Under the pieces are notes generated by a model. That model was not told the origin of the DNA, searched no databases, and worked only from the letters and a program-made list of their open reading frames with translations. 64,000 nt of DNA from an uncultured Chitinophaga sp. (lineage in GTDB: Bacteria > Bacteroidota > Bacteroidia > UKL13-3). Positions 1-64,000 of this stretch are shown one piece after another. Within the stretch, counting starts at the first letter, position 1, and each line of letters starts with the position of its first letter. The position numbers and the translations under genes are program-made. Location: positions 28,735-92,734 of the forward strand of contig CAZJHS010000002.1 in the NCBI GenBank assembly GCA_964545895.1. The letters run 5' to 3'.

Positions 1-934
1 ATTGTGCCGTATAATTTAGCACCATCCCATAAAAATCACTATACGAATCGGTAGGCGTTGTGTCAAATATATGCTTAGAAACTACAAACAAATCGCCAAT
101 GTAATTTCGCGATAAAATAGTGTGTGGGCTCCAATCTGGTTTGAAATAAGGATTGATAGATTGTGCTGGAATGGTTGCATCAAAAAAGTCGTTATCAGAG
201 TAGCAGAAATCAGTGTTAGGCTGCTTGTTTATTTCGTTTACAAACTGATACAAACAATCATCGCGCAACATGCAGTTTAACTTGGTAAACAGCGCATACT
301 CACAAATAAGTTCAAATTTTGTTTGCTTGTTTACAATGCTGTATCTAAAATCATCTTTCACCACTTTATCTAACATGTAAGTCATTTTATCCGAAGGCGA
401 CTCCACAACAAAACTTACAAAAAAGTGCTTATATATTTGATTTTGAATGGCGTTTAAAAATCCGTTTAAATGCTTAAAGTTACTTGGATTAACAACAACA
501 AATAACTGAATGTGGGGTTGTATTTTAAAGTTGGCAATATTTTGTGCCATAGATTCCAAATCGCTCTCGCGGGGAAAGTTTTTCAGCTTGTATGATTCGT
601 AATTAACTACATCATCATTTTTTGAGAAGCCTATTAAGGTATTTACTTTACCAAACACTAAACCAAAAAGTTGCTTAAAAAACTTGGCTATTAAAAACAA
701 CCCTGGTTTTGAAAACAAGAAAAACAAACGTTGGATAAATCGCCAATTATTACCTTTTAAATAGCTATCGCTGGTTAATATAAGCTTGGTTTTAGTAAGG
801 AAAAGATACATTTTCCAGTACGTACTACTCTCAATCTCCTTAATCCGCTCTTCGTAATTTTTAACAGCATTTAAAAGGGCAGAGTACTCTTCCTTTTGCA
901 AATTATTTTTGGGTAGTGTATGTTTTTTCTTCAT
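1..934 (-). CDS. Glycosyltransferase (GT2-like), N-terminal part; 3' end runs off the window edge
   Basis: Absent from the ORF track because it is open at base 1. My translation from ATG 934..932 reads MKKKHTLPKNNLQKEEYSALLNAVKNYEERIKEIE... and continues without a stop to ...FCYSDNDFFDATIPAQSINPYFKPDWSPHTILSRNYIGDLFVV. I checked the frame at 178..121. The YSDxD...FKPDWSP...NYI pattern is typical of GT2 enzymes in ABC-transporter-dependent glycan loci. The gene lies 10 nt upstream of the Wzt-like gene. Confidence 0.6.
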   Translation of the reverse strand, partial: MKKKHTLPKNNLQKEEYSALLNAVKNYEERIKEIESSTYWKMYLFLTKTKLILTSDSYLKGNNWRFIQRLFFLFSKPGLFLIAKFFKQLFGLVFGKVNTLIGFSKNDDVVNYESYKLKNFPRESDLESMAQNIANFKIQPHIQLFVVVNPSNFKHLNGFLNAIQNQIYKHFFVSFVVESPSDKMTYMLDKVVKDDFRYSIVNKQTKFELICEYALFTKLNCMLRDDCLYQFVNEINKQPNTDFCYSDNDFFDATIPAQSINPYFKPDWSPHTILSRNYIGDLFVVSKHIFDTTPTDSYSDFYGMVLNYTAQ

Positions 935-943
935 CAATAACGC

Positions 944-1684
944 CTAAAATAATTGTGAATATTGTTTACCTACTTCGTCTATATCGCCAAAAAACTCAAT
1001 AGTACCATTATTAACCAAAGCCGCTTTGGTACACATATTTTTAGCCTCGGCAAAATTATGCGAAACAAATACAATGGTTGCACCTTTTGCTTTGATGTCT
1101 TCTACTTTTTTCAAGCACTTTTTCTGAAAACCAATGTCGCCCACCGAAAGTACTTCATCAATCAATAAAATATCGGGCTGTTTCATAATTGCAATGCTAA
1201 ACGCAAGTCTGGTCATCATACCAGTGCTGTATCGTTTTACTTGCCAATTTATGGCCTCACCTAATTCCGAAAACTCAACAATTTCTGGTAAGGCTTTTTT
1301 AATCTCGGCCTGAGACATGCCCATCAATGCACATGAAAGTTGCACATTTTCTAATCCGCTCAATTCATTCTCTAAACCCACACCTAAACCCAACAATGGA
1401 GCCACAATACCGTTTACTTCTACTTTGCCTTTTTCGGCTTCAATAATACCCGAAAGTACGCGCAGCAAAGTACTTTTACCCGAACCATTTTTACCCAACA
1501 AGGCAATGCTTTCGCCTTTCTTGATCTCTAGGTTTATTCCTTTTAAAACAAATTTTTTCTTTAAAAAACTATATCTACCTAAGTTAATTAAAAAGTCTTT
1601 TAACGAAATGAATCCATTTTCCTGCATATAAAAACAAACGTCTACGTCTGTTAATTTTATCATTACTTTATCGGTTGATATCAT
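944..1684 (-). CDS. ABC transporter ATP-binding protein, polysaccharide/O-antigen export type (Wzt/TagH-like)
   Basis: Walker A GKNGSGKST, signature-like YSTGMMTRLAF and Walker B ILLIDEVLSVGD are present. It overlaps the upstream permease gene by 4 nt. Confidence 0.85.
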   Translation of the reverse strand: MISTDKVMIKLTDVDVCFYMQENGFISLKDFLINLGRYSFLKKKFVLKGINLEIKKGESIALLGKNGSGKSTLLRVLSGIIEAEKGKVEVNGIVAPLLGLGVGLENELSGLENVQLSCALMGMSQAEIKKALPEIVEFSELGEAINWQVKRYSTGMMTRLAFSIAIMKQPDILLIDEVLSVGDIGFQKKCLKKVEDIKAKGATIVFVSHNFAEAKNMCTKAALVNNGTIEFFGDIDEVGKQYSQLF

Positions 1685-2475
1685 ATGTTGGAAATAAACC
1701 CCTTTCTGTATTTATTAAATACTATATAGCCTGCACCAAATGCCACCAATGCTAAAGCGGTACACATTAAAAAATTAATGCCATTGGGTTGCTTAAATCT
1801 GTAAAAAATATCGTGAAACGACTCCACGTAATAGTAAAAGGGATTAAACTTAAGTAAATACCTGGTTTCTTCTGGCAATAACTCGGGCGTGTAAGCTATT
1901 GGGGTAAAGTAAAAAAAGGCTGGAATAATGGTATTCCAAAGCAATTGTATATCTCTAAAAAACACATTAAGTGTACCCAATAACATGCCCACACCTAATA
2001 CAAAAATACTGGTTACAAGTATTAATGGAATTACAAATACTATGGTCCAGTTTAATTGAAAGTTTAAAAAGAACATGATGGCAAAAAATGGAATAAACGT
2101 AAGCAACAAATTAATTACTGCTGCTAATGCTGCCGATAAAGGGAAACTAAACGGGTGCAAATTAATGGACTTTAAAATAGAAGCATTATCGATAAAAGAA
2201 GATAAAACCTGTAAAATAGAAGCCGATATAAAATTCCAAAATATTAACCCACTTAGTGCATACAATGAAAAATTTTGAATGTGGTTTATTTCTTTAAATA
2301 CCACAGTAAGTATGAGTAAAAACAACAATGGATTAAGCATGCTCCAAAAAATTCCTAAGAAGGAGTTTTTATAGCGTAGTTTAATCGTTTTAATAGCAAT
2401 GTTTAGTACTGCGTTTCTAAATCCCTTATTTAATAGTGTTTTTTCCAAGTATAAAATTTTTACAAAAGTAGTCAA
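1681..2475 (-). CDS. ABC-2 type polysaccharide export permease (Wzm/TagG-like)
   Basis: 264 aa with about six hydrophobic segments. It is translationally coupled to the Wzt-like ATPase, the typical Wzm/Wzt arrangement. Confidence 0.8.
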   Translation of the reverse strand: MTTFVKILYLEKTLLNKGFRNAVLNIAIKTIKLRYKNSFLGIFWSMLNPLLFLLILTVVFKEINHIQNFSLYALSGLIFWNFISASILQVLSSFIDNASILKSINLHPFSFPLSAALAAVINLLLTFIPFFAIMFFLNFQLNWTIVFVIPLILVTSIFVLGVGMLLGTLNVFFRDIQLLWNTIIPAFFYFTPIAYTPELLPEETRYLLKFNPFYYYVESFHDIFYRFKQPNGINFLMCTALALVAFGAGYIVFNKYRKGFISNI

Positions 2476-2695
2476 TTAGCAAGCATTATCAAGCCAATTG
2501 GCTTAGTTTAACCCTACTTTTCAGCTACATACAATATTTGGCAAGGTGTAAGCTGTAGTAATGTGGTGGTTTAAAGTGCCGAATAATCAGTAATAACAAG
2601 CCCAAACAAGGATTAATACAAAATCGCTTTTTGTAAACCGAAAGGGTTTACTATTTTCGCATTTGGTATTTGCTACTACATGGTTAGTAGCAATT

Positions 2696-2772
2696 GGCCT
2701 CATAGTTCTACCGCAATGGCGGGAGGATAGAATAGTCCTGAAGGCTTTCGGGATTGATGTGGGTTCGATTCC
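2696..2772 (+). pseudogene. Degenerate tRNA-like copy (non-functional cloverleaf)
   Basis: It shares GGNCTCATAGTTC, GATAGAATAG and an identical 18-nt TGATGTGGGTTCGATTCC (variable region, T stem and T loop) with the tRNA 17 nt downstream. It differs in three ways. It carries a CCGC-AATG-GCGG hairpin insertion in the D loop. Its anticodon arm cannot form 5 bp plus a 7-nt loop. It has no 3' acceptor strand complementary to GGCCTCA. Confidence 0.5.
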
Positions 2773-2789
2773 AATTGTTCTTTATATTT

Positions 2790-2861
2790 GGTCTCATAGT
2801 TCAATGGATAGAATAGAAGTTTCCTAAACTTTTGATGTGGGTTCGATTCCCGCTGAGACTA
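2790..2861 (+). tRNA. tRNA-Arg (anticodon CCT)
   Basis: A 72-nt cloverleaf folded by hand. Acceptor GGTCTCA/TGAGACT (G1-U72 wobble). D stem GTTC/GAAT. Anticodon stem GAAGT/ACTTT with loop TTCCTAA. 4-nt variable region. T stem GTGGG/CCCGC with loop TTCGATT. Discriminator A, and no encoded CCA. Confidence 0.8.
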
Positions 2862-2917
2862 CAATTTACCCTCCTGTCGTTTTTTTACAAAACATAAAAC
2901 TAGCAAGTTAAATACGT

Positions 2918-3607
2918 ATGGAAAACCAAGAAAAGTTGCTGCTGTTGGCGCAAGAGCAAATTTGGGCACAAAAGTTTCATGATAGCATCAGGGGATTAAA
3001 AGAAGTAAGCGAGGTTTCTTATTTTATTGGAAACTGGGCCGGTAATTACACTTTCTTTTATTTACTAAGTCGTTTATTGCAAGAGTTTAAATTTGAGCGA
3101 ATTCTTGAATTGGGCTTAGGCGAATCGTCAAAATTTATTACCACCTTTTTAAAATCGCAGAATACTCCCGCACATTTTTGTCACGATATTTTTGAACAAA
3201 ACAAAGTATTTGCCGAACACTTTACTCATAAATGTAACCTGTGGCAAAACTCAAATATTACTATTGTTGATTTAATTGAGCAGGATATTTTAGGTAACAA
3301 AAACAAAGCATTTGATTTTGGTAAAATAACAATTAACGAATACGATTTTTACGTAATAGACGGACCAATTGGCTCACCAAATTATTCGAGGTTTGATGTG
3401 ATGAAACTAATGGAAAACAAACAACCTGGTAGCGAGTTTGTGGTTTTGTTTGATGATGTAAATCGTACGGGCGAAATGGATACCTTAAAATATTTGATGG
3501 GTTGGTTTAACGAAAAAGGCATTGCTGCCGATTACCAAATTTACCATGGCGAAAAAAGTGTAGCCGTAGTTACCACCCCACAATACAAGTGGGCCTTATC
3601 TTATTAA
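2918..3607 (+). CDS. Hypothetical protein, possible class I methyltransferase-fold protein of the glycan locus
   Basis: 229-aa ORF. ILELGLGESSKF resembles SAM-binding motif I and is followed by acidic strand ends (VIDGP, VLFDDV). This is motif-level evidence only. Confidence 0.4.
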   Translation: MENQEKLLLLAQEQIWAQKFHDSIRGLKEVSEVSYFIGNWAGNYTFFYLLSRLLQEFKFERILELGLGESSKFITTFLKSQNTPAHFCHDIFEQNKVFAEHFTHKCNLWQNSNITIVDLIEQDILGNKNKAFDFGKITINEYDFYVIDGPIGSPNYSRFDVMKLMENKQPGSEFVVLFDDVNRTGEMDTLKYLMGWFNEKGIAADYQIYHGEKSVAVVTTPQYKWALSY

Positions 3608-3620
3608 ACTGAGTTAATAA

Positions 3621-4541
3621 CTAACCCAATATTTTTTCTAAAAAACTTTTACGCTCAAGCTTGGTTAACCAAGTAGTATAAAATTCTTGCTCCTGCAATC
3701 CGTGATTTTTAAGGTAAATGCGAAGTTGCCAAGCAAAGGCTTGTTTAGCTTGGTTAAAAGGCTTGCGATACTTTTGTGCGTTTAAAAACACCAATAAATT
3801 ATGCATATCATCTTGTGCTATTAAGCGTAGCTTACAAAAATCGTTGTAGGTATTTTTAAGTTGAGGCAAAATAGTTAACCCTGCATGTTGATGTATGCAG
3901 TCGCGAATTTCAACAGCAAATTGCTCTTGCGAATCGTCTGTTTTGGGGTTTGTTGGCACATGATAAGAAACTACAGGAACTTGCATGTTGCAAAAAGTTA
4001 AGCCCAACTTTAAACAAGTAAACCAAAAATCATAATCTTGGGCACGCACATAATGCGGATTATACTTGGCCACCGTTCCCCAAAAATTGGGTCTGTTTTT
4101 AAGCATTACAGCAGGATTTGCCATTGGACTATTAATAAGCATATAAGCCGTAATCATATCATGATGCTGGTGCAAAGGCCAAGTGCTATCTGTATCGTTT
4201 ACTACAAACATAGCCGAGCAAATATCAACATGCTTGTTGGCATCCATAAACGCAACTTGTTGCTCAAACCTGGTAGGAAAAGATTTATCGTCACTATCAT
4301 TGTAGGCAATGTAGGGCGTAGTAATTTGGGGTAAAATAAAGTTTAGCACATCCGATTTTAACACAATATGCGCAGGCAAAATAACTACTTGGTAACTGCA
4401 TGTAATAACAGCATCAATGGGTTGATGGGTTAATATGATCCACTCCAAACCAGTAAAAGTTTGTTTATTCATACCTAACACGCATCTGCTAAATTGGGTT
4501 TCGTTTTGATGCAGGTATGTAACAACAGTTAGTTTTTTCAT
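3621..4541 (-). CDS. Glycosyltransferase family 2
   Basis: N-terminal beta-alpha-beta LTVVTYLHQNE and a DxD-type AYNDSDDKSFPTRFEQQVAFM. The length and layout are typical of GT2. Confidence 0.75.
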   Translation of the reverse strand: MKKLTVVTYLHQNETQFSRCVLGMNKQTFTGLEWIILTHQPIDAVITCSYQVVILPAHIVLKSDVLNFILPQITTPYIAYNDSDDKSFPTRFEQQVAFMDANKHVDICSAMFVVNDTDSTWPLHQHHDMITAYMLINSPMANPAVMLKNRPNFWGTVAKYNPHYVRAQDYDFWFTCLKLGLTFCNMQVPVVSYHVPTNPKTDDSQEQFAVEIRDCIHQHAGLTILPQLKNTYNDFCKLRLIAQDDMHNLLVFLNAQKYRKPFNQAKQAFAWQLRIYLKNHGLQEQEFYTTWLTKLERKSFLEKILG

Positions 4542-4779
4542 TGCCTAATACGACTTAAATGCCAACAAATTTTCGGTAGCAATCAAATGTAAAATAATTG
4601 TTTTACAAAATACTTACGGCACCCTTAGCAATTGGGGCGTGAATGAGTTTATGTATTACAGTGTCCGAATACAAGCAGAGATATCACTTAATCAAGCTGA
4701 AATAATTTCACGTGGTGTTGTCATTTTCAATTAGATTTTATTAATTAGTGTAATAATTATATCCCTTAAATTACTAACT

Positions 4780-5331
4780 ATGAATTTTATTAAAAATGTT
4801 TGCGGTGTTTTCTATTCAAAACCTAGCTCATTAAAATTAAGCCTCCTTTTTTCGATAATGCTATTTTTGTTTTCCTGTGGCAAAGACGGTAAGTCTGGTG
4901 ATGTTTATATCAGAATAACGAACGCATCAGGAATTTGCCCAATTACAGCTTATACAGATGACAACCCTGGCATACCCAATTCTTTTTACTTAAACACTTA
5001 TTATAAATGTAACTCCGGTACTTACCGCTACAGTTATATCGCTTGTCAGCAGTACTGGTATGGAACATACACAATCACAGCCGAAGATGGTAAAGACGGA
5101 GGTTTTTTTTCTAATGGAGACAATGGAAAAACCAAAAGATATACGTTACAATGTTGGGGATATTCAGAACCTGACTTTACCTACACTTTAGGTAAAACAA
5201 CTAATGGTTGGAAAAAATATCCTGATATTGTTACAACATACGCAGATGGAACAACCATTAGAGTTTCTCGTGAATGCAGACCACTTCTAAATGCAAACGA
5301 GGAAGTTAAAAACAATAAGTTGGCTAAGTAA
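4780..5331 (+). CDS. Hypothetical lipoprotein
   Basis: Signal peptide ending in the lipobox LFLFSCGKD. No recognisable catalytic motif. Confidence 0.6.
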   Translation: MNFIKNVCGVFYSKPSSLKLSLLFSIMLFLFSCGKDGKSGDVYIRITNASGICPITAYTDDNPGIPNSFYLNTYYKCNSGTYRYSYIACQQYWYGTYTITAEDGKDGGFFSNGDNGKTKRYTLQCWGYSEPDFTYTLGKTTNGWKKYPDIVTTYADGTTIRVSRECRPLLNANEEVKNNKLAK

Positions 5332-5343
5332 TAATTTTTTTAG

Positions 5344-5420
5344 AAACCGGCCGAGTAATCCGGTTTATGTGATACAAAACAACCCCACCAAGTTTTACTT
5401 AGTGGGGTTGTTTGTTTTGT
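5344..5420 (+). terminator. Two consecutive hairpins after the lipoprotein gene; the second is a strong intrinsic terminator
   Basis: First hairpin: AAACCGG(5344-5350)/CCGGTTT(5360-5366). Second hairpin: AAACAACCCCAC(5377-5388)/GTGGGGTTGTTT(5402-5413), followed by GTTTTGTT. Confidence 0.6.
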
Positions 5421-5543
5421 TCTTTACACTACATCATAACTCAAGTACTCAAGGTAATGGATGGGCAAGGTTGTTATGTATTGAGGAAGTCACAATCTGT
5501 TTTTTTTACAATTCTTTTATAAAAATATAATTACCTTTAGTTT

Positions 5544-7013
5544 ATGAAACGAACAAGCCTACTTCTAATGGGTTTACTTCTACAAATTTTGTTAGTAAAA
5601 GCTCAACCCTATTTTCCTTTTCCAAACAAAGGAATTACTTACTTTGGTGGTTATTTAAACTCCAATATACATTATGCATTAGCTCCTTTAGATAGCATTG
5701 TAGGTCAACAACCCAAGCAATACACCTTTGCTCCGGCTATTTTACCTGTGTATGATAATGAATCAAGTAAAGAATGTATTGCCAACGGATTAAACAGCAT
5801 ATTAGGAGCTAAAGTTGAAAACTATGGCGATACACTTTTTCAATTTTATAATTTCACTAACGCTTCAACTAAAATATATTTAAACACACCAATAGGCTAT
5901 AGTTGGGTGGCATATTACGACTCAAGTGTGAAGGCAACGTTTACACACGACACCACAAAGATTTGGATGGCAAATGGCATTCCAGACACGGCACAAGTAT
6001 TTAGTATTGTGGTTGAAAATTACGTTGATTTCGTAACGCCAATTGAATATAAACCCATGGTAATTGGCGCAAACACAGGACTCATTCAGTTCCCCATGTT
6101 TTATACGTTTCCTTACCCAACTAATTTGTTTGGCAACTTTGCTCCTTACGAGTTTAAAATATCACCACCACAAATACATAACATAACCTGGGATAGCATT
6201 TATAATTTTAATGTGGGCGATGAGTTTCATGTAATGTATAATAAATATTGGTACGACAGATTTACGCCAAACTCGTTAGAAACAGATACCTTTAAAACGG
6301 TTTACGAGATATTACAACGTAATCAACCCAACCCCGATTCGCTTTGCTACTTAACCAAACGCCTTTCATACCAAAACTCATTTAAAAATGGTGTGTATAC
6401 TCAAAAAGTAATTTCGGATACCGAGAGTATTGGTTACAAACGCTGGGAGCCATATGATATTGAACCTTCGTTATATGTGAAACATCCATATTTCTCTTAC
6501 ACCATTGCCAACGACCAACATGGATTATTTAAACTTAATCATATTCAGTTTATTGGTGATGGCAATGACTCGTGTATATATAATATATTTGATGCAGGAT
6601 ATTTCCCATCCAACAGATATTACAATGGACTTGGTGGACCCTACTTTGAACATAGCATTGATGGATCAACAGGATCTACAGGCCATGAAAGCTATCAATT
6701 AGTTTATTACCGTAAAGGCAACAAAAGCTTCGGAGTTCCAATTCCAAAAACGGTAGGAATAACTGAAAGTATGCAGCAAGCATTGGTAACAGTTTATCCC
6801 AATCCGGCTGCACAATTTGTATCAATAAACTTAGCTACACCAACACTTAATGCAGAGTTCAATTTGTATGATGCAATAGGTAAATTGGTACTTACACAAA
6901 AACTTGCTGAGCAAACCAACATGATTGGTTTAACGCATTTACAAAAGGGTATGTACTTTTATAGCATTATGCAAGGCGAAAAAGTAGCTACAGGTAAACT
7001 TATTAAAGAATAA
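5544..7013 (+). CDS. Secreted protein with T9SS C-terminal sorting domain
   Basis: N-terminal signal peptide (LLLQILLVKAQ). The C-terminus VTVYPNPAAQFVSINL...GMYFYSIMQGEKVATGKLIKE matches the type A T9SS CTD pattern. Confidence 0.8.
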   Translation: MKRTSLLLMGLLLQILLVKAQPYFPFPNKGITYFGGYLNSNIHYALAPLDSIVGQQPKQYTFAPAILPVYDNESSKECIANGLNSILGAKVENYGDTLFQFYNFTNASTKIYLNTPIGYSWVAYYDSSVKATFTHDTTKIWMANGIPDTAQVFSIVVENYVDFVTPIEYKPMVIGANTGLIQFPMFYTFPYPTNLFGNFAPYEFKISPPQIHNITWDSIYNFNVGDEFHVMYNKYWYDRFTPNSLETDTFKTVYEILQRNQPNPDSLCYLTKRLSYQNSFKNGVYTQKVISDTESIGYKRWEPYDIEPSLYVKHPYFSYTIANDQHGLFKLNHIQFIGDGNDSCIYNIFDAGYFPSNRYYNGLGGPYFEHSIDGSTGSTGHESYQLVYYRKGNKSFGVPIPKTVGITESMQQALVTVYPNPAAQFVSINLATPTLNAEFNLYDAIGKLVLTQKLAEQTNMIGLTHLQKGMYFYSIMQGEKVATGKLIKE

Positions 7014-7094
7014 AAGCCGTTCAGGTTGACTAATTTTTAGTTTACTATTATAGTTTGTTGTTCTGCATACGGAAGGCAGGGCCGCGTGAACGGA

Positions 7095-7640
7095 TTATTC
7101 CCGCTTTATTATTTCACCATCTTTATTGTAGTAAAGTTTCACAATTGGAATCAAACATGTAGTATCTTTATATTCAAATGCCACACCTGAAGGCTTTCCT
7201 GATAGATAGTTCATTAAATACCGTCTGTTACCCGATGAATAATAACCCACTGAAACACCTTCTTGTTTACCGTTGTTATATGTTTTAATAGATTCAAGGC
7301 TCCCGTCCTCATAAAAATAATAATTCACGCCAACTTTTAATCCATCTTTATAAAATTCTTGCGATTGAACACGACCATTCGGATAGAAATATAAACAGGA
7401 TCCTTCTAAAGATCCTTCCTTGAACCTAAGAATTTGATTAGGGATCGAGTCGCCATCATAATAACTAATATCAATATTTTGACTGCTTTTTTCTTTGCAA
7501 CAATAGAATGTAAGCACCATAGATGTTAATGCAATGTTTAACCAGTTCACGCGGACCTGTGGTCCGTGTGCCGTTAAAATTCCTTTTATAAAATACATCA
7601 AGCCTTGTTTCATATTTTCTAAAAATTTAGAGGTACCCAA
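7095..7640 (-). CDS. MORN-variant repeat protein (YwqK-like)
   Basis: Repeated G-x-x-x-G-x-x-x-Y-Y-x-x-G units, for example YFYPNGRVQSQEFYKDGLKVGVNYYFYEDGSLESIKTYNNGKQEGV. Confidence 0.6.
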   Translation of the reverse strand: MGTSKFLENMKQGLMYFIKGILTAHGPQVRVNWLNIALTSMVLTFYCCKEKSSQNIDISYYDGDSIPNQILRFKEGSLEGSCLYFYPNGRVQSQEFYKDGLKVGVNYYFYEDGSLESIKTYNNGKQEGVSVGYYSSGNRRYLMNYLSGKPSGVAFEYKDTTCLIPIVKLYYNKDGEIIKRE

Positions 7641-7870
7641 ATGTAAAAATTTTGTGCGAGTTTACTTCAACCCAATTTTGTTTTACTCCTATTTGTGGCT
7701 TAAAAAGGATTTGTATATGCATACAGCTACGTACAAATAAAACTAACGCAAACAGGGCCACAAAGTGTTCTGTATTTTTTAGAATTATATATATACTTGC
7801 AACCTGTATTTAGGTAACCTAAATAGGTTGTACTAAATACTACTTTAAACAATATTACTAACTACAATAC

Positions 7871-7903
7871 AAGGCGTTGCATTTTACATGTAACGCCTTT
7901 TTT
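7871..7903 (+). terminator. Orphan intrinsic terminator ending 5 nt before the trmB start codon
   Basis: AAGGCGTT(7871-7878)/AACGCCTT(7892-7899) followed by a T6 run. There is no plus-strand gene upstream of it. Confidence 0.6.
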
Positions 7904-7908
7904 ACCGC

Positions 7909-8646
7909 ATGGCTAAACAAAAACTAAAGCGATTTAAAGAATTTGCCGAATATCCGCACACCTTTGATTTTGCATACAACCTAAAAGGCAAATGGCACCA
8001 AGAAGTTTTTAAAAACAACAACCCCATTGTGCTTGAGTTAGGCTGCGGTAAAGGTGAATATACGGTTGCGCTGGCCCAGCAATTTCCGCACAAAAACTTT
8101 ATAGGCATTGATATAAAAAGCAACCGCATGTGGGTGGGTGCCAAAAAAGCGCTCGAAAATAACATGCACAATGTAGGCTTTATGCGCGCACTCATGCACC
8201 GCATTAACGAGCTATTTGATGCTGGCGAAGTAGATGAAATTTGGATTACTTTTCCCGATCCTTTTGTGCGCATACGCAGTGCAAAACACCGCTTAACGCA
8301 CACCCGCTTTTTGCGCCTATACCAACAAATTTTAAAACCTGATGGTATCATAAATTTTAAAACAGATAGTGATGAGTTGTTTGCATTTACCCAAAATATG
8401 CTCGAGCATTTAAACATCGCCCCAATTGTTACCGATTATGATGTACATGCCAACCCCCAAGCAGATCCTATGCTAAAAAATGTACGTACCTATTACGAAA
8501 ATTTATTTATGGGCAAGGGCAAAAAAATTAAGTTTACCCAATTTAAACTTAACCAACTAACCGAGGTAAGCGCAAAAGCTTTTGAAGATTGGTTTGAAAC
8601 CGAAAGGTTAAAATTGGTAGAACAAGGATTAAGCACCGGCATATAA
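7909..8646 (+). CDS. trmB: tRNA (guanine-N7)-methyltransferase
   Basis: SAM motif LELGCGKGEYTVALAQQFPHKNFIGIDIK and the TrmB-typical EIWITFPDPF...KHR block. Confidence 0.9.
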   Translation: MAKQKLKRFKEFAEYPHTFDFAYNLKGKWHQEVFKNNNPIVLELGCGKGEYTVALAQQFPHKNFIGIDIKSNRMWVGAKKALENNMHNVGFMRALMHRINELFDAGEVDEIWITFPDPFVRIRSAKHRLTHTRFLRLYQQILKPDGIINFKTDSDELFAFTQNMLEHLNIAPIVTDYDVHANPQADPMLKNVRTYYENLFMGKGKKIKFTQFKLNQLTEVSAKAFEDWFETERLKLVEQGLSTGI

Positions 8647-8707
8647 TTTCCTCATTTTCATGATAAACCTTAGGTTATTAAACAATTTGGTTAATTAACT
8701 TTGTACC

Positions 8708-9796
8708 ATGCAAACCATTTTTGCGCTAAACCAAGCATATAGCTTTGCCGATGTAAAGGCAGGTAATTTTCATTTTAGTGATGAGTACTTTCAGCACACT
8801 TTTAACTTTTGTAAAAAATGGCTGAATGGCACTAGCCACTTTACATTTAATACATCGGGTAGTACAGGTTCGCCTAAAATTTTTGATGCACAACGCCATC
8901 AAATGTTAGCAAGTGCACAAGGTACCATTGCTGCTTTAGGTTTAACTGCTGATGAGCATATTTTACTTTGTATTAGCACCAAAATGATTGGTGGTGCAAT
9001 GATGTTAGTTAGGGCATTAGAGTTAGGTTGCGATTTAACCATAGTAAACCCAAACTCAAACCCGCTTGAAAACTGCGAGGTTAATCATCACTTTACCTTA
9101 GCATCGTTTGTACCCATGCAGGTATACGAAATACAAAACGATAGTTTACTGGCACAAAAACTACAAGGATTTAAAAATATACTTTTGGGTGGTGCGCCTG
9201 CTTGTAGCGGTACATTAACCTCGTTTGGCCAGCTAAGCAATAATGTTTGGCAAACCTATGGCATGACCGAAACCCTTAGCCACATTGCACTTAAAAAGGT
9301 AGGTAGAGATAATTACTACACCACTTTGCCTGGTGTAAAAATTAAAATAGACGACCATGATTGCCTTTGTATTGAGGCCGAGGTAACCGATAACCAATGG
9401 CTAATTACCAACGATGTAATTAACCTAATTGATGATACCCATTTTGAATTGCGTGGCAGAATTGATGACGTGATAAATAGCGGTGGTATTAAAATTTTTA
9501 GTTATGATGTGGAGCATGCCATTATGGAAAAATTTGCTGCACTTGAAATGCCTCCCAAGCCTTTATTTGTGTGCAGGCAACCCGATGATAAATACGGAGA
9601 AACCGTTGTGGTAATTATGCTAGGCGAGCCCTTGGATGATGCCATTATTGCACAGCTTATACAACACTGTAAAGACACCTTGGGTAAATACGCTGCACCT
9701 AAACACTTTTACTTTGTAAACGAATTTGAGAAGCTTGAAAGTGGTAAATTGGATAAAAAAAACACCCTTAATAAGATTATAAATCAACATAACTAA
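8708..9796 (+). CDS. AMP-binding enzyme (acyl-/O-succinylbenzoate-CoA ligase-like, short form)
   Basis: Adenylation motifs TSGSTGSPK, YGMTET, GRIDDVINSGGIKI and a C-terminal GKLDKK. Confidence 0.75.
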   Translation: MQTIFALNQAYSFADVKAGNFHFSDEYFQHTFNFCKKWLNGTSHFTFNTSGSTGSPKIFDAQRHQMLASAQGTIAALGLTADEHILLCISTKMIGGAMMLVRALELGCDLTIVNPNSNPLENCEVNHHFTLASFVPMQVYEIQNDSLLAQKLQGFKNILLGGAPACSGTLTSFGQLSNNVWQTYGMTETLSHIALKKVGRDNYYTTLPGVKIKIDDHDCLCIEAEVTDNQWLITNDVINLIDDTHFELRGRIDDVINSGGIKIFSYDVEHAIMEKFAALEMPPKPLFVCRQPDDKYGETVVVIMLGEPLDDAIIAQLIQHCKDTLGKYAAPKHFYFVNEFEKLESGKLDKKNTLNKIINQHN

Positions 9797-9888
9797 TTGA
9801 TTAATAAATAAATTAGGCTTTACTTAAAATTAACTTTTTTTAAAAGCAGAGTTTTTTATATTCGCATTAAATATAAAATATAAATACT

Positions 9889-10110
9889 ATGTACTGGACA
9901 TTAGAATTAGCCTCATACCTTGACGATGCGCCATGGCCGGCCACTAAAGATGAATTGATTGACTACGCTATTCGTAGCGGAGCACCACTTGAAGTAATTG
10001 AAAACTTACAAGAAATGGAAGATGATGGTGAACCTTTTGAAAGTATTGAAGAGGTTTGGCCTGATTATCCAACCAACGAAGATTACTTTTATAACGAAGA
10101 CGAGCTTTAA
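9889..10110 (+). CDS. Small acidic DUF2795-like protein
   Basis: The pattern WPATKDELIDYAIRSGAPLEVIENL matches my memory of the DUF2795 family. Confidence 0.55.
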   Translation: MYWTLELASYLDDAPWPATKDELIDYAIRSGAPLEVIENLQEMEDDGEPFESIEEVWPDYPTNEDYFYNEDEL

Positions 10111-10243
10111 ACCCAAATTAATCAATAGAAGTATTCTACTTGATTTAGTTGGGTTTACCCCGATTAGCATTTGTTCAGCAATTTGTAAAAATTGATGATT
10201 ACAAATTCTTTATCGATTGAGTATTTAATACTGAATAACGGGT

Positions 10244-10283
10244 AAAAAAAGGGGTTATCAATTACTTGATAACCCCTTTTTTT
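10244..10283. terminator. Bidirectional intrinsic terminator between convergent genes
   Basis: A7 run, then GGGGTTATCAA(10251-10261), TTAC loop, TTGATAACCCC(10266-10276), then a T7 run. Confidence 0.7.
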
Positions 10284-10305
10284 ATGGTACTTAAAATAAC
10301 TGCAA

Positions 10306-11475
10306 TTATTCTTCCATGCCTTCAGTATCATCGGCCACAAACGGACTTTGATATTGAGATAGGAAGCTATTTTTACTTTCGGCTACATTAACCGCATAGC
10401 GTAATCCGGCACCTTTACCAATTACTTTTACCAAATTAAGTTCAAGCAAAGTAGCAAAATCGCGTTGTATGGTTTTACGGTTACAATCAAACTCGGTTAC
10501 CAACTCCTTGGTGCTAATAAATCCTTTGTGTTGAATGATGTACATGATTAACTTTTGGCGTTGATTTAATACCGCATCATCAAACTCTTTTAATCTATAA
10601 CCACGCTCAAACACGTAGTTCATAATATTTTTCTGACGAGGATTTAATTTATCAAACTCAACCTGTTGGCGGAAATAAGAACGTAAAAGTGTGCGCGTTC
10701 TATCCAGCTGATTGGTATACATCATCATCCCAAAATCAAGCATCTGCTGATCGGTTGCTGCAATTTTTTCTACATCGCGGGTTTCGCCCAAAAACACTTG
10801 ATAATCGGCCTTGCTTAGGTAAAGCTCATGCTCTATACTAAACAATCCTTGCATGTTTACCTCTTGCTTAGTTAACCAAAAATTTTGCATTAAGCTGGCT
10901 ATTTTTGATTTGGCTTCGCTAAATAAACGCAGTTGTAAAAGTTTAAAATGCAATACCCAACTTTTTACCACAGCATGATGCTCGGTATCGTGGTTCATGT
11001 ACTCAAACAAACTTTCTAGTTCAAGTTCGGTTGAAGCCGTTAAGCGCTCGGGAGCACGGGTAGCATTTACAGTAAACAAGTTCACATCATCGCGGTTGTT
11101 ATATAAATCTAACACCAAAATTTTATGCAGCTGATACAACATACCAACATTAATTGGCTGATCAAGCTGTGTATTTAACCACTCTTCTGCCTTAATGTAT
11201 TGCTCAATGCCACGCTCGTTAAATGCCTTAGGTTTTATCTTACCCTCTACAATATACTTAACAGTTTTTATGTCAATTAAGTTATGGTCGATGGCGTTAG
11301 CATAATACGTGCGTAAAATAGCGCTATTGGTTTGCTCTATCTGTTTAAGATGTTCGGGCAAATCAATAAAATCATATATTTTAAGCAATTCGGCATAGTG
11401 ATGAAAGCAATCGTAGTGATTACTTTCTATAGCTATTGCTGGTTCAAGTTTATTTACCAATATCATACACCTCAA
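10306..11475 (-). CDS. Fic-family-like protein with C-terminal winged-helix domain; catalytic motif not recognisable
   Basis: The C-terminal STKELVTEFDCNRKTIQRDFATLLELNLVKVIGKGAGLRYAV is a typical wHTH tail of Bacteroidota Fic proteins. Where HPFx(D/E)GNGR is expected, the sequence reads HFKLLQLRLFSEAKSKIA. Confidence 0.4.
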   Translation of the reverse strand: MRCMILVNKLEPAIAIESNHYDCFHHYAELLKIYDFIDLPEHLKQIEQTNSAILRTYYANAIDHNLIDIKTVKYIVEGKIKPKAFNERGIEQYIKAEEWLNTQLDQPINVGMLYQLHKILVLDLYNNRDDVNLFTVNATRAPERLTASTELELESLFEYMNHDTEHHAVVKSWVLHFKLLQLRLFSEAKSKIASLMQNFWLTKQEVNMQGLFSIEHELYLSKADYQVFLGETRDVEKIAATDQQMLDFGMMMYTNQLDRTRTLLRSYFRQQVEFDKLNPRQKNIMNYVFERGYRLKEFDDAVLNQRQKLIMYIIQHKGFISTKELVTEFDCNRKTIQRDFATLLELNLVKVIGKGAGLRYAVNVAESKNSFLSQYQSPFVADDTEGMEE

Positions 11476-11705
11476 AACTACAAGGCTTTGATATTGCTTT
11501 TTTGATACCCTACTTTTAAAACATAGTGGATATTGTAGTTTAGCTTAGCTATTACAAACACAAAAACGTGTAAAGGCTTATCAATTGCGACATTAAGCGC
11601 TTCTTAAAAAATAGACACGCACAAAAAAACTGCGTGGATAATTGGTGCATAAACAATGCTTGACTGCTAACTATTGCGACAATAATTATACATCAAGCCT
11701 AAAAA

Positions 11706-12503
11706 TCACAACTTAAACAACACTGCTAATAGGCTGAAAATACTCATACAAACAGCAACAATAACCAGATAAATTTGCGCAATTTTTAAGCTTATTGCTT
11801 GCACGGTTTGCTTAATTTGTTTCGACCACCAAGTATAAAAAGCAGCAACAGGTGCAAAGCATAACAGCCAAATATAAAAGCCAAGCAAATGTTTGGTACT
11901 AAAGAAAAACAACAACATAAATACGTTGCCAATTATCATCATGGTGGTACTTAAAATAAGTACACGTTTAGGACTAAACACTACGGCAATGGTAATATCA
12001 CCTTGCTCGGCATCGGCTGGTGCTGTATGCAATTGCAACATTGGAATAATTGCTCCTACCATAAAAGCTACTGCTTGTATAGCTAAAAAATTAGGCGATA
12101 ATTCGGCACCAGGCATTACATAAATACCAATGGCAAAAACCAAAGGACCACACAAAAAAATATTTAGCAAATAGGCTACAAAACTTAACTTTTTAAATCG
12201 GGTTGATGGATGAAAGTAAAGCACATAAAACAAAACAAATAATGTAGCCAACAGTGCACTTTTAATGGATACAACGCTTAATAAACCAACTCCAATTAAG
12301 CTAATTAAAACAGGCACGCTATTAAACTCTTTAAACTGAGCAGCCATAAAAACACCCGCAAAAATAAAGGCATGTAATGCCAGCAACAATACAATTACTG
12401 CTTGTAAAGATACTCCGCTTAATCTGCTTAAAGCAAACACCGAAACAGGCAGCATAACTAAGCCATACTTTACTGCATTAAAATAATTTTTTGCACTTAT
12501 CAT
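11706..12503 (-). CDS. Polytopic integral membrane protein, function unknown
   Basis: 265 aa, about 8 hydrophobic helices, no diagnostic motif recognised. Confidence 0.55.
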   Translation of the reverse strand: MISAKNYFNAVKYGLVMLPVSVFALSRLSGVSLQAVIVLLLALHAFIFAGVFMAAQFKEFNSVPVLISLIGVGLLSVVSIKSALLATLFVLFYVLYFHPSTRFKKLSFVAYLLNIFLCGPLVFAIGIYVMPGAELSPNFLAIQAVAFMVGAIIPMLQLHTAPADAEQGDITIAVVFSPKRVLILSTTMMIIGNVFMLLFFFSTKHLLGFYIWLLCFAPVAAFYTWWSKQIKQTVQAISLKIAQIYLVIVAVCMSIFSLLAVLFKL

Positions 12504-12662
12504 GTTGCAAAGAAAAGCGATAAACCATATTTAAGAAAATTTTATTAATCAATGCGAATGCCTGATTTTTAAGGTACTTAACGGTACATAGTCTTTTACA
12601 GTAAATGAATAACAAGGCATATTCCATCACACTATATGGCTTAATACGGTTTTTAAATAAAT

Positions 12663-13388
12663 TTGTTAAAAAGCAACTGTATGGAAAAGCCACATTTACT
12701 TATTGTAGAAGACGAAATAACTTTAGGAACTCTTTTAAAAGAAAATTTAAAAGCTAAAGGCTTTACTGTTAAACTGTGTAAAGATGGTGAAGAAGGTTGG
12801 CAAACATTTAAAACCGAACGTTTTGATTTATGCATTTTAGATGTGAACATGCCTAAAATGGATGGATTTGAATTGGCCAAAAACATACGCGAGAAAAATG
12901 ATGTAGTGCCTGTTATTTTTTTAACAGCCAACTCTTCGCAAGAAGATAAAATAAAAGGATTTGATTTTGGTGCTGACGAATACATTACCAAGCCCTTTAA
13001 TTTAGACGAGCTAGTGGCCCGCATGAAAGCCATTTTAAAACGCACCCAATACGCGCCACAACAAGTTGCCGCAACCGAGGAGAGTTACACCATTAGTACT
13101 ATTGTGTTAGATTTTACCAATCATAAACTATTGGTTAATGGCGAAGAAAAACGCATTAGCACAACCGAAGCGCAATTGCTAAAATTGTTTATTACCAACA
13201 AAAACAACTTGCTAACCCGCAATGCCATTTTACTTAATGTGTGGGGCCGCGATGATTACTATACCGCGCGTAATTTAGATGTATACATTAACAAGCTTAG
13301 AAAACTTATTAAAGCAGACGAAACCATAGAAATAGTGAATATTCACGGTTCTGGGTTTAAATTAGCAGAAAAAAATACTCCTGCTTAA
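12663..13388 (+). CDS. OmpR-family response regulator (REC + winged helix)
   Basis: LLIVEDE...DLCILDVNMPKMDG...TKPF receiver motifs and a C-terminal trans_reg_C-like domain. The true start may be the internal MEKPHLL. Confidence 0.9.
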   Translation: MLKSNCMEKPHLLIVEDEITLGTLLKENLKAKGFTVKLCKDGEEGWQTFKTERFDLCILDVNMPKMDGFELAKNIREKNDVVPVIFLTANSSQEDKIKGFDFGADEYITKPFNLDELVARMKAILKRTQYAPQQVAATEESYTISTIVLDFTNHKLLVNGEEKRISTTEAQLLKLFITNKNNLLTRNAILLNVWGRDDYYTARNLDVYINKLRKLIKADETIEIVNIHGSGFKLAEKNTPA

Positions 13389-13391
13389 CCC

Positions 13392-15425
13392 GTGTTAAAA
13401 AAATATTTAGTTGGCATATTGTTGCTGTTTAGTTTTTGTGCAATTGCGCAACAACAGCAAATAGACAGTTTAACTGTTTTATACGATAATGCGCCCGAAA
13501 ATAAGCAACACGAACTTGGCATGCGCATAGCCAATTTGTATGCCAATGCCAACCCCAATAAGGCTATTGATTGGGCCTTACTCTCTATAAATAATACGCA
13601 CAGCAGCTTACAAGAGGCTCAAACAAAACAATTCTTAGGGTATCTTTATTTCAGAATTGGCAACCTAAACAAATCAATTGAGGCATACCGCCAAGCTTTA
13701 CAAATTAGCAACGATATAGGAAACGAACCCTTTAAAGCACAAGTGCAAAGTGCATTGGGTGGCACCTACTTTTTAGCGGGTAACCTTTCCGAATCGGCCA
13801 GTAACTATCTGCAAGCACTTCGTTTTTTTGAAGCCCAACAAGATAAAAATAGCATGGTTAGTGTATACATTGGCCTAGCTAACATTTACAATAAGCAAAA
13901 CAATTTTGCACAAGCTATTGAGTACAATTTAAAGGCTATCAATATTTATGAGGCCTCGAGTAATAAATTTAAAATCTTAATTGGATACGACCAAGTTGGT
14001 AATTTATACCAAAAACAAGGTAACTACGCCAAGGCTAACGAGTACTTACAACGAGCGCTAAAACTATATGTGGAGTTAAATAATTTAGCCGGTCAATCAT
14101 CTTTACTGCTACAAATAGGCTCCAATCAATTTGCAGCAAAACAATACAGCAAAGCGGTTGATAGTTATAATCAGTCTATAAAACTTTCAAAAAAACTAAA
14201 CATGTTGCCTGTGCAGGCGGCCGCTTGCAATGGGTTAGCCCTAAGTTATGCCGAGCTTAAACTTTATGACAAGGCCATTGTAGCCGGACTTGAAGCTCAG
14301 CAAATTGCACAAAAAGCAAGCTTAAAAATAGAATTGGAACAGGCGTATGAAACGTTATCAAAACTTTATAAAACTACCGAAAAACACGATAAAGCAACCA
14401 CTTTCGAAAACTTAAGTAAAGAGATTAAAGACTCGCTTTATAACGATAGCACGCTAAAACAACTGGCCGATTTACAGCTTAGGTTTGATGGAGAAAAAAA
14501 CAAGCGTAAAATTGAACTTCAAACCAAAGAGCAACAAGTATTAGCCTCGGAGTTATTGCGCGAAAAGCAAGTAAGAAATAGCATTGTTATTATACTTTTT
14601 GTTGTATTGCTTGGCTTAGCAGGCTTGGGCATTCTGTATATTCAAAATAAAAAAATAGCCAAAAACTTAAAACTACAAAAAATTGAATTGGAAGCTACTT
14701 CGGCTGCTATTTTAAAACAGAAAGAAGAACTTGGTCAGTTAAACAATGTAAAGGATCGCTTTTTCTCTATCATTTCGCATGATTTAAGAAATAACCTAAC
14801 CACCATGAAACTGTATTTTGATTTGGTTTCGAACCCCGATTACGAACCAAGCGAAGACATGGAGGATATGACTAAACAAATATCATCATCTGTTGAAAAT
14901 ACGATTGACCTGTTAGAGAATTTATTGGTATGGGCACAAGCACAAATAAAGGGTGTTGATATCAACCCACAAAAACTTACCCTACAGCATTTAATTAAAG
15001 GAAATATTGACTTATTGGCCGGAAATGCGCACACCAAAAACATTGAATTAAGTAGTGATATAAGTGCAGATTTGTGTGCATTTGCCGATGAAGACATGAT
15101 TAATTTGGTGATTAGAAACTTAATTTCGAACGCTATTAAATTTACACCCAAAGGCGGAAGTATTCGCATAACTGCGCATAACAACAACAACACGGTACAA
15201 ATTAACATTACCGATACTGGAGTTGGTATTAGTAAAGCTAACTTAGAAAAGCTATTTGTAAAAAACAGCAATCCTACCACATTAGGCACAGCCAACGAGA
15301 AAGGAACCGGACTTGGCTTATTACTTTGTAAGGAATTTATAGAAAAAAATAATGGCTCAATAAGCGTTTCGAGTCAGCCAGAAAAAGGCAGCACATTTAC
15401 CATAATTTTACCAACTTGCGCATGA
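13392..15425 (+). CDS. TPR-repeat sensor histidine kinase
   Basis: N-terminal signal, multiple TPR units, a coiled coil and one TM segment (IVIILFVVLLGLAGLGILYI). H-box FFSIISHDLRNNL, N-box NLISNAIKFT and G-boxes DTGVGI / GTGLGL. GTG start 4 nt after the regulator stop. Confidence 0.85.
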   Translation: MLKKYLVGILLLFSFCAIAQQQQIDSLTVLYDNAPENKQHELGMRIANLYANANPNKAIDWALLSINNTHSSLQEAQTKQFLGYLYFRIGNLNKSIEAYRQALQISNDIGNEPFKAQVQSALGGTYFLAGNLSESASNYLQALRFFEAQQDKNSMVSVYIGLANIYNKQNNFAQAIEYNLKAINIYEASSNKFKILIGYDQVGNLYQKQGNYAKANEYLQRALKLYVELNNLAGQSSLLLQIGSNQFAAKQYSKAVDSYNQSIKLSKKLNMLPVQAAACNGLALSYAELKLYDKAIVAGLEAQQIAQKASLKIELEQAYETLSKLYKTTEKHDKATTFENLSKEIKDSLYNDSTLKQLADLQLRFDGEKNKRKIELQTKEQQVLASELLREKQVRNSIVIILFVVLLGLAGLGILYIQNKKIAKNLKLQKIELEATSAAILKQKEELGQLNNVKDRFFSIISHDLRNNLTTMKLYFDLVSNPDYEPSEDMEDMTKQISSSVENTIDLLENLLVWAQAQIKGVDINPQKLTLQHLIKGNIDLLAGNAHTKNIELSSDISADLCAFADEDMINLVIRNLISNAIKFTPKGGSIRITAHNNNNTVQINITDTGVGISKANLEKLFVKNSNPTTLGTANEKGTGLGLLLCKEFIEKNNGSISVSSQPEKGSTFTIILPTCA

Positions 15426-16327
15426 GTAAGTGGATTACTTTAGGCTGTTTAATTTTATTTTCGGTAGCCGTAAAAGCTCAAGATACGCTTGCACTGGCTA
15501 AGCAGCTTATTGAGCAACAAAAGCTAAACGAAGCGGTAGTTTTATTAGATGAATTTAACAACAATCACACAGATAGTACTGCACTAATTTTAAGTGGAGA
15601 AACCTACTACATGTTAAATTTTTATGAGGTAGCCGCAGCGCGTTACACCAACGTTATCCAGTTATACCCAACGCATTTTTATGCCTTAAAAAAAAGAGCC
15701 ATGAGTTACTATATGGCTTCGCTTTTTAAACAAGCACAACCCGATTGGGAAAGGGTATGCAAATTTCAACCTAACGATAAATATAACTGGTACTTTTTGG
15801 CTTTAGTAAACCAGCAATTGGTAAACGAATACGAGGCTATAAAATGTTGGTCGCAGGCCATAAAACAAGATTCGTTATTTGTTGATGCACTAACAGCCCG
15901 TGGCATTTTGTATTTAAAAACCAAGCAATACAAGTTTGCATTGGCTGATATTGATAGCGCTATTAAAATAACGCAGTTTAACGAAGTGTTATTTAGCCAC
16001 AGAGCATTGGCCTTGCTTGGCTTAAAAAGATACAAGGAAGCTGAAATGATGTATGAACGTTTGCTAAAGCAAAACGAAAAAAACTACCATGCATGGTTTG
16101 GCCTTGGCAATGTATACTTTGGGGCTACCAATTATAGCAAAGCACTTGATGCCTTTGATGTTTGTTTAGCGCTTAATCCAAATTTTGAAATTGGTTACTT
16201 TAAACGCGCATTAACGCGCCTTGAATTAAATCAAGACCAAAAGGCTTGCCCAGATTTATTAAAAGCACACGAGTTGGGCTACCCCGATGCACTTTTCTAC
16301 ATCAAAAAATATTGTGGTGTAAACTAA
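15416..16327 (+). CDS. TPR repeat protein (secreted)
   Basis: Signal peptide LILFSVAVKAQ followed by repeated TPR-like A/Y/L patterns. The probable ATG is at 15422. Confidence 0.75.
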   Translation: MRMSKWITLGCLILFSVAVKAQDTLALAKQLIEQQKLNEAVVLLDEFNNNHTDSTALILSGETYYMLNFYEVAAARYTNVIQLYPTHFYALKKRAMSYYMASLFKQAQPDWERVCKFQPNDKYNWYFLALVNQQLVNEYEAIKCWSQAIKQDSLFVDALTARGILYLKTKQYKFALADIDSAIKITQFNEVLFSHRALALLGLKRYKEAEMMYERLLKQNEKNYHAWFGLGNVYFGATNYSKALDAFDVCLALNPNFEIGYFKRALTRLELNQDQKACPDLLKAHELGYPDALFYIKKYCGVN

Positions 16328-16331
16328 ATAA

Positions 16332-16366
16332 AAAAGGCGCCCCAAACTTGCTTCGGGACGCCTTTT
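16332..16366. terminator. Bidirectional terminator between convergent genes
   Basis: AAAAGGCG(16332-16339) ... CGCCTTTT(16359-16366), with an inner CCCC/GGG pairing. Confidence 0.6.
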
Positions 16367-16370
16367 GCTG

Positions 16371-19300
16371 TTATTCGGTAACTACTATTTTCCTTACCGA
16401 TTCTGACTCATCATCAATCTTTACTTTAATAAAATACACCCCTGGCTCTAAATCTTTAACTGATAGTTTAAGCTTGTTAGCGTAATAAACTTCTTGCTTC
16501 ATACAACTCACCCCTAAATAATTTACCACCTCTAATTGTACTTTTTGTGCCAATGGAATAACGGGTAAATCTAAGTTTAAGAAATCTGATACAGGATTAG
16601 GCCATACATTTACTTGCTTATCCAAATGATTAGCATTTTCAATAGCCACTGTTTGAGATTGACTTGTAGCACCACTATAATCAACCTGCACAATGCGGTA
16701 ATATACAGTACCAAAGTTTTTGGTAAATACGCCAATATCAGTGTACGAGTATGTAGCAATTGCATGCAACGTTCCAGCACCTTCTATCTCGCCTACTTCA
16801 ACAAAATACTTACCATCAACCGAGCGTTGTACAATAAATTTGCTGTTGTTTAATTGTGAAGCAACTTGCCATTTTATTAAACCATTGCTTTGTGTTTGAA
16901 CCGCTTTTACCCACACCCAAGTTACTGGCACAGGTATAATATTTTGTTTTACAAAAACACCAGCATCAGCACCAATATCAACAGGACCAAAATTACTGCG
17001 TAATTGTCCATCAAAATCCGTTGAAACAAAAGTAACGCCCCCATTGCCTTCAACCTTTGTAGGTGTAATAGCACTTATGTGTAAATCAACTGCAGCAGCA
17101 TTACCGGTAGCATTTAAGTAAGGAATATTAGCACTATCGCTGTATTCGTCAAGGCTGGTAGCCACAAACCAATTTACCCTGTTGTTATAATCTGTTGAGC
17201 CAAGTTGAAACAATCTTCCATTGTTACCAGAAGCCAAAAGCAAGTTATAGTTTGACACAATATTGTTAGCCGTATTTAGGCCCATAGCATAATGTTTACC
17301 ACCCGATGTGGCATTGGTACGTAGGTTAGTAAAGATATTATTTTTCACCTCATCCAATCCATCGTTCGATTTTTTAAAGGCATACGTATTTACCAAACTT
17401 GTTCCGGCAACTGTACCACCTATGTACACCGTATTGTGATAGATATTAGCATCGTAGCTGGTAATTTTATTAATACCAATAATAACATTAGCAGTGGCAA
17501 CGCTTGCGCCTGTGTTATCAATACCAAGCCTTACCATGTTGTTGGTAGCATTAATAATTCCATCTTGCAAATAAATACCTGTAAGGCCCGAAGCCAGTGC
17601 AGTAGAATTAGTTTTAAAACTATGTACAAAATTGGCGTTTACATTAATAGCACTTCCGCTTGATGAAATTACATTTATACCTAATGCATTAACCGGAGAA
17701 GTTGTAGATAAAGTGCGTAACGTATGAATTACATTATTACTTATAGTTGCCGAACCTGAAGTAGTATTATAGTATAAACCCGTAACTGCAGTATTTCCGT
17801 TGCTTGATGGATTACCTGATGATGAATAGATATTGTTGATTTGATTACCCGAAATTAAAGCAGCCGAATTGCTGGTAATTTGAATTCCTGATGCAAAGTT
17901 TTGTAAAGAAGTAGAAGCTCCAGAGTTAACCACATTGGCTACTATGTTATCGGTTACCGTTAAGTTACCCAAACCTGTTCCGCCTACCTGAATTCCTACT
18001 GCACTTTGTGCATACGAGCTATTAGGTGAGGCAGCGCGTAAAGCATTTGTAAAATTGGTATTGCCCACTGTATTGCCACTAATTTCCATGTTGGTTGATG
18101 TAGTGCCTAAAATACCAACAACCGAACAAGGATAGCTTGAGTTTACTCCAACTGCAGTTATTCCTGAAATTAGGTTGTTTTTAATTTTAACAACACCATT
18201 ACCAATTGATTTAATACCACAAGCCACAGGCGTAGTTGTATTTAATTGTGATAGCACATAAATGGATGGCGTTGCTGATGTGGGGTCTCCAATTATATTA
18301 GGAACTGTATCGCCAACAAAGGCATTTCCGCCTTGTATGTATATACCAGTCCACGGGGTAGTTGATGAACCGGGCCAAAAGAAATTAGCAATTTTATTGC
18401 CTTGCACATTAATAGTTTGATTGGTAGTGCCGTAATAATAAATACCATAAAAATTACTCATGGTTGATGCGGGACCAATTTCAAACGTATTGCCTGTACA
18501 AGCAGTATCAGTACCACCAATGTAATTGTATTTTACATTGTGCGACCCACCTTGAAGATAGATGCCATAAAAACTGTAGCTGGTATAATTTGCATTAATA
18601 GGCGAAAAATTATAGATATGATTACCAATAATATTTACCCTGTTATTTGTAGTGCCATACAAGTATATTCCCATACTGGTTGAACCTCCACCACCAATAT
18701 TAAAAATTTTATTGTTGATGATACTATTATCTGTAACTACAAAATTATTGTAGGCATACATTCTAATTCCATAAGTAGCCATCACATTTGAATCTCCTAA
18801 CTCGCAATTTGAAATTACATTGTTATTAATAGAGGTTTGTGCGTATCCATAAATTTCGATAAACGAGTTAATGTTTGTAGCACCAAGAGCAGCTTTAACC
18901 TTTATGTAATTTACAGTACAATTAGATGATGCACCGTAAGTAGCATTAAAATAAATACCAGCCGAATAGTTAGAAGTACGTACGGTAAGCTCACTTGTTG
19001 TGCCCACTCCACCTGGTCTGCCATCAAGGGTAATTGATTTTGCTGAAGTGAATAAAAAAGTATTGATATAATTTAACGGAGGAAAAATTTCGATACCTGT
19101 TGCACCCGATGCAGGGCGAATAGTTAACGGAGCTGCTGCTGAAGTTCCTAACGTATCACTTAAGTAAATTGGAAACCTTTCGTTTGCTGGTGTGTAACCA
19201 TTTTGCAATTCAATAACCACGGCTCCACCTATTCCATAATTTTTAATCGAATCAAGTACAGATGTGATGGATGGTGCCATACTTGGAACCGTTATAACAC

Positions 19301-20306
19301 CAGATATAGCACCACTTTGTGTGGTAGCATTTCCTGTTGCTGGAGTAGAACTGTATGCACCTTCTGAGATGGCATATACCTGAAAGTAATAAGTTGTATT
19401 GGGAAATAATCCGCCAACTACCAAACTAGCACTTGCCGAGTTTCCTGCATACGTAAAATTTAAGTTATCAATTGATTTGTATACTGCATACTTAACAGCA
19501 CCAACAACTGGCGACCAATTTACGGTTAACGAAGTGGGGTTGATATTTGTAATATTTAAACTAGAAACATTACTTGGGGTTGGGGGTGTAAAAATATAGC
19601 TTTGACCTGTAGCTGGCTTAGTATTTAAGGTATTATACGATACAGCACTGCTTAACGTTGGTGAGTTTCCTGTTCCGTTTAAACTTAAATAACTTGTATT
19701 TCCATTACTACTAATACCAATGGATGCAGATGGCGAGAACAAGTTGGCTGATTCTTGTTTATAAACAAACTCAATAACCCCAGTTGTTTCGTAAAACTTA
19801 GCCTGAAACGAAATAGCCGCATCGTTAGCAAACCAATTCCATTCGGCATTTTTCCATTGCGCAGTAAACACTCGATAAGGTGCTGTACCTGTGGTAACAT
19901 AAGAAAACTCTGCACCCGACAAAGTATCCATATCTAAATTATCCCACAATGGTGCAATAAATGGCCTGTAAAAATTAGCTACAGTACCGCTAAAAGTATT
20001 GTTTGGCGCTGCCGCGGTGGGCAAAGCTGTTTGCGATAATGAAATAACTCCATTAGTTGAAGCATGAATATTATTAATAAGCGTGCCCATATACCAAAAT
20101 TCAAATCCTAAAGGAACATTAGTAAACCAACCTTCGTCTAAATCGCCACCAGTAAGCGCGGGCACAGTAGCATTAGTTATTGGCGTATAAGATCCTTGAC
20201 CACTGGTAAACGTATAATTAGTTATTTGTTGTGCATTTACTGTACCGAAAAATAAGGTCATTAAAGCACCTAGTAATTTGTATTTTCTAAGAGTCATAAT
20301 AATCAA
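16371..20306 (-). CDS. Large secreted beta-helix/FN3-containing protein with T9SS C-terminal sorting domain
   Basis: Signal peptide LFFGTVNAQ and an FN3-like segment (PSNVSSLNITNINPTSLTVNWSPVVGAVKYAVY). Long Asn/Gly/Thr-rich beta-helix-type repeats. CTD VNVWPNPVSDFLNLDL...GVYFIKVKIDDESESVRKIVVTE. Confidence 0.8.
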   Translation of the reverse strand: MIIMTLRKYKLLGALMTLFFGTVNAQQITNYTFTSGQGSYTPITNATVPALTGGDLDEGWFTNVPLGFEFWYMGTLINNIHASTNGVISLSQTALPTAAAPNNTFSGTVANFYRPFIAPLWDNLDMDTLSGAEFSYVTTGTAPYRVFTAQWKNAEWNWFANDAAISFQAKFYETTGVIEFVYKQESANLFSPSASIGISSNGNTSYLSLNGTGNSPTLSSAVSYNTLNTKPATGQSYIFTPPTPSNVSSLNITNINPTSLTVNWSPVVGAVKYAVYKSIDNLNFTYAGNSASASLVVGGLFPNTTYYFQVYAISEGAYSSTPATGNATTQSGAISGVITVPSMAPSITSVLDSIKNYGIGGAVVIELQNGYTPANERFPIYLSDTLGTSAAAPLTIRPASGATGIEIFPPLNYINTFLFTSAKSITLDGRPGGVGTTSELTVRTSNYSAGIYFNATYGASSNCTVNYIKVKAALGATNINSFIEIYGYAQTSINNNVISNCELGDSNVMATYGIRMYAYNNFVVTDNSIINNKIFNIGGGGSTSMGIYLYGTTNNRVNIIGNHIYNFSPINANYTSYSFYGIYLQGGSHNVKYNYIGGTDTACTGNTFEIGPASTMSNFYGIYYYGTTNQTINVQGNKIANFFWPGSSTTPWTGIYIQGGNAFVGDTVPNIIGDPTSATPSIYVLSQLNTTTPVACGIKSIGNGVVKIKNNLISGITAVGVNSSYPCSVVGILGTTSTNMEISGNTVGNTNFTNALRAASPNSSYAQSAVGIQVGGTGLGNLTVTDNIVANVVNSGASTSLQNFASGIQITSNSAALISGNQINNIYSSSGNPSSNGNTAVTGLYYNTTSGSATISNNVIHTLRTLSTTSPVNALGINVISSSGSAINVNANFVHSFKTNSTALASGLTGIYLQDGIINATNNMVRLGIDNTGASVATANVIIGINKITSYDANIYHNTVYIGGTVAGTSLVNTYAFKKSNDGLDEVKNNIFTNLRTNATSGGKHYAMGLNTANNIVSNYNLLLASGNNGRLFQLGSTDYNNRVNWFVATSLDEYSDSANIPYLNATGNAAAVDLHISAITPTKVEGNGGVTFVSTDFDGQLRSNFGPVDIGADAGVFVKQNIIPVPVTWVWVKAVQTQSNGLIKWQVASQLNNSKFIVQRSVDGKYFVEVGEIEGAGTLHAIATYSYTDIGVFTKNFGTVYYRIVQVDYSGATSQSQTVAIENANHLDKQVNVWPNPVSDFLNLDLPVIPLAQKVQLEVVNYLGVSCMKQEVYYANKLKLSVKDLEPGVYFIKVKIDDESESVRKIVVTE

Positions 20307-20445
20307 AAATAGGATTTATTTTGATTATTTATATTTAAAAGTATGTTAAAACTCTGATTATCATTTGTAAAAATACCCATCTTATTATTTGTTCGGTTAA
20401 AAGGATAAAAGCTATCTTCGCACCTAAAATTCTTAAGACAGAGTC

Positions 20446-23166
20446 ATGGATAAATTCTCTTACATTTCGAACGCTGATGTAAACGCTATTGAAGATTTAT
20501 ATCAACAATATTTAGGTAACAACGAATCGGTAGATTTTGGCTGGAAAAAGTTTTTTGAAGGCTTTGAAATGGGCCAACAAAAATTTGATGGTAACACCAA
20601 AGGTGTTGCGTTAAGCCAAGATGCGTTAAAAGAAATAAATGTATTGAATTTAATTCAAGGATATCGTTCGCGCGGGCATTTGTTTACCAAAACCAATCCG
20701 GTACGCGAACGCAGAAAATATGAACCTACCTTAGAAATTAAAAACTTTGGCTTAGAGCCTGCCGACTTAGACAAAACATTTAATGCAGGTGTTGAAGTAG
20801 GTTTAGGTGCTGCCAAACTAAAAGATATTATTGCATTGCTTGAGCAAACCTACTGCCAAAGTATTGGTGCCGAGTTTATGTATGTGCGCGAGCCTCGCAA
20901 AATTGATTGGTTAAAGAAAAAAATGGAATCGAGCCGCAATACACCAAATTGCAGCATTGATGAAAAACGCCATATACTTGGTAAACTTAACCAGGCTACC
21001 ATTTTCGAAAATTTTATTCATACCAAATTTGTTGGCCAAAAACGTTTCTCGCTTGAAGGGTTAGAAACATTAATTCCGGCATTAGATGCGGTAATTCAAT
21101 ATGGTGCTGAGTTAGGTGTTCAGGAGTTTGTATTAGGTATGGCTCATCGTGGCCGCCTAAATGTGTTGGCTAATATTTTAAATAAAACCTACGAGCAAAT
21201 ATTTAAAGAGTTTGAAGGTGATTCATTAGAAGAAGCATTATTTGAAGGTGATGTAAAATACCACTTGGGTTATGCAACCGAAATTACTACCACAAAAGGT
21301 AAAAAGGTTAACTTAAGTTTATCGCCAAATCCATCGCACTTAGAAACCGTAGGACCAGTAGTAAAAGGTATTACACGTGCCAAGTTAGATAAAAAACACG
21401 AAGGTGAGATTAGCAAAATTGCACCAATTTTAATTCATGGCGATGCATCTGTTGCAGGCCAAGGTGTAGTGTATGAAATGGTTCAAATGGCCGGTTTAAA
21501 AGCTTACAACGTAGGTGGCTGTATGCACATTGTTACCAATAACCAAATTGGATTCACCACCAATTATTTAGATGCACGTACCAGTACTTATTGTACTGAT
21601 GTAGCTAAAACTACATTGAGCCCGGTATTTCATGTGAATGGTGATGATGTTGAAGCGGTAATTTTTACCGTAAAACTTGCCATGGAATATCGTCAGGAAT
21701 TTAAAACAGACGTATTTATTGATTTATTAGGCTACCGTAAATATGGCCACAACGAGGGTGATGAACCACGTTTTACCCAACCATTATTATACAAGGCTAT
21801 TGCTACCCATGCAAACCCACGCGAAATATACAATCAAAAATTATTGAGCGCAGGTAGCGTAGAAGCTGATTTAGCTAAGGAAATGGAAAAAGAATTCCGT
21901 GGCATGTTGCAACAAAAATTAGAAGCAGCAAAAGCCGCAGAGGTTTCTAAAGTACAATCGTTTATTGCTTCAACTTGGGATGGTTTTCACGGTGCAACCG
22001 ATAAAGATTTTGATACGCAACCTAAAACTGCCGTTGATAAAAAATTGTTTTTAGGATTAGCCGAAAAAATAACCAGCATACCAGAAGGTTTTAAAGCATT
22101 TAGCAAAGTAGAAAAACTGTTTAACGATCGTAGAAATATGATTAAAAACGACAACTACGATTGGGCTATGGGCGAGTTAATGGCTTATGCTACACTTAGC
22201 AACGAAGGCCATGCAGTACGTATGACAGGACAAGATGTAGAACGCGGAACTTTCTCTCACCGTCATGCTATTATTAAACAAGAAGACAGCGAATTATCAC
22301 ACAATATTTTTGATAGTTTAGGTGCTGATAAAAAAGCTAATGTAGAGTTTTACAACTCTCTTTTATCTGAGTACGCTGTATTAGGTTTTGAGTACGGATT
22401 TAGTATGCTTACGCCAAATGATTTAACCATTTGGGAAGCTCAGTTTGGTGATTTTGCCAACGGTGCACAAATTGTAATTGATCAATATATTAGTAGTGCC
22501 GAAGCCAAATGGAAAACATACAGTGGCTTGGTAATGATGTTACCACACGGATATGAAGGCCAAGGACCTGAGCATTCATCGGCACGTTTAGAGCGCTTTT
22601 TACAGCTTTGTGCGAATTGGAATATACAAGTATGTAATATTACTACACCTGCTAATTACTTCCACGCATTACGCAGACAGTTGCATAGAGATACAAGATT
22701 ACCATTAGTGGTAATGACTCCAAAAAGTTTACTACGCCACGCAGCTTGCGTAAGTAAGTTAGAAGATTTTACCAAAGGCGGATTCCAACAACTTATTGAT
22801 GATAGCAGCGTAAAAGCAAAAGATGTAAAACGTGTATTATTCTGCACAGGTAAAATTTACTTTGATTTGTTGGAGCGTCAACAAAAAGAAAACAGAAAAG
22901 ATGTTGCCATTGTGCGTTTAGAACAAATTTATCCGATGCCTGAAAAAGAAATGGATGAGGTATTTGCTAAATATACCAATGCCGATTTCTGCTGGGTACA
23001 AGAAGAGCCTAAAAACATGGGCAGCTGGACTTACTTATTGCGCAGAGAAGAAAACTACAAATTGAAGTTAATCTCGCGCAAAGCAAGTGCTTCGCCTGCT
23101 ACAGGGTTTAGTAAAGTACACGCCAAAGAACAACAACAAATAGTTGACGATGCATTTAACATTTAA
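20446..23166 (+). CDS. sucA: 2-oxoglutarate dehydrogenase E1 component
   Basis: 906 aa with RGH...NP, MAHRGRLNVLAN, the HGDAS..GQGVV ThDP block, and HGYEGQGPEHSSARLERFLQL. Confidence 0.95.
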   Translation: MDKFSYISNADVNAIEDLYQQYLGNNESVDFGWKKFFEGFEMGQQKFDGNTKGVALSQDALKEINVLNLIQGYRSRGHLFTKTNPVRERRKYEPTLEIKNFGLEPADLDKTFNAGVEVGLGAAKLKDIIALLEQTYCQSIGAEFMYVREPRKIDWLKKKMESSRNTPNCSIDEKRHILGKLNQATIFENFIHTKFVGQKRFSLEGLETLIPALDAVIQYGAELGVQEFVLGMAHRGRLNVLANILNKTYEQIFKEFEGDSLEEALFEGDVKYHLGYATEITTTKGKKVNLSLSPNPSHLETVGPVVKGITRAKLDKKHEGEISKIAPILIHGDASVAGQGVVYEMVQMAGLKAYNVGGCMHIVTNNQIGFTTNYLDARTSTYCTDVAKTTLSPVFHVNGDDVEAVIFTVKLAMEYRQEFKTDVFIDLLGYRKYGHNEGDEPRFTQPLLYKAIATHANPREIYNQKLLSAGSVEADLAKEMEKEFRGMLQQKLEAAKAAEVSKVQSFIASTWDGFHGATDKDFDTQPKTAVDKKLFLGLAEKITSIPEGFKAFSKVEKLFNDRRNMIKNDNYDWAMGELMAYATLSNEGHAVRMTGQDVERGTFSHRHAIIKQEDSELSHNIFDSLGADKKANVEFYNSLLSEYAVLGFEYGFSMLTPNDLTIWEAQFGDFANGAQIVIDQYISSAEAKWKTYSGLVMMLPHGYEGQGPEHSSARLERFLQLCANWNIQVCNITTPANYFHALRRQLHRDTRLPLVVMTPKSLLRHAACVSKLEDFTKGGFQQLIDDSSVKAKDVKRVLFCTGKIYFDLLERQQKENRKDVAIVRLEQIYPMPEKEMDEVFAKYTNADFCWVQEEPKNMGSWTYLLRREENYKLKLISRKASASPATGFSKVHAKEQQQIVDDAFNI

Positions 23167-23176
23167 TTAATATACA

Positions 23177-23204
23177 ACGGAGGTTAATAGCCTCCGTTTT
23201 TTTT
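23177..23204 (+). terminator. Intrinsic terminator after sucA
   Basis: ACGGAGG(23177-23183)/CCTCCGT(23191-23197) followed by a T8 run. Confidence 0.8.
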
Positions 23205-24378
23205 GCTCATGGAAACACCAACAAAAAGAATTGTATCAATAGATGTGTTAAGGGGGTTAGTAATTGTACTTATGGCCCTTGATCATGTACGCGATTTTTT
23301 TCATGATGATGCATTTATGCATGACCCCATGGACTTAACCACCACCACACCCGCATTGTTTTTTACCCGTTGGATAACTCACTTTTGCGCGCCCATTTTC
23401 ATTTTCTTGGCAGGCATTTCAGCTTATTTATCAGGCAGCAAAAAATCGGCAAAAGAATTACAGCTATTTTTAATAAAGCGTGGCATTTGGCTTATAGTTA
23501 TTGAACTTACCGTAGTAAACTTTGGCTGGATGTTTAACCCTTATTTTAGTGCCTCTATTTTACAAGTAATTTGGGCTATTGGTGCATGTATGCTTATGCT
23601 AGGGTTGATTATTAGATTACCACAAAAAGTAATTTTGGGGTTGGGTATTGCCATTATTTGCTTGCATAATTTACTCGATTTATTGCCTTCTTACATACAA
23701 GAAACCTTTATATACAATGCATTTCATACCAGCGGATTTAAGGCCTTTCAGCTTGCCGAAAACTACCGTATTGTAACCGTTTATGGCGTGTTACCTTGGT
23801 TTGGTATTATGTGTTTAGGATTTGGCTTGGGTTACTTATTTAAACCAAATTTTGATGCCGCTAAACGTAAAACCATTTTACAAACAATTGGCATAAGCAT
23901 GTTGGTGGGTTTTGTAATATTACGTTTGATAAACCAGTATGGCAATCCTGCACCTTACACTACACAACCTACACTTACCTATACTATTCTTTCATTTTTA
24001 GATGTAAACAAATACCCACCATCATTAATGTATACCTTATTAATGATTGGCCCAGCTTTGCTATTTTTAGCTTGGTTCGAAAACACTAAAAACTGGCTTA
24101 TGCAAAAGCTTCAAGTTTTTGGAAGCGTTCCCTTTTTCTTTTACATCGCCCATATTTACCTTATACATTTACTAACCATAGGGTTGTTTTTTATACAAGG
24201 CTATACTTGGCAAGATGCCATACAACAACCATTTTGGTTTAGGCCAGCAAAACTTGGAGTAAGTTTAGCATACACATACCTAGTGTGCATTACAGTAGTT
24301 TTATTATTATACCCACTTTGTAAAAAATTTAGCGTGTACAAAAAAGCCAATAAACATTGGTGGCTGAGCTATTTATAA
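23203..24378 (+). CDS. DUF1624 / heparan-alpha-glucosaminide N-acetyltransferase-like membrane protein
   Basis: The N-terminal SIDVLRGLVIVLMALDHVRDFF signature plus about 10 TM segments. The track start TTG lies in the sucA terminator T-run, so the ATG at 23209 is more likely. Confidence 0.7.
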   Translation: MLMETPTKRIVSIDVLRGLVIVLMALDHVRDFFHDDAFMHDPMDLTTTTPALFFTRWITHFCAPIFIFLAGISAYLSGSKKSAKELQLFLIKRGIWLIVIELTVVNFGWMFNPYFSASILQVIWAIGACMLMLGLIIRLPQKVILGLGIAIICLHNLLDLLPSYIQETFIYNAFHTSGFKAFQLAENYRIVTVYGVLPWFGIMCLGFGLGYLFKPNFDAAKRKTILQTIGISMLVGFVILRLINQYGNPAPYTTQPTLTYTILSFLDVNKYPPSLMYTLLMIGPALLFLAWFENTKNWLMQKLQVFGSVPFFFYIAHIYLIHLLTIGLFFIQGYTWQDAIQQPFWFRPAKLGVSLAYTYLVCITVVLLLYPLCKKFSVYKKANKHWWLSYL

Positions 24379-24467
24379 AAACAATTTATAAATCTTGCTT
24401 GAAACCTATTTATTGTTGAAGTTCGCATAAACAAAATAACATTGTTTAAACCTAACTTAAAAGTCAC

Positions 24468-25061
24468 ATGCAAATAGATACCAATATCTTAATAGCTTGG
24501 GGAGGCATTGCAAAAAAATATGCCAAAAACGAAGTGATTTTTCATGAAGATACTGAAGCCCTTTTTTACTATCAAGTTGTAGAAGGACAGGTAAAAATGA
24601 TAAACATTAACAATGATGGTAAGGAATATATACAAGGTATTTTTCATGAGGGATGCAGCTTTGGCGAACCTCCACTATTTGTAAATGAGGTATACCCTAC
24701 TACAGCCATTGCACAAAAAGATTCTATTGTTTTAAAGCTATCGAAAAGTACTTTTTTAAAACTACTTGACGAATATCCCGAACTAACCAAAAGCTTATTG
24801 ATACAACTTGCACACCGTATTTACAACAAAACAGTAACTGCACGCGAACTTATACACAACAAGCCCGAAGACCGGATTTTGGCCTTTTTAAAAGAATACA
24901 AAAAGAAGTTTAGCAACGATACTGGATTATGGCTTGTGCCACACACCCGACAAGAAATTGCAAACCTAACGGGGCTTAGGGTTGAAACGGTGATTAGAGC
25001 ATTAAAGAAAATGGAAACAACTAAACAGGTTCAAATTATTAATCACAAACTTTACTACTAA
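24468..25061 (+). CDS. Crp/Fnr-family transcriptional regulator (no N-terminal Cys cluster)
   Basis: cNMP-binding-like beta-roll (FHEGCSFGEPPLF) and a C-terminal HTH TRQEIANLTGLRVETVIRALKKM with the E--xR recognition pattern. Confidence 0.85.
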   Translation: MQIDTNILIAWGGIAKKYAKNEVIFHEDTEALFYYQVVEGQVKMININNDGKEYIQGIFHEGCSFGEPPLFVNEVYPTTAIAQKDSIVLKLSKSTFLKLLDEYPELTKSLLIQLAHRIYNKTVTARELIHNKPEDRILAFLKEYKKKFSNDTGLWLVPHTRQEIANLTGLRVETVIRALKKMETTKQVQIINHKLYY

Positions 25062-26293
25062 TGGCAACATTTAGTTTACGCAAATGGGTGATAATTTCGC
25101 TTATTAATCTTTTGATAGTTGCCATTTTAGGAAGTTTAATGCGCTATAAAATCTGCTTTGAGTTTCACCTACTCGACCAAAAAAACATGCAACATGCACA
25201 CTCACATTTTGCATTTGCCGGGTGGATATCGCAAACCCTTATGGCTTTTATGGTTTACTATTTACAACAAAATAGCACACGCATATCACTATCAAAATAC
25301 CAAACACTGCTTACCTTAAACTTACTTACCTCTGTAGGCATGCTGGTTTCTTTTATAGCAAGTGGTTACAGTCTTGTTTCTATCGTTTGTTCTACGTTAT
25401 CCATATTTATATCGTTTGCTTTTGCTTGGTTGTTTTGGGTTGATAGTAAACACCTCCCTAGCTTATCTACCGCCACCAAATGGTTTAAAGCAGCATTGGT
25501 TTTTCTCATTTTATCTTCATTAGGCACATTTTCGCTGGCCTATATGATGGCCACACATCAACTAAACCAACACATTTATTTGGCTTCTATTTATTGGTAT
25601 TTACATTTTCAATACAACGGTTGGTTTTTGTTTGCTTGCATGGGGTTATTGGTTAGTTTAATTGAGCCTAACGAACATAATCATCATAAATTTAACCAGG
25701 TATTTTGGTTGTTTTTTGCAACCTGTATTCCTGCCTATACGCTATCTGTTTTGTGGGCCAATTTACCCAACTGGCTTTTTGCAATTACCATAGTTTCGTC
25801 TGTAGTACAAACCTGGGCGTGGTTCAAATTTGTAAGTTTATTTAAACCTCATTTTACACAAATTAAAACAAAATCAGGGTCGGCTATTGGCTTTATATTA
25901 CTGCTTTTAACTTTAGCCTTTACAGTTAAAATACTCCTGCAATTAGGATCAACCATTCCCGAAATAAGTAAACTTGCCTTTGGCCTACGCCCAGTTGTAA
26001 TTGCTTACCTTCACTTGGTTTTGCTCGCAATTACTTCGGTTTTTTTAGTAGTGCTTATGTTTTTAAAAGGCATTTTTAAAAGCACACCACAAGCCATTAG
26101 GCTGTTTATGTTTTTAGCAGCTAGTATTTATGTTAACCAATTGCTTTTGGGCGCTAACGGAATTGCAGCTATTGATTATATAGTGCTTCCTTATTCACAA
26201 GAATTACTATTTGGAGTGGCGTTAATTATTGCACTTAGTATTATACTTCTTATTAGAACTTTAGTTTTGCAAAAGCAATTAACTAATGACTAA
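25061..26293 (+). CDS. Polytopic membrane protein, NnrS-like (tentative)
   Basis: 410 aa with about 12 TM helices. MQHAHSHFAFAGW resembles the NnrS H-x-H-E-M-L-F-G-F block. TAATG stop/start overlap with the Crp/Fnr gene, which parallels nnrR-nnrS arrangements. Confidence 0.45.
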   Translation: MATFSLRKWVIISLINLLIVAILGSLMRYKICFEFHLLDQKNMQHAHSHFAFAGWISQTLMAFMVYYLQQNSTRISLSKYQTLLTLNLLTSVGMLVSFIASGYSLVSIVCSTLSIFISFAFAWLFWVDSKHLPSLSTATKWFKAALVFLILSSLGTFSLAYMMATHQLNQHIYLASIYWYLHFQYNGWFLFACMGLLVSLIEPNEHNHHKFNQVFWLFFATCIPAYTLSVLWANLPNWLFAITIVSSVVQTWAWFKFVSLFKPHFTQIKTKSGSAIGFILLLLTLAFTVKILLQLGSTIPEISKLAFGLRPVVIAYLHLVLLAITSVFLVVLMFLKGIFKSTPQAIRLFMFLAASIYVNQLLLGANGIAAIDYIVLPYSQELLFGVALIIALSIILLIRTLVLQKQLTND

Positions 26294-26349
26294 TATCTTT
26301 TAATATTTGTGACTGCAATCATACCTAAAAAATAGCCGCACACTTATAT

Positions 26350-26733
26350 TTGCTTACTGTTTTGAAAAACCTTGTTATAACCATATGGCTTTTTTCTATG
26401 GCACTGCAATTAAGCAGCAAGCTTGGTTTTATTGCATGGTTTACCATTAATCAAACAGAAATTATTGAGCAATGTTGTGTAAACAAAAACAAGCCCGAGT
26501 TAAACTGTAAGGCTAAATGTTACTTAAGCAGCAAGTTGGTTGAAAACAATGAATCGGCTGCCAATACACCTGCACCTACCAAGCTAAAACAAGCTACCGA
26601 AGAGGTACTATTTTGCGAAACGGAACCTGAGTTTTACACGCCCCTATTATTTATCCAACGTATTACTACAAAACAAGTAGCCACTTATTTTCATTTATAC
26701 AGTAACAGTGTATTTCAGCCACCAAGGGCTTAA
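26350..26733 (+). CDS. Small membrane-anchored Cys-motif protein, unknown function
   Basis: TTG start, one N-terminal TM segment, and the motif CCVNKNKPELNCKAKCYL. Confidence 0.4.
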   Translation: MLTVLKNLVITIWLFSMALQLSSKLGFIAWFTINQTEIIEQCCVNKNKPELNCKAKCYLSSKLVENNESAANTPAPTKLKQATEEVLFCETEPEFYTPLLFIQRITTKQVATYFHLYSNSVFQPPRA

Positions 26734-26797
26734 TCTTTGAACCTTTTCTAGCCATTTATTTCAAAGATTTCTTACACAAAAAACACAATTACATTTT

Positions 26798-27637
26798 ATG
26801 AAAATTTTTAATTCCATCATGATGATGGTTATTGTTGCTGCGCTAACTTTAAGCTCATGCAAAAAAGAAGATATTGCTACACCTATATCAAACCCAACAA
26901 CTGCCGACTCCATTATACCTAGCAGCTTTATAAAAATAGGCGAAACCTACGTGATTGGTGCTGCTGCAAAAGCAGTAATTTATGCCGAAGCAAACCTGAG
27001 TGTTGGCTATCAAAAACTATACACCGCATTGTATGATTCTGTAACCAATAAACGCCTTACCAACGGACATTTTGAGTTAACGCCAATTATGGATATGGGC
27101 AGTATGATACACAGCGCTCCTATTGAAAATATAGAAGGCGATACCATGCCTAACAAACAACTTTGGCAAGCAGCAACTGTATTTACCATGGGTGGTAATT
27201 GGAAATTAAATATTCAGTTTCATAACCACACCAATAATTTGGAAGGCGAAGGAGAAGCGATGGTAAGCGTATCAACACCTACAAACAGCGTAATGAAAAG
27301 CTTTATTATAGCAGCTGATGATAGCGCTAAAGTATTTGTATCATTAATAAAACCTACTGCTGCTAAAATTGGCATTAACGATTTTGAAATTGCTATACAC
27401 AAAAAAGCTAGCATGATGAGTTTTCCTGCTGTAGAAAATTACACTGTAGAAATAAACCCAATCATGCCATCTATGGGTCATGGGTCGCCAAACAATGTAA
27501 ACCCTACACATACAGGTAACGGACACTACATGGGCAAAGTAAACTTTACCATGACAGGCTTGTGGCGCGTTAATTTAATTATTAAAAAAGACGGTGTTAT
27601 TATAGATAACAGTCAGTATTTCGACATCACTTTATAA
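26798..27637 (+). CDS. Met/His-rich lipoprotein (candidate periplasmic metal-binding protein)
   Basis: Lipobox LTLSSCKKE. Met/His clusters MDMGSMIHS and IMPSMGHGSPNNVNPTHTGNGHYMG. C-terminal beta-sandwich-like GLWRVNLIIKKDG. Confidence 0.6.
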   Translation: MKIFNSIMMMVIVAALTLSSCKKEDIATPISNPTTADSIIPSSFIKIGETYVIGAAAKAVIYAEANLSVGYQKLYTALYDSVTNKRLTNGHFELTPIMDMGSMIHSAPIENIEGDTMPNKQLWQAATVFTMGGNWKLNIQFHNHTNNLEGEGEAMVSVSTPTNSVMKSFIIAADDSAKVFVSLIKPTAAKIGINDFEIAIHKKASMMSFPAVENYTVEINPIMPSMGHGSPNNVNPTHTGNGHYMGKVNFTMTGLWRVNLIIKKDGVIIDNSQYFDITL

Positions 27638-27646
27638 TTGAAAATT

Positions 27647-27691
27647 ACAACAGCGCACTTACCTAAAATAAAATATTTTGTGCGCTGTTGT
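27647..27691 (+). terminator. Strong hairpin between the lipoprotein and TonB-receptor genes (terminator/attenuator candidate)
   Basis: Perfect 12-bp stem ACAACAGCGCAC(27647-27658)/GTGCGCTGTTGT(27680-27691) with a 21-nt AT-rich loop. It is followed by TTAT only, so the U-tract is weak. Confidence 0.45.
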
Positions 27692-29708
27692 TTATACTAT
27701 CATGAAAAAATTATTGAGTTTAATTTTATGCTTTATTGTTATTAAAGGTCATGCACAAGTGCACCCTACAGATAGTGTAATAAAAAATACAACGCTTAAA
27801 GAAGTGCAAATTAATGGTGGCGAAAAAGATAAATCAACCGATGCGTTTAACTTTTACCGCAGCAGCAAAATAAGTTCAACCGAAGATATTTTAGCACGAA
27901 TTGAAGGAGTAAACCTAATAAAGCGTGGGCCATTTGGCATGGAGCCAACCCTGCGTAGTTATAGTGCCGGCCAAATAAATATTACCATAAATGGCATGCG
28001 TATGTATGGCGCTTGCACAGATAAAATGGATCCAATCTCATCATACATTGAGCCGGGTAATTTAAGCACCTTACAAATTTCGCAAGGGGCAGGTTCGGCA
28101 GCAACCGGAAGCACCATTGGTGGTAGCATTAATTTTGAACTTAAAGAGGCCCAAATTAATTGCCACAAAAAAGTTTTGCTCCATGCATACTCGCAATACA
28201 GTAGCGTTAATACTGCCATCAACAATGGCTTTAACCTAAACTTAAGCAGCACTAAATTTGCTACACGCATAAGTACCACATACCGCAACGCGCAAAACTA
28301 TTATGCTGGCAAAAACACCTTGGTAAAATACAGTGGGTACGAAAAATTTAACGTTAATATAAGTGTGGCAGCTAAGCTAAACAGCAACCACACGCTACTT
28401 GCTGATTTGATTATTGACCAAGGTTTTAATATTGGCTATCCGGCTTTGCCTATGGATGTATCAAGCGCGAAGGCAACCATAGCAGCACTAACACACCGAA
28501 CTGGTCTTAAAAGGCATAAAAACAGCCTTATTGAAAGTAAACTTTACTACAATACTGTTACCCATTTTATGGATGATACCAAAAGGCCAGAAACCATTAT
28601 GCACATGGATATGCCGGGTTGGAGTAACACCCTTGGATTTTACAGCAAACTTTATTTAGAGCAAAACAAACACCTCCTACAAGCACGTGTGGATGGACAC
28701 CATGCGTTTACCCAAGCAGAAATGACGATGTATGATATTACAGGAAGTATGTACATGCAAACGCTACCTGGTAACAATTTATCAAACCTAGGAAGTGCAG
28801 TAAACTATCAATATAAGTTAAACAAAAAATACACTATTGGTATAAATACCCGAGTTGATTACTACACACAAGTTGCCCAGAATAAAATTGGAATTTTGCA
28901 ATGGGAAGGTTTTGGCAGCAAAGTAGATAAACCCCTAAACACTTGGCTGAACAGTACTGGCGTATTTTTGCAACGACAAGTAAATAAACTGCACACACAG
29001 CTAACACTTGCGCAGGGCAAGCGATTACCCACATCAAACGAAAGATTAGGCTTGTATTTATTTAACCGCGCTGATGGGTACGATTATATTGGCAAGTATG
29101 ATTTAAAACCTGAGCAAGCTTGGCAAGTTGATTTTAAAAACACTTTGATACTAAAAAAATCAACCCTAAGTGCTACGTTATTTTATCATCATCTTACACA
29201 TTATATTTATGCTAAAGTAATAGATGGCTACTCGGCCATGACTATTGGTGCACGTGGCGTAAAAACATACGAAAATATTGCGTACGCTAATTTAATGGGT
29301 TTTGAAAGTGCTTTAAAAGCTAAGGTAAAAGGCAATATGATTTACCAAGGTAATGCGCGTTATACTTATGGCGTATTGCCCAATGCATTGCCCATGCAAC
29401 AAATTCCGCCACTAAAAATAATGAATACCTTACGCTATCAAACCGATAGTTTTCAGGTACAAATAGAACATCAATTTGCGGCACAACAAAACAGAATTAA
29501 CCCGCAGTTTGGCGAACTAAAAACTTTAAACTGGAATACATTTGCTATACGCGCTGCCTATTTAAAACCACTTAAAAAGGGTTACCTTCAATTGCACCTA
29601 GCTATAGAAAATATTTTTAACACCTATTACCGCGAACACTTGGATTGGGGCAAGATTCCGCAGCCGGGGCGCAATTTCATAGTGGGTTTAAACTACTATT
29701 TAAACTAG
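27678..29708 (+). CDS. TonB-dependent receptor, OprC/NosA-like (candidate copper importer)
   Basis: Plug plus barrel architecture ending in a C-terminal aromatic (...VGLNYYLN). C113-x3-M117 (GACTDKMDP) and H296-x-M298 (VTHFMDD) reproduce the CxxxM...HxM copper site described for OprC, with similar spacing of about 180 residues. The probable true start is ATG 27702 (MKKLLSLIL...), because the track TTG start lies inside the upstream hairpin. Confidence 0.7.
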   Translation: MCAVVYTIMKKLLSLILCFIVIKGHAQVHPTDSVIKNTTLKEVQINGGEKDKSTDAFNFYRSSKISSTEDILARIEGVNLIKRGPFGMEPTLRSYSAGQINITINGMRMYGACTDKMDPISSYIEPGNLSTLQISQGAGSAATGSTIGGSINFELKEAQINCHKKVLLHAYSQYSSVNTAINNGFNLNLSSTKFATRISTTYRNAQNYYAGKNTLVKYSGYEKFNVNISVAAKLNSNHTLLADLIIDQGFNIGYPALPMDVSSAKATIAALTHRTGLKRHKNSLIESKLYYNTVTHFMDDTKRPETIMHMDMPGWSNTLGFYSKLYLEQNKHLLQARVDGHHAFTQAEMTMYDITGSMYMQTLPGNNLSNLGSAVNYQYKLNKKYTIGINTRVDYYTQVAQNKIGILQWEGFGSKVDKPLNTWLNSTGVFLQRQVNKLHTQLTLAQGKRLPTSNERLGLYLFNRADGYDYIGKYDLKPEQAWQVDFKNTLILKKSTLSATLFYHHLTHYIYAKVIDGYSAMTIGARGVKTYENIAYANLMGFESALKAKVKGNMIYQGNARYTYGVLPNALPMQQIPPLKIMNTLRYQTDSFQVQIEHQFAAQQNRINPQFGELKTLNWNTFAIRAAYLKPLKKGYLQLHLAIENIFNTYYREHLDWGKIPQPGRNFIVGLNYYLN

Positions 29709-29804
29709 CTTAGTTGTGTTAAAAATCATGTAAATAATATGATTGCACGCATAATCAAATAAAGGAGGTGTGATGATATTTGTTCTCACAATTCTTAACA
29801 CATT

Positions 29805-30365
29805 ATGAAAAATTTACTAAAAGTTATTACTCCAATTGCGCTACTTTTTTCGGTAGCATGTAGTAACGGAACTTCAGAAAATGCAGCATCAACAGCTAGT
29901 ACAAGTACAGAAACACCAGTAGTTGGTCAATCGGGTGTACAAGATGAAACATCAGACCCTAATGTAGTACAAATTGCTGTAGGCAGTAAAGATCACAGCA
30001 CTTTAGTTACTGCTGTAAAAACAGCAGAATTAGTAGATGTATTGAGTAACGCAGGACCATTTACTGTATTTGCCCCAACAAATGCAGCATTTGAAAAACT
30101 ACCTGCTGGTACCGTAGAAGGTTTGTTACAACCCGACAAACGTGATGCACTAACTGATATTTTACAATATCATGTGTATGTGGGTGTACAAAAACTAGAA
30201 GACCTTACTGATGGCAAAACACTAGGACAGGTTAATGGAGGTAACATTAAAATTACCCTGGTTGATGGAAAGCCAGTAATAAATGGAAAGGCACATATTA
30301 TAGCTTCAATACCTGCTTCAAATGGTATTATACACGTTATTGATGAAGTTTTACTTCCACAATAA
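29805..30365 (+). CDS. Fasciclin (FAS1) domain lipoprotein
   Basis: Lipobox LFSVACSNG. FAS1 blocks GPFTVFAPTNAAFEKLP and NGIIHVIDEVLLP. Confidence 0.85.
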   Translation: MKNLLKVITPIALLFSVACSNGTSENAASTASTSTETPVVGQSGVQDETSDPNVVQIAVGSKDHSTLVTAVKTAELVDVLSNAGPFTVFAPTNAAFEKLPAGTVEGLLQPDKRDALTDILQYHVYVGVQKLEDLTDGKTLGQVNGGNIKITLVDGKPVINGKAHIIASIPASNGIIHVIDEVLLPQ

Positions 30366-30392
30366 CGCACCAAGTTTTTCTTATTAAAATCA

Positions 30393-30425
30393 AAAAAGAG
30401 GCGCTACAATATAGTGCCTCTTTTT
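30393..30425. terminator. Bidirectional terminator between convergent genes
   Basis: AAAAAGAGGC(30393-30402)/GCCTCTTTTT(30416-30425). Confidence 0.65.
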
Positions 30426-31977
30426 ATTTAGCCAGTACCACCTTTTTTGTGCTTACTTGCCCATTGGCTAATTCTACACTCAGCCAATATACTCCGTTGG
30501 CTAGGTGGCTTAAATCTATTGTGTTGGTAAAAAGTTGTTCTTGCATGTAAACTAATTTACCCAGTGCATTGTGTACATGTATTTTATTATTTGATGGTGT
30601 ATGCCTTCTTAGTTCTACTACACCGCTTGTTGGGTTGGGATAAACTTCTAATACATTATTGGTAACTTCTTGTGGTGGCAAACCCGTATACCAACCTTTG
30701 GTGTTGGTGCGGTGCGTGTACTGTGCTGCAAAATATTCTACATTGTTGTTTTGCATCCATACACTGCCTATGCCCGTATAACTGCCATCTTGTAACTGTA
30801 TAGCATAATTAAATTTGGTGGCATCATAATCTTTAGGATAAGCGGTGGACACCACCTGTAAATTACTATCCAATTTTATATACCCATTAGGTACTAAAAA
30901 ACCACCATCTGGGGTTGGCGAAACATAATTTAAATTGTAAGCTAAATGAATATTATTTACACCCTCTTGCATAAGCGTATGCTTGATCATCTGCCCATTG
31001 GTATCTATAACGGCTACCACATTACCTCTAGGTTCTGGAAAATCGGCTATTTTGGTTGCTTCTACATTTAACACAATTTGGTGTACCTTATCTAAGGTAT
31101 TAGAACCCACCCTATGCCCAGCACTTTGATCATCTGTTCTGTAAATTCCTTTAAATGGAAAGGTTTGTTTGACTAAGTTAAATGACGTATCATATATATT
31201 GATGAAATAAATCGTATCTGCTTCGGGGGTGTTATTATAAACCCCAAGCACCATGGTATGCAGGCTATCAATAGCCACTGCCCGTACAAAATAGGTATCA
31301 AACTTATCAGTAATGCTATCGGTAGTTAGGGGTGGGTAAAATTGTTGATGCAAAATAGCTCCTGTGGTATCTACCTCCAACAAATACCCCTTGGTTAGGG
31401 CATACATTTCTCCTGCTTTGCGTGCAAACTCTGCATGAGCTGCAATTACATATGTATTTTTAAAAGGGTTGTAGCTTAGCCCATACCCAACTGATAACCT
31501 ACTTTTAGGATAAGCTTGTTTCCAATACACCTGGCCCGTATAAGGGTTTATTTTCATTAACGCTAAGTTATATAAATTGCGCCAATTGCTAGCTTCGGTA
31601 TACAACAACACCAACACGTTCCCATCTGCAGTTTCCAATGCATCATACACGGCATCTTGGCCTGATCCAAAAGATAACACCCAACTTTTTAATAAAGTAC
31701 CACAGGCATCAGTTACTTCCATTAGCCCATTATAGGTATCCGAATCATGCAGTAAGGCTTGTGTGTATATCCCTCGGTTTAAATAAACAATATTTTTATT
31801 GTGTAGTTCAATTATTTTATCTGCATTGTACGCTGCTACTGTCTTTGCTGTGTTGAGTCTTTCAAATGCACATTGGGCAATAACTGGTTTTTGCAAAAAA
31901 AATAAGACAATAACTCCCACCCACCAAACAAGTGGATAGGAGTTAAACTTTTTTATATAATTAGGTGCAATTAGCAT
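30424..31977 (-). CDS. Secreted protein with T9SS C-terminal sorting domain
   Basis: N-terminal hydrophobic signal. CTD LEVYPNPTSGVVEL...GVYWLSVELANGQVSTKKVVLAK. Confidence 0.75.
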   Translation of the reverse strand: MLIAPNYIKKFNSYPLVWWVGVIVLFFLQKPVIAQCAFERLNTAKTVAAYNADKIIELHNKNIVYLNRGIYTQALLHDSDTYNGLMEVTDACGTLLKSWVLSFGSGQDAVYDALETADGNVLVLLYTEASNWRNLYNLALMKINPYTGQVYWKQAYPKSRLSVGYGLSYNPFKNTYVIAAHAEFARKAGEMYALTKGYLLEVDTTGAILHQQFYPPLTTDSITDKFDTYFVRAVAIDSLHTMVLGVYNNTPEADTIYFINIYDTSFNLVKQTFPFKGIYRTDDQSAGHRVGSNTLDKVHQIVLNVEATKIADFPEPRGNVVAVIDTNGQMIKHTLMQEGVNNIHLAYNLNYVSPTPDGGFLVPNGYIKLDSNLQVVSTAYPKDYDATKFNYAIQLQDGSYTGIGSVWMQNNNVEYFAAQYTHRTNTKGWYTGLPPQEVTNNVLEVYPNPTSGVVELRRHTPSNNKIHVHNALGKLVYMQEQLFTNTIDLSHLANGVYWLSVELANGQVSTKKVVLAK

Positions 31978-32159
31978 TACTTACTTAACAAGTGTTTTAC
32001 CGTGGCTAAATGGTTGCCTTGGCTATCGTAAACATGTACAATATACAAACCATTGGGTAGTGTACCAAAATCTAAAACCCCATCGGTAATTGGTAAGGTT
32101 TTTAACTGCTTGCCTTGCAAGGTGTAAACATGCACATATACAATTCCATCACAACACAA
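31977..32159 (-). pseudogene. Stand-alone T9SS CTD fragment (remnant of a lost cargo gene)
   Basis: The 60-aa ORF consists only of CTD-like beta strands (VYVHVYTLQGKQLKTLPI...LPNGLYIVHVYDSQGNHLATVKHLLSK). An in-frame TAA lies 4 codons upstream of its ATG, and it has no signal peptide. Its TAA overlaps the next gene's ATG (TAATG). Confidence 0.45.
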
Positions 32160-32275
32160 CCAAAATTATTGTATTAGCTCTTAAAGAAATTAGAGAGAAG
32201 AAAAACACTAAAAACAGCGCATAAAAGTTTGCTGCTACATTTTACAATATCCACAAATGCAATCATCACACACTG

Positions 32276-32644
32276 CTAAGGTTGCATTTTTTGTAGCAAT
32301 ATTTTTGAAATACTTGTTGCACGTTGTAATGCCAAGTTGGTGTTTTCGCCACTAAAATGTTCGCCTAATGTTTCTCTAAACAAGTGCATCCAGCGCTCAA
32401 AAGTATCGGTACTTAAATGATGTGCCTCGTTAACATGTTTATGGCTTTCCATAGGATTACCGGCATAATCGCCAGAATACAAAATGGTATTTTCCCAAAA
32501 ATCGTACATGGTAGGCATTAGCTTTGCCATATCATGGTGTACAAAGTAAGCACTAAGCATGTCGTCTTTCATTACCTTAGCATAAAAGGCATCAACTAAA
32601 ACTACAACATCTTCACGAGTTAATATATCTGGTAAAATATCCAT
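32276..32644 (-). CDS. Truncated hemoglobin (group III-like globin)
   Basis: 122 aa with the trHb-like pattern DAFYAKVMKDDMLSAYF...FWENTILYSGDYAGNPMESHKHV...FERWMHLFRETL. Confidence 0.7.
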   Translation of the reverse strand: MDILPDILTREDVVVLVDAFYAKVMKDDMLSAYFVHHDMAKLMPTMYDFWENTILYSGDYAGNPMESHKHVNEAHHLSTDTFERWMHLFRETLGEHFSGENTNLALQRATSISKILLQKMQP

Positions 32645-32680
32645 GGTAACATCAAGTTTATCACAAGTAAAACAATTGGT

Positions 32681-33586
32681 TTATTTACCCCAGTCTCCTT
32701 GCTCTTGTTCTGTCCACAAATTTGGGAAAAACTTTCGTTGTTGAAACTTAGGATGTAAATATTTTTTCCACTCCGAACCACCCGTAGCTTGTTGGTTCTC
32801 GTTTTTGCTATCTAAATAATGTTTAGCAGTGCTTAAATGAACCATCGGCCAAACAACATTATATAAGTGATCAAACTGACGCAACTTATCAACCAATTCG
32901 GCCGATGGGTTTGCAATTTCAGCAATACGATCGGCAATGGTTTTACCCTTAACCTTTTGGGCCAAGGCAATAAATTGTGCTAAGTACTTTTCTTCAAAAA
33001 GCTGAAGGGTAAGTGTTTTCTTTCCCGTTGTACGATTTAAGCCCGCATCTTTCCAATAAATATGATCAAACAATTCCTCCATACTTGGGTTGGCCGATAA
33101 ACGCTCTTTACCTGCTTGATTTACTAAATTTTGTATGGGTGTGCAATAAATTTCAATAAACCTAAACTGCGCACTTTGAAAACCACTTGCAGGTGCTAAT
33201 GTTGCTCTAAACGTATTATAATCATCGTAGTTCATACCATCTTTCATTATATCAAAAGAGTTGGTAAGCATTTGTGTGTACCTAATAATACGAGTAAACT
33301 TGTTCAGCAAAAAATCTTCGGTTAATTGATCTTTGGCTACCACTTGTTTAACCTCATGCAACATCAATTTTAAAAACAACTCGGTTACCTGATGATACAT
33401 GATAAAGATTTCTTCATCGGCAAAATTTGTGCGTGGCTTTTGTAAAGATAGCAGCATATCAACTTCTACATAATCCCAGTATGTAATAGGTTTGGCTTGC
33501 AATAAACCATTTAAATACGTTTCAGGATTTTCGCCCAAACTCGTGTACTTATTGTTAATTTCTTCAATAATATTTTTTTGATTCAT
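32681..33586 (-). CDS. Tryptophan 2,3-dioxygenase-family heme protein
   Basis: YWDYVEVDMLLSLQKP and IMYHQVTELFLKLMLHE (the distal-His HQxxEL block) match the bacterial TDO family. Confidence 0.7.
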   Translation of the reverse strand: MNQKNIIEEINNKYTSLGENPETYLNGLLQAKPITYWDYVEVDMLLSLQKPRTNFADEEIFIMYHQVTELFLKLMLHEVKQVVAKDQLTEDFLLNKFTRIIRYTQMLTNSFDIMKDGMNYDDYNTFRATLAPASGFQSAQFRFIEIYCTPIQNLVNQAGKERLSANPSMEELFDHIYWKDAGLNRTTGKKTLTLQLFEEKYLAQFIALAQKVKGKTIADRIAEIANPSAELVDKLRQFDHLYNVVWPMVHLSTAKHYLDSKNENQQATGGSEWKKYLHPKFQQRKFFPNLWTEQEQGDWGK

Positions 33587-33599
33587 ATTTACTTAACGA

Positions 33600-34367
33600 T
33601 TAGAGATCTTTCTTTTTAAAGTTTTTAAGTGATGCCCAAAATGGAAGGATAGTCCATAAGGTTAGCACTACAAACGAAATAATTATACCCACACTATTGC
33701 CAAAAAACTGGCGAAAAATAGCGCCTGTGTAACCCAATAATGCCGATACATCCATTTGTAATAAAATAAGAATACGGGCAATATCAACCGGGCTAAACAT
33801 ATTAATAATAAGCATGGCTTGCTCAATGGGGTAATCAGAAAACTGAAACAAGAGGAATAATAAAATGCCATCGAAAAGCATGGTAAAAAACAACCACAAC
33901 ATAATTGCTATACCAATTCCTTTTGCTTTATCGCGGGTTAATACTGCACTAAAAAATGCAATAGCTATAAATACCGTGGTAATAAAACAACCCACAGCTA
34001 CCAGCATTAAACCTATATGCAAAGGAGCAAATAATAAAATGGGAATTCCGGCCCCAAGTATAAACGCCATGATTAAGGCAAAGCACAATCCTAAAAATAA
34101 ACTAATCCATATTTTGCTTCGCTTTATGGGCTGACTCACCAACAAATCAATATACTCTGAGCTATTGTAAATGTATATGGTTGAGAAAATAATACTAACC
34201 AAAGGAACGGTGAGTAAAACAATATTTAAAAGCGTTAAAATTCCCTTTGCACTATTGTCTTCGAGGCTAAAAACTGCCCACGAAAAAGCGGCCAATAAAA
34301 CCGCATATGAGAGTACAATTTTATTTTTAATGATGTCGAGCATCACAAACTTTATAATCCTATTCAT
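33600..34367 (-). CDS. nosY: NosY, ABC-2 permease of the NosDFY complex
   Basis: A 6-TM ABC-2-type permease that overlaps nosF by 8 nt. Position in the nos cluster supports the call. Confidence 0.75.
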   Translation of the reverse strand: MNRIIKFVMLDIIKNKIVLSYAVLLAAFSWAVFSLEDNSAKGILTLLNIVLLTVPLVSIIFSTIYIYNSSEYIDLLVSQPIKRSKIWISLFLGLCFALIMAFILGAGIPILLFAPLHIGLMLVAVGCFITTVFIAIAFFSAVLTRDKAKGIGIAIMLWLFFTMLFDGILLFLLFQFSDYPIEQAMLIINMFSPVDIARILILLQMDVSALLGYTGAIFRQFFGNSVGIIISFVVLTLWTILPFWASLKNFKKKDL

Positions 34368-35073
34368 GATAACCCGATTTTAAAACATGAGTAATAGCTT
34401 TAGCTAAATTTGGTTGTTCTGTTTCTTGCTTAATAGCATCAACACTTTTGTGAAAACGAATTTTGCCCTCTTGCATAAAAATAATGTGCGTAACCAAATC
34501 GTCAAGCTCGCTTAATAAGTGAGAGGTGATTAAAATAAGTTTACCCTTTTCTTTCTCCTTAATAATTTTTTCTTTTAATATTTCTGCAGCAATAGGATCT
34601 AACCCAGCGGTTGGTTCATCTAAAATTAACACATCAGGATTAAACAAAAAGGCAATGGTAGCACTAACCTTTTGGGTGGTACCACCAGATAATGTTCTCA
34701 TTTTTTTGTCGAACAGTTTTTCTAACTCATACGCTTTAAGCAACTCATCATCTTGGTTGCCGTTATATTGCCTAATACTTTTAATCATGCTTACCACTTG
34801 CCCAATGGTCATATTATCTGGGTATCTTCCTATTTGAGGCATGTAGCCAATTTGCTTTCTGTAGGCTACATCTTTAGTAACAAGTTGTCCATTAAATGCA
34901 ATAGAACCTGCATCAGGTACAACCATACCAAGTATTGATTTGATAAGCGTTGTTTTGCCACATCCATTTGGACCAATTAAGGCTATGCACTGCCCTTTTT
35001 GGCAGGTTAACGAGAGATTATCTAATACACTTAGCTTGCCAAATTTTTTGGTAAGTTTATCTATTTCTATCAT
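34360..35073 (-). CDS. nosF: NosF, ABC ATPase of the NosDFY complex
   Basis: Walker A GPNGCGKTT, signature LSGGTTQK and Walker B LILDEPTAGLD. Overlaps nosD by 4 nt. Confidence 0.85.
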   Translation of the reverse strand: MIEIDKLTKKFGKLSVLDNLSLTCQKGQCIALIGPNGCGKTTLIKSILGMVVPDAGSIAFNGQLVTKDVAYRKQIGYMPQIGRYPDNMTIGQVVSMIKSIRQYNGNQDDELLKAYELEKLFDKKMRTLSGGTTQKVSATIAFLFNPDVLILDEPTAGLDPIAAEILKEKIIKEKEKGKLILITSHLLSELDDLVTHIIFMQEGKIRFHKSVDAIKQETEQPNLAKAITHVLKSGYHE

Positions 35074-36332
35074 AATTTAATGGCACGCATTAAAGGTTTA
35101 TTGTCAATAAAATTTTCGGGGGTAAGGCTCGGCATAATCTTTTCCGACTCTTCCAATAAACTTATAAAAAAGCTTCTAAACAAAAGCATTACAGGTGGGT
35201 TATTTTCAACAATAACCGAAAATAAACTCAAAGGATGATAAGGCACATCGCCCACATTATCTCTATCAATATCATATCCTTTATACCTATCCCAATAGTT
35301 GCTGTTAAAGGTATTAAGCACTAATGTTCCGTTGGTACTTACATCAAATGTATTGCCTAAAAAGTTGTTGCCCTTAATGGTATTATCCATGCAACTTGCT
35401 TGTATTTTCATACCCCAACCATTATTACTAAATACATTTTTTTCTACTTCAATACGGTTTGTACCTTCCATATAAATACCAGATGTGTTGGCATTAAAAC
35501 GGTTATTAAAAATATAACTGTCTGATATTTCTTTGAGCAATAATCCATAGGCGGCATCACCCCAATTATCAATAAACCAATTGTTAAACATTTTTACATT
35601 GTTGGTAAACATTACAGCCACACCAGCTCCATTATTTTTAAACACATTGCTCATGTAGGCATCGTTGTTTGAAAACATAAAATGTAAACCGTAACGTATG
35701 TTTTGATAAGAAATATTTCGCCAAATAACAGAGCCAGTAACAAACTCAAAGTAAATACCATCGCGGTGTCCGCTAATGTTATTGCCTATAATAAGTAAGC
35801 TATCGCTTTTCCAACAATGAATGCCGTTACCGATTTGTTGCTCTTCAATACCGTATGCCTTTATGCGATTATTTTTTATAATACAATGTCTGCCGTATTG
35901 AATATATATACCAAAAAAATTATTGTCTAAAATATTATCTTCAATGGTTACATGTTCGCTGTCGTATACTTTAATTCCCCCTGGATCGTCAAGCGTAGCG
36001 TAGCCAGAGTTACAAATGGTAAAACCTTTTACGGTTACTCCACTAGCTTTAACAGATAAAATTTCAAACTTTTTTTGCCCATCTAAAACAGGATGATTAA
36101 TACCAATAAACACAATTGATTTATCAATAATCAAATTCCCTTCTTTGTACACACCTTCGTGTACCATAACGGTATCAAAAGGCTTTACTACAGCAAGCGC
36201 TTGCTTAATGGTGGTGTAAGTATACTTACTACCCACTTTAAGCACACGAGCTGTAACTTGCGTATTGGTGATACAAGCAAGTAAAATACCTATACATAAA
36301 ACACGGTAAATACCGTTAAAATTTATTGCCAT
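35070..36332 (-). CDS. nosD: NosD, periplasmic beta-helix copper-maturation protein
   Basis: Signal peptide and tandem parallel-beta-helix repeats (NNRIKAYG...GNGIHCWKSD...GNNISGHRDGIYFEF...). Located between the NosL domain gene and nosF. Confidence 0.85.
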   Translation of the reverse strand: MAINFNGIYRVLCIGILLACITNTQVTARVLKVGSKYTYTTIKQALAVVKPFDTVMVHEGVYKEGNLIIDKSIVFIGINHPVLDGQKKFEILSVKASGVTVKGFTICNSGYATLDDPGGIKVYDSEHVTIEDNILDNNFFGIYIQYGRHCIIKNNRIKAYGIEEQQIGNGIHCWKSDSLLIIGNNISGHRDGIYFEFVTGSVIWRNISYQNIRYGLHFMFSNNDAYMSNVFKNNGAGVAVMFTNNVKMFNNWFIDNWGDAAYGLLLKEISDSYIFNNRFNANTSGIYMEGTNRIEVEKNVFSNNGWGMKIQASCMDNTIKGNNFLGNTFDVSTNGTLVLNTFNSNYWDRYKGYDIDRDNVGDVPYHPLSLFSVIVENNPPVMLLFRSFFISLLEESEKIMPSLTPENFIDNKPLMRAIKL

Positions 36333-37351
36333 TGCAAGTATGATGCGCTAAATTTAGCTAAGTAAGTTTCGGCTGTTTGTTTGTTTGAAAATGCTGCAAT
36401 GCCACCACCCATTGGGCTTTTAATTTGATCGCCTTGTATAAGGATTGCATCTTTGGTGGCGATAAACAAATCTGGATTTGTAAAATCGGCTATGTAGTAA
36501 ACTGCATCATTTAATGCCTCGTTATCTTTTTTATAACGCTGCATGCAGCCTACATCATCAAACATATAATTACGCCCTTTGGCAGTAACTACTTGTGCTG
36601 CAAATTTTGCATCAGCAATGGTCATTTTACAAAACTCACAATTATCAACATTAAGTTTAACAGATTTAGGCCCACTTTGGCTACATGATGTAAAAAGCAT
36701 AAGTGCTACAATACTCATGCTTGCTTTAAAAGCAGTTTTTGGTTTAGCTAAAAAGGTTTCCATGGCTAAAGCCAAAACCATTAAAATACCGGCACCTATA
36801 AACATCCATCCACCAAAATCAGGTACAGAATAAGCTCCAAAATTTAACAATTGTTTGTACCCAATTAATGGCGGTTGATAAGCCATACCCGGAACTTTAA
36901 TAGCTGCATTAGGATCCAAATTATGTCCGTAATCGTAGTTCCAACGATAAAAATCAACCATTGCAACAATACCAAACAATACAAATGCAGCCAATAAAAA
37001 TTGTAATAGTTTTTTGTTACCTAAAACTGCTACAACAAGTGTAAAAAGCGCATACGCACTAATAATGTAACGCATTATGCTAAACTCTATAAAGTTTTCG
37101 GCATGTAAGGTTTGCATACCAATATAATGGTTAAGTCCATTTATAATATCAACATCACCACCCAATTTATTTGAAAAAATAAGCAACGCCAATCCCTCAG
37201 GATATTGTGGTGCATCAAGTTCAATACGCCAAATAGCAACAAACATTGATGCAGTTAATAATGCCGCAGCAATTGCCAACATTATCCTTGACGACATTTT
37301 AATCTTCACTGAATTATTCATACCATTAAAATTAAAAAGGTGCAGAGGCAT
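36323..37351 (-). CDS. nosL: NosB-like 4-TM membrane domain fused in frame to a NosL copper-chaperone lipoprotein domain
   Basis: Residues about 19-205 contain four TM helices. Residues 212-342 begin with their own signal/lipobox MSIVALMLFTSCSQSG and carry NosL motifs CEFCKMTI and FDDVGCM. The track start (37351) lies in a hairpin loop, so ATG 37321 (MNNSVKIK...) is more likely. The internal ATG at 36718 could initiate a separate NosL. Confidence 0.7.
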   Translation of the reverse strand: MPLHLFNFNGMNNSVKIKMSSRIMLAIAAALLTASMFVAIWRIELDAPQYPEGLALLIFSNKLGGDVDIINGLNHYIGMQTLHAENFIEFSIMRYIISAYALFTLVVAVLGNKKLLQFLLAAFVLFGIVAMVDFYRWNYDYGHNLDPNAAIKVPGMAYQPPLIGYKQLLNFGAYSVPDFGGWMFIGAGILMVLALAMETFLAKPKTAFKASMSIVALMLFTSCSQSGPKSVKLNVDNCEFCKMTIADAKFAAQVVTAKGRNYMFDDVGCMQRYKKDNEALNDAVYYIADFTNPDLFIATKDAILIQGDQIKSPMGGGIAAFSNKQTAETYLAKFSASYLQWQ

Positions 37352-37366
37352 TACCCATCTGCACCT
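37338..37366 (-). terminator. Stem-loop plus U-tract just downstream of nosZ (partial terminator/processing site candidate)
   Basis: Perfect 9-bp stem AGGTGCAGA(37338-37346)/TCTGCACCT(37358-37366). On the minus strand it is followed by TTTTTAATTTT. Confidence 0.5.
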
Positions 37367-37388
37367 CTTTGTACACTAATAAAAGAAA

Positions 37389-39371
37389 TTATTTAGTAGC
37401 TGGCTCGGTAGCAGTTTTGCCTAAGCTAAATGATAGCGGCACGTTGCTTCCGGCAGGAGAAACACGAACATATCCTTGCATTTCTTGGTGCAATGCACTG
37501 CAAAAATCTGTACAATAAATTGGGTACATACCTACTTTTTCAGGAGTCCATTTTAAGGTTTGAGTTTCGCCTGGCATAATTAATAACTCTGCGTTTGATG
37601 CACCTTTTACAGCAAAGCCATGTGGTACATCCCAATCTTGCTCAAGGTTAGTTACGTGGAAATAAACTTCATCACCAACTTTAATACCTTCAATATTATC
37701 AGGAGAGAAATGTGAGCGAATTGAAGTCATGTAAACATGTACTTGTTTTCCGTTTCTTACCACTTTAGTTTCTTTCTCGCCTTTGGCAACATAAGGATGT
37801 TGGTTTTCGGCAATTTTGAAAATTTTGGTTGAGTTTTTAGAGATAAGATCAGCTGGTGCAGCTTGCGCATAATGTGGCTCGCCAATAGTTGGGAAGTCTA
37901 AAATTAATTGCATTTTGTCGCCACTAATATCATATATCTGTGCACTTTGTGCTAACTCAGGACCAGTAGGTAAGTATCTATCTTTAGTAATTTTATTGTA
38001 AGCAATTAAGTATTTACCAAATGGTTTTTTACTATCGCCACCAGGAATACATAAGTGACCAACTGAATAGAAAGTAGGCGCACGATCAAGCACTTTTAAA
38101 TCTTTAATATTCCATTTAACAACTTCAGATGAAACGAAGAATGAAGTGTATGCATTACCATTACCATCAAACTCTGTATGTAAAGGGCCTAAGCCTGGTT
38201 TTTTAACTTCGCCATATAAAGCTGATTCGTATTTAACTACGTTGATACCTTCATATTGTCCGTCAAACTCTTTACCTGCAATAGCTTTTTGTAATTTATC
38301 AAAACTAAATACTGGTATTAAAGCTGCTAATTTACCACTACCTACAATGTACTCACCAGTTGGATCAACATCGCAACCATGCGGAGATTTAGGGCAAGGA
38401 ATCATGTAGCATAAATCTGCAAATTCTTTCGAATCCAGAATGATAACTTCTTTTTTAGTAACTGAAGTAGCTGAATGTGTTTTTTCGCTCCATTTGTTAT
38501 GTACGTAGTTAGCTGGCACTCTTTTGCCTTTACCTGCTTTCACATACTCTTCAGCTTTTTTCCAGTTAACCGCCATAATAAAATCTTTATCTTTTTGCGA
38601 TGCATTAACCTCTAACAAAGTATTAGCTTGCTCGGTGTTATAGCATGAGAAGAAGAACCATCCGTGCGATTTACCTTTACCTGCGTGGCTTAAATCAAAG
38701 TTTACACCAGGGCATTGAATTTGAAATGCAAGATCCATTTCGCCTTCTTTACCAACGCTAATAAAGCTTAAGTGGCCTTTAAAGTTTTGCTTGTATGTAT
38801 TGATAGCAACATCACCATTTGAGTTATCGGCAGGTACACTAAAACGTGTTCCAGCAACAACATACTCTGTATTTTCGGTAATAAATGGCGAAGAGTGATT
38901 ACCTGCACTATTAGGTAATTCAATAATCTCGGCAGTTCTAAAGGTTTTTAAATCGATACGCGCAACACGTGGGGTATTGTTGGCATTACCGAAAACCCAT
39001 CTACCATCTACTTCACCATTTGTTTGTGATAATTCGGTATGATGCAAATCATCCCAAGGCACAAAACCATGCGATGTATTTAACATCGGTTTTGATTCTT
39101 CACTGTATCCCCAACCCTTTTCAGGATCAACAGAAAACACAGGAATAACGCGCAACAAACGACCGCTAGGTAAACCATACACGCTCATTTGACCACTAAA
39201 ACCGCCACTCACGAAATTGTAAAACTGGTCGTACTTGCCTGGTGCAACGTATGCTTTTTGAGCTGCATCACCGCTTACTGCTTCACCAGTGCTTTTAGGT
39301 TTGCACGAAACCATGGCGGCAAGAGCTAATGTGGCAACTGCTCCTCCAACCATTAATTTATTCCTTTTCAT
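37389..39371 (-). CDS. nosZ: Nitrous-oxide reductase, clade II (Sec/lipoprotein-type signal)
   Basis: 660 aa. The N-terminus MKRNKLMVGGAVATLALAAMVSCKPK has no twin-arginine motif. Beta-propeller His motifs (DDLHH...) are present. C-terminal cupredoxin CuA site HGFAV...CTDFCSALHQEM. Confidence 0.95.
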   Translation of the reverse strand: MKRNKLMVGGAVATLALAAMVSCKPKSTGEAVSGDAAQKAYVAPGKYDQFYNFVSGGFSGQMSVYGLPSGRLLRVIPVFSVDPEKGWGYSEESKPMLNTSHGFVPWDDLHHTELSQTNGEVDGRWVFGNANNTPRVARIDLKTFRTAEIIELPNSAGNHSSPFITENTEYVVAGTRFSVPADNSNGDVAINTYKQNFKGHLSFISVGKEGEMDLAFQIQCPGVNFDLSHAGKGKSHGWFFFSCYNTEQANTLLEVNASQKDKDFIMAVNWKKAEEYVKAGKGKRVPANYVHNKWSEKTHSATSVTKKEVIILDSKEFADLCYMIPCPKSPHGCDVDPTGEYIVGSGKLAALIPVFSFDKLQKAIAGKEFDGQYEGINVVKYESALYGEVKKPGLGPLHTEFDGNGNAYTSFFVSSEVVKWNIKDLKVLDRAPTFYSVGHLCIPGGDSKKPFGKYLIAYNKITKDRYLPTGPELAQSAQIYDISGDKMQLILDFPTIGEPHYAQAAPADLISKNSTKIFKIAENQHPYVAKGEKETKVVRNGKQVHVYMTSIRSHFSPDNIEGIKVGDEVYFHVTNLEQDWDVPHGFAVKGASNAELLIMPGETQTLKWTPEKVGMYPIYCTDFCSALHQEMQGYVRVSPAGSNVPLSFSLGKTATEPATK

Positions 39372-39389
39372 ATTATGTAATTGAAATTT

Positions 39390-39884
39390 CTATTTTACAC
39401 CATCATTTTTTCGCATAAACTCTAACACGTGTCTTGCGTCATCATCAGTTAAACCTTGGTTAGGCATACGCACTAAACAAATTTCAAGCTGTGCCTGTAC
39501 TTCAGGGTCTTTATCAATCATCGGATCAGGATTAGTAATAAAGTTCATAATCCACTCTGGTTTGCGTCTTTCTGTTACACCTTTCCATCCTGGGCCAACT
39601 AATTTTTCGTCAGTTGTTTTGTGGCATGATGAACATTTAACACCTTGAATTTTTTCGCCTTCGGTAGCCATAGTAGCATCAAGTGATGCGCCAACAGTTA
39701 CATTCTCGGCAGTAAATTTACCCTCGCCTCTATTGGGATCGTACGAAGGATTTCCGGTTGGGGTTTCGGTTGTAGTTGCAGCAGGTTCTGTTGAAGCTGC
39801 ATTAGATTGCTCGGTTGAGTTTGAGCTACCACCGCATGCATAAAGGGTTGCGGCAACAGCAAATGATACAATAACTTTTTTCAT
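39390..39884 (-). CDS. Lipoprotein c-type cytochrome (NosC-like electron donor of clade II nos clusters)
   Basis: Lipobox LYACGGSS and a single CSSCH heme motif. It lies 18 nt upstream of nosZ. Confidence 0.8.
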   Translation of the reverse strand: MKKVIVSFAVAATLYACGGSSNSTEQSNAASTEPAATTTETPTGNPSYDPNRGEGKFTAENVTVGASLDATMATEGEKIQGVKCSSCHKTTDEKLVGPGWKGVTERRKPEWIMNFITNPDPMIDKDPEVQAQLEICLVRMPNQGLTDDDARHVLEFMRKNDGVK

Positions 39885-39996
39885 AATTCAGTTAAATTTT
39901 GTAGTACGAAGTTGCTGCCGCACGCAATTTTATTTTATGCGTTGAGTCATAAATATTGAATGATTTTAAACATTAACTAACTAATAAAATACAAGG

Positions 39997-41037
39997 TTAT
40001 GGTTGTAAAACAGCCACATCGGTAAGTGTGTTTAAAAATGCTATTAACGCTAATTTTTGCTCGTTGGTTAAATTAAGTTGATATGTTGGTGCTCGTTTAT
40101 TTAAAATAGGATCAATGGTGGCTGAGGCATGAATACCCGAATTATAAAACTCAACTACTTCTGCTAAATTAGCAAACCTTCCATCGTGCATATAAGGTGC
40201 AGTTAAAGCAATATTGCGTAAAGTGGGTGTGGCAAATTTTCCAATATCGGCCGAGCTATGCGTAATTAACCATCGACCAGCATCAAAGCCGGTAAAAGTT
40301 GAACTTATGCCGTTGTTATGAAAATCGTTATCACTAAACAAAGGAGCTTGGTGGCAATGAAAACAATCGCCAATTTCAGAGAAAAAAATATGTTGTCCTT
40401 CTTGCTCTTGCCCGGTAAACTCTGCCTCACCGCGCATCACTTTATCGTACTTGGCATTATTACTAATAATTGTGCGCATGTATTGTGTAATAGCGTAAGC
40501 CAGTTTGCGCTTTAAATCTGTAAACGATAATTGGTAAACATCTTTAATTAAAAATGCTTTATACAATCGTTGGCTGTAAAAGTTATTACCAGATAAAGAT
40601 GCATACAAAGCAGCACTATCTGTGTTAAAAAATTCGGGGCCAAAATCGCCCATGCACAAGGTGTCCAAAATTCGTTCGGAGCCTATCCAATTGTAATTGC
40701 GTTTAAATGCTAAATTAATATGTGGCGGAACACTAATTTTATATCCGTTGGCACCATAAAATAATGGCAACGAAAAAGATTTTTCGCGATTATGACATGA
40801 AGAGCAACTGCGGCCATTGGTAGATAAAACAGGATCGGTGTATAAAATTTTCCCAAGCTCAACTCCCTCCACCGTTAAAGGGTTTTCAGGAATCATTTTT
40901 GCCAATGGAAAACCTGCAGGAATATTTAAAAAATATGGCGTTGGTTTATACGTTTCTGCTACCGATGTATCTGCATCTTTACTACACGATAGAATCAACA
41001 ATATCCATACCCAATAAATCCATTTATTATTTTGCAT
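39997..41037 (-). CDS. Di-heme cytochrome c peroxidase / MauG-family protein (MbnH-like)
   Basis: Heme motifs CSSCH and CFHCH, and the hallmark PTLRNIALTAPYMHDGRF. I prefer the ATG at 41037 (MQNNKWIYWVWILLILSCSKD, signal plus lipobox) over the track start at 41148, which overlaps the upstream gene by 122 nt. Confidence 0.85.
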   Translation of the reverse strand: MQNNKWIYWVWILLILSCSKDADTSVAETYKPTPYFLNIPAGFPLAKMIPENPLTVEGVELGKILYTDPVLSTNGRSCSSCHNREKSFSLPLFYGANGYKISVPPHINLAFKRNYNWIGSERILDTLCMGDFGPEFFNTDSAALYASLSGNNFYSQRLYKAFLIKDVYQLSFTDLKRKLAYAITQYMRTIISNNAKYDKVMRGEAEFTGQEQEGQHIFFSEIGDCFHCHQAPLFSDNDFHNNGISSTFTGFDAGRWLITHSSADIGKFATPTLRNIALTAPYMHDGRFANLAEVVEFYNSGIHASATIDPILNKRAPTYQLNLTNEQKLALIAFLNTLTDVAVLQP

Positions 41038-41767
41038 AAAACACATCCTTTCCATTATTAGTAAGCAATAACATGGTACTGGTATCACCCATGGTATAAT
41101 TAGCATCAGTGTAAAAATTATATGTATAAGGATTCTGATACCACTCATTAATATTCATGGCAAGTTTTATTGTATCGGTGTTTAAGCTAGCTACTGTAAA
41201 ATCAGTGGCTATGCTTTGATGTTTAATTAAAAAATAATTTAACCCAACATGCATGGCATAACCTTGTATACCACTTGTTGGGGTTTGATATTGTCCTTCA
41301 ATTTTTAAAAAATGAAACCCACCTCCCATTACATCGGGCCATAACATGCTAATGTTTTCGTCTGTAGTTTCTAGTTGATTGTGCTTATTTAAATCAGGGC
41401 TTAAACCAATATCAAACTTTATTGCGGTATACATATCCTTTGGCACATTGGTAAGCCTAAGTATGTTGGGTTGATTACGGGCATCAACAAAAAAATAAGA
41501 GTTAAGATGAACAACTGTATTGTTAATTGTGGTGAGGCTTATATTAGAAATATAATAATTGAGTCGTGTAACGCTGTACTGATTTCCAGCAGCATTTTTA
41601 TAGCGTAGGGTATCAAACTGCAAGGCATCATCATCAACAAAATAGTTAATGCGCACCGGCAAATTAACACCTGTATTTTGAGGAGGCACTAAATTATCTT
41701 TATTGCAAGCCCATACAAAAAAGATGAATATAATGAGGTAGTTTTTAATTGAATACTGCATACCCAA
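41027..41767 (-). CDS. Lipoprotein, MbnP-like partner of the peroxidase (tentative)
   Basis: Probable ATG at 41761 (MQYSIKNYLIIFIFFVWACNKD, with lipobox). About 245 aa, directly upstream of and overlapping the MauG/CCP-family gene, as in mbnP-mbnH pairs. The block YSVTRLNYYISNISL resembles my memory of MbnP-family sequences. Confidence 0.45.
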   Translation of the reverse strand: MGMQYSIKNYLIIFIFFVWACNKDNLVPPQNTGVNLPVRINYFVDDDALQFDTLRYKNAAGNQYSVTRLNYYISNISLTTINNTVVHLNSYFFVDARNQPNILRLTNVPKDMYTAIKFDIGLSPDLNKHNQLETTDENISMLWPDVMGGGFHFLKIEGQYQTPTSGIQGYAMHVGLNYFLIKHQSIATDFTVASLNTDTIKLAMNINEWYQNPYTYNFYTDANYTMGDTSTMLLLTNNGKDVFYAK

Positions 41768-41793
41768 AGTTATATGTTGCTTTAGGCATAAAC

Positions 41794-41809
41794 CTTGATT
41801 AGTATCAAG
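41794..41809. promoter_or_regulatory. Perfect FNR/CRP-type palindrome CTTGAT-TAGT-ATCAAG
   Basis: A 16-bp perfect inverted repeat containing the FNR consensus TTGAT-N4-ATCAA. It lies in the divergent intergenic region between the MbnP-like gene (ATG 41761) and the small plus-strand ORF (ATG 41849). Confidence 0.55.
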
Positions 41810-41848
41810 AATTAAAAGGTTGATTAAACGTTTTTTTGTATCAAAAAC

Positions 41849-42043
41849 ATGTACAACCCACTTGGTATTATTTTACAAATTGGCCCACCACCACCCGATG
41901 GTTGGGGCGACCCCGACATTCCAAACACACCCATTGATAGCCATATTTGGATTTTGATTTTAGCCAGTATCATCTTGGCATTTTTAAAACTTTACTACAA
42001 AAAAAGCACCTATAAATAGGTGCTTTAAACTTAAACCACATTA
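41849..42043 (+). CDS. Small (64 aa) Pro-rich protein with a P-I-D + TM + basic C-terminal module; not in the supplied ORF track
   Basis: Codon-by-codon hand translation gives MYNPLGIILQIGPPPPDGWGDPDIPNTPIDSHIWILILASIILAFLKLYYKKAPINRCFKLKPH*. An in-frame TAA lies 8 codons upstream of the ATG. Confidence 0.45.
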
Positions 42044-42094
42044 ATCAACCATTGCTTCCTAGGGTCATCAATCCTATTGGAGGAAACAAATATT

Positions 42095-42514
42095 TTATAA
42101 CGCTGTATTATCCCACTCGGCATAACACGTTGCAGTTTCGTATAACTTTAATCGTTTTACAAAAACACCTTTAGGCAGTTGGTTGCGTATTCTCGCTAAA
42201 ATTTCTAACAACAAGTATTCGGCTGTTGGCTCTTGCTTCATCCAAACTAATTTAGTGGTAAGGCTATGAGAGAGCTCGGTGTTTAATTCATTAATTTTTA
42301 AAAGCAATGCATGATCAAAATCGTTTAATACCTCTTGTTGCACTATGGATTTTAGCTTTTTAAAGTCCATAATCATTGCTGTTTCTTCTACAACTTTTCC
42401 AACAACTGTTACATGCAATTCGTAACTGTGGCCGTGTATATTTTTACATGCACCATCATAACTCGAAATGGCATGAGCAGCTTCAAACGTAAATACCTTA
42501 GTAACACTTAACAT
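42095..42514 (-). CDS. queD: 6-carboxy-5,6,7,8-tetrahydropterin synthase
   Basis: KVFTFEAAHAI...CKNIHGHSYELHVTV zinc/catalytic motifs, 139 aa. Confidence 0.85.
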   Translation of the reverse strand: MLSVTKVFTFEAAHAISSYDGACKNIHGHSYELHVTVVGKVVEETAMIMDFKKLKSIVQQEVLNDFDHALLLKINELNTELSHSLTTKLVWMKQEPTAEYLLLEILARIRNQLPKGVFVKRLKLYETATCYAEWDNTAL

Positions 42515-42527
42515 GATGTTTTTAATT

Positions 42528-43883
42528 TTATGTAGCTATAGAATTAACTCCTGTTGATGATGATTGTGGTACTTTACAAGTTAATGTATGATACACCAAC
42601 ACAATAGCGGTTGTAGCCAAGGCTAATAAAAGTATTAAGCCTGATGCATTAAACACTATAAAATATGGAACCATTTTTTGCATAAGAGTATGATGCGAAA
42701 TAGTAGAAATTGAATTTTGCCAAATACCTTTTTGAATGCCAGCCACATTTAACGAAAGCCAAAACACAAGTAAACTACTTTGCATAATCCAAAAAGCGGT
42801 GTTGAGTGTTTTGGTTGGTTTTTGATAGCTTTTACATGGATTACTTAAAAACATAAAACAAGCAGCAAACAAAATCATGGTATTAATACCAATTGTAGTA
42901 CCCATGGCATGTGCAACGGTAACATGGGTTCCGTGCGTATATAAATTAAACGCAGGTATTGACATTAAAATGGCTTGTGCCATGTTTAAAAACACCCAAA
43001 AGTTAGAAGCCATTATAAAGCGATAAGGGTAATAATGAAAGTACTGTTTTGCCTCGGTAATACTTGCTTTCCAGGTGTAAATAATGCGCGCAAAAAATAT
43101 CCACTCGGTCATGCTTACTGCATAGCCAACATACCTAATATAAGCTTGTGTTGGAAGTGTATAAATGTGGTGGCCCCAATTAAACATCAGATTAAATAAT
43201 CCAAGAAAAAACATTGCAAAGGCCATTTTACTGGAAGCCATTTTGCTTTGTCCACTTATTCTATCCATTAAAAAAAATGCAGTGCCATATATTATTTGAT
43301 TCCATGCTCCAACCAAAGAGCCATTCACTTTCCACTGAATGGTCATATCGGTAATAAAATCTTTTCTAAAATAAGGGAACAGCCACAAGTAGTTTTCGGT
43401 AAACGTGAATAAGAAAAACACAATGCCTGTCATCCACATCCAAACGTATACCGGCCATGTTTTAAAATGCTTAGCCACCTTTATAAAGTTAGCCAACATA
43501 AGTAACCACGAAGCCGCAATAGGCAATGCCCAAATAGGATTAAACTCCCAATACTCGCGGCCACCAAAATCCTTTTTAAAATAACTACTAGCTACACCCA
43601 CTATAGCAATTAGCCAAAGTAAAAGCTGAGCTAGGGCCAATTTATTTGAAATACAATTAGGTTTTAGCACCGTAAGCGCACTTAACACACAACCGCTTGC
43701 AGCCAATAAAATCCAAAAAATTACAAACGACACATGCATGGGCCTTAACGCCACAAAGCCAAATGTGCTTTTTAAAAACGTAGGGAATACATAAACCTGT
43801 GCCGCTAATACGCCAAATAGTAATCCTATGAGCAGCGTAAATAAAGCTACTAGCAAAAATAATTTTCCAACTTGTGTTTTCAT
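42528..43883 (-). CDS. Heme-copper-oxidase-superfamily subunit I-like protein (NorB/CcoN-like) with atypical metal-ligand set
   Basis: 451 aa with about 12 TM helices. LRPMHVSFVIFW (helix II type), NWGHHIYTLP (helix VII HH) and THGTHVTVAHAMG (helix X region) are present. ATGA overlap with the upstream cytochrome c gene. Confidence 0.6.
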   Translation of the reverse strand: MKTQVGKLFLLVALFTLLIGLLFGVLAAQVYVFPTFLKSTFGFVALRPMHVSFVIFWILLAASGCVLSALTVLKPNCISNKLALAQLLLWLIAIVGVASSYFKKDFGGREYWEFNPIWALPIAASWLLMLANFIKVAKHFKTWPVYVWMWMTGIVFFLFTFTENYLWLFPYFRKDFITDMTIQWKVNGSLVGAWNQIIYGTAFFLMDRISGQSKMASSKMAFAMFFLGLFNLMFNWGHHIYTLPTQAYIRYVGYAVSMTEWIFFARIIYTWKASITEAKQYFHYYPYRFIMASNFWVFLNMAQAILMSIPAFNLYTHGTHVTVAHAMGTTIGINTMILFAACFMFLSNPCKSYQKPTKTLNTAFWIMQSSLLVFWLSLNVAGIQKGIWQNSISTISHHTLMQKMVPYFIVFNASGLILLLALATTAIVLVYHTLTCKVPQSSSTGVNSIAT

Positions 43884-44284
43884 TTTTGTTCAATCATTCC
43901 GTTAGGTAAAATGCTAAAGCTTTTATAGTCTGCTTGGCCACTTGCATCTGTTTGTTTAAAAAACTGCATTAAACTTTTTAGCTCAGTATTTGATAAACTA
44001 AATGCAGGCATGGATGCACTGCCTGAAACCAACATGGCACGAATTATGGTATCGCCTTTGGTGCTGTATACATTGGTTAAATCGGGCCCCAAATAGCCAC
44101 CCAAACCATACAATTGATGACAACTTTGACAATTATATTTTTGCCAAACCAAACGACCTTGCGCAGCCTCCGTTGCATCATTTTTCCCCAAATCAATACT
44201 ATAACTAGGCTTTAAATAAATACTAAAACTGTATACCAAAAACAGTATTACCAAAAGTGCATATATGTATATTGGTTTAAACAT
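43880..44284 (-). CDS. Membrane-anchored mono-heme c-type cytochrome (NorC-like)
   Basis: N-terminal TM anchor IYIYALLVILFLVYSFSIYL, heme motif CQSCH, and a distal Met candidate in SGSASMPAF. Confidence 0.75.
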   Translation of the reverse strand: MFKPIYIYALLVILFLVYSFSIYLKPSYSIDLGKNDATEAAQGRLVWQKYNCQSCHQLYGLGGYLGPDLTNVYSTKGDTIIRAMLVSGSASMPAFSLSNTELKSLMQFFKQTDASGQADYKSFSILPNGMIEQK

Positions 44285-44287
44285 AAC

Positions 44288-45826
44288 TTAATACAATGAA
44301 ATAGGATTTTGATTTACCTGTTTATGCAGTGTATTGTTATTTACTTGCATGTCGGCCAAAATTAACAACGCTGTTTGTGCTAAGTTTCTCACTTCTAATA
44401 AATCAATACTTGTCATACCAGATAACAGCAAGTGCTCTACCTCTTGAATAACACTTTTACATCTTTCGGTTAAAAAACTTGCACGTAGAAAATCGGGTGC
44501 AGAAAACAACCTGGTGGTTTCCTTTTTAATATATTTTACTTGGGTTTGCACCCACTTTTGGTAATATGGAATTAATGCCACTTGCTTAAGCGATTTTAAT
44601 TCGAGTTTTAAATTATATGCGCCTACATAAGTTAATATATCATGTGCAATATGGTGTGCAAAAACCAAGGCTTCCAATAAGGAGTTTGAAGCTAATCTAT
44701 TCTTGCCATGTAAACCAGTACATGCAGTTTCGCCCACAGCATATAAATGCTGCAAAGTTGTTCTGCCATTTTTTGTTACTGAAACTCCGCCACAAGCATA
44801 ATGTGCCGAAGGCATAATAGGAATTAAATCGTGCGAAACATCAAATCCTAAACTTTGCAGTTTGGTTAATATAGCAGGAAATTTTTGTGCCAGTTGTACT
44901 GCATTTAAATGACGTAAATCTAAATATACGCATGCCAACTGATGTTGTTTTACATGATGATGTATGGCATTGCTTATTACATCACGCGTGGCTAATTCTC
45001 CGCGTACATCATAATCAAACAAAAACCTTTGGTGCAAATGATTAACCACATAAGCGCCATAACCACGCAATGCTTCAGATAATAAAAATGTGGTTTTTCC
45101 TTCGCCAGTTTCATCAAACAATGCAGTAGGATGAAATTGAATAAAACGCATATTGGCCAAATTTGCCCCAGCGCGCGATGCGATGGCAAAACCATCACCA
45201 GTAGCCACATCGGGGTTTGTGGTATGATTAAAAACTTGCCCACAACCACCTGTTGCAAGCACGGTATGATGTGCATGAAAAGGAACTACTAACCCTTGGT
45301 GTTGATCTAAATATTTTACTCCCACACAAGTTTCTCCCTCCATCCACAAATCAATTACCATGGTATGCTCTAGCAATTCAATATTGGGTAACAATTGTAC
45401 TTTATTCCATAAACAATGTTCAATTTCTAATCCTGTTTTATCAGCGTGATGCAATACCCTTGGTTTACTGTGGCCTCCTTCTAAGGCCATGTTTAAACTG
45501 CCATCTGCATTTGTATCAAAATTTACACCCCACTCCAATAACTCAGCCAATCGCTCAGGAGCTCCCTTCACTACCATTTCAACAACCGACTCATCACATA
45601 AACCACCACCTGCATTTAACGTATCCTGTATGTGTTCTTCATACGAATCGTGTAGCAAATTAGTTACACCAGCAATACCACCTTGCGCCATACGCGTACT
45701 GCCTTGCATGGCCTCCTTTTTGGTAAGTATACACACTTTTAGTTTGGGTTGATTAGTAGCCAATTTTATTGCTAATGATAACCCTGCAATACCAGAACCA
45801 ACAATTAAAACATCAGTATTTTTCAT
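44288..45826 (-). CDS. nadB: L-aspartate oxidase
   Basis: FAD motif DVLIVGSGIAGLS, RMAQGGIAG, HPTAL, and the C-terminal GETACTGLHGKNRLASNSLLEALVF. Confidence 0.9.
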   Translation of the reverse strand: MKNTDVLIVGSGIAGLSLAIKLATNQPKLKVCILTKKEAMQGSTRMAQGGIAGVTNLLHDSYEEHIQDTLNAGGGLCDESVVEMVVKGAPERLAELLEWGVNFDTNADGSLNMALEGGHSKPRVLHHADKTGLEIEHCLWNKVQLLPNIELLEHTMVIDLWMEGETCVGVKYLDQHQGLVVPFHAHHTVLATGGCGQVFNHTTNPDVATGDGFAIASRAGANLANMRFIQFHPTALFDETGEGKTTFLLSEALRGYGAYVVNHLHQRFLFDYDVRGELATRDVISNAIHHHVKQHQLACVYLDLRHLNAVQLAQKFPAILTKLQSLGFDVSHDLIPIMPSAHYACGGVSVTKNGRTTLQHLYAVGETACTGLHGKNRLASNSLLEALVFAHHIAHDILTYVGAYNLKLELKSLKQVALIPYYQKWVQTQVKYIKKETTRLFSAPDFLRASFLTERCKSVIQEVEHLLLSGMTSIDLLEVRNLAQTALLILADMQVNNNTLHKQVNQNPISLY

Positions 45827-45827
45827 G

Positions 45828-46766
45828 TTACATACTTAACTCAAACATGCGTTCAAGTGGTTTGGCAGCAGCTTTAATAAGCGAACTATCTAAGGTAATT
45901 TCTGGTGTTTCGTACAATAAGCAATCGCGCAATTTTTTTAAGGTATTTACACGCATAAAGGCGCATTCGCTGCAAGCACAAGTATTATCTTCTTTACTTG
46001 GTGCAGGTATCAAAACTTTATCTGGGGCTTCGGTGCTTAGTTTATTTAAAATACCCACCTCTGTAGCAATTATAAAAGTAGAAGCAGTACTGTGTTTAAT
46101 AAAATTAATCATACCCGATGTAGAACCAATGTAATGTGCTACACGTAAAATATGCTCTTCACTCTCGGGGTGTGCTACAATTAATGCATGCGGATGCCGT
46201 TTGTGTAAGGCCAATAACTTATCAAAAGAAAAAGCTTCATGTACCACACATGCACCATCCCATAACACCATGTCTCTTCCCGTTTTTTGTATTAAATATC
46301 TTCCTAAATTTTTATCGGGTGCAAAAATTATTGGTTGATGTTGGGAAATACTTGCAATCACTTTTTCGGCATTAGCCGATGTGCAAATAATATCGCACAA
46401 TGCCTTAACCTCGGCCGAGCAATTGATATAAGCCACTGTTACATGATCGGGATATTTAAGCTTAAATGCACTAAACGATTCGGCTGTACACGATTCGGCC
46501 AATGAGCAACCAGCCTCCAAATCGGGCAACAATACTTTTTTAGTAGGATTTAAAATTTTAGCCGTTTCGGCCATAAAATGCACACCTGCAAAAACAATAA
46601 TATCGGCAGTAGTTTCAGCCGCCTGTTTAGATAATGCCAAACTATCTCCTACAAAATCGGCTATGTTTTGTATACTATCTTCTTGATAATAGTGGGCCAG
46701 AATTACTGCGTTTTTTTGCTTACGCAAACTATTAATCTCGGCCACGTATTTGCCATCATTCTTCAT
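45828..46766 (-). CDS. nadA: Quinolinate synthase
   Basis: VILAHYYQ, FAGVHFMAETAKILNP, YINCSAEVKALCDIICTSANA, WDGACVVHE, and the C-terminal CACSECAFM cluster-ligand region. Confidence 0.95.
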   Translation of the reverse strand: MKNDGKYVAEINSLRKQKNAVILAHYYQEDSIQNIADFVGDSLALSKQAAETTADIIVFAGVHFMAETAKILNPTKKVLLPDLEAGCSLAESCTAESFSAFKLKYPDHVTVAYINCSAEVKALCDIICTSANAEKVIASISQHQPIIFAPDKNLGRYLIQKTGRDMVLWDGACVVHEAFSFDKLLALHKRHPHALIVAHPESEEHILRVAHYIGSTSGMINFIKHSTASTFIIATEVGILNKLSTEAPDKVLIPAPSKEDNTCACSECAFMRVNTLKKLRDCLLYETPEITLDSSLIKAAAKPLERMFELSM

Positions 46767-46770
46767 AAAT

Positions 46771-48585
46771 TTACACTACATGTAAGGGTTCTAAAGCATA
46801 GTCAATTGCTAATACTTCATCTTCTAATTTGTTTAACTCATTTTGCATACCATTAAAAAGCTCTGTAAACTCAAGCTCCATTTTAGTGCTTAAATCGCGG
46901 TAATAAGCTACACCTGCCAATAGGTTTTCTTTAAACTTATTAAGGTACGATGCTTTATGTACAGCCAACTGCGAAGCCTGCTCTTTGTGTCGCTCTTGTA
47001 AATACTTTACATACAATTTAAGTTCGTTAATAAACACATTAGGACGTGGTACATTGTTTAAAATATTTAACCTTCCGTAAATATGATCAACCATTTGTTG
47101 TAATGTAAACACACCCGAAAAGTACGCCAAGTTAGGACCCGGGCAAATGGTTACTGCACCAAAATCGTGAGCAGGTTTAATATCGTTTACCAACAAAGCC
47201 GGCACACTTAAACCCTCGCAAATACAATCTTTAGCTTGCAACATTTCTATGCGTAAATCTTGCTCCTCTTGTGTTTTACTGCTTGCTTTAATTTGTTTAA
47301 GTTTATGGTATTGGTATTGGGTTGATGCAGTGCAAATAGGAAGTTTGGTAAACTCATTATCAAACTGTAAAAACTTTTTAAGACAAGGGCTACCTGCTTT
47401 ACCCGATTGAATACGGGTTTTGCGTAAATGCTCCGAACTGCTTTTTCTGAAATTATTAAACGGTACACCAAGAGGTGATGCGTTACTTAAAAAATAATCT
47501 TCGGGTGATGCAGTTGATAAATCATTTAAGGTATTATTATCTACATTAGTTGCCTCTGGCACTAGTAAAAAAGGGCTACCCCAACCAATGCTATCTAATT
47601 GATAATAGCGTATCAAAAAATCAGACTCTTGCGCAGTACCAACACCACCTTGGGCCGTAACTTTTGACATTGGTTTTTGCTTAAATCCATTTTTGCCTGC
47701 GGCTAATAAACTTGTTTGGCATAACTCGTATAACGTGTTGTATAACTCGCTTCGCTTTTGTTTAAATTCTTCTAAAATTGGGCCTAATAAAAAGCCATCC
47801 GTAGCAAAAGCATGTCCGCCACAATTCAACCCCGATTCTATTCTAAATTCCGAAACCCAAATTCCTTTTTTAGCTAAAAATTTTCCTTGAATTAATGCCG
47901 ATCTATAATCACTTACTTTTAATACAATTTGTTTAACCAACTCGCCATGTGCATTTGGGTAAAACGCAGTGAAACTCTCGCAATAGCCGTAAACTCTTGG
48001 GTTAAAACCAGCCGAAAACACAACCGATGAATTTAATTCGCTTTGGGCAAAGCCCCTTAATGCAGTTAATGCATCCGAAAACTCATCAAAAACTGGATTG
48101 CCATCTTGATCAAACCTTGGCTTATCCACCTTGGTCATAATATTTACTTCAATAGCACCAGTAATCCAATTTTGTTTAAGCTTATCGGCTATTTCAAGTT
48201 GCTCTTGCGGATTATAGTTTTTTAAATTTTTGTACAGAATTTTTTGCGCATTATTATCAGGTAATAGCTCAAAATACTTGGCTACTTCTGGTGCGGTAAT
48301 AGGTTGTTGTTTAAGTTGCATTACCTGCTTTTTTACCAAGTAATTAAGCATGTTTAGGTATGCAGTAATGCGTTTGGCTCTATAATCGGGTTGATGTGAG
48401 TTAATAGGCTCGTAAGTAAAATTCCACACACCAGCATAGTGCTTTCTTAGTTGTTCAAGCAAATCATCTTCCATAATGGATATGGCAGAATTAATACCAT
48501 ACTTGGCTACTTTAATGGGCGTATCAACTGTAAAACCAATACCCATTACAGGTATATGAAACAGATGTTTATCAGAAACTATCAT
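46771..48585 (-). CDS. Conserved-looking 604-aa protein of unknown function (possible TIM-barrel flavoenzyme-like core)
   Basis: A long uninterrupted ORF tightly packed with nadA. IESGLNCGGHAF and AQGGVGTAQE weakly resemble NMO/enoyl-reductase-type FMN barrels. No confident family assignment. Confidence 0.5.
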   Translation of the reverse strand: MIVSDKHLFHIPVMGIGFTVDTPIKVAKYGINSAISIMEDDLLEQLRKHYAGVWNFTYEPINSHQPDYRAKRITAYLNMLNYLVKKQVMQLKQQPITAPEVAKYFELLPDNNAQKILYKNLKNYNPQEQLEIADKLKQNWITGAIEVNIMTKVDKPRFDQDGNPVFDEFSDALTALRGFAQSELNSSVVFSAGFNPRVYGYCESFTAFYPNAHGELVKQIVLKVSDYRSALIQGKFLAKKGIWVSEFRIESGLNCGGHAFATDGFLLGPILEEFKQKRSELYNTLYELCQTSLLAAGKNGFKQKPMSKVTAQGGVGTAQESDFLIRYYQLDSIGWGSPFLLVPEATNVDNNTLNDLSTASPEDYFLSNASPLGVPFNNFRKSSSEHLRKTRIQSGKAGSPCLKKFLQFDNEFTKLPICTASTQYQYHKLKQIKASSKTQEEQDLRIEMLQAKDCICEGLSVPALLVNDIKPAHDFGAVTICPGPNLAYFSGVFTLQQMVDHIYGRLNILNNVPRPNVFINELKLYVKYLQERHKEQASQLAVHKASYLNKFKENLLAGVAYYRDLSTKMELEFTELFNGMQNELNKLEDEVLAIDYALEPLHVV

Positions 48586-48596
48586 GTAAAAAGGGG

Positions 48597-49487
48597 TTAA
48601 TTAGTATGATTGAGGTAATTGGTTAAAGCTGCTTTCCAATGTGGCAAACTAGCCATGCCTCTGTTTTTAATGCAGGTATTTTCAAGTACCGAGTATTTAG
48701 GACGAGGAGTTTTAGCCGGAAAAAAATCGCTCGATACTTTATTTACTTCTACTTGTGTATTGGTTAATTCAAAAATGGTTTGCGCAAACTCATGCCAACT
48801 GCACGAACCTTCGGAAGTAAGATGTGTTATACCTGTTAATTCTTGCTTTAATAAATTGGGCAGTATTTGAGCAATATCAAAAGTTGCTGTAGGCGAAACA
48901 AACTCATCACACACAACATTTAAACTAGGTTGCTCAGCACCCAACTTACGCATAAGTTGTACAAAGTTTAAACCGTTTTTAGCTCGGCATGGGTGATGGC
49001 CATACAGTGCCGAAACACGCAGAATTAAAGCCGCATGATTCTCGCCTAGTACGCTTAACTCGCCTTGATATTTTGTTTTACCATATACGTTTAATGGATT
49101 AGGCGTATCCAACTCAACATAAGGTTTTGATTGTGCTCCATCAAACACATAATCGGTGCTAAAATGCACCAACTTAATTTCTAAATATCTACACATGCGT
49201 GCTAAAAAAGCAGGCGCAGTGGTGTTAATTAGTTTAGCTAAATCAGGAAATTCTTCGCACTTATCTACCTGGTGATAAGCAGCAGTATTAATAACAACTT
49301 GTGGTTTATTACTGCTCAAATAATTTTTAACAGCCACTAAGTTAGTAATGTCTAATTCGGTATGCGTAGGTGCCAATACCTCTATATCTTGCTGTGTAAA
49401 CACAGCAGAAATATCACTTCCTAATTGTCCTTGTGCACCTAGTATTAACGCTTTCTTTATCATAGTTATAGGTTTAAATAAGCACAA
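48597..49487 (-). CDS. rfbD: dTDP-4-dehydrorhamnose reductase
   Basis: ALILGAQGQLGSD, NTAAYHQVDKCE, HFSTDYVFDG and VYGKTKYQGE. The probable start is MIKKALIL at 49463. Confidence 0.85.
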   Translation of the reverse strand: MCLFKPITMIKKALILGAQGQLGSDISAVFTQQDIEVLAPTHTELDITNLVAVKNYLSSNKPQVVINTAAYHQVDKCEEFPDLAKLINTTAPAFLARMCRYLEIKLVHFSTDYVFDGAQSKPYVELDTPNPLNVYGKTKYQGELSVLGENHAALILRVSALYGHHPCRAKNGLNFVQLMRKLGAEQPSLNVVCDEFVSPTATFDIAQILPNLLKQELTGITHLTSEGSCSWHEFAQTIFELTNTQVEVNKVSSDFFPAKTPRPKYSVLENTCIKNRGMASLPHWKAALTNYLNHTN

Positions 49488-50460
49488 CTTGTTGCGCCAT
49501 TTTCTTTTTAAACATGGCTATATTGTAGAATCTTTCATCATCGAAATTGCTGTACTTATCGACAGCACGATATAAATCAAGCATAATAGCATGAGCATCT
49601 TGTTGTGGTTTATAGTTTAATAATTGTTGAGCTTTTTCAGTACTTACTTTATAGTTTCGGTAATCTTGTACTTGTTTATTGATAACAGAAACCTGCATGT
49701 TATAATTTTCTGCTACAAATAATTTTACTACTTCGGCTAATTCGCCAATAGTGGCATTAAACGAAGAGAGGTTAATAACATGGCCGTTTTTTAATGGATG
49801 TTGCAAAGCCAATAAATAACCTTGGCACAAATCATCAAGCCCCAAAATTGGTCGCCATATTTTAGGATTACTCAATGTTATTTCGCCACAACTTAATGCG
49901 TTTTTAAACATCGTATTCATAGCTAAATCCAACCGCATACGAGGCGAATAGCCACTTACCGTACCTTGTCTAAAACAAATTACATTAAAGTTTTCATCGG
50001 CTAAAGCTAACACTGCTTGCTCGCCTTGTAGTTTTGAAACACCATACGGATAATTACTTACTGCTATATCCTCTTCGGTAAATGTGGTGTTGTGTGTGTA
50101 GCCATAAACCGAGCATGAGCTTGCAAAAATAAATTGCTTTACACCGGCCTCTTTTGCTAAAAAAGCCAAGTATGCAGGCATGCCTGTGTTGTAGATAAAA
50201 TTATCTTTAGGCGAGAACTCCGCCATAGGATCGTTTGATAATCCGGCTAAAAAAATAACCGCATCAAACTGTTTCAAATTGCTTGGATTTAAATCAAAAA
50301 TATCCTTCTCTATTACCGCAATATCATCAGCCAAATAATTACCAAACCACATGGCATCAACCACGGTTATATCTATTTGTTGATTACTTAAAAACGGGGC
50401 TAAAGTAGTGCCTATATAGCCAGCACCACCAAGTATGAGCACTTTTTGTTTAGTATTCAT
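49474..50460 (-). CDS. NAD-dependent epimerase/dehydratase (extended SDR)
   Basis: Rossmann motif VLILGGAGYIGT and catalytic YGVSK (YxxxK). Confidence 0.8.
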   Translation of the reverse strand: MNTKQKVLILGGAGYIGTTLAPFLSNQQIDITVVDAMWFGNYLADDIAVIEKDIFDLNPSNLKQFDAVIFLAGLSNDPMAEFSPKDNFIYNTGMPAYLAFLAKEAGVKQFIFASSCSVYGYTHNTTFTEEDIAVSNYPYGVSKLQGEQAVLALADENFNVICFRQGTVSGYSPRMRLDLAMNTMFKNALSCGEITLSNPKIWRPILGLDDLCQGYLLALQHPLKNGHVINLSSFNATIGELAEVVKLFVAENYNMQVSVINKQVQDYRNYKVSTEKAQQLLNYKPQQDAHAIMLDLYRAVDKYSNFDDERFYNIAMFKKKMAQQVVLI

Positions 50461-51022
50461 AGGTAAAATTATTAGCGTTATCAGTAGCTAACCATTGGTT
50501 AAGCGTAAGTAGTCCTCTATCTTTTTCTGACAAGATGGGTTGTTTTATAGGCCACTTAATACCAATTTCGGGGTCGTTGTAACTAATTCCCGATTCGGCA
50601 TTTTTATTATAAATACCCGTGCACTTGTATTGTATTTCGGCTACATCAGATAGCACACAAAAACCACGCGCAAAACCTGCAGGAGCCCATACCATTTTAT
50701 TGTTTTCGGTATTTACTATTTCGCCATACCATTGGCCCAATGTGGGCGAATTTTTTCTGATATCAACAGCCACTAAAAATGCTTCGCCTTGGGTAACACG
50801 CATAAGTTTACCCATGGCTGGTTGCCATTGAAAATGCAATCCACGCAATACATTTTTTGATGAACGCGAGTGATTATCTTGCACAAAATTCATGGGCAAG
50901 CCCAAGTCGGTAAAAATATCTTGACGATATACTTCCATAAAAAATCCGCGTTCGTCTTTAAAAATTTCAGGCTGAAGCACCATCAGTCCATTCAAGGCTT
51001 GATGTATAACATTTATTTTCAT
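50450..51022 (-). CDS. rfbC: dTDP-4-dehydrorhamnose 3,5-epimerase
   Basis: FKDERGFFMEVY, RGLHFQ, and the cupin core of RmlC. Confidence 0.9.
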   Translation of the reverse strand: MKINVIHQALNGLMVLQPEIFKDERGFFMEVYRQDIFTDLGLPMNFVQDNHSRSSKNVLRGLHFQWQPAMGKLMRVTQGEAFLVAVDIRKNSPTLGQWYGEIVNTENNKMVWAPAGFARGFCVLSDVAEIQYKCTGIYNKNAESGISYNDPEIGIKWPIKQPILSEKDRGLLTLNQWLATDNANNFTYEY

Positions 51023-52085
51023 GTTGCGTAACTTTTATAAGTTGAGAAAACGTGTTTATTTTTTTAATAAAAAACTGATATACAATACTGCCTCTGTACA
51101 TAAAAGGCAATACCTCACTATCGGGTAACTTGCGCTTGCGTTGCACTTTGCTGCGCTTAGACATAATTAAATTGCCATGCCATATAAGCCAAAGATGCGC
51201 AGTGGCTATTGCCCTTATCATAGTAAAATTTAAAGTAAGTAGTCCTTGTAAGGCTGCTACAACATCTAGTAAAATATGCACTGGTACGTACTTAATAACA
51301 TTTTTAAGCTCGTAGTTTTTAAGCATAATGTAAAGTGCGTTGCGATGGTTCCAGTAGGTTTTAGCAAAGCTGTGTTGTGTAATGGTTCCACCACCAATAT
51401 GATGGATAACAGCATTGGGTTGAACATAAAGTTTAAAACCAGCCATGCGCAAACGCCAACACAAATCAATTTCATCCATGTGGTGTACAATGGTTACATC
51501 AAGCAAACCACTAACTGATAAGGCCGACTTACGCAAAAACATGGCCGCACCGCTAGTCCAAAAAACCTGCGCCACATTATTATATTGGCCATTATCTTTT
51601 TCAAGATGTGTAAATACACGACCACGTAAAAACGGATAACCAAACACATCATACATACCACCCGATGCACCCGCATATTCAAACTCGTTAGGCTTTTGAT
51701 ACGATAAAATTTTGGGTTGAATAGCTGCAATTTGCTGATCAGATTCGGCTAAATTTACCATCCCTTCAATCCAATTTGGCGCTACAGTTACATCGTTATT
51801 TAGGCAAATAATGTACTCGCCCGGACAACGCCTAAATGCCAAATTATACGCAGCACAATAGCCATTGTTAAATCTATTCTGTATAATTTTTACTTCGGGA
51901 TATTTTTGGATAACATAGTTTACATCATCATCTGTTGATGCATTATCTAGCAAGTAAACCTGCTTTTTTTTATAGGTTGATTGCAATACAGAAGTAAGGC
52001 ACTCATCTAAAAAACGTTTACCGTTATGATTTAAAATTACTATATCAACCTCGGGTAGCATATGCGTAATGTTTTGAGCAAACAA
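50967..52085 (-). CDS. Glycosyltransferase family 2 (rhamnosyltransferase-like)
   Basis: DIVILNHNGKRFLDECL, LLDNASTDD, and the LNNDVTV acceptor-side motif. Its 3' end overlaps the rfbC start by 56 nt. Confidence 0.8.
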   Translation of the reverse strand: MFAQNITHMLPEVDIVILNHNGKRFLDECLTSVLQSTYKKKQVYLLDNASTDDDVNYVIQKYPEVKIIQNRFNNGYCAAYNLAFRRCPGEYIICLNNDVTVAPNWIEGMVNLAESDQQIAAIQPKILSYQKPNEFEYAGASGGMYDVFGYPFLRGRVFTHLEKDNGQYNNVAQVFWTSGAAMFLRKSALSVSGLLDVTIVHHMDEIDLCWRLRMAGFKLYVQPNAVIHHIGGGTITQHSFAKTYWNHRNALYIMLKNYELKNVIKYVPVHILLDVVAALQGLLTLNFTMIRAIATAHLWLIWHGNLIMSKRSKVQRKRKLPDSEVLPFMYRGSIVYQFFIKKINTFSQLIKVTQHENKCYTSSLEWTDGASA

Positions 52086-52111
52086 AGCACGCTGCTTTAA
52101 GGAGCTTATTT

Positions 52112-52127
52112 ATTGACGGTGGTCAAT
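52112..52127. promoter_or_regulatory. Perfect FNR/CRP-type palindrome ATTGAC-GGTG-GTCAAT
   Basis: A 16-bp perfect inverted repeat with a TTGA-N6-TCAA core. It lies between the FNR-like gene stop (52164) and the GT2 start (52085), centred about 35 nt upstream of that ATG. Confidence 0.55.
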
Positions 52128-52163
52128 ATTCGGGATGATTAAAATTTTAGAAAAACATGAGGA

Positions 52164-52898
52164 TTACTCTTCTAACTCGGCAAGAACAACCAGTTTGGCG
52201 TGATTAATAATGCTGATTTGCTTTTTGTTTAACGCAATAATGTGGTCGTCTTCCCACTCGCGCAATACACGCACCACCGTTTCGGTAACCATACCCGATA
52301 TACTGGCAATATCTTCGCGTGTTAAAATAATGTTTAAGTAATGATCGGCTGTGGTACCAAATGATTTTTCGAGCAATAACAAAGTTTCGGCCAAACGTGC
52401 CCGCGAACTTTTTTGAATAAAATTAACCGATTTACTTTCGGCTAAACTTAAGTCTTGCGCAAACTTCGAAATAATCTCCATCGTAAATTTTACGTTGGTG
52501 TTTATTAAATTAAAAATGCGCTCTTTGGGTATAAAACAAACTACCGATTCTTCTAAGGCTACACCAGTTGCAATATACTTGCCATCGCCCAACAAACCTC
52601 GGTAACCCAACAACTCGCCCGCACCTGCAATCCGTAAAATTTGCATGCTGCCATCGGCTGTTGTTTTGTACAACTTAACTTTACCCTGATGCACGCAATG
52701 CATGCCCTTAGCCGTATCGCCCTCGCCAAAAATTACTTGATTTTTCTTTACACGATGGGTAAGTTTATGCTCATTTAACTGCTCCAATTCGCTTTGCTTT
52801 AAAGAACAAAATGAAGACAAGGCCAAATTTTGGCATGTAGTACAATCAATATGTTTTACCGGATTTTTCACCGTAAGGTTTTTTGGTGTTACAAACAT
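52164..52898 (-). CDS. FNR-like Crp/Fnr-family regulator with N-terminal Cys cluster
   Basis: Cys19-x2-Cys22-x8-Cys31 plus Cys121 parallel E. coli FNR Cys20/23/29/122. A cNMP-like beta-roll is present. HTH REDIASISGMVTETVVRVLREW with the E--xR recognition pattern. Confidence 0.8.
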   Translation of the reverse strand: MFVTPKNLTVKNPVKHIDCTTCQNLALSSFCSLKQSELEQLNEHKLTHRVKKNQVIFGEGDTAKGMHCVHQGKVKLYKTTADGSMQILRIAGAGELLGYRGLLGDGKYIATGVALEESVVCFIPKERIFNLINTNVKFTMEIISKFAQDLSLAESKSVNFIQKSSRARLAETLLLLEKSFGTTADHYLNIILTREDIASISGMVTETVVRVLREWEDDHIIALNKKQISIINHAKLVVLAELEE

Positions 52899-52989
52899 AC
52901 TACAGCTTTATCTGCAAAAAACTTGATTTATTTCATGTGCTACAAGGCAAATAGCTACCTGGTTGATATCTGTTTAAAAAATAGTATTC

Positions 52990-54201
52990 TTGAACTTCAA
53001 AATGCATTTAGTACAGGCAAATCATAACATAAGTTTATATCAAACATGGCGTTACAAAAGCTTATCCTTCGTAAAAAAGGTAGGTTTAGTATTTGGGTTG
53101 ATATTGCTTTTTTGCCATGCAAGTGCACAACGCATCATCGATAGTTTACCAAACCCTGTTGATGTTCAATCATCGTCACAACCCTACTTTTACCAAGGCT
53201 TAACCTATGGCAGCCAACGCAACTTTAACCCCATAACCGTGCTGCTCAACCGCGGGTTCGAAATGTTGCGCATTACTGAACAAAGCGCACGATACAGCCC
53301 ATTTGTACCCGGTTATAAATTTAAAAACATTGTTAAAAATTTAGCCAACCCAATACAGGGAGTGCAACAATATGGTACAAAGGAGTTTTTTTTAGAGCAA
53401 GTAATTCCCTTTGGCGACCCACGCAGACCTTATTGGTTTCCTAATTATGCCTTGCACATGCTTGAAGGTGGCGTAACCTACACCGGATTAAAAGAATGGT
53501 TTGAGTTACACGATGCTCAATATCCCAAAACATACTCAGCAGCAGTTGTTATTTCGGCAGCCTTAATTAACGAGTCGGTTGAGGAAAAAGTAACCAACGG
53601 AAACTTTAGGCTAAATGTAGATGCCGTTGCCGATTTTTGGATTTTTGATGTAGGAGGTATTTTACTGTTTCAATCAAAAAAGGTAAATAAATTTATGAGC
53701 CAAACGTTGCACATGCGCGATTGGTCAAAACAACCTGCTGTGTATTTGCCTACCTTAAACTTAGCCAACTGCGGCCAGTTTCTTTCCTTAAAATGGAATT
53801 TACCCAAATTAAAGAATGTATCGTTTTTTAGTTTAGTGGGCCTCGGTGGTATGGGCGGTTTATCTTACCAATTTAAAAACAACACCAGTTTATCCATGGG
53901 TATAGGCCACGGACCAAGGCGCAAAGAGAGCAACATTTTAGGGTTGCCTATTGATGTGCATTTAGTGCCCATGCTGGGTATTTACTACGATAAAAACAAC
54001 TCCTTATTAGCCTCTTTAGAGTTAAGCAATTCTAAAAACGATTTATACCACAACTATTTTGCTGAGCTAAATTTGTATCCTGGTTTTATTAAAGTAAAAA
54101 AACTCGATCCAACAGTTTGGCTAACCATAGCCCGCGATGGCGATTTTTTAATTGGCCTAGGTTGTAAATACACCTACGGTGTTGGTTTGGGATTGAGGTA
54201 G
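52990..54201 (+). CDS. Hypothetical secreted/outer-membrane protein
   Basis: An internal signal-like segment KKVGLVFGLILLFCHASAQ about 30 aa after the track start. No motif recognised, and the start codon is uncertain. Confidence 0.55.
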   Translation: MNFKMHLVQANHNISLYQTWRYKSLSFVKKVGLVFGLILLFCHASAQRIIDSLPNPVDVQSSSQPYFYQGLTYGSQRNFNPITVLLNRGFEMLRITEQSARYSPFVPGYKFKNIVKNLANPIQGVQQYGTKEFFLEQVIPFGDPRRPYWFPNYALHMLEGGVTYTGLKEWFELHDAQYPKTYSAAVVISAALINESVEEKVTNGNFRLNVDAVADFWIFDVGGILLFQSKKVNKFMSQTLHMRDWSKQPAVYLPTLNLANCGQFLSLKWNLPKLKNVSFFSLVGLGGMGGLSYQFKNNTSLSMGIGHGPRRKESNILGLPIDVHLVPMLGIYYDKNNSLLASLELSNSKNDLYHNYFAELNLYPGFIKVKKLDPTVWLTIARDGDFLIGLGCKYTYGVGLGLR

Positions 54202-54221
54202 GGATTAATGAAATTCAATCT

Positions 54222-55940
54222 CTATAAAGGAAGTCCGTGTTTCAAATCGAAAATTTTAAAAAGCGTTTCTGGGAATTTATTATGTTTTTTGATTTTTAGC
54301 CTCTCACCTATGTATTCGTTAAAGCTAATGAAGGATTTTTCAAAATCTACATCGCGTATTCGTCTTGCCTTTATTTGTTTTTCTCTACCTTTTATATAAT
54401 CACTGTAGTTGCTTAATACAGACTGTAAGTTGATGGTCTTATCTTTTAAATGATTAAGATTATTAAATAAAAAATCAAAGTCCATAATAACCAAATTACA
54501 AATGTGATTGAACTGCGGGTTTATTCCCTTAATCTGCTCCATAAATACATCGTTGATATACTTGTTGATTCCTGGAATATTAAACATATCGTCTGTTATT
54601 ATTAAAATAGGCTGTATTGTAAGTTTTTCTCTGCTAGGTATTTTGGAGTCAAAGTTTACAGTTGATTCTGCAAGCAACTTAATTTGATCAACTAATTGAT
54701 AAACACCAACCTTAGGCGAACAGATTTTTTTGTTAATTTCTTCTTTTATGCATTCATATGTGCCCTTTGCCACAGCATCTGAGGCAAAAGAAACATCTTT
54801 AAACTCAATTAAAATTACCCAATTTCCTTTTCTATAATAACAGTCTGGCTGTTTTTGTCCACTGTCAAAATGCAATACACTATACTTATCTTCAAGTATA
54901 TGTTTCATTATATTTTTGAATATTATCTTTTCAATGATTTTATCAGAAAATCTCGATTTGAAATCAGGGTAATTGATTCCAACTTCTTGTTTTAGGTTGG
55001 TTGTTTTGATAAAATCAAAAATCAAACCCTCGTACAATTTATTTTGTAAAAAAATCCAGCTCATAACGAAGTATTGGTTTTCCTTGAATTTTATGAGTGG
55101 TTTCGATTTTAATCCAGTAAACTCTAAATTATGCCTTGGTTCGCTTTTAAATGTTTTTAAATCAACACAATTTGCTTCAAAAAATGTAGGACGGAAAGTT
55201 ATATTCTCAGCATCCAAATTGAAACCTATTCTTGAAAAGAGTCCCGTTTCTTTACCAGAAATACAATACTCAATTAACTTGACTATTTCTAGCAAGTAAT
55301 CATGTATACTAATTCGGTTATTTATTTTAAGAAATAAATCAACGTAAGGTCCTAAGCGCTCATCCTTCTTGATTTCACTCATTAGGATGACTCCTTTAAT
55401 CATCTGGTAGAAGTAGTTTTGTCTTGTTTGAATATTGTATTGTTTGATACACATTGGCCATAAAGCCTGATAATAGAAACTATCGTTTGTTGTTATTTCG
55501 TATCTTAGTTCATTATTTGTTTTATCATTAAATATTAGAATTGATTTTAAGATTTTCAACTCCTCTTCAGGTGTTGTGTCGATATACCCTTCAGGTATTT
55601 CTCTGAAGTTTATTATCTCATACTCAATAAATTTAAGAATGGAGCGTTCAGTGAATATTGCGAATTCTACGTTTTGATTTTTCGTTAAGGTTTTACTGCA
55701 ATTTATATTCAGTGCTTTAATGATTCCATCTACATATAACCTGTCTTGTCTTTTTAAAAATATCTCATGTAGAATCTTGTTCTGAAGTTTAAATGAGTGG
55801 CCTTCAATATAAAGTCTTGAATTAATTGCTGATAATAGCCCGATTACAATAATAGAAGGTATCCCCCTTAGTAAAGTTTCGACATCTTCGTTATCATGCG
55901 GCCATAAACCTTTATAATCCTGAAGCACACTTATTTTCAT
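54222..55940 (-). CDS. Orphan 572-aa protein with a PD-(D/E)xK-type nuclease motif; AT-richer than its flanks
   Basis: QPDCYYRKGNWVILIEFKDVSF has the form PD-x14-E-F-K, the classic restriction-endonuclease-fold signature. It resembles the PD...EIK core of DUF4263/Shedu-type nucleases. The N-terminal 350 aa carry no motif I recognise. Hand counts on two 60-nt lines give about 23-30% G+C, against about 45% on one line of the adjacent gene. Confidence 0.5.
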   Translation of the reverse strand: MKISVLQDYKGLWPHDNEDVETLLRGIPSIIVIGLLSAINSRLYIEGHSFKLQNKILHEIFLKRQDRLYVDGIIKALNINCSKTLTKNQNVEFAIFTERSILKFIEYEIINFREIPEGYIDTTPEEELKILKSILIFNDKTNNELRYEITTNDSFYYQALWPMCIKQYNIQTRQNYFYQMIKGVILMSEIKKDERLGPYVDLFLKINNRISIHDYLLEIVKLIEYCISGKETGLFSRIGFNLDAENITFRPTFFEANCVDLKTFKSEPRHNLEFTGLKSKPLIKFKENQYFVMSWIFLQNKLYEGLIFDFIKTTNLKQEVGINYPDFKSRFSDKIIEKIIFKNIMKHILEDKYSVLHFDSGQKQPDCYYRKGNWVILIEFKDVSFASDAVAKGTYECIKEEINKKICSPKVGVYQLVDQIKLLAESTVNFDSKIPSREKLTIQPILIITDDMFNIPGINKYINDVFMEQIKGINPQFNHICNLVIMDFDFLFNNLNHLKDKTINLQSVLSNYSDYIKGREKQIKARRIRDVDFEKSFISFNEYIGERLKIKKHNKFPETLFKIFDLKHGLPL

Positions 55941-56119
55941 GTTTAATGGTTCTTATTTTTTACAAGAGTAAGTTCCATTTTTTTCTGAATGAAACAAACT
56001 AAGGTTCAGTATTATCAAAATAATTTATTGAATATGTGTCAGATTTGAGTTTGTATTATTTTGGCGAAGCGCTTGTACTACCTGAAAGTCAATTAGATCA
56101 ATTTCAAACTGAAACTTCG

Positions 56120-56175
56120 GGGCATAAAAAAGCCCAACTTAGAAAAGTGAAACGTTGCTTTTCGTAGTCAGTAGG
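56120..56175 (-). repeat. RNA-like module copy A (conserved box + hairpin + U-tract on the minus strand)
   Basis: GGGCATAAAAAAGCCCAACTTAGAAAAGTGAAAC...TTCGTAGTCAGTAGG. It aligns with copy B at a 172-nt offset. The first 13 nt are identical and overall identity is roughly 80% by eye. Confidence 0.6.
56124..56153 (-). terminator. Terminator-like hairpin + U-tract (minus strand) inside module A
   Basis: Minus strand GTTTCACTT-TTCT-AAGTTGGGC (G-U-rich stem with one mismatch) followed by TTTTTTAT. Confidence 0.4.
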
Positions 56176-56262
56176 ACGGCCGAGCGTTAAAAAATGACCC
56201 GGTGGGTCATTTTAGCGAGAAGCGTGCCCGTGGGGTTGGCATTCCCCTACGACTACAAACGC
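56163..56262 (-). ncRNA. Candidate structured RNA core (closing stem + two internal hairpins); strand and ends unverified
   Basis: Closing stem CGTAGTC(A)GTAGG(56163-56175)/CCTACGACTACG(56246-56257 region). Internal hairpin ATGACCC-GGT-GGGTCAT(56194-56210), extended by A/T and CGTT/AGCG pairs. Small hairpin GGGG-TTGGCATT-CCCC(56232-56247). Confidence 0.35.
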
Positions 56263-56291
56263 AGTTAAATTAAAGTTACAACGAAAATTAT

Positions 56292-56350
56292 GGGCATAAA
56301 AAAGTCCCACTTAAAAAAGTGAGACTCTCAGCGTTTGTAGTCCGTAGGGG
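56292..56350 (-). repeat. RNA-like module copy B
   Basis: GGGCATAAAAAAGTCCCACTTAAAAAAGTGAGAC...GCGTTTGTAGTCCGTAGGGG. Its 3' box is the near-perfect reverse complement of 56244-56262 (CCCCTACGACTACAAACGC): 19 of 20 positions pair, with one bulged C. Confidence 0.6.
56293..56325 (-). terminator. Intrinsic terminator (minus strand) inside module B
   Basis: Minus strand GTCTCACTT-TTTT-AAGTGGGAC (9-bp stem with one mismatch) followed by TTTTTTAT. Confidence 0.55.
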
Positions 56351-56665
56351 TAAAGAGGCTTACACAAACGTGGTTGCCATCCAAGCCTTTGTACACCAGT
56401 TACACTCTCGCCAGCTTATTAAGCGGTTTCTCCTAAATACGCCTGATCTCTTACACTCGAATGTATACGTGTTATTCAATAACTTTAAGTGTATAGATGT
56501 TTTTATACCGGTTCTATCCTCGACCAAAATTCAGAATTTCTTATCTGTGTCTTTAAAATAATCGCACTAATACCTTTAAACAACCTTATTTCATTTGAAA
56601 AAGAGTTTATTAAATTTCATCTATTTGAACGATGTAACAACTATCATCTAAGAAGAAGCTTGTTT

Positions 56666-57190
56666 TCAGCGTTTGAATAATATTCCTTTCACGGCCACAA
56701 AAACACCCATAACAAGCAGTAATGGAATAGCAGTATCCACAGGAACTCCTGGTTCGGTGGGTGGTGGTGGAGTTTCCTGATCATCTGGTTCAAACTCAGC
56801 AATGCTATCTGCCTGTGTATCATAACTGCTGTTTGGTTTAGCCTCAATGGTCTCAGGAATTACGCCCTCGTCACCTCTTTCTTCTGAGCGTAGATCACCA
56901 ATCAATCCATTGCTTGTGGGAAGTCTTCTGCTCTGAGAAGATGCCTTTTTTCTCTTGTATCCACCATTATATAAATCTTCTTCTTTGTAGGATTCTTGAT
57001 AGCGACTTTCCTCCTTTTGCGACTGGTAATAGTATTCATAATAATCTGGACGAAACCTTTCGTAATACTCACCAAGATCAATCTCGTTGTAATCATCATA
57101 GTTGCCTTGCGCTACACTTGCAAAACTAATCAGCACTAAACCCAACAGACCAATGGCTTTTGCTACGTTTAATCGTATGCTTTTTTTCAT
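56666..57190 (-). CDS. Secreted Tyr/Glu/Asp-rich low-complexity protein with a Pro-rich P-V-D + TM + basic C-terminal anchor
   Basis: Signal peptide LVLISFASVAQ. YDDYNEIDLGEYYERFRPDYYEYYYQSQKEE low-complexity region. C-terminus ETPPPPTEPGVPVDTAIPLLLVMGVFVAVKGILFKR. It lies 2 nt downstream of the adhesin gene. Confidence 0.65.
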   Translation of the reverse strand: MKKSIRLNVAKAIGLLGLVLISFASVAQGNYDDYNEIDLGEYYERFRPDYYEYYYQSQKEESRYQESYKEEDLYNGGYKRKKASSQSRRLPTSNGLIGDLRSEERGDEGVIPETIEAKPNSSYDTQADSIAEFEPDDQETPPPPTEPGVPVDTAIPLLLVMGVFVAVKGILFKR

Positions 57191-57192
57191 GG

Positions 57193-60100
57193 CTATTGTT
57201 TTATTAGTTTAATGTGTTGCGTGCCTTGTGTGGTTAGTACCTGTACCATATAAACACCTGCCGCCAAATAGCTCACATCCATTTGTAGCCCTTGCAAGGC
57301 AATGGTTGCTTCTGCTCCTTTTGCATCAAATACTTTTACATCAAGCAACTGTGCCAGGCTATTAATGTGTATTTGAACATTGTTGCTTGCCGGGTTTGGC
57401 ATCAATGCAATACCGGCTTGTGGCATATCATCAGTTAATACAATGGCATGGCTATATGCGTGGCCGTTGTCTTTATCAACCATTTGCAGGCGATAATAGA
57501 TTGTTAGGAGTTGAGATTTGAGAGTTGGGATTTGAGAGTTGGGATTTGAGAGATATTGATTTGTAAAAGCGTTAAAATCGGTAAGCGAATAGTTGTTTGT
57601 TATTGATGAATTGCCTTTGGCTTTTACCGTGCCTATGTTTTGCCAGTTTACATTATCGGTTGATTTTTGAACCACAAAATGGCTGCTGTTTTTTTCGCTT
57701 GCGGTGCTCCAGTTTAGTTGTGCATTGCGTTGTTGTTTTGTGCCTGTGAAACTCAATAAACTTAACGGAAGCGAAGTGTGCTGATCGGTTAGTATCAACA
57801 AAAACCTTTTGCCAAAACTTGCAGGTGTGCTGTTGTTTATGGTGTAGCTGTAGCTTGGTGTGGTTTTTATATTTATCCAATTGTTGGTAAACAAATCAAC
57901 CAAAAAGGCATTTTTTGTTGCCGGTAACGATGCCGTTTCTTCAAAGATTAACCAATAGTTGCCGTTGTTTAGGGCTTGTGTGCTAATTACAAAAGTATCG
58001 GTGCTGTTTGTGTTTAGTGTTTGGCATACATTGCGCTGCACATGTTGGCTATCGGGGGTTATAAAACTAAGGTTTATTAAGTTGTTTGTAAATTTCATTG
58101 CATCTTGGTTAAACACATAGTTTTTGCTGGCTGTGTTTTCAAAACTTAGCCAAGCCACATCATAGCGAATACTGTCGCTATACATTTTTATAGCAAACGG
58201 ATTTACAACCGTTTTAAAATATTGGGTAGGCGAAGTGTTTACTTTATCAACTTCTTCAAAACTCATGCTTTGCGCTAAATCATTAACCTGCACAAAAAAG
58301 CCTTGCGAAATAGCTATATTTTCGCTGGCTGTTTGGTTTACATAATTGCCCGTTACCGGATTTAGTACCCAAAACGAGTTGCTAACATTACTTGTTTTGT
58401 TTATCGCACCATAGTTTATTGGGCAAGGATATGGGTTGCCCATTAGATTCCAACCATCATTAACAGCAAAGCCTGTATTGGTGTATGATAGCGGCAATGT
58501 AGCAATATTACCTTTGTTAATGTTGCCATAAAACGCCATGGTAACATTGTTTGGCACTGTGTTAAAGTTAAGTAAGGAGCCTGTTTGTGTTCTATCACCC
58601 CTAAAAAATACCATACTGCCTTTGCCAGCATCTTGCGTAGCGGTAATGTTAGCAATGTCTTTCCAACCGCGTGTGCCCGTTGTGCTTTCTTGGTAGTGAA
58701 TAATTGATGACGGGGTACCGTTGTGGTCGAAACCATTGGTTGCACCACCAGGTCCGCTTACCAAAATATCGTCAACCAACTGGGTGTAGTTAAAGTTGCT
58801 TATTGGGCTGCTCATGCTGCGCCAACCGCGTTGGGTAACAACACCACCAATCATGTAGCGTTGTATGGTAACATTGCCAGCAACATCGGCTGTGGGTTGA
58901 ATGGCTAGTATTTTTCCGTTAAAACTTAAGTTTGAAACCAACACCAATTTGTTGGCCGTGTTTAGTGTGCCTAGTTGCGGATTTACTGCATCTGTTATTT
59001 TTAAGGTATCGGTTAATAAAACGCCCGCAGCATTGTTTATGGTTAGGTTGGCCAACGTGTTGTTGCTAAACACACCGCCCCAAAGCGTTTGCAAACTTAC
59101 ACCATTTAGCACCAATGTGCCTGTGGTGGCATGTATAGTACCTAAATTATGTATAGCACCTGCACAACTTAGCGTGCCACTAATGGTTAGTGTTGCGCCT
59201 GAGGCTAGACTCACGTTAAGCGCTTGGCCTGTGGTAACTATTGGTTGGTTGGCTGTTGGTACAATGTAGGCTTCTTCGCTGTTGGTTGGCAAGACATTGT
59301 TGCTCCAGTTGCCTGTTGTTTCCCAAGCAGTGCTAAAGGCACCTGTCCATTGGTTAATGCCTTTTTCGTATGCCCCCATATCAATGGTGGTGTTTTGTAT
59401 GCGGGTGTTGCCAGCCAAATCGGTAGCGGAAGCGCCCGTGTTATTGCCGCTGTTTATACTTGGGCTGTTTGGCTGCAATTGCAAACCATCATCAGCTGTA
59501 CCCCATATATTATCTGCCCCATCAAGGTCGTTTTCGTTTACAAAATTGGGGTTGGCGTTTATATTGCCTGTGCCAGTAAAGCCCCCTTGCACATTGCTGT
59601 ACTCAACTACGGGTGTGCCGCTTGCAACGTGAATACCTGCACCTGTTGGGGCAGTATTGTTGTAGATGATGCAATTGCTAATGGTAGCGTTGGTATTGCT
59701 TTGAATTGCCCCACCTTGCAGTGTAGCACTGTTGCCATAAAACACGCTGTTGCGTATGCTGGTGTTTGCACCAGTAAATACTGCACCACCATTGCTAGAA
59801 GCCGTATTATTGGCAAATACACAATTATCAACCGTTTGTGTACCTGCACCAAAACGAACCGCTCCTCCCCAACCTACTGCACTGTTGTTTACAAATACCG
59901 ATTGAGAAAGTTGAATAGTCATACTCGAGGAACTATTAATTCCAGCACTTTCTGACTGTGCTGTATTGCCATTAAACAAACATTTGCTAAAGGTTTGTGT
60001 ACTGCCTGTACCGAATAATCTAATTGTTCCGGCACCACTTGCATTGTTTTGTATAAAGCTGCATTGGCTTAGGCTAAGGTTGCCGCTTAACGTTAAAATG

Positions 60101-63100
60101 GCAGAGGAATTACTACCACTATTTACTACACTGCTGTTTTGCTGCCATACACATTGACTTATACTTGGGCTGGTGCTACTGTTAAAATAAGCACCACCAC
60201 CAGTAACGGTATTTTGGGTAAAAGTAAGCTGGGCAAGGGTAAGGTTGCTGCCGTTGTTGTAGGCATATAAACCTGCACCTCTGTCGTTAGTGGCTAAGCC
60301 ACCCAGAAAAGTGCTGTTGCTGTTGGCATTGCCTTTGGTAAGGGTAAAGCCATCAATAACTACAGCTGCTGTGGCATTGGCTACTACTATTACGTGGTAA
60401 CTGTTATCGGTGCTATCATTGGCTGTGCCAATATCGCCACTTAAAATGGTAAGTCCATTGCTGCCTTCTACCACACCACCAATGCCTTGGTAAGTAGCGG
60501 CAGGGCGTTGGTTTATGGCGGTTTCTGTTCCTACAAAGCCACCATATAGTTTTACGTTGTTGGGTACATTAAAGTAAAGGGTTCTGTCTGTTCCATTTGT
60601 GGGTTTGTATGTGCCTTGGGCTACCCATATTTCTGCATTGGCAGCAAAGCAAGTAGTGTTTAAGGCACTTTGTAAATCAGTATAAGCATCATTCCAACTG
60701 GTGCCATTGTTTGCCCCTGTGGCGTTGGCTTTTACGTATAATCTAGTTGCACCTATGTTTTCATAAGCACCCATATCGGTGGTGGTGCAAATGGTTCTTG
60801 CAGCACCTATAATATCTGTACTACTAACACCTGTGTTAGTACCTGTATTAATGCTTGGGCTGCCTGTTTGCAATGCCAAACCATCATCGGCTGTGCCATA
60901 AATATTATCAGCACCATCAGGGTCGGTGGGGTTTACAAAATTGGGGTTGCTGTTAATATTACCTGTGCCTGCTGTGGTTTGCTGTATGTTGCTGTAGGTA
61001 ATGTTTGGGGTTACACCATCAAACAGGGTTTGGCTGCCCGCGTTATCCCAAATAATAGCATTGTTGATATTAAATGTACCCACACTTCCCCAAGAAGTAA
61101 GTTTTCCAAATGCACTTGCTGTATTTTGAACAAATGTAGAATTGTTTACCTGCATTGTGCCGTTTGTGCCAGATTGTAATCTATAAGATATTGCTCCAGC
61201 AATTTCGGCTGTGTTGTTGTAAAACAAGGTATTGTTAACGGTGCAGTTGGTAGTTGAGGATGCGTTTGAACTAAAAGCATAAATTGCCCCACCATTACTA
61301 CCACCATTGTTATTGGCAAACACACAATTGCTAATGCTCACATTGGTAGTATGTGCCGTTTGTGTATAAACCAGCATTGCCCCAAAAGCTTGCAAAGTAC
61401 TTACATCGGCTACGTTATTTTTAAATACACAGTTGGTAATGCTGATGGTGTGGTTGGCTCCATTGGCTTTGTTGGTAAAACCTGCTGCATCATAATTGCC
61501 GTTATTTTTAAAAGCATCTTGCACCGTAAAGCCATCAAACACCGTACCTGCTGCACAGTTGGTGGCTCTTACTAAGTTGTGTGTATTATCTGTATTTACG
61601 CTTGGTGTGCCAATATCGCCACTTAAAATAGTGGCATTTATACCACCACCAATTAGGTTGCTTGGGCGTTGGTTTAATGCTGTTTCTGTACCCGCAAAAC
61701 CGCCATAAACTTTAACGCCACTTGGAATATTAAAAGTTTCGTTTCTGTTGTTGTTTTGCGATGGTTTGTATGTACCCGCAGCTACCCATATTTCTGCATT
61801 GGCAGCAAAGCAAGTAGTGTTTAAGGCACTCTGCAAATCGGTAAAAGCATTTGCCCAAGATGTACCATTGTTTAAGCCTGTGGCGTTGGTATTTACATAT
61901 AATCTTGTAATAGGTGTAGTTACCGTTACCGTAATAGCATTACTGGTAGCCGTTGCAGGATTGGCACTTGGGCTATTGCTTACCATAGTGCAAGCAATTA
62001 CATCAGCACTTACAAAATCAGTACCTGCAATGCCTGTGTAAGTGGCATTGGTTGCTGCTGCAATGTTTACACTATTTTTTGTCCATTGATAGGTTGGGCT
62101 TACACCACCATTTGTTGGTGTGGCGGTAAAGGTAATGCTGCTGCCACTACAAGTTGGGTTGTTGCCTGTGGTAATGGCTATGCTTACTGAGGGGGTAACA
62201 GTTGTGGTAGTTGGGTTTTCGTAAGCACCCATATCTACTGTGGCATCTACTACACGTGTAGCATTGGTAATATCCAAAGCACTTACGCCAGTATTATTAC
62301 CTGTATTTCGGCTTGGGCTATTGTATAATAGTTGCAAACCATCATCTGCCGTACCCCATATATTATCTGCCCCATCAAGGTCGTTTTCGTTTACAAAATT
62401 GGGGTTGGCGTTTATATTGCCTGTGCCAGTAAAGCCCCCTTGCACATTGCTGTACTCAACTACGGGTGTGCCGCTTGCAACGTGAATACCTGCACCTGTT
62501 GGGGCAGTATTGTTGTAGATGATGCAATTGCTAATGGTAGCGTTGGTATTGCTTTGAATTGCCCCACCTTGCAGTGTAGCACTGTTGCCATAAAACACGC
62601 TGTTGCGTATGCTGGTGTTTGCACCAGTAAATACTGCACCACCATTGCTAGAAGCCGTATTATTGGCAAATACACAATTATCAACCGTTTGTGTACCTGC
62701 ACCAAAACGAACCGCTCCTCCCCAACCTACTGCACTGTTGTTTACAAATACCGATTGAGAAAGTTGAATAGTCATACTCGAGGAACTATTAATTCCAGCA
62801 CTTTCTGACTGTGCTGTATTGCCATTAAACAAACATTTGCTAAAGGTTTGTGTACTGCCTGTACCGAATAATCTAATTGTTCCGGCACCACTTGCATTGT
62901 TTTGTATAAAGCTGCATTGGCTTAGGCTAAGGTTGCCGCTTAACGTTAAAATGGCAGAGGAATTACTACCACTATTTACTACACTGCTGTTTTGCTGCCA
63001 TACACATTGACTTATACTTGGGCTGGTGCTACTGTTAAAATAAGCACCACCACCAGTAACGGTATTTTGGGTAAAAGTAAGCTGGGCAAGGGTAAGGTTG

Positions 63101-64000
63101 CTGCCGTTGTTGTAGGCATATAAACCTGCACCTCTGTCGTTAGTGGCTAAGCCACCCAGAAAAGTGCTGTTGCTGTTGGCATTGCCTTTGGTAAGGGTAA
63201 AGCCATCAATAACTACAGCTGCTGTGGCATTGGCTACTACTATTACGTGGTAACTGTTATCGGTGCTATCATTGGCTGTGCCAATATCGCCACTTAAAAT
63301 GGTAAGTCCATTGCTGCCTTCTACCACACCACCAATGCCTTGGTAAGTAGCGGCAGGGCGTTGGTTTATGGCGGTTTCTGTTCCTACAAAGCCACCATAT
63401 AGTTTTACGTTGTTGGGTACATTAAAGTAAAGGGTTCTGTCTGTTCCATTTGTGGGTTTGTATGTGCCTTGGGCTACCCATATTTCTGCATTGGCAGCAA
63501 AGCAAGTAGTGTTTAAGGCACTTTGTAAATCAGTATAAGCATCATTCCAACTGGTGCCATTGTTTGCCCCTGTGGCGTTGGCTTTTACGTATAATCTAGT
63601 TGCACCTATGTTTTCATAAGCACCCATATCGGTGGTGGTGCAAATGGTTCTTGCAGCACCTATAATATCTGTACTACTAACACCTGTGTTAGTACCTGTA
63701 TTAATGCTTGGGCTGCCTGTTTGCAATGCCAAACCATCATCGGCTGTGCCATAAATATTATCAGCACCATCAGGGTCGGTGGGGTTTACAAAATTGGGGT
63801 TGCTGTTAATATTACCTGTGCCTGCTGTGGTTTGCTGTATGTTGCTGTAGGTAATGTTTGGGGTTACACCATCAAACAGGGTTTGGCTGCCCGCGTTATC
63901 CCAAATAATAGCATTGTTGATATTAAATGTACCCACACTTCCCCAAGAAGTAAGTTTTCCAAATGCACTTGCTGTATTTTGAACAAATGTAGAATTGTTT
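57193..64000 (-). CDS. Giant T9SS-secreted beta-helix adhesin-like protein; 5' end lies beyond the window
   Basis: The reading frame stays open to base 64000, so the track Met at 63936 is internal. It has repeated modules (RLYV-x-ANATG-x-NNGTSW...TDLQSALNTTCFAANAEIWVA-x-GTYKP) followed by Asn/Gly/Ser-rich beta-helix repeats. The C-terminal T9SS CTD is ALMPNPASNNVQIHI...GVYMVQVLTTQGTQHIKLIKQ. Confidence 0.85.
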   Translation of the reverse strand, partial: NNSTFVQNTASAFGKLTSWGSVGTFNINNAIIWDNAGSQTLFDGVTPNITYSNIQQTTAGTGNINSNPNFVNPTDPDGADNIYGTADDGLALQTGSPSINTGTNTGVSSTDIIGAARTICTTTDMGAYENIGATRLYVKANATGANNGTSWNDAYTDLQSALNTTCFAANAEIWVAQGTYKPTNGTDRTLYFNVPNNVKLYGGFVGTETAINQRPAATYQGIGGVVEGSNGLTILSGDIGTANDSTDNSYHVIVVANATAAVVIDGFTLTKGNANSNSTFLGGLATNDRGAGLYAYNNGSNLTLAQLTFTQNTVTGGGAYFNSSTSPSISQCVWQQNSSVVNSGSNSSAILTLSGNLSLSQCSFIQNNASGAGTIRLFGTGSTQTFSKCLFNGNTAQSESAGINSSSSMTIQLSQSVFVNNSAVGWGGAVRFGAGTQTVDNCVFANNTASSNGGAVFTGANTSIRNSVFYGNSATLQGGAIQSNTNATISNCIIYNNTAPTGAGIHVASGTPVVEYSNVQGGFTGTGNINANPNFVNENDLDGADNIWGTADDGLQLLYNSPSRNTGNNTGVSALDITNATRVVDATVDMGAYENPTTTTVTPSVSIAITTGNNPTCSGSSITFTATPTNGGVSPTYQWTKNSVNIAAATNATYTGIAGTDFVSADVIACTMVSNSPSANPATATSNAITVTVTTPITRLYVNTNATGLNNGTSWANAFTDLQSALNTTCFAANAEIWVAAGTYKPSQNNNRNETFNIPSGVKVYGGFAGTETALNQRPSNLIGGGINATILSGDIGTPSVNTDNTHNLVRATNCAAGTVFDGFTVQDAFKNNGNYDAAGFTNKANGANHTISITNCVFKNNVADVSTLQAFGAMLVYTQTAHTTNVSISNCVFANNNGGSNGGAIYAFSSNASSTTNCTVNNTLFYNNTAEIAGAISYRLQSGTNGTMQVNNSTFVQNTASAFGKLTSWGSVGTFNINNAIIWDNAGSQTLFDGVTPNITYSNIQQTTAGTGNINSNPNFVNPTDPDGADNIYGTADDGLALQTGSPSINTGTNTGVSSTDIIGAARTICTTTDMGAYENIGATRLYVKANATGANNGTSWNDAYTDLQSALNTTCFAANAEIWVAQGTYKPTNGTDRTLYFNVPNNVKLYGGFVGTETAINQRPAATYQGIGGVVEGSNGLTILSGDIGTANDSTDNSYHVIVVANATAAVVIDGFTLTKGNANSNSTFLGGLATNDRGAGLYAYNNGSNLTLAQLTFTQNTVTGGGAYFNSSTSPSISQCVWQQNSSVVNSGSNSSAILTLSGNLSLSQCSFIQNNASGAGTIRLFGTGSTQTFSKCLFNGNTAQSESAGINSSSSMTIQLSQSVFVNNSAVGWGGAVRFGAGTQTVDNCVFANNTASSNGGAVFTGANTSIRNSVFYGNSATLQGGAIQSNTNATISNCIIYNNTAPTGAGIHVASGTPVVEYSNVQGGFTGTGNINANPNFVNENDLDGADNIWGTADDGLQLQPNSPSINSGNNTGASATDLAGNTRIQNTTIDMGAYEKGINQWTGAFSTAWETTGNWSNNVLPTNSEEAYIVPTANQPIVTTGQALNVSLASGATLTISGTLSCAGAIHNLGTIHATTGTLVLNGVSLQTLWGGVFSNNTLANLTINNAAGVLLTDTLKITDAVNPQLGTLNTANKLVLVSNLSFNGKILAIQPTADVAGNVTIQRYMIGGVVTQRGWRSMSSPISNFNYTQLVDDILVSGPGGATNGFDHNGTPSSIIHYQESTTGTRGWKDIANITATQDAGKGSMVFFRGDRTQTGSLLNFNTVPNNVTMAFYGNINKGNIATLPLSYTNTGFAVNDGWNLMGNPYPCPINYGAINKTSNVSNSFWVLNPVTGNYVNQTASENIAISQGFFVQVNDLAQSMSFEEVDKVNTSPTQYFKTVVNPFAIKMYSDSIRYDVAWLSFENTASKNYVFNQDAMKFTNNLINLSFITPDSQHVQRNVCQTLNTNSTDTFVISTQALNNGNYWLIFEETASLPATKNAFLVDLFTNNWINIKTTPSYSYTINNSTPASFGKRFLLILTDQHTSLPLSLLSFTGTKQQRNAQLNWSTASEKNSSHFVVQKSTDNVNWQNIGTVKAKGNSSITNNYSLTDFNAFTNQYLSNPNSQIPTLKSQLLTIYYRLQMVDKDNGHAYSHAIVLTDDMPQAGIALMPNPASNNVQIHINSLAQLLDVKVFDAKGAEATIALQGLQMDVSYLAAGVYMVQVLTTQGTQHIKLIKQ
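57511..57552. repeat. 14-bp tandem repeat x3 inside the adhesin gene
   Basis: TTGAGATTTGAGAG / TTGGGATTTGAGAG / TTGGGATTTGAGAG. The unit length is not a multiple of 3. It encodes LSNPNSQIPTLKSQL, about 85 codons upstream of the stop. Confidence 0.85.
59498..61147. repeat. Copy 1 of an apparently exact long direct repeat (period 2,853 bp)
   Basis: 59498-61147 matches 62351-64000. I checked several lines base by base (59501/62354, 60001/62854, 60901/63754, 61089/63942). The embedded track ORFs are identical (59607..59852 = 62460..62705; 59966..60157 = 62819..63010). Confidence 0.85.
62351..64000. repeat. Copy 2 of the long direct repeat; continues past the window edge
   Basis: As for copy 1. 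Below 59498/62351 the two copies remain alignable without gaps but carry substitutions, for example 59461-59497 versus 62314-62350. Confidence 0.85.

Follow-up and report, generated by a model that had tools for sequence, protein, structure and literature searches.

A gene pair in the 64-kb window (the whole stretch of DNA analysed) encodes a two-subunit membrane complex with NorC/NorB architecture, and its larger subunit is a haem-copper oxidase (HCO) homologue that belongs to a large, distinct and uncharacterized family on the C-family/cNOR branch, found mostly in Bacteroidota. The upstream gene (43880..44284; minus strand, as for all genes and residues below) encodes a membrane-anchored, NorC-like mono-haem cytochrome c of 134 aa, an assignment based on NorC matches in the PDB and on conserved synteny. 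The downstream gene (42528..43883) encodes an HCO subunit I homologue (NorB/CcoN-like) of 451 aa with 12 TM helices, assigned from PF00115, an AlphaFold (AF2) model, Foldseek and a family profile. The pair is probably an anaerobically induced, cytochrome-c-fed terminal or detoxifying reductase of a small oxidant, with a remodelled distal site. NO may be the substrate and is the leading candidate, a choice that is made tentatively, with N2O and traces of O2 as alternatives.

Evidence for membership of the HCO superfamily came from profile searches and structure prediction. The first-pass annotation had described, by eye, a protein of 451 aa and roughly 12 TM helices with an LRPMH motif, a W-G-H-H-I-Y motif and a characteristic helix X region, partnered in NorC-NorB fashion by a TM-anchored mono-haem cytochrome (CQSCH) with an ATGA overlap. 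All of these features were recovered. The motifs lie at residues 46-50 (LRPMH), 235-241 (NWGHHIY) and 315-328 (YTHGTHVTVAHAMG), the AF2 model (pLDDT 93, pTM 0.92) contains 12 long helices, NorC is the best PDB match of the cytochrome, and the DNA reads ...AAA TGA / ATG AAA... where the cytochrome stop codon overlaps the HCO start codon. PF00115 matched residues 5-412 of the 451-aa protein at 110 bits, against a cut-off of 34.8, making it a clear member of the superfamily, as had been supposed. Foldseek gave TM scores of 0.83-0.87 against cbb3 CcoN and cNOR NorB and of 0.6-0.74 against ba3 and aa3 oxidases (~0.73 for ba3, compared with 0.86 for NorB and CcoN). In the PDB, the family profile matched cNOR at 101 and 82 bits, cbb3 at 63-73 bits and qNOR at 61 bits, and matched no A- or B-family structure at E <= 0.01. 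By sequence and predicted fold, then, both subunits resemble NorB/NorC and cbb3 CcoN most, rather than A- or B-family oxidases, and nNOR and gNOR are excluded for this reason. [quoted passage not shown]

The active site was mapped by aligning the protein with characterized enzymes and with a conservation set made up of 55 diverse sequences of the main family, some as little as ~25-30% identical to the query, and 14 sequences of a rarer sister group. Four of the six canonical HCO histidines are present (His50, His238, His239 and His325). His50 in helix II (43734..43736), equivalent to NorB His60 and the first axial ligand of low-spin haem b, is invariant in both groups, as are His238-His239 at the end of helix VII (43167..43172), which match NorB His258/His259 and are the two B-site ligands that remain. 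The G108-R-E110-Y111 motif (43551..43562) is the Ca2+/haem-propionate site of the C/NOR branch; its Glu110, corresponding to NorB Glu135 and to the Glu of cbb3 GKEY, is Glu in 53/55 main-family and 14/14 sister-group sequences. In helix X, His325-Ala-Met327 (42903..42911) stands where H-x-H would be expected, as the first-pass annotation had noted, and aligns without gaps with H347-G-H349 of P. aeruginosa NorB and with cbb3 H-V-H. His325 thus matches NorB His347, the proximal ligand of the high-spin haem, while Met327 takes the place of NorB His349, the second low-spin ligand; His325 is found in 55/55 and Met327 in 54/55 main-family sequences, and both in 14/14 of the sister group. The column of the cbb3 cross-link Tyr is occupied by Leu232, and by Leu, Ser or Thr across the family.

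The most unusual part of the site is helix VI, with the signature D179-MTIQW-K185-VN-G188-SLVGAW-N195 (43299..43349). The sixth TM helix had been reported to contain no histidine, and indeed there is none in TM6 of the AF2 model (residues 176-210) or in the profile alignment, which shows neither a helix VI His nor an H-x-H; the view of the protein as a divergent, NOR-like relative of the HCOs whose ligand set is non-canonical is therefore upheld. A reading of the change as a His-to-Asn substitution, resembling that of NO dismutases (NOD), proved to be one column off. A phmmer pairwise alignment placed NorB His207, the canonical CuB/FeB His, on Asn187, whereas it fell on Gly188, with Lys185 at i-3, both in the family profile and when the protein was aligned by MAFFT together with cbb3 and two cNORs. 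Position 187 varies across the family (Y, N, C, F, A, Q, L, T and others), and Asn187 was rejected as the key substitution. The NorB Glu215 column is occupied by Asn195, and NorB Glu211 has no counterpart. Lys185, Gly188 and Asn195 are each found in 55/55 main-family sequences. In the sister group, position 185 is His in 13/14 sequences and position 188 is Asp in 14/14; the occurrence of His exactly at 185, with Asp at 188, marks position 185 as the functional one.

This signature is, as judged from the alignments, conserved far beyond chance. The helix VI/H-A-M signature is shared by thousands of sequences from at least 434 species genomes, so the missing His and the H-A-M are not lesions. 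A degenerate or pseudo-enzyme was likewise rejected, given that the pocket residues Lys185, Gly188, His238, His239 and His325 are invariant across all 55 main-family sequences despite their divergence. Carriers are nearly all Bacteroidota among those inspected.

Comparison with cNOR (NorCB; P. aeruginosa 3O0R and R. denitrificans 4XYD) shows both the extent of the similarity and its limits. As in cNOR, the gene for a small anchored mono-haem cytochrome c is followed by that for a 12-TM subunit, the best PDB sequence matches of both subunits are cNOR proteins, the fold similarity is high (TM 0.83-0.86) and there is no cross-link Tyr. Equivalents of His60, Glu135, Asp198, His258, His259, Glu280, His339 and His347 are kept. 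Among these, the periplasm-side acids Glu135, Asp198 and Glu280 correspond to Glu110, Asp179 and Glu260; the last, in helix VIII (43104..43106), is found in 55/55 main-family sequences but is Ala or Gly in the sister group and Leu in cbb3. In contrast to cNOR, the columns of His207 and Glu215 hold an invariant Gly and an invariant Asn, respectively, Glu211 has been deleted, Met in place of His349 gives a His/Met low-spin haem, and an invariant Lys occupies the Trp204 position. Identity is ~19%, and the operon context differs from nirS/nirK-norCBQD. The protein lacks equivalents of the FeB ligands His207 and Glu211 and of Glu215, on which cNOR chemistry depends, and therefore cannot follow the cNOR mechanism unchanged. 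Canonical cNOR and cbb3 enzymes are both excluded, since the FeB ligands and the cross-link Tyr are missing.

The cytochrome partner has an N-terminal hydrophobic anchor and a haem c attachment motif, C52-Q-S-C55-H56 (44117..44131), in which none of C52, C55 and H56 varies among 84 partner sequences. Met92 (44009..44011), the presumed distal haem c ligand, is invariant in the same 84 sequences, its SMPAF aligning to NorC RRAMPQF. The best PDB matches are the NorC chains 3o0r_C (E = 3e-10) and 4xyd_B (5e-7). Neighbourhoods were counted in the best 80 of 434 loci found by a scan of genome contigs, and the cytochrome gene lies directly upstream of the HCO gene in 78 of these 80. In phyla other than Bacteroidota, the HCO protein is fused to 1-3 c-haem domains, which include cytochrome c domains and, faintly, FixO-like ones; these fusions confirm that electrons enter via cytochrome c.

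The same fusions, with their FixO/CcoP-like c-haem domains, could be taken to indicate a divergent, cbb3-like high-affinity O2 reductase or scavenger. Such an enzyme would be induced by FNR at low oxygen and would act as terminal oxidase for the quinone- or cytochrome-linked dehydrogenases encoded alongside, such as proline dehydrogenase and L-aspartate oxidase; dehydrogenases and amino-acid catabolic enzymes are indeed among the operon partners. The fold matches that of CcoN as well as that of NorB (TM up to 0.87 against cbb3 structures 3MK7, 9G6B and 8SMR), and homologues carry the NCBI pipeline name ‘cbb3-type cytochrome c oxidase subunit I’. The family also shares with CcoN the D-x-x-V-Q-W anchor of helix VI, the G-[KR]-E-Y Ca2+-site motif and electron input from cytochrome c. 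FNR boxes are typical of cbb3 operons, which are under FNR-type regulation, and an FNR box stands at the head of the operon described here. However, TIGR00780 (ccoN) scored 40.9 bits against a cut-off of 583.15, failing the equivalog test, and no CcoO or CcoP gene was found beside the HCO gene in the window or in the best 80 of 434 loci, the Bacteroidota partner being NorC-like. Unlike CcoN, the protein has no helix VI CuB His and no helix VII cross-link Tyr, and its H-V-H is changed to H-A-M. The cross-linked His-Tyr cofactor cannot form, with Gly188 in the His column and Leu, Ser or Thr in the Tyr column. Murali et al. took the absence of this Tyr, in the passages concerned, as excluding O2 reduction (PMC11214002), and the equivalent of the cNOR-specific Glu280 is conserved. 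O2 reduction as the main function is quite improbable.

In the favored cytochrome-c-fed reductase, a periplasmic donor would pass electrons to the His56/Met92 haem c of the anchored subunit, which would hand them on to a low-spin haem b with His50 and Met327 as its ligands in place of a His pair. Such His/Met ligation would be expected to raise the potential of the low-spin haem b; for nNOR, in the relevant passage of Murali et al., the increase was estimated at about 150 mV (PMC11214002). The low-spin haem would then reduce a high-spin haem b3 on His325, facing the remodelled distal (‘B’) site. This site would retain His238 and His239, with Gly at the position of the third His and without the cNOR residues Glu211 and Glu215. 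Lys185, one helical turn earlier, may reach into the vacated space, either as a third ligand to whatever metal the site might hold or as a cationic proton-donating group. Alternatively, Lys185 might serve the haem-propionate region, because its aligned counterpart in cbb3 and cNOR is Trp. As for the proton route, the enzyme is probably non-pumping, since the cNOR periplasmic acids are kept (Glu110, Asp179, Glu260) while the cbb3 cross-link Tyr and K-channel residues are absent. The same source describes NO reduction as being supported by several different HCO active sites (PMC11214002).

A more radical and rather doubtful interpretation is that the family constitutes a new HCO catalytic type, in which the helix VI His ligand has ‘migrated’ by one turn and changed to Lys. 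The result would be a B site of the 2-His/1-Lys kind, or else a cationic pocket without metal, beside haem b3, fed by a high-potential His/Met haem b, for a reaction unlike that of any characterized HCO. The most prominent such reaction would be the conversion of N2O to N2 by Bacteroidota without NosZ, insensitive to acetylene and sulfide.

Several described HCO families share individual features with the one studied here. Like nNOR, it has a His/Met low-spin haem (His50 and Met327), and an nNOR identity was considered on this ground and rejected: profile and fold place the protein on the C/cNOR branch, and its partner is a cytochrome c, not a cupredoxin. As outlined by Murali et al., nNOR is related to the B family and sNOR, and has a CuA-type second subunit, a full cNOR-like site of three His plus Glu and a conserved cytoplasmic proton channel (PMC11214002); the present family differs in its C-family/cNOR kinship, its cytochrome c partner and its incomplete active site. 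NOD and gNOR are the only described HCO families with a B-site His replaced, by Asn in NOD and by Asp in gNOR. The gNOR enzymes are derived from the B family and have a cupredoxin subunit without CuA, whereas the present family has Gly in the His column. An Asp at position 188 occurs here in the sister group only, and this group, too, has a cytochrome c partner and belongs to the C/NOR branch. A remark in the passages by Murali et al. that only gNOR has replaced an active-site His (PMC11214002) would not hold for this family.

NODs are 750-800 aa long, whereas the protein described here has 451 aa, a conserved cytochrome c partner, an intact HH pair and a helix VI His replaced by Gly with Lys at i-3. 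NOD is a qNOR-derived single polypeptide that has lost its electron-input site and in which one FeB His is consistently replaced by Asn (PMC3413370). These putative NO dismutases, whose catalytic Glu is just as consistently replaced by Gln (PMC3413370), provide a precedent on the same branch for a metal-free or re-purposed distal pocket with another substrate. With only two canonical B-site ligands left, the pocket might serve NO dismutation, the reduction of nitrite, hydroxylamine or peroxide, or an electron sink for co-operonic amino-acid and NAD metabolism. Tryptophanase-like lyases, proline dehydrogenase, NadAB and QueD are conserved company of a kind seen in no nor or cco operon, which is consistent with such a role. 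Unlike in NOD, however, the electron-input module is strictly conserved and is expanded in fusions, which favors a reductase over a dismutase; the neighbors point to no specific alternative substrate, and the metabolic genes differ between loci. We consider a re-purposed pocket of this kind improbable.

Gene neighborhoods were variable. In the best 80 of 434 loci, the commonest operon partners were a tryptophanase-like lyase (55/80), proline dehydrogenase (38/80) and NadA/NadB (31-32/80). These are cytoplasmic metabolic enzymes, not nir, nor or nos products, which counts against the reductase reading. Other neighbors in this set were Rrf2 (33/80), ScdA/hemerythrin RIC (27), Crp/Fnr (15), NrdDG (11) and nos genes (8-15), a setting that speaks for it. 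A QueD homologue occurred near the pair in 25/80. In Amniculibacterium, a cultured host with a complete genome (CP060698.1), the pair forms an isolated two-gene unit among housekeeping genes. Given that the metabolic neighbors vary between loci and are missing in Amniculibacterium, their presence may reflect co-regulation only. Rrf2 was rejected as a regulator of the pair: in L083, the one locus examined closely, it heads nrdDG and not the HCO operon, and it therefore counts as neighborhood evidence only.

In the window, the pair lies near the end of a tightly packed operon with gaps of 1-13 bp or overlaps. The genes upstream (44288..52085) encode a GT2, an RmlC-like protein, an epimerase, an RmlD-like protein, a 604-aa unknown protein, NadA and NadB. 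The last gene, 13 bp past the HCO gene, encodes a QueD/PTPS-family protein (42095..42514; PF01242, TIGR03367), and is followed at 42003..42026 by an intrinsic-terminator-like hairpin with a 10-bp stem, AAAGCACCTATTTATAGGTGCTTT, and a T-run, TTTTGTAG, which separates the operon from the MbnP/MbnH-nos unit. The 604-aa protein, which shows weak fold similarity to FMN TIM-barrel reductases, was rejected as an obligatory partner or electron donor, as it stands alone in Runella and Emticicia isolates.

The head of the operon carries an intergenic FNR-type palindrome, TTGACGGTGGTCAA (52113..52126, not strand-specific), that exactly matches TTGAYNNNNRTCAA. Exact TTGAYNNNNRTCAA sites occur twice in the 64 kb, where 0.27 would be expected, one at the head of the HCO operon and the other at that of the MbnPH-nos unit. 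In loci L003, L004, L005 and L042, the same operon head is preceded at a distance of 35-60 bp by a homologous FNR-type site, and FNR-type boxes are 19-fold enriched in the intergenic DNA of related loci. Next to the palindrome, a gene at 52164..52898 encodes an Fnr-like Crp-family regulator (PF00027, PF13545) with an N-terminal C-x2-C-x7-C motif, whose best NCBIfam match is Fnr PRK11161 at 88.8 bits, below the cut-off. Headed by an FNR box, the operon is predicted to be expressed under oxygen limitation. Control by FNR would suit microaerobic O2 reduction of the cbb3 type just as well, and to this extent counts against the reductase reading.

The first-pass annotation had drawn on a window full of NO and N2O genes. 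A separate clade II nosZ cluster (TIGR04246, 928 bits) does lie 3 kb from the pair, together with copper-supply and Fnr/Crp genes, but the 64-kb window contains no nir gene and no second nor gene. The denitrification context is also weaker than had been supposed. Co-transcription with nosZ was rejected, since QueD is followed by the terminator-like hairpin and a separate FNR box belongs to the MbnP-nos unit, placing the pair and nos in different transcription units; in the best 80 of 434 loci, nosZ lies within 10 kb of the pair in only 8, and nir is not a recurrent neighbor.

The proximity of the nos cluster in the window and the FNR-type boxes on both units are nonetheless consistent with the pair being a NosZ-independent, membrane-bound nitrous-oxide reductase, as tentatively proposed by Murali et al. 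2024 for their ‘N2O red’ family. In the passages concerned, that family is described as close to cNOR on the C-family branch, without the active-site Tyr, with an unprecedented active site and linked to Bacteroidetes (PMC11214002), and the family described here fits each of these points. The sizes are comparable, with 293 GTDB genomes in that account (PMC11214002) and at least 434 species genomes here. The two families probably correspond, a match by description only, as the passages of Murali et al. 2024 that name ‘N2O red’ give no residue signature. Those passages propose ‘N2O red’ as an explanation for the sulfide- and acetylene-insensitive, membrane-bound N2O reductase activity of Flexibacter (Solitalea) canadensis (PMC11214002); no Solitalea locus is among the best 80 of 434. 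Against N2O reduction, the same organism already has a complete clade II NosZ system, nosZ is close to the pair in few of the 80 loci counted, the Amniculibacterium pair stands among housekeeping genes, and no HCO has been shown to reduce N2O. N2O reductase function is unlikely.

The three CuB/FeB histidines are held to be near-universal in haem-copper enzymes, with gNOR and NOD as rare known exceptions. Thousands of sequences without the helix VI His, with an invariant Lys one turn away and a sister group with His at the shifted position, run against this dogma. Public pipelines label these proteins as ‘cbb3 oxidase’ or ‘NorB’, and both labels fail their own defining tests. Most of the carriers among the genomes inspected are Bacteroidota with clade II nosZ, a group credited with removing N2O from the environment. 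Should NO be the substrate, they would in addition, unnoticed, produce N2O or detoxify NO. Should N2O be the substrate, they would possess a second N2O sink that does not depend on NosZ, and a membrane-bound N2O reductase insensitive to acetylene, reported 30 years ago, would be accounted for. With either substrate, gene-based inventories of denitrification misclassify the HCO homologue.

The pair consists of two minus-strand ORFs, a 134-aa cytochrome c (43880-44284) and a 451-aa haem-copper oxidase (HCO) subunit I homologue (42528-43883), which lie exactly where the first-pass annotation had placed them and are joined, as it had described, by an ATGA overlap between the stop codon of the first and the start codon of the second. 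The proposal that the larger protein is an HCO-superfamily member with roughly 12 transmembrane segments held up: Pfam COX1 (PF00115) matches residues 5-412 with 110 bits against a cut-off of 34.8, and an AlphaFold2 model built from a 58-sequence family alignment (pLDDT 93, pTM 0.92) shows 12 long helices, of which helix VI covers residues 176-210. The 134-aa protein has a hydrophobic N-terminal anchor, a single CQSCH motif and a distal Met. Its top solved relatives are the NorC subunits of P. aeruginosa (the closest; 3o0r_C, E = 3e-10) and Roseobacter denitrificans (4xyd_B), and the alignment with NorC spans the anchor, the haem motif, G-x-G-x-Y-x-x-P-[ED]-L and the M-P-x-F methionine, in keeping with the anchored mono-haem, NorC-like partner proposed earlier.

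Ligand columns were mapped in three ways: by pairwise phmmer of the 451-aa protein against PDB chains, by a family profile against PDB chains, and by aligning 55 main-family sequences (homologues sharing Gly188 and Lys185) and 14 sister-group sequences (relatives with His185 and Asp188) jointly in MAFFT with cbb3 CcoN (9g6b) and two cNOR NorB. The P. aeruginosa NorB numbering from the joint alignment matches the published ligand numbers. As aligned, the ligand set is non-canonical: helix VI has Gly in its His column and an invariant Lys at i-3, the low-spin haem has His/Met ligands, and Glu211 and Glu215 have no equivalents. The first low-spin haem b ligand, NorB His60, corresponds to an invariant His50, and the second, NorB His349, to Met327 (54/55 main-family and 14/14 sister-group sequences), so that the annotated H-A-M in place of the usual H-x-H is borne out. 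The proximal ligand of high-spin haem b3 (NorB His347 = His325) and the helix VII ligands of the B site (NorB His258/His259 = His238/His239) are invariant. In helix VI, NorB His207 aligns with Gly188, invariant in the main family; the FeB ligand Glu211 falls in a one-residue deletion, and Glu215, near the active site, is replaced by an Asn195 that is invariant in the main family. Also retained are NorB Glu280 in helix VIII (Glu260, invariant in the main family), Glu135 of the Ca2+/propionate site (Glu110 in G-R-E-Y, 53/55) and Asp198 on the periplasmic side (Asp179, 47/55), while the column of the cbb3 cross-link Tyr holds Leu, Ser or Thr in the main family.

The partner of NorB His207 differed between methods, being Asn187 by pairwise phmmer and Gly188 by both the family profile and the joint alignment, which share D-x-x-V-Q-W as an anchor and have no gaps relative to cbb3. 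Position 187 is variable across the family (Y, N, C, F, A, Q, L, T and others), and Asn187 was rejected as the canonical column. The earlier reading of the sequence was thus accurate but shifted by one in helix VI, and its central observation stands, since no histidine is found in helix VI of the 451-aa protein whichever register is used. Three residues ahead of the canonical column, Lys185 is kept without exception by the 55 diverse main-family sequences and by 121 close relatives.

A word-indexed search (E <= 1e-5) identified 2957 homologous proteins. The best 120 of these are 60-69% identical to the 451-aa protein, all those with a source name come from Bacteroidota MAGs, and the names they carry include "cbb3-type cytochrome c oxidase subunit I" (NCBI) and "nitric oxide reductase subunit B" (JGI). 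With one genome scanned per GTDB species, relatives occur in at least 434 genomes, and the best 80 of the 434 are nearly all labelled Bacteroidota (Chitinophagales, Saprospiraceae, Sphingobacteriaceae, Flavobacteriales and Cytophagales). An exhaustive HMMER search over 1.84 billion cluster representatives returned 400, with identity down to about 26%, among which His50, Trp184, His238, His239, Tyr241, His317, His325 and Met327 are near-invariant. On these alignments, the ligand set is a family signature rather than an accident.

The sister group accounts for 77 of 284 fetched HCO-like sequences (about a quarter; P0226, P0240 and others) and is rare, at about 100 clusters. Its motifs are Q-W-H-G-x-D (helix VI), F-G-H-H-H-Y (helix VII) and H-A-M (helix X), and the Glu of helix VIII is absent; compared with the main family, the group has His at the Lys185 position and Asp in the canonical His column. 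Its hosts, by MAG label, are Saprospirales, Opitutales, Oceanipulchritudo and Parvularculaceae, and include Verrucomicrobiota MAGs. At the sole locus inspected (L086:4617-6354), a small cytochrome c precedes the HCO gene, with a weak NMO-like gene and a radical SAM gene as neighbours. In high-GC organisms outside Bacteroidota, main-family HCO domains carry a C-terminal fusion of one to three c-haem (CxxCH) domains (proteins P0147, P0148, P0165 of about 800 aa, P0174 and P0198; loci L087 and L088), with a faint FixO-like match. P0148, the only fusion with its locus inspected, is still preceded by a separate 124-aa NorC-like cytochrome c.

Evidence for placement in the C-family/NOR branch came from the family profile, which matched PDB chains of that branch only (cNOR 101 and 82 bits, cbb3 63-73, qNOR 61) and no A- or B-family chain at E <= 0.01. 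Foldseek TM scores of the predicted model were 0.83-0.87 to CcoN/NorB, about 0.7-0.8 to qNOR and 0.6-0.74 to ba3/aa3 oxidases. The suggestion of a divergent NOR-like HCO therefore stands as to branch, whereas the defining tests of the named nNOR and gNOR groups failed. cNOR proper is excluded by the changes His207 to Gly188, Glu215 to Asn195 and His349 to Met327 and the deletion of Glu211; a cbb3 oxidase is excluded by the Leu, Ser or Thr in the cross-link Tyr column and by the ccoN equivalog model, which scores 40.9 bits against a cut-off of 583. nNOR, described by Murali et al. 2024 (PMC11214002) as a B-family relative with a CuA-type second subunit, has the same His/Met low-spin haem but retains a full three-His-plus-Glu site, unlike the main family, and is excluded on branch and site; gNOR is excluded by its defining tests. 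NOD has one FeB His replaced by Asn and has lost its electron input (PMC3413370), a module that the main family keeps strictly, and is also excluded. The "N2O red" family of Murali et al., reported from 293 GTDB genomes and discussed with reference to old Flexibacter canadensis work, is matched by description: every descriptor in the text of PMC11214002 fits the main family. That text gives no residue signature, and its statement that active-site histidines are completely conserved in all families except gNOR is untrue of the main family. Identity with "N2O red", named without an active-site description, is for these reasons probable but unproven.

As a unit, the pair is last but one in a compact minus-strand operon (gaps of 1-13 bp) with the order GT2, RmlC-like, epimerase, RmlD-like, 604-aa unknown, NadA, NadB, cytochrome c, HCO and QueD, closed by a strong terminator-like hairpin (42026-42003). 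A gene upstream of the operon encodes an Fnr-like regulator whose N-terminus carries a C-x2-C-x7-C motif. The FNR-type palindrome TTGAYNNNNRTCAA occurs exactly twice in 64 kb (expected 0.27; at least two copies in 3 of 100 shuffles), at the head of the HCO-pair operon (52113-52126) and, as a perfect TTGATTAGTATCAA, at 41795-41808, 28 bp upstream of MbnP. The latter heads a nos unit of MbnP, MbnH, cytochrome c, Sec-type clade II NosZ (TIGR04246, 928 bits), a NosL-domain protein, NosD, NosF and NosY. The picture of a window full of NO/N2O genes is too strong: there is a nos cluster, but no nir or further nor gene lies within the 64 kb. Because the hairpin closes the operon and each unit is headed by its own box, the pair, a neighbour of nos, is predicted to lie on a separate transcript, probably within the same regulon.

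Other features of the window were also recorded. The MbnP/MbnH pair (39997-41767, minus strand) encodes a copper-binding protein and a di-haem MauG-like peroxidase; at least six related loci share the arrangement of box and MbnP, which suggests an oxygen-regulated copper supply for NosZ. Directly downstream of nosY on the same strand (32276-33586) are a tryptophan 2,3-dioxygenase-like gene (104 bits, under the equivalog cut-off) and a bacterial globin, unusual additions for a nos cluster. The 604-aa protein (46771-48585, minus strand) matches no Pfam or NCBIfam model and has more than 8000 homologues; among the best 120, all that are named are "hypothetical", including those of Runella and Emticicia isolates, where the gene stands alone. 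It has many invariant Cys and Gly motifs (e.g., NCGGHAF, CxCEGL, CPGPN), and its AF2 model (moderate pLDDT of 74) bears a weak likeness (TM about 0.3) to FMN TIM-barrel enzymes of the FabK/PfaD/FabX/nitronate-monooxygenase type. On the plus strand (24468-29708), the gene for a second Crp-family regulator directly precedes that for a 410-aa multi-pass membrane protein of no known family (16/80 related loci); then come a 127-aa ORF, a YtkA-like protein and a TonB-dependent receptor. This set, whose YtkA-TonB part lies near the HCO pair in other genomes (locus L083), may be a metal-uptake or NO-response module. Composition shifts over 54001-64000, with a GC low of 0.31 at 54-56 kb, where a 572-aa ORF without family lies; a 2247-aa ORF (57193-63936) has GC of 0.43-0.44 and strongly negative AT skew, against about 0.36 for the rest of the window.

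All neighbouring genes at the best 80 of the 434 loci were clustered without bias and labelled with Pfam. The cytochrome c partner lies directly upstream of the HCO gene in 78/80, followed in frequency by a tryptophanase-like beta-eliminating lyase (55/80, usually directly upstream on the same strand), the 604-aa unknown (43/80, same strand), proline dehydrogenase (38/80, directly downstream), an Rrf2 regulator (33/80), NadB (32/80), NadA (31/80), fasciclin (28/80), RIC-type ScdA/hemerythrin/DUF2249 (27/80), QueD (25/80), MbnH (17/80), MbnP (16/80), Crp/Fnr (15/80), ADP-forming acyl-CoA synthetase (15/80), NrdD/NrdG (11/80) and nos genes (8-15 of 80); no nir gene recurs across the 80. FNR-type boxes are 19 times denser in intergenic than in coding DNA at these loci and recur 35-60 bp upstream of homologous operon heads and MbnP. 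In the complete 2.8-Mb genome of cultured Amniculibacterium (CP060698.1; L093:9628-11371), the pair carries the full main-family signature and is isolated among housekeeping genes. Since the partner is present at 78/80 loci, other neighbours vary and the Amniculibacterium pair stands alone, the invariant unit is the two-gene cytochrome c-HCO module. The surroundings point to low-oxygen/NO-stress physiology rather than a classical denitrification operon. At 9/80 loci, ScdA/hemerythrin, DUF2249 and DUF1858 genes adjoin membrane proteins of about 430 aa with a weak COX1 match of 35.5 bits (e.g., L043:2974-4260 and L083:274-1566), which may represent another HCO-like family, truncated or divergent, of NO-stress clusters.

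The conserved cytochrome partner and the c-haem fusions suggest that electrons would enter the HCO from the periplasm via the NorC-like cytochrome c, which would make the enzyme a reductase rather than a dismutase. A low-spin haem with His/Met ligation should have a raised potential; for nNOR, Murali et al. (PMC11214002) estimate a shift of about +150 mV from the corresponding substitution. The distal site keeps two His, with the cNOR carboxylates lost and Gly in the third-His column. Given that Gly, the invariant Lys185 one turn nearer the periplasmic end of helix VI and the sister-group His at the same shifted position, the pattern is best explained if position 185 has taken over the role of third ligand or proton donor. 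Such a relocation would loosely recall the migration known for the cross-link Tyr of cbb3 oxidases. Lys185 may bind a metal, take the place of one or touch a haem propionate. Retention of Glu110, Asp179 and Glu260, together with absence of the cbb3 channel and Tyr residues, suggests that protons would be supplied from the periplasm, as in cNOR, and would not be pumped.

We infer that the pair would work as a NorCB-type, cytochrome-c-fed reductase. NO is the most economical guess for its substrate because the two subunits are homologous to NorCB, their neighbourhoods are of FNR/RIC/Rrf2 type, and several different HCO active sites reduce NO according to PMC11214002. N2O, the published speculation, is a possible substrate, weakened here by the complete NosZ system next to the pair's operon; O2 is likewise a candidate but disfavoured, as the His-Tyr cofactor is missing. 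By sequence, the pair belongs to a large HCO family, mostly from Bacteroidota, whose ligand set is non-canonical and which is uncharacterised to date; as an available cultured host, Amniculibacterium offers a convenient entry to genetic and biochemical work on it.

Follow-up and report, generated by a model that had tools for sequence, protein, structure and literature searches.

Tandem terminator-like modules and an inverted repeat upstream of a FokI-like nuclease gene in a Bacteroidota contig: a probable junction region

The window analysed here, that is, the whole 64-kb stretch of DNA, comes from a lineage of Bacteroidota for which metagenomes are the sole source, and the locus of interest is carried by eight contigs from six samples. 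It is centred on a gene-free gap of 725 nt (55941-56665), and the three genes bordering this gap are all located on the minus strand (as shown in Table 1). On the upstream side, the gap is adjoined by a 174-aa gene, which is preceded by a 2247-aa gene (57193-63936) whose product carries a type IX secretion sorting tail; on the downstream side there is a 572-aa gene with about 30% G+C, compared with about 39% in the surroundings. A search of 5.8 billion clustered sequences yielded just three homologs of the 174-aa protein, and the relatives of the neighbouring 403-aa protein found in a scan of genome contigs are 58-60% identical and are not syntenic. By blastn, the gap is 100% identical in the eight same-species contigs, and its surroundings are likewise identical almost everywhere; since the contigs hardly differ outside the repeat-rich 2247-aa gene, the invariance of the gap says nothing about constraint. 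The differences among these contigs are nearly all located in 57750-59000 and 59500-60750, inside the 2247-aa gene, where they amount to as many as 55 per 250 nt, and a few other spots are affected. This gene, which contains internal repeats of about 62-66% identity, has the appearance of a variable type IX secretion cargo rich in repeats, unless repeats have been mixed in the assembly. An invertible segment was also considered and rejected, one orientation being found in all eight contigs.

Table 1. Features of the gap, its flanking genes and the tRNA-bearing loci of related nuclease genes (window positions unless a locus is named).
Feature	Position	Strand	Remarks
403-aa gene	52990-54201	+	signal-peptide-like N-terminus; no Pfam or NCBIfam match
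Putative cassette end	54198-54221	.	20-nt spacer and GTAGGGATTAA, overlapping the stop codon of the convergent 403-aa gene
572-aa gene, predicted FokI/Nt.BspD6I-like PD-(D/E)xK nuclease, putative cassette cargo	54222-55940	-	about 30% G+C; assigned by composition, motif and fold
Candidate -7 element of the nuclease gene	55995-56002	-	TTAGTTTG; 5/6 specified positions of TAnnTTTG
Degenerate fourth box	56068-56090	+	left arm of the older unit copy; 10/19 identical to box C at 172-nt offset
Module A	56120-56175	-	decaying paralog of module B, 79% identical to it
Module A, U-tract	56126-56131	-	followed by ATGCCC
Module A, hairpin	56132-56152	-	weak
Module A, box A	56157-56175	-	CCTACTGACTACGAAAAGC
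Middle hairpin	56189-56213 (stem 56191-56213)	.	AAAATGACCC/GGGTCATTTT; A-run and T-run on its flanks
Box C, inverted box copy	56244-56262	+	left arm of palindromic 56244-56350; pairs with box A too
Module B	56292-56350	-	no strong terminator-like site lies between it and the 174-aa gene
Module B, U-tract	56298-56303	-	followed by ATGCCC
Module B, hairpin	56300-56329	-	
Module B, box B	56331-56350	-	CCCCTACGGACTACAAACGC
3' untranslated region of the 174-aa gene, host-derived	56537-56665	-	homologous to L019, z 3.5
174-aa gene	56666-57190	-	low-complexity product; no Pfam or NCBIfam match
tRNA-bearing locus L010	5648-6001		
tRNA-bearing locus L068	1-1609		
tRNA-bearing locus L015	1-2147		
tRNA-bearing locus L013	862-6001		

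The 572-aa protein has no match in Pfam, PADLOC or NCBIfam, and no PDB sequence matches it. Its 15 homologs, the contexts of which are all unrelated, share the invariant residues D366, E379 and K381, and the AlphaFold2 model (pLDDT 85) finds Nt.BspD6I and FokI as its top Foldseek matches, which are weak (E ~7e-3). It is similar to the type IIS enzyme FokI and the nickase Nt.BspD6I in length (572 vs 580-604 aa), in the helical N-terminal half and in the C-terminal PD-(D/E)xK domain; however, the TM score over the whole chain is only about 0.2, and an adjacent methyltransferase was not identified. The modelled fold and the D...ExK motif thus support a FokI/Nt.BspD6I-like PD-(D/E)xK nuclease, in agreement with the first-pass annotation, which had described an AT-rich, nuclease-like gene.

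Two homologous modules, A and B, are located in the gap in direct orientation. The 13-mer GGGCATAAAAAAG, with which both of them begin, occurs exactly twice in the 64-kb window (56120 and 56292), and blastn aligned 56111-56175 with 56283-56348 over 67 nt at 79.1% identity with 2 gaps (E 1.2e-8), so that the earlier description of two modules of about 80% identity, 172 nt apart and identical in their first 13 nt, is confirmed. With the same 172-nt spacing, an ungapped 78-nt repeat of 72% identity lengthens the homology to about 100 nt, that is, approximately 56076-56175 against 56248-56350. Box C corresponds to the reverse complement of box B with 95% identity over 20 columns including one gap (19/20; blastn), the perfect arms being 12 nt long, and it is also largely complementary to box A, as had been noticed before. 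The duplicated unit of 105-107 nt is itself palindromic and is composed in turn of box C, 29 nt, the terminator and box B, and in the older copy of the unit (about 56072-56175) the left arm is degenerate. From the region of this fourth box, GTAGTACAAG (minus strand) is common to the window and L010, a locus of another 572-aa homolog. A third copy of the module or the box was not found in the 64-kb window, and the unit is the sole long-range inverted repeat of such kind in any of its intergenic regions. An extended inverted duplication relating the interior of the unit to the region upstream of module B was rejected (z -0.3).

The predicted folding energies of these repeats are considerable. 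The B:C' stem reaches -47.9 kcal/mol (z -9.0) and the C':A stem -41.0 kcal/mol (z -3.4), and the fold of 371 nt is stable as a whole (z -4.2). The hairpin of module B (-16.1 kcal/mol, z -4.4) is followed by U6 and is the sole strong terminator-like hairpin of the two modules, whereas that of module A is weak and no better than shuffles (z -1.0); at two stem positions, the differences of hairpin A from B are all such that G-U pairing is preserved on the minus strand. The middle hairpin (-11.7 kcal/mol, z -2.7), again followed by U6, looks from its sequence like a bidirectional intrinsic terminator. An intrinsic terminator is expected to have a stable stem-loop and, directly after it, a U-tract, both in the orientation of the upstream genes; these features are present at B and at the middle hairpin and missing at A. 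No earlier terminator was found between the 174-aa gene and module B, and a simple consensus terminator scan flagged neither module A nor B, nor the middle hairpin. As for the compact multi-hairpin core described previously, its ATGACCC/GGGTCAT hairpin is present, and the centroid structure of the C'-A segment contains only the outer stem and one 10-bp hairpin. The box arms, including C', sit outside both terminator stems; since C' overlaps neither of them, alternative pairing would not gate termination.

Module B and the middle hairpin resemble Rho-independent terminators, among which are tandem and bidirectional ones located between convergent or unrelated genes, in having a G+C-containing stem-loop and then a U-tract in the orientation of the upstream genes, and the pairing of the middle hairpin is preserved by compensatory changes (see below). 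Unlike ordinary terminators, the units here have been duplicated along with about 40 nt of flank, module A has no convincing hairpin, and module B lies inside a 19/20 long-range stem, which ordinary terminators lack.

The only alignable relative of this non-coding region is L009, the locus of a 75%-identical 572-aa homolog in an unrelated genome. BLAST of the gap against the loci of the 572-aa homologs returned nothing, but this null result was misleading, and the L009 homology was recovered by Smith-Waterman alignment with shuffles. The region upstream of the L009 gene aligns with window positions 56310-56127 at z 4.9, a score that is reached by 0-1 of 100-200 shuffles, and the alignment runs to the start codon; upstream of module B nothing aligns with L009. 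Since the alignment covers the modules and stops short of anything upstream of B, the modules belong to the cassette of the nuclease gene and not to the host. On the host side, 56537-56665 has no homology to L009, and in L019, a short contig with a 53%-identical homolog of the 174-aa protein, the shared sequence is confined to the first ~115 nt past the stop codon, so that the host-derived part ends between 56537 and 56350. In L017, synteny breaks off at the 174-aa homolog, and a tRNA-Arg(CCT) comes next on the opposite strand. Positions 56120-56350 would accordingly form the 5' non-coding arm of a ~2.15-kb single-gene cassette, which would have been acquired horizontally and may extend roughly from 54198 to 56350.

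Within this arm, the identity between the window and L009 is 52%, compared with 50% at the 4-fold degenerate sites of the gene, which means that divergence of the arm has been close to neutral. The A-like and B-like hairpins of L009 are decayed (-3.5 and -3.2 kcal/mol, z about -0.3), the B:C and C:A inverted repeats have no counterpart there, and box A has lost its CCTAC part. Only the middle hairpin is kept, as ATGCCAA/TTGGCAT in L009 against ATGACCC/GGGTCAT in the window, with three double-sided (compensatory) changes, zero disruptive ones and conserved flanks, GCTAAAATG and TTTAACGC; as MAFFT left the 3' strand of this hairpin out of register, the compensatory pairs were taken from the individual folds. 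In addition, A and B (79%) are closer to each other than B of the window is to B of L009, which requires a younger duplication or gene conversion.

Known RNA families give no support to a structured RNA. The Rfam 15 covariance models, a check proposed at the outset, detected no family in the gap at any threshold, even when just 126 nt were searched; the best matches there are at chance level (Atu_C8, E 8.5; narK, E 3.3), and across the whole 64-kb window the only family found is the tRNA-Arg at 2790. One or two functional small RNAs had been suggested for the modules: the first, either derived from the 3' untranslated region or independent, would end at terminator B, and the second would run from C' to A over about 140 nt, closed by a long stem and ending at A. 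Terminator-like 3' ends on the minus strand and the stable 371-nt fold are what such RNAs would be expected to leave; the perfect identity of the gap in eight contigs could be added, but these contigs are identical everywhere except inside the repeat-rich gene, which makes the invariance uninformative. Apart from the Rfam result, it weighs against this suggestion that L009 has nothing homologous to the sequence upstream of B, that it has lost the A and B hairpins together with the closing stem at a neutral-like rate of divergence, and that no convincing promoter for an sRNA was found in the gap. Small RNAs are considered unlikely here.

The other suggestion, a switch between pairings, amounts to a riboregulatory leader or attenuator, in which pairing of C' with B or with A would control read-through into the nuclease gene. 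It would account for two mutually exclusive long stems and for three serial terminator-like hairpins upstream of a potentially toxic gene, but it is weakened by the position of C' off both terminator stems, by the absence of the pairings in L009, by the upstream gaps of the distant homologs, which measure just 20-190 nt, and by a promoter-like element which is conserved with L009 and sits downstream of all modules. TAnnTTTG is the -7 promoter consensus of Bacteroidota, and AGTTTG within the candidate element is aligned between the window and L009; a promoter of its own seems to precede the nuclease gene, ~55 nt before the ATG. Judged by this sequence comparison, the B:C pairing is not a conserved switch, and the attenuator is the least credible of the readings considered, being highly improbable. 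A riboswitch or attenuator class in the general sense was rejected for lack of an alternative pairing that overlaps a terminator stem and of the inverted repeat in L009.

More informative are the loci of related nuclease genes. The decamer TTTTTTATGC is found after a hairpin, upstream of the nuclease gene and on the same strand, in the window (twice), L009, L010 and L068, and has just 3 further occurrences in all the remaining fetched loci. In L010, a bona fide tRNA-Asn is directly followed by the hairpin and TTTTTTATGCC; there is no second tRNA-Asn fragment within 8 kb, and the similarity of L010 to the window is weak by itself (z 2.0). At the beginning of L068 are the T-arm, the acceptor and the CCA of a tRNA (tRNA-His), and an exact 14-nt repeat of this 3' end is located 141 nt downstream. 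A terminator stands after each copy of the tRNA 3' end, the second one with TTTTTTTTATGC, and the architecture is the same as that of modules B and A. Altogether, a same-strand tRNA occurs upstream of the 572-aa homolog in 4/7 distinct loci (Asn in L010, His-like in L068, Leu in L015 and L013), the tRNA-Leu being 2.1 kb away in L015 and 5.1 kb away in L013.

Since a tRNA or a tRNA 3' fragment occupies the corresponding position in related cassettes, the modules may be regarded as relics of a junction that have been copied through recombination and are undergoing decay. The explanation towards which the evidence inclines is that they are duplicated units of an RNA-gene 3' end plus its terminator, with the remaining role of ending the upstream operon and shielding the nuclease gene. 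The arm would then be a tandemly duplicated unit, each copy of which has on the minus strand a short box, a Rho-independent terminator and TTTTTTATGCC, and the boxes would stand where the 3' end of an RNA gene of tRNA type is expected. Hairpin B and the conserved middle hairpin would stop transcription coming from the operon of the 2247-aa and 174-aa genes, so that the nuclease gene is insulated. On this view, the inverted box C and its 19/20 stem would have arisen incidentally from the palindromic form of the unit that was duplicated, and template switching or gene conversion may have sharpened them. Among the earlier suggestions, a duplicated RNA-gene 3' end left by an integration event comes closest, in that the modules travel with the nuclease gene and L010 and L068 offer a tRNA precedent for a putative origin of the boxes from a tRNA; an integrase is absent nearby.

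Direct comparison of the boxes with tRNAs gives the following picture. ARAGORN found no tRNA or tmRNA in the gap at its default or at the 90% threshold; at the 80% threshold it called a 94-nt fold at 56164-56257 (+), which is one among 36 such calls in 64 kb. The Rfam tRNA model detected nothing in the boxes or their context, the tRNA-Arg of L017 matched nothing in the gap above noise, and the boxes have no significant similarity to any tRNA compared. Outside true tRNAs, the 3' halves of tRNA-Arg and tRNA-Leu score highest in the window at 56210-56257 (+), by a marginal difference (25 vs 23 and 23 vs 20, respectively). When tRNAs with the 3' end CCTACNGACTAC were sought, a single tRNA-like family from phages came up, about what is expected by chance. 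The idea of box C as a relic of an ancestral tRNA-Arg was dropped: the resemblance does not rise above noise, and L017 shows no synteny with the left flank of the tRNA-Arg in the window.

At the junctions of genomic islands, direct repeats of tRNA or tmRNA gene 3' ends can occur as the attL/attR sites of tyrosine-integrase elements, such as NBU1 at tRNA-Leu in Bacteroides. The modules resemble such island junctions in being direct repeats, in the succession of a short box and a terminator, in their place at the edge of foreign AT-rich DNA, and in the true tRNA of L010 and the duplicated tRNA 3' fragment of L068 at the corresponding position. They differ in that the window has neither an intact RNA gene at this place nor an integrase or recombinase near the cassette (no recombinase domain was found in the neighbouring genes), that the repeats are 172 nt apart instead of flanking a kb-sized element, and that the likeness of the boxes to tRNA is marginal or at noise level.

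The palindromic unit could also be a MITE- or REP-like mobile element of 105-107 nt, with terminal inverted repeats of 19-20 nt and an internal terminator, present in two copies. Correia/CREE (Neisseria), ERIC and RUP are palindromic miniature elements of this kind, which occur in tens to hundreds of dispersed copies with target-site duplications. The unit is like them in its length of ~105 nt, its ~20-nt terminal inverted repeats, its intergenic location and its potential to act as a terminator, and the 19/20 match of the arms, the direct orientation of the two copies, the uniqueness of this inverted repeat among the intergenic regions of the window, and the Y1 transposase and REP-like repeats adjoining the L010 homolog all fit such an element. 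Unlike them, however, the two copies are adjacent and the only ones in the 64-kb window, and no target-site duplication is visible at 56243/56351. Moreover, box scans of viral and metagenome collections (the latter without this locus) gave single matches at chance level only, plasmids and phages gave no match, and the cassette of L009 has the interior without the inverted repeats. A link of the unit to the IS200/IS605-type transposase flanks of L010 was rejected, as there is no similarity between them. A mobile element is unlikely to the same degree as the small RNAs.

The ends of the cassette suggest another reading, in which the boxes, with a core of GTAGGG or GTAGG, are att-like recombination sites that take single-gene cassettes, the 172-nt stretch from B to A being an ORF-less mini-cassette. 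GTAGGG occurs 5 times on the + strand of the 64-kb window, including both cassette ends (54198 and 56344), and box A has GTAGGA; the rare motif at both ends is treated as a lead only. On the strand of the gene, CCCTA(A/C) is conserved ~20 nt past the nuclease stop codon in the window, L009 and L010, and in the window and L009 it provides the stop codon of the convergent host gene; the 403-aa protein is 1-2 residues shorter at its end than its homologs. This conserved end motif, its overlap with the stop codons of host genes, and the same tandem architecture around a true tRNA core in L068 are compatible with recombination sites. Yet the shared core amounts to only 6-9 nt, the window has no recombinase, the CCTAC part of box A is not kept in L009, the putative ends in L010 would be inverted and not direct, and the integron-type core GTTRRRY is absent, which leaves att-like sites quite unlikely. 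In a wider and very unlikely form, the boxes would serve for recombination in an undescribed family of nuclease cassettes, which would have a single gene and no integrase and would insert at the 3' ends or terminators of tRNA or other genes; the B-to-A stretch would again be an ORF-less mini-cassette, and the palindromic B-C would be a folded site recognised in trans. If the boxes were indeed recombination sites, they would define how solitary defence-type genes move. The positions 54198-54210 (GTAGGGATTAA) and 56344-56354 (GTAGGGGTAAA) form direct repeats at the ends of the ~2.15-kb cassette.

Other known systems were rejected as well. An integron attC is excluded by the missing RYYYAAC / GTTRRRY cores at the stem ends and by the lack of a nearby intI; a type III toxin-antitoxin system does not agree with just two copies of 172-nt period, a FokI-like protein and no PADLOC match; and a retron was rejected on gene content and motifs.

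The comparison with L009 or the absence of additional copies counts against each of the rival explanations. On present evidence, the feature is real and most likely ordinary in kind, that is, a junction region and not a new RNA class, and it illustrates that conspicuous repeats, direct as well as inverted, may be predicted to fold strongly and yet be the scar of a gene acquisition together with a terminator region. There are two by-products: an uncharacterised family of FokI-like nucleases in Bacteroidota, which recurs just downstream of tRNA genes, and a junction module of hairpin and TTTTTTATGC, which marks the upstream arm of the nuclease gene in the window, L009, L010 and L068.

Several minor observations were made on the related loci and on tRNA-like sequences. 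In L068, positions 17-30 / 158-171 and 89-107 / 234-252 outline a tandem duplication of ~141-145 nt, which comprises the tRNA 3' end CCCCATCATCCACC, the terminator and a box, GGCGAGARGTTYATCCCGA; this box is also found upstream of the L009 homolog (z 4.9). The neighbours of the tRNA-linked homologs include a Shedu-type SduA_C protein, a GIY-YIG protein and a kinase, and in L069 a large serine recombinase adjoins the 572-aa homolog. In L010, two REP-like repeats (CCCCCGCTMCCGC...GTGGTAWAAAG) are located at 7800-8120 between the nuclease homolog and the Y1 (IS200/IS605-type) transposase gene. Elsewhere in the window, a degenerate tRNA-like copy at 2704-2782 (+) with the T-arm GTGGGTTCGATTCC directly precedes the tRNA-Arg(CCT) at 2790-2862; it scores 34 against the 3' part of tRNA-Arg, is called by ARAGORN at the 80% threshold only, and suggests past recombination at tRNA-Arg. 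Finally, the IMG/VR contigs L070-L075 contain a phage tRNA-like gene of 95-98 nt (e.g., L072 5956-6053, minus strand), which has a Leu-type D-arm, a long variable arm, a canonical T-arm and an encoded CCA, and in which a long stem, capped by UUCG in L072-L075, takes the place of the normal anticodon arm; with 27.8 bits it falls slightly under the Rfam tRNA threshold.
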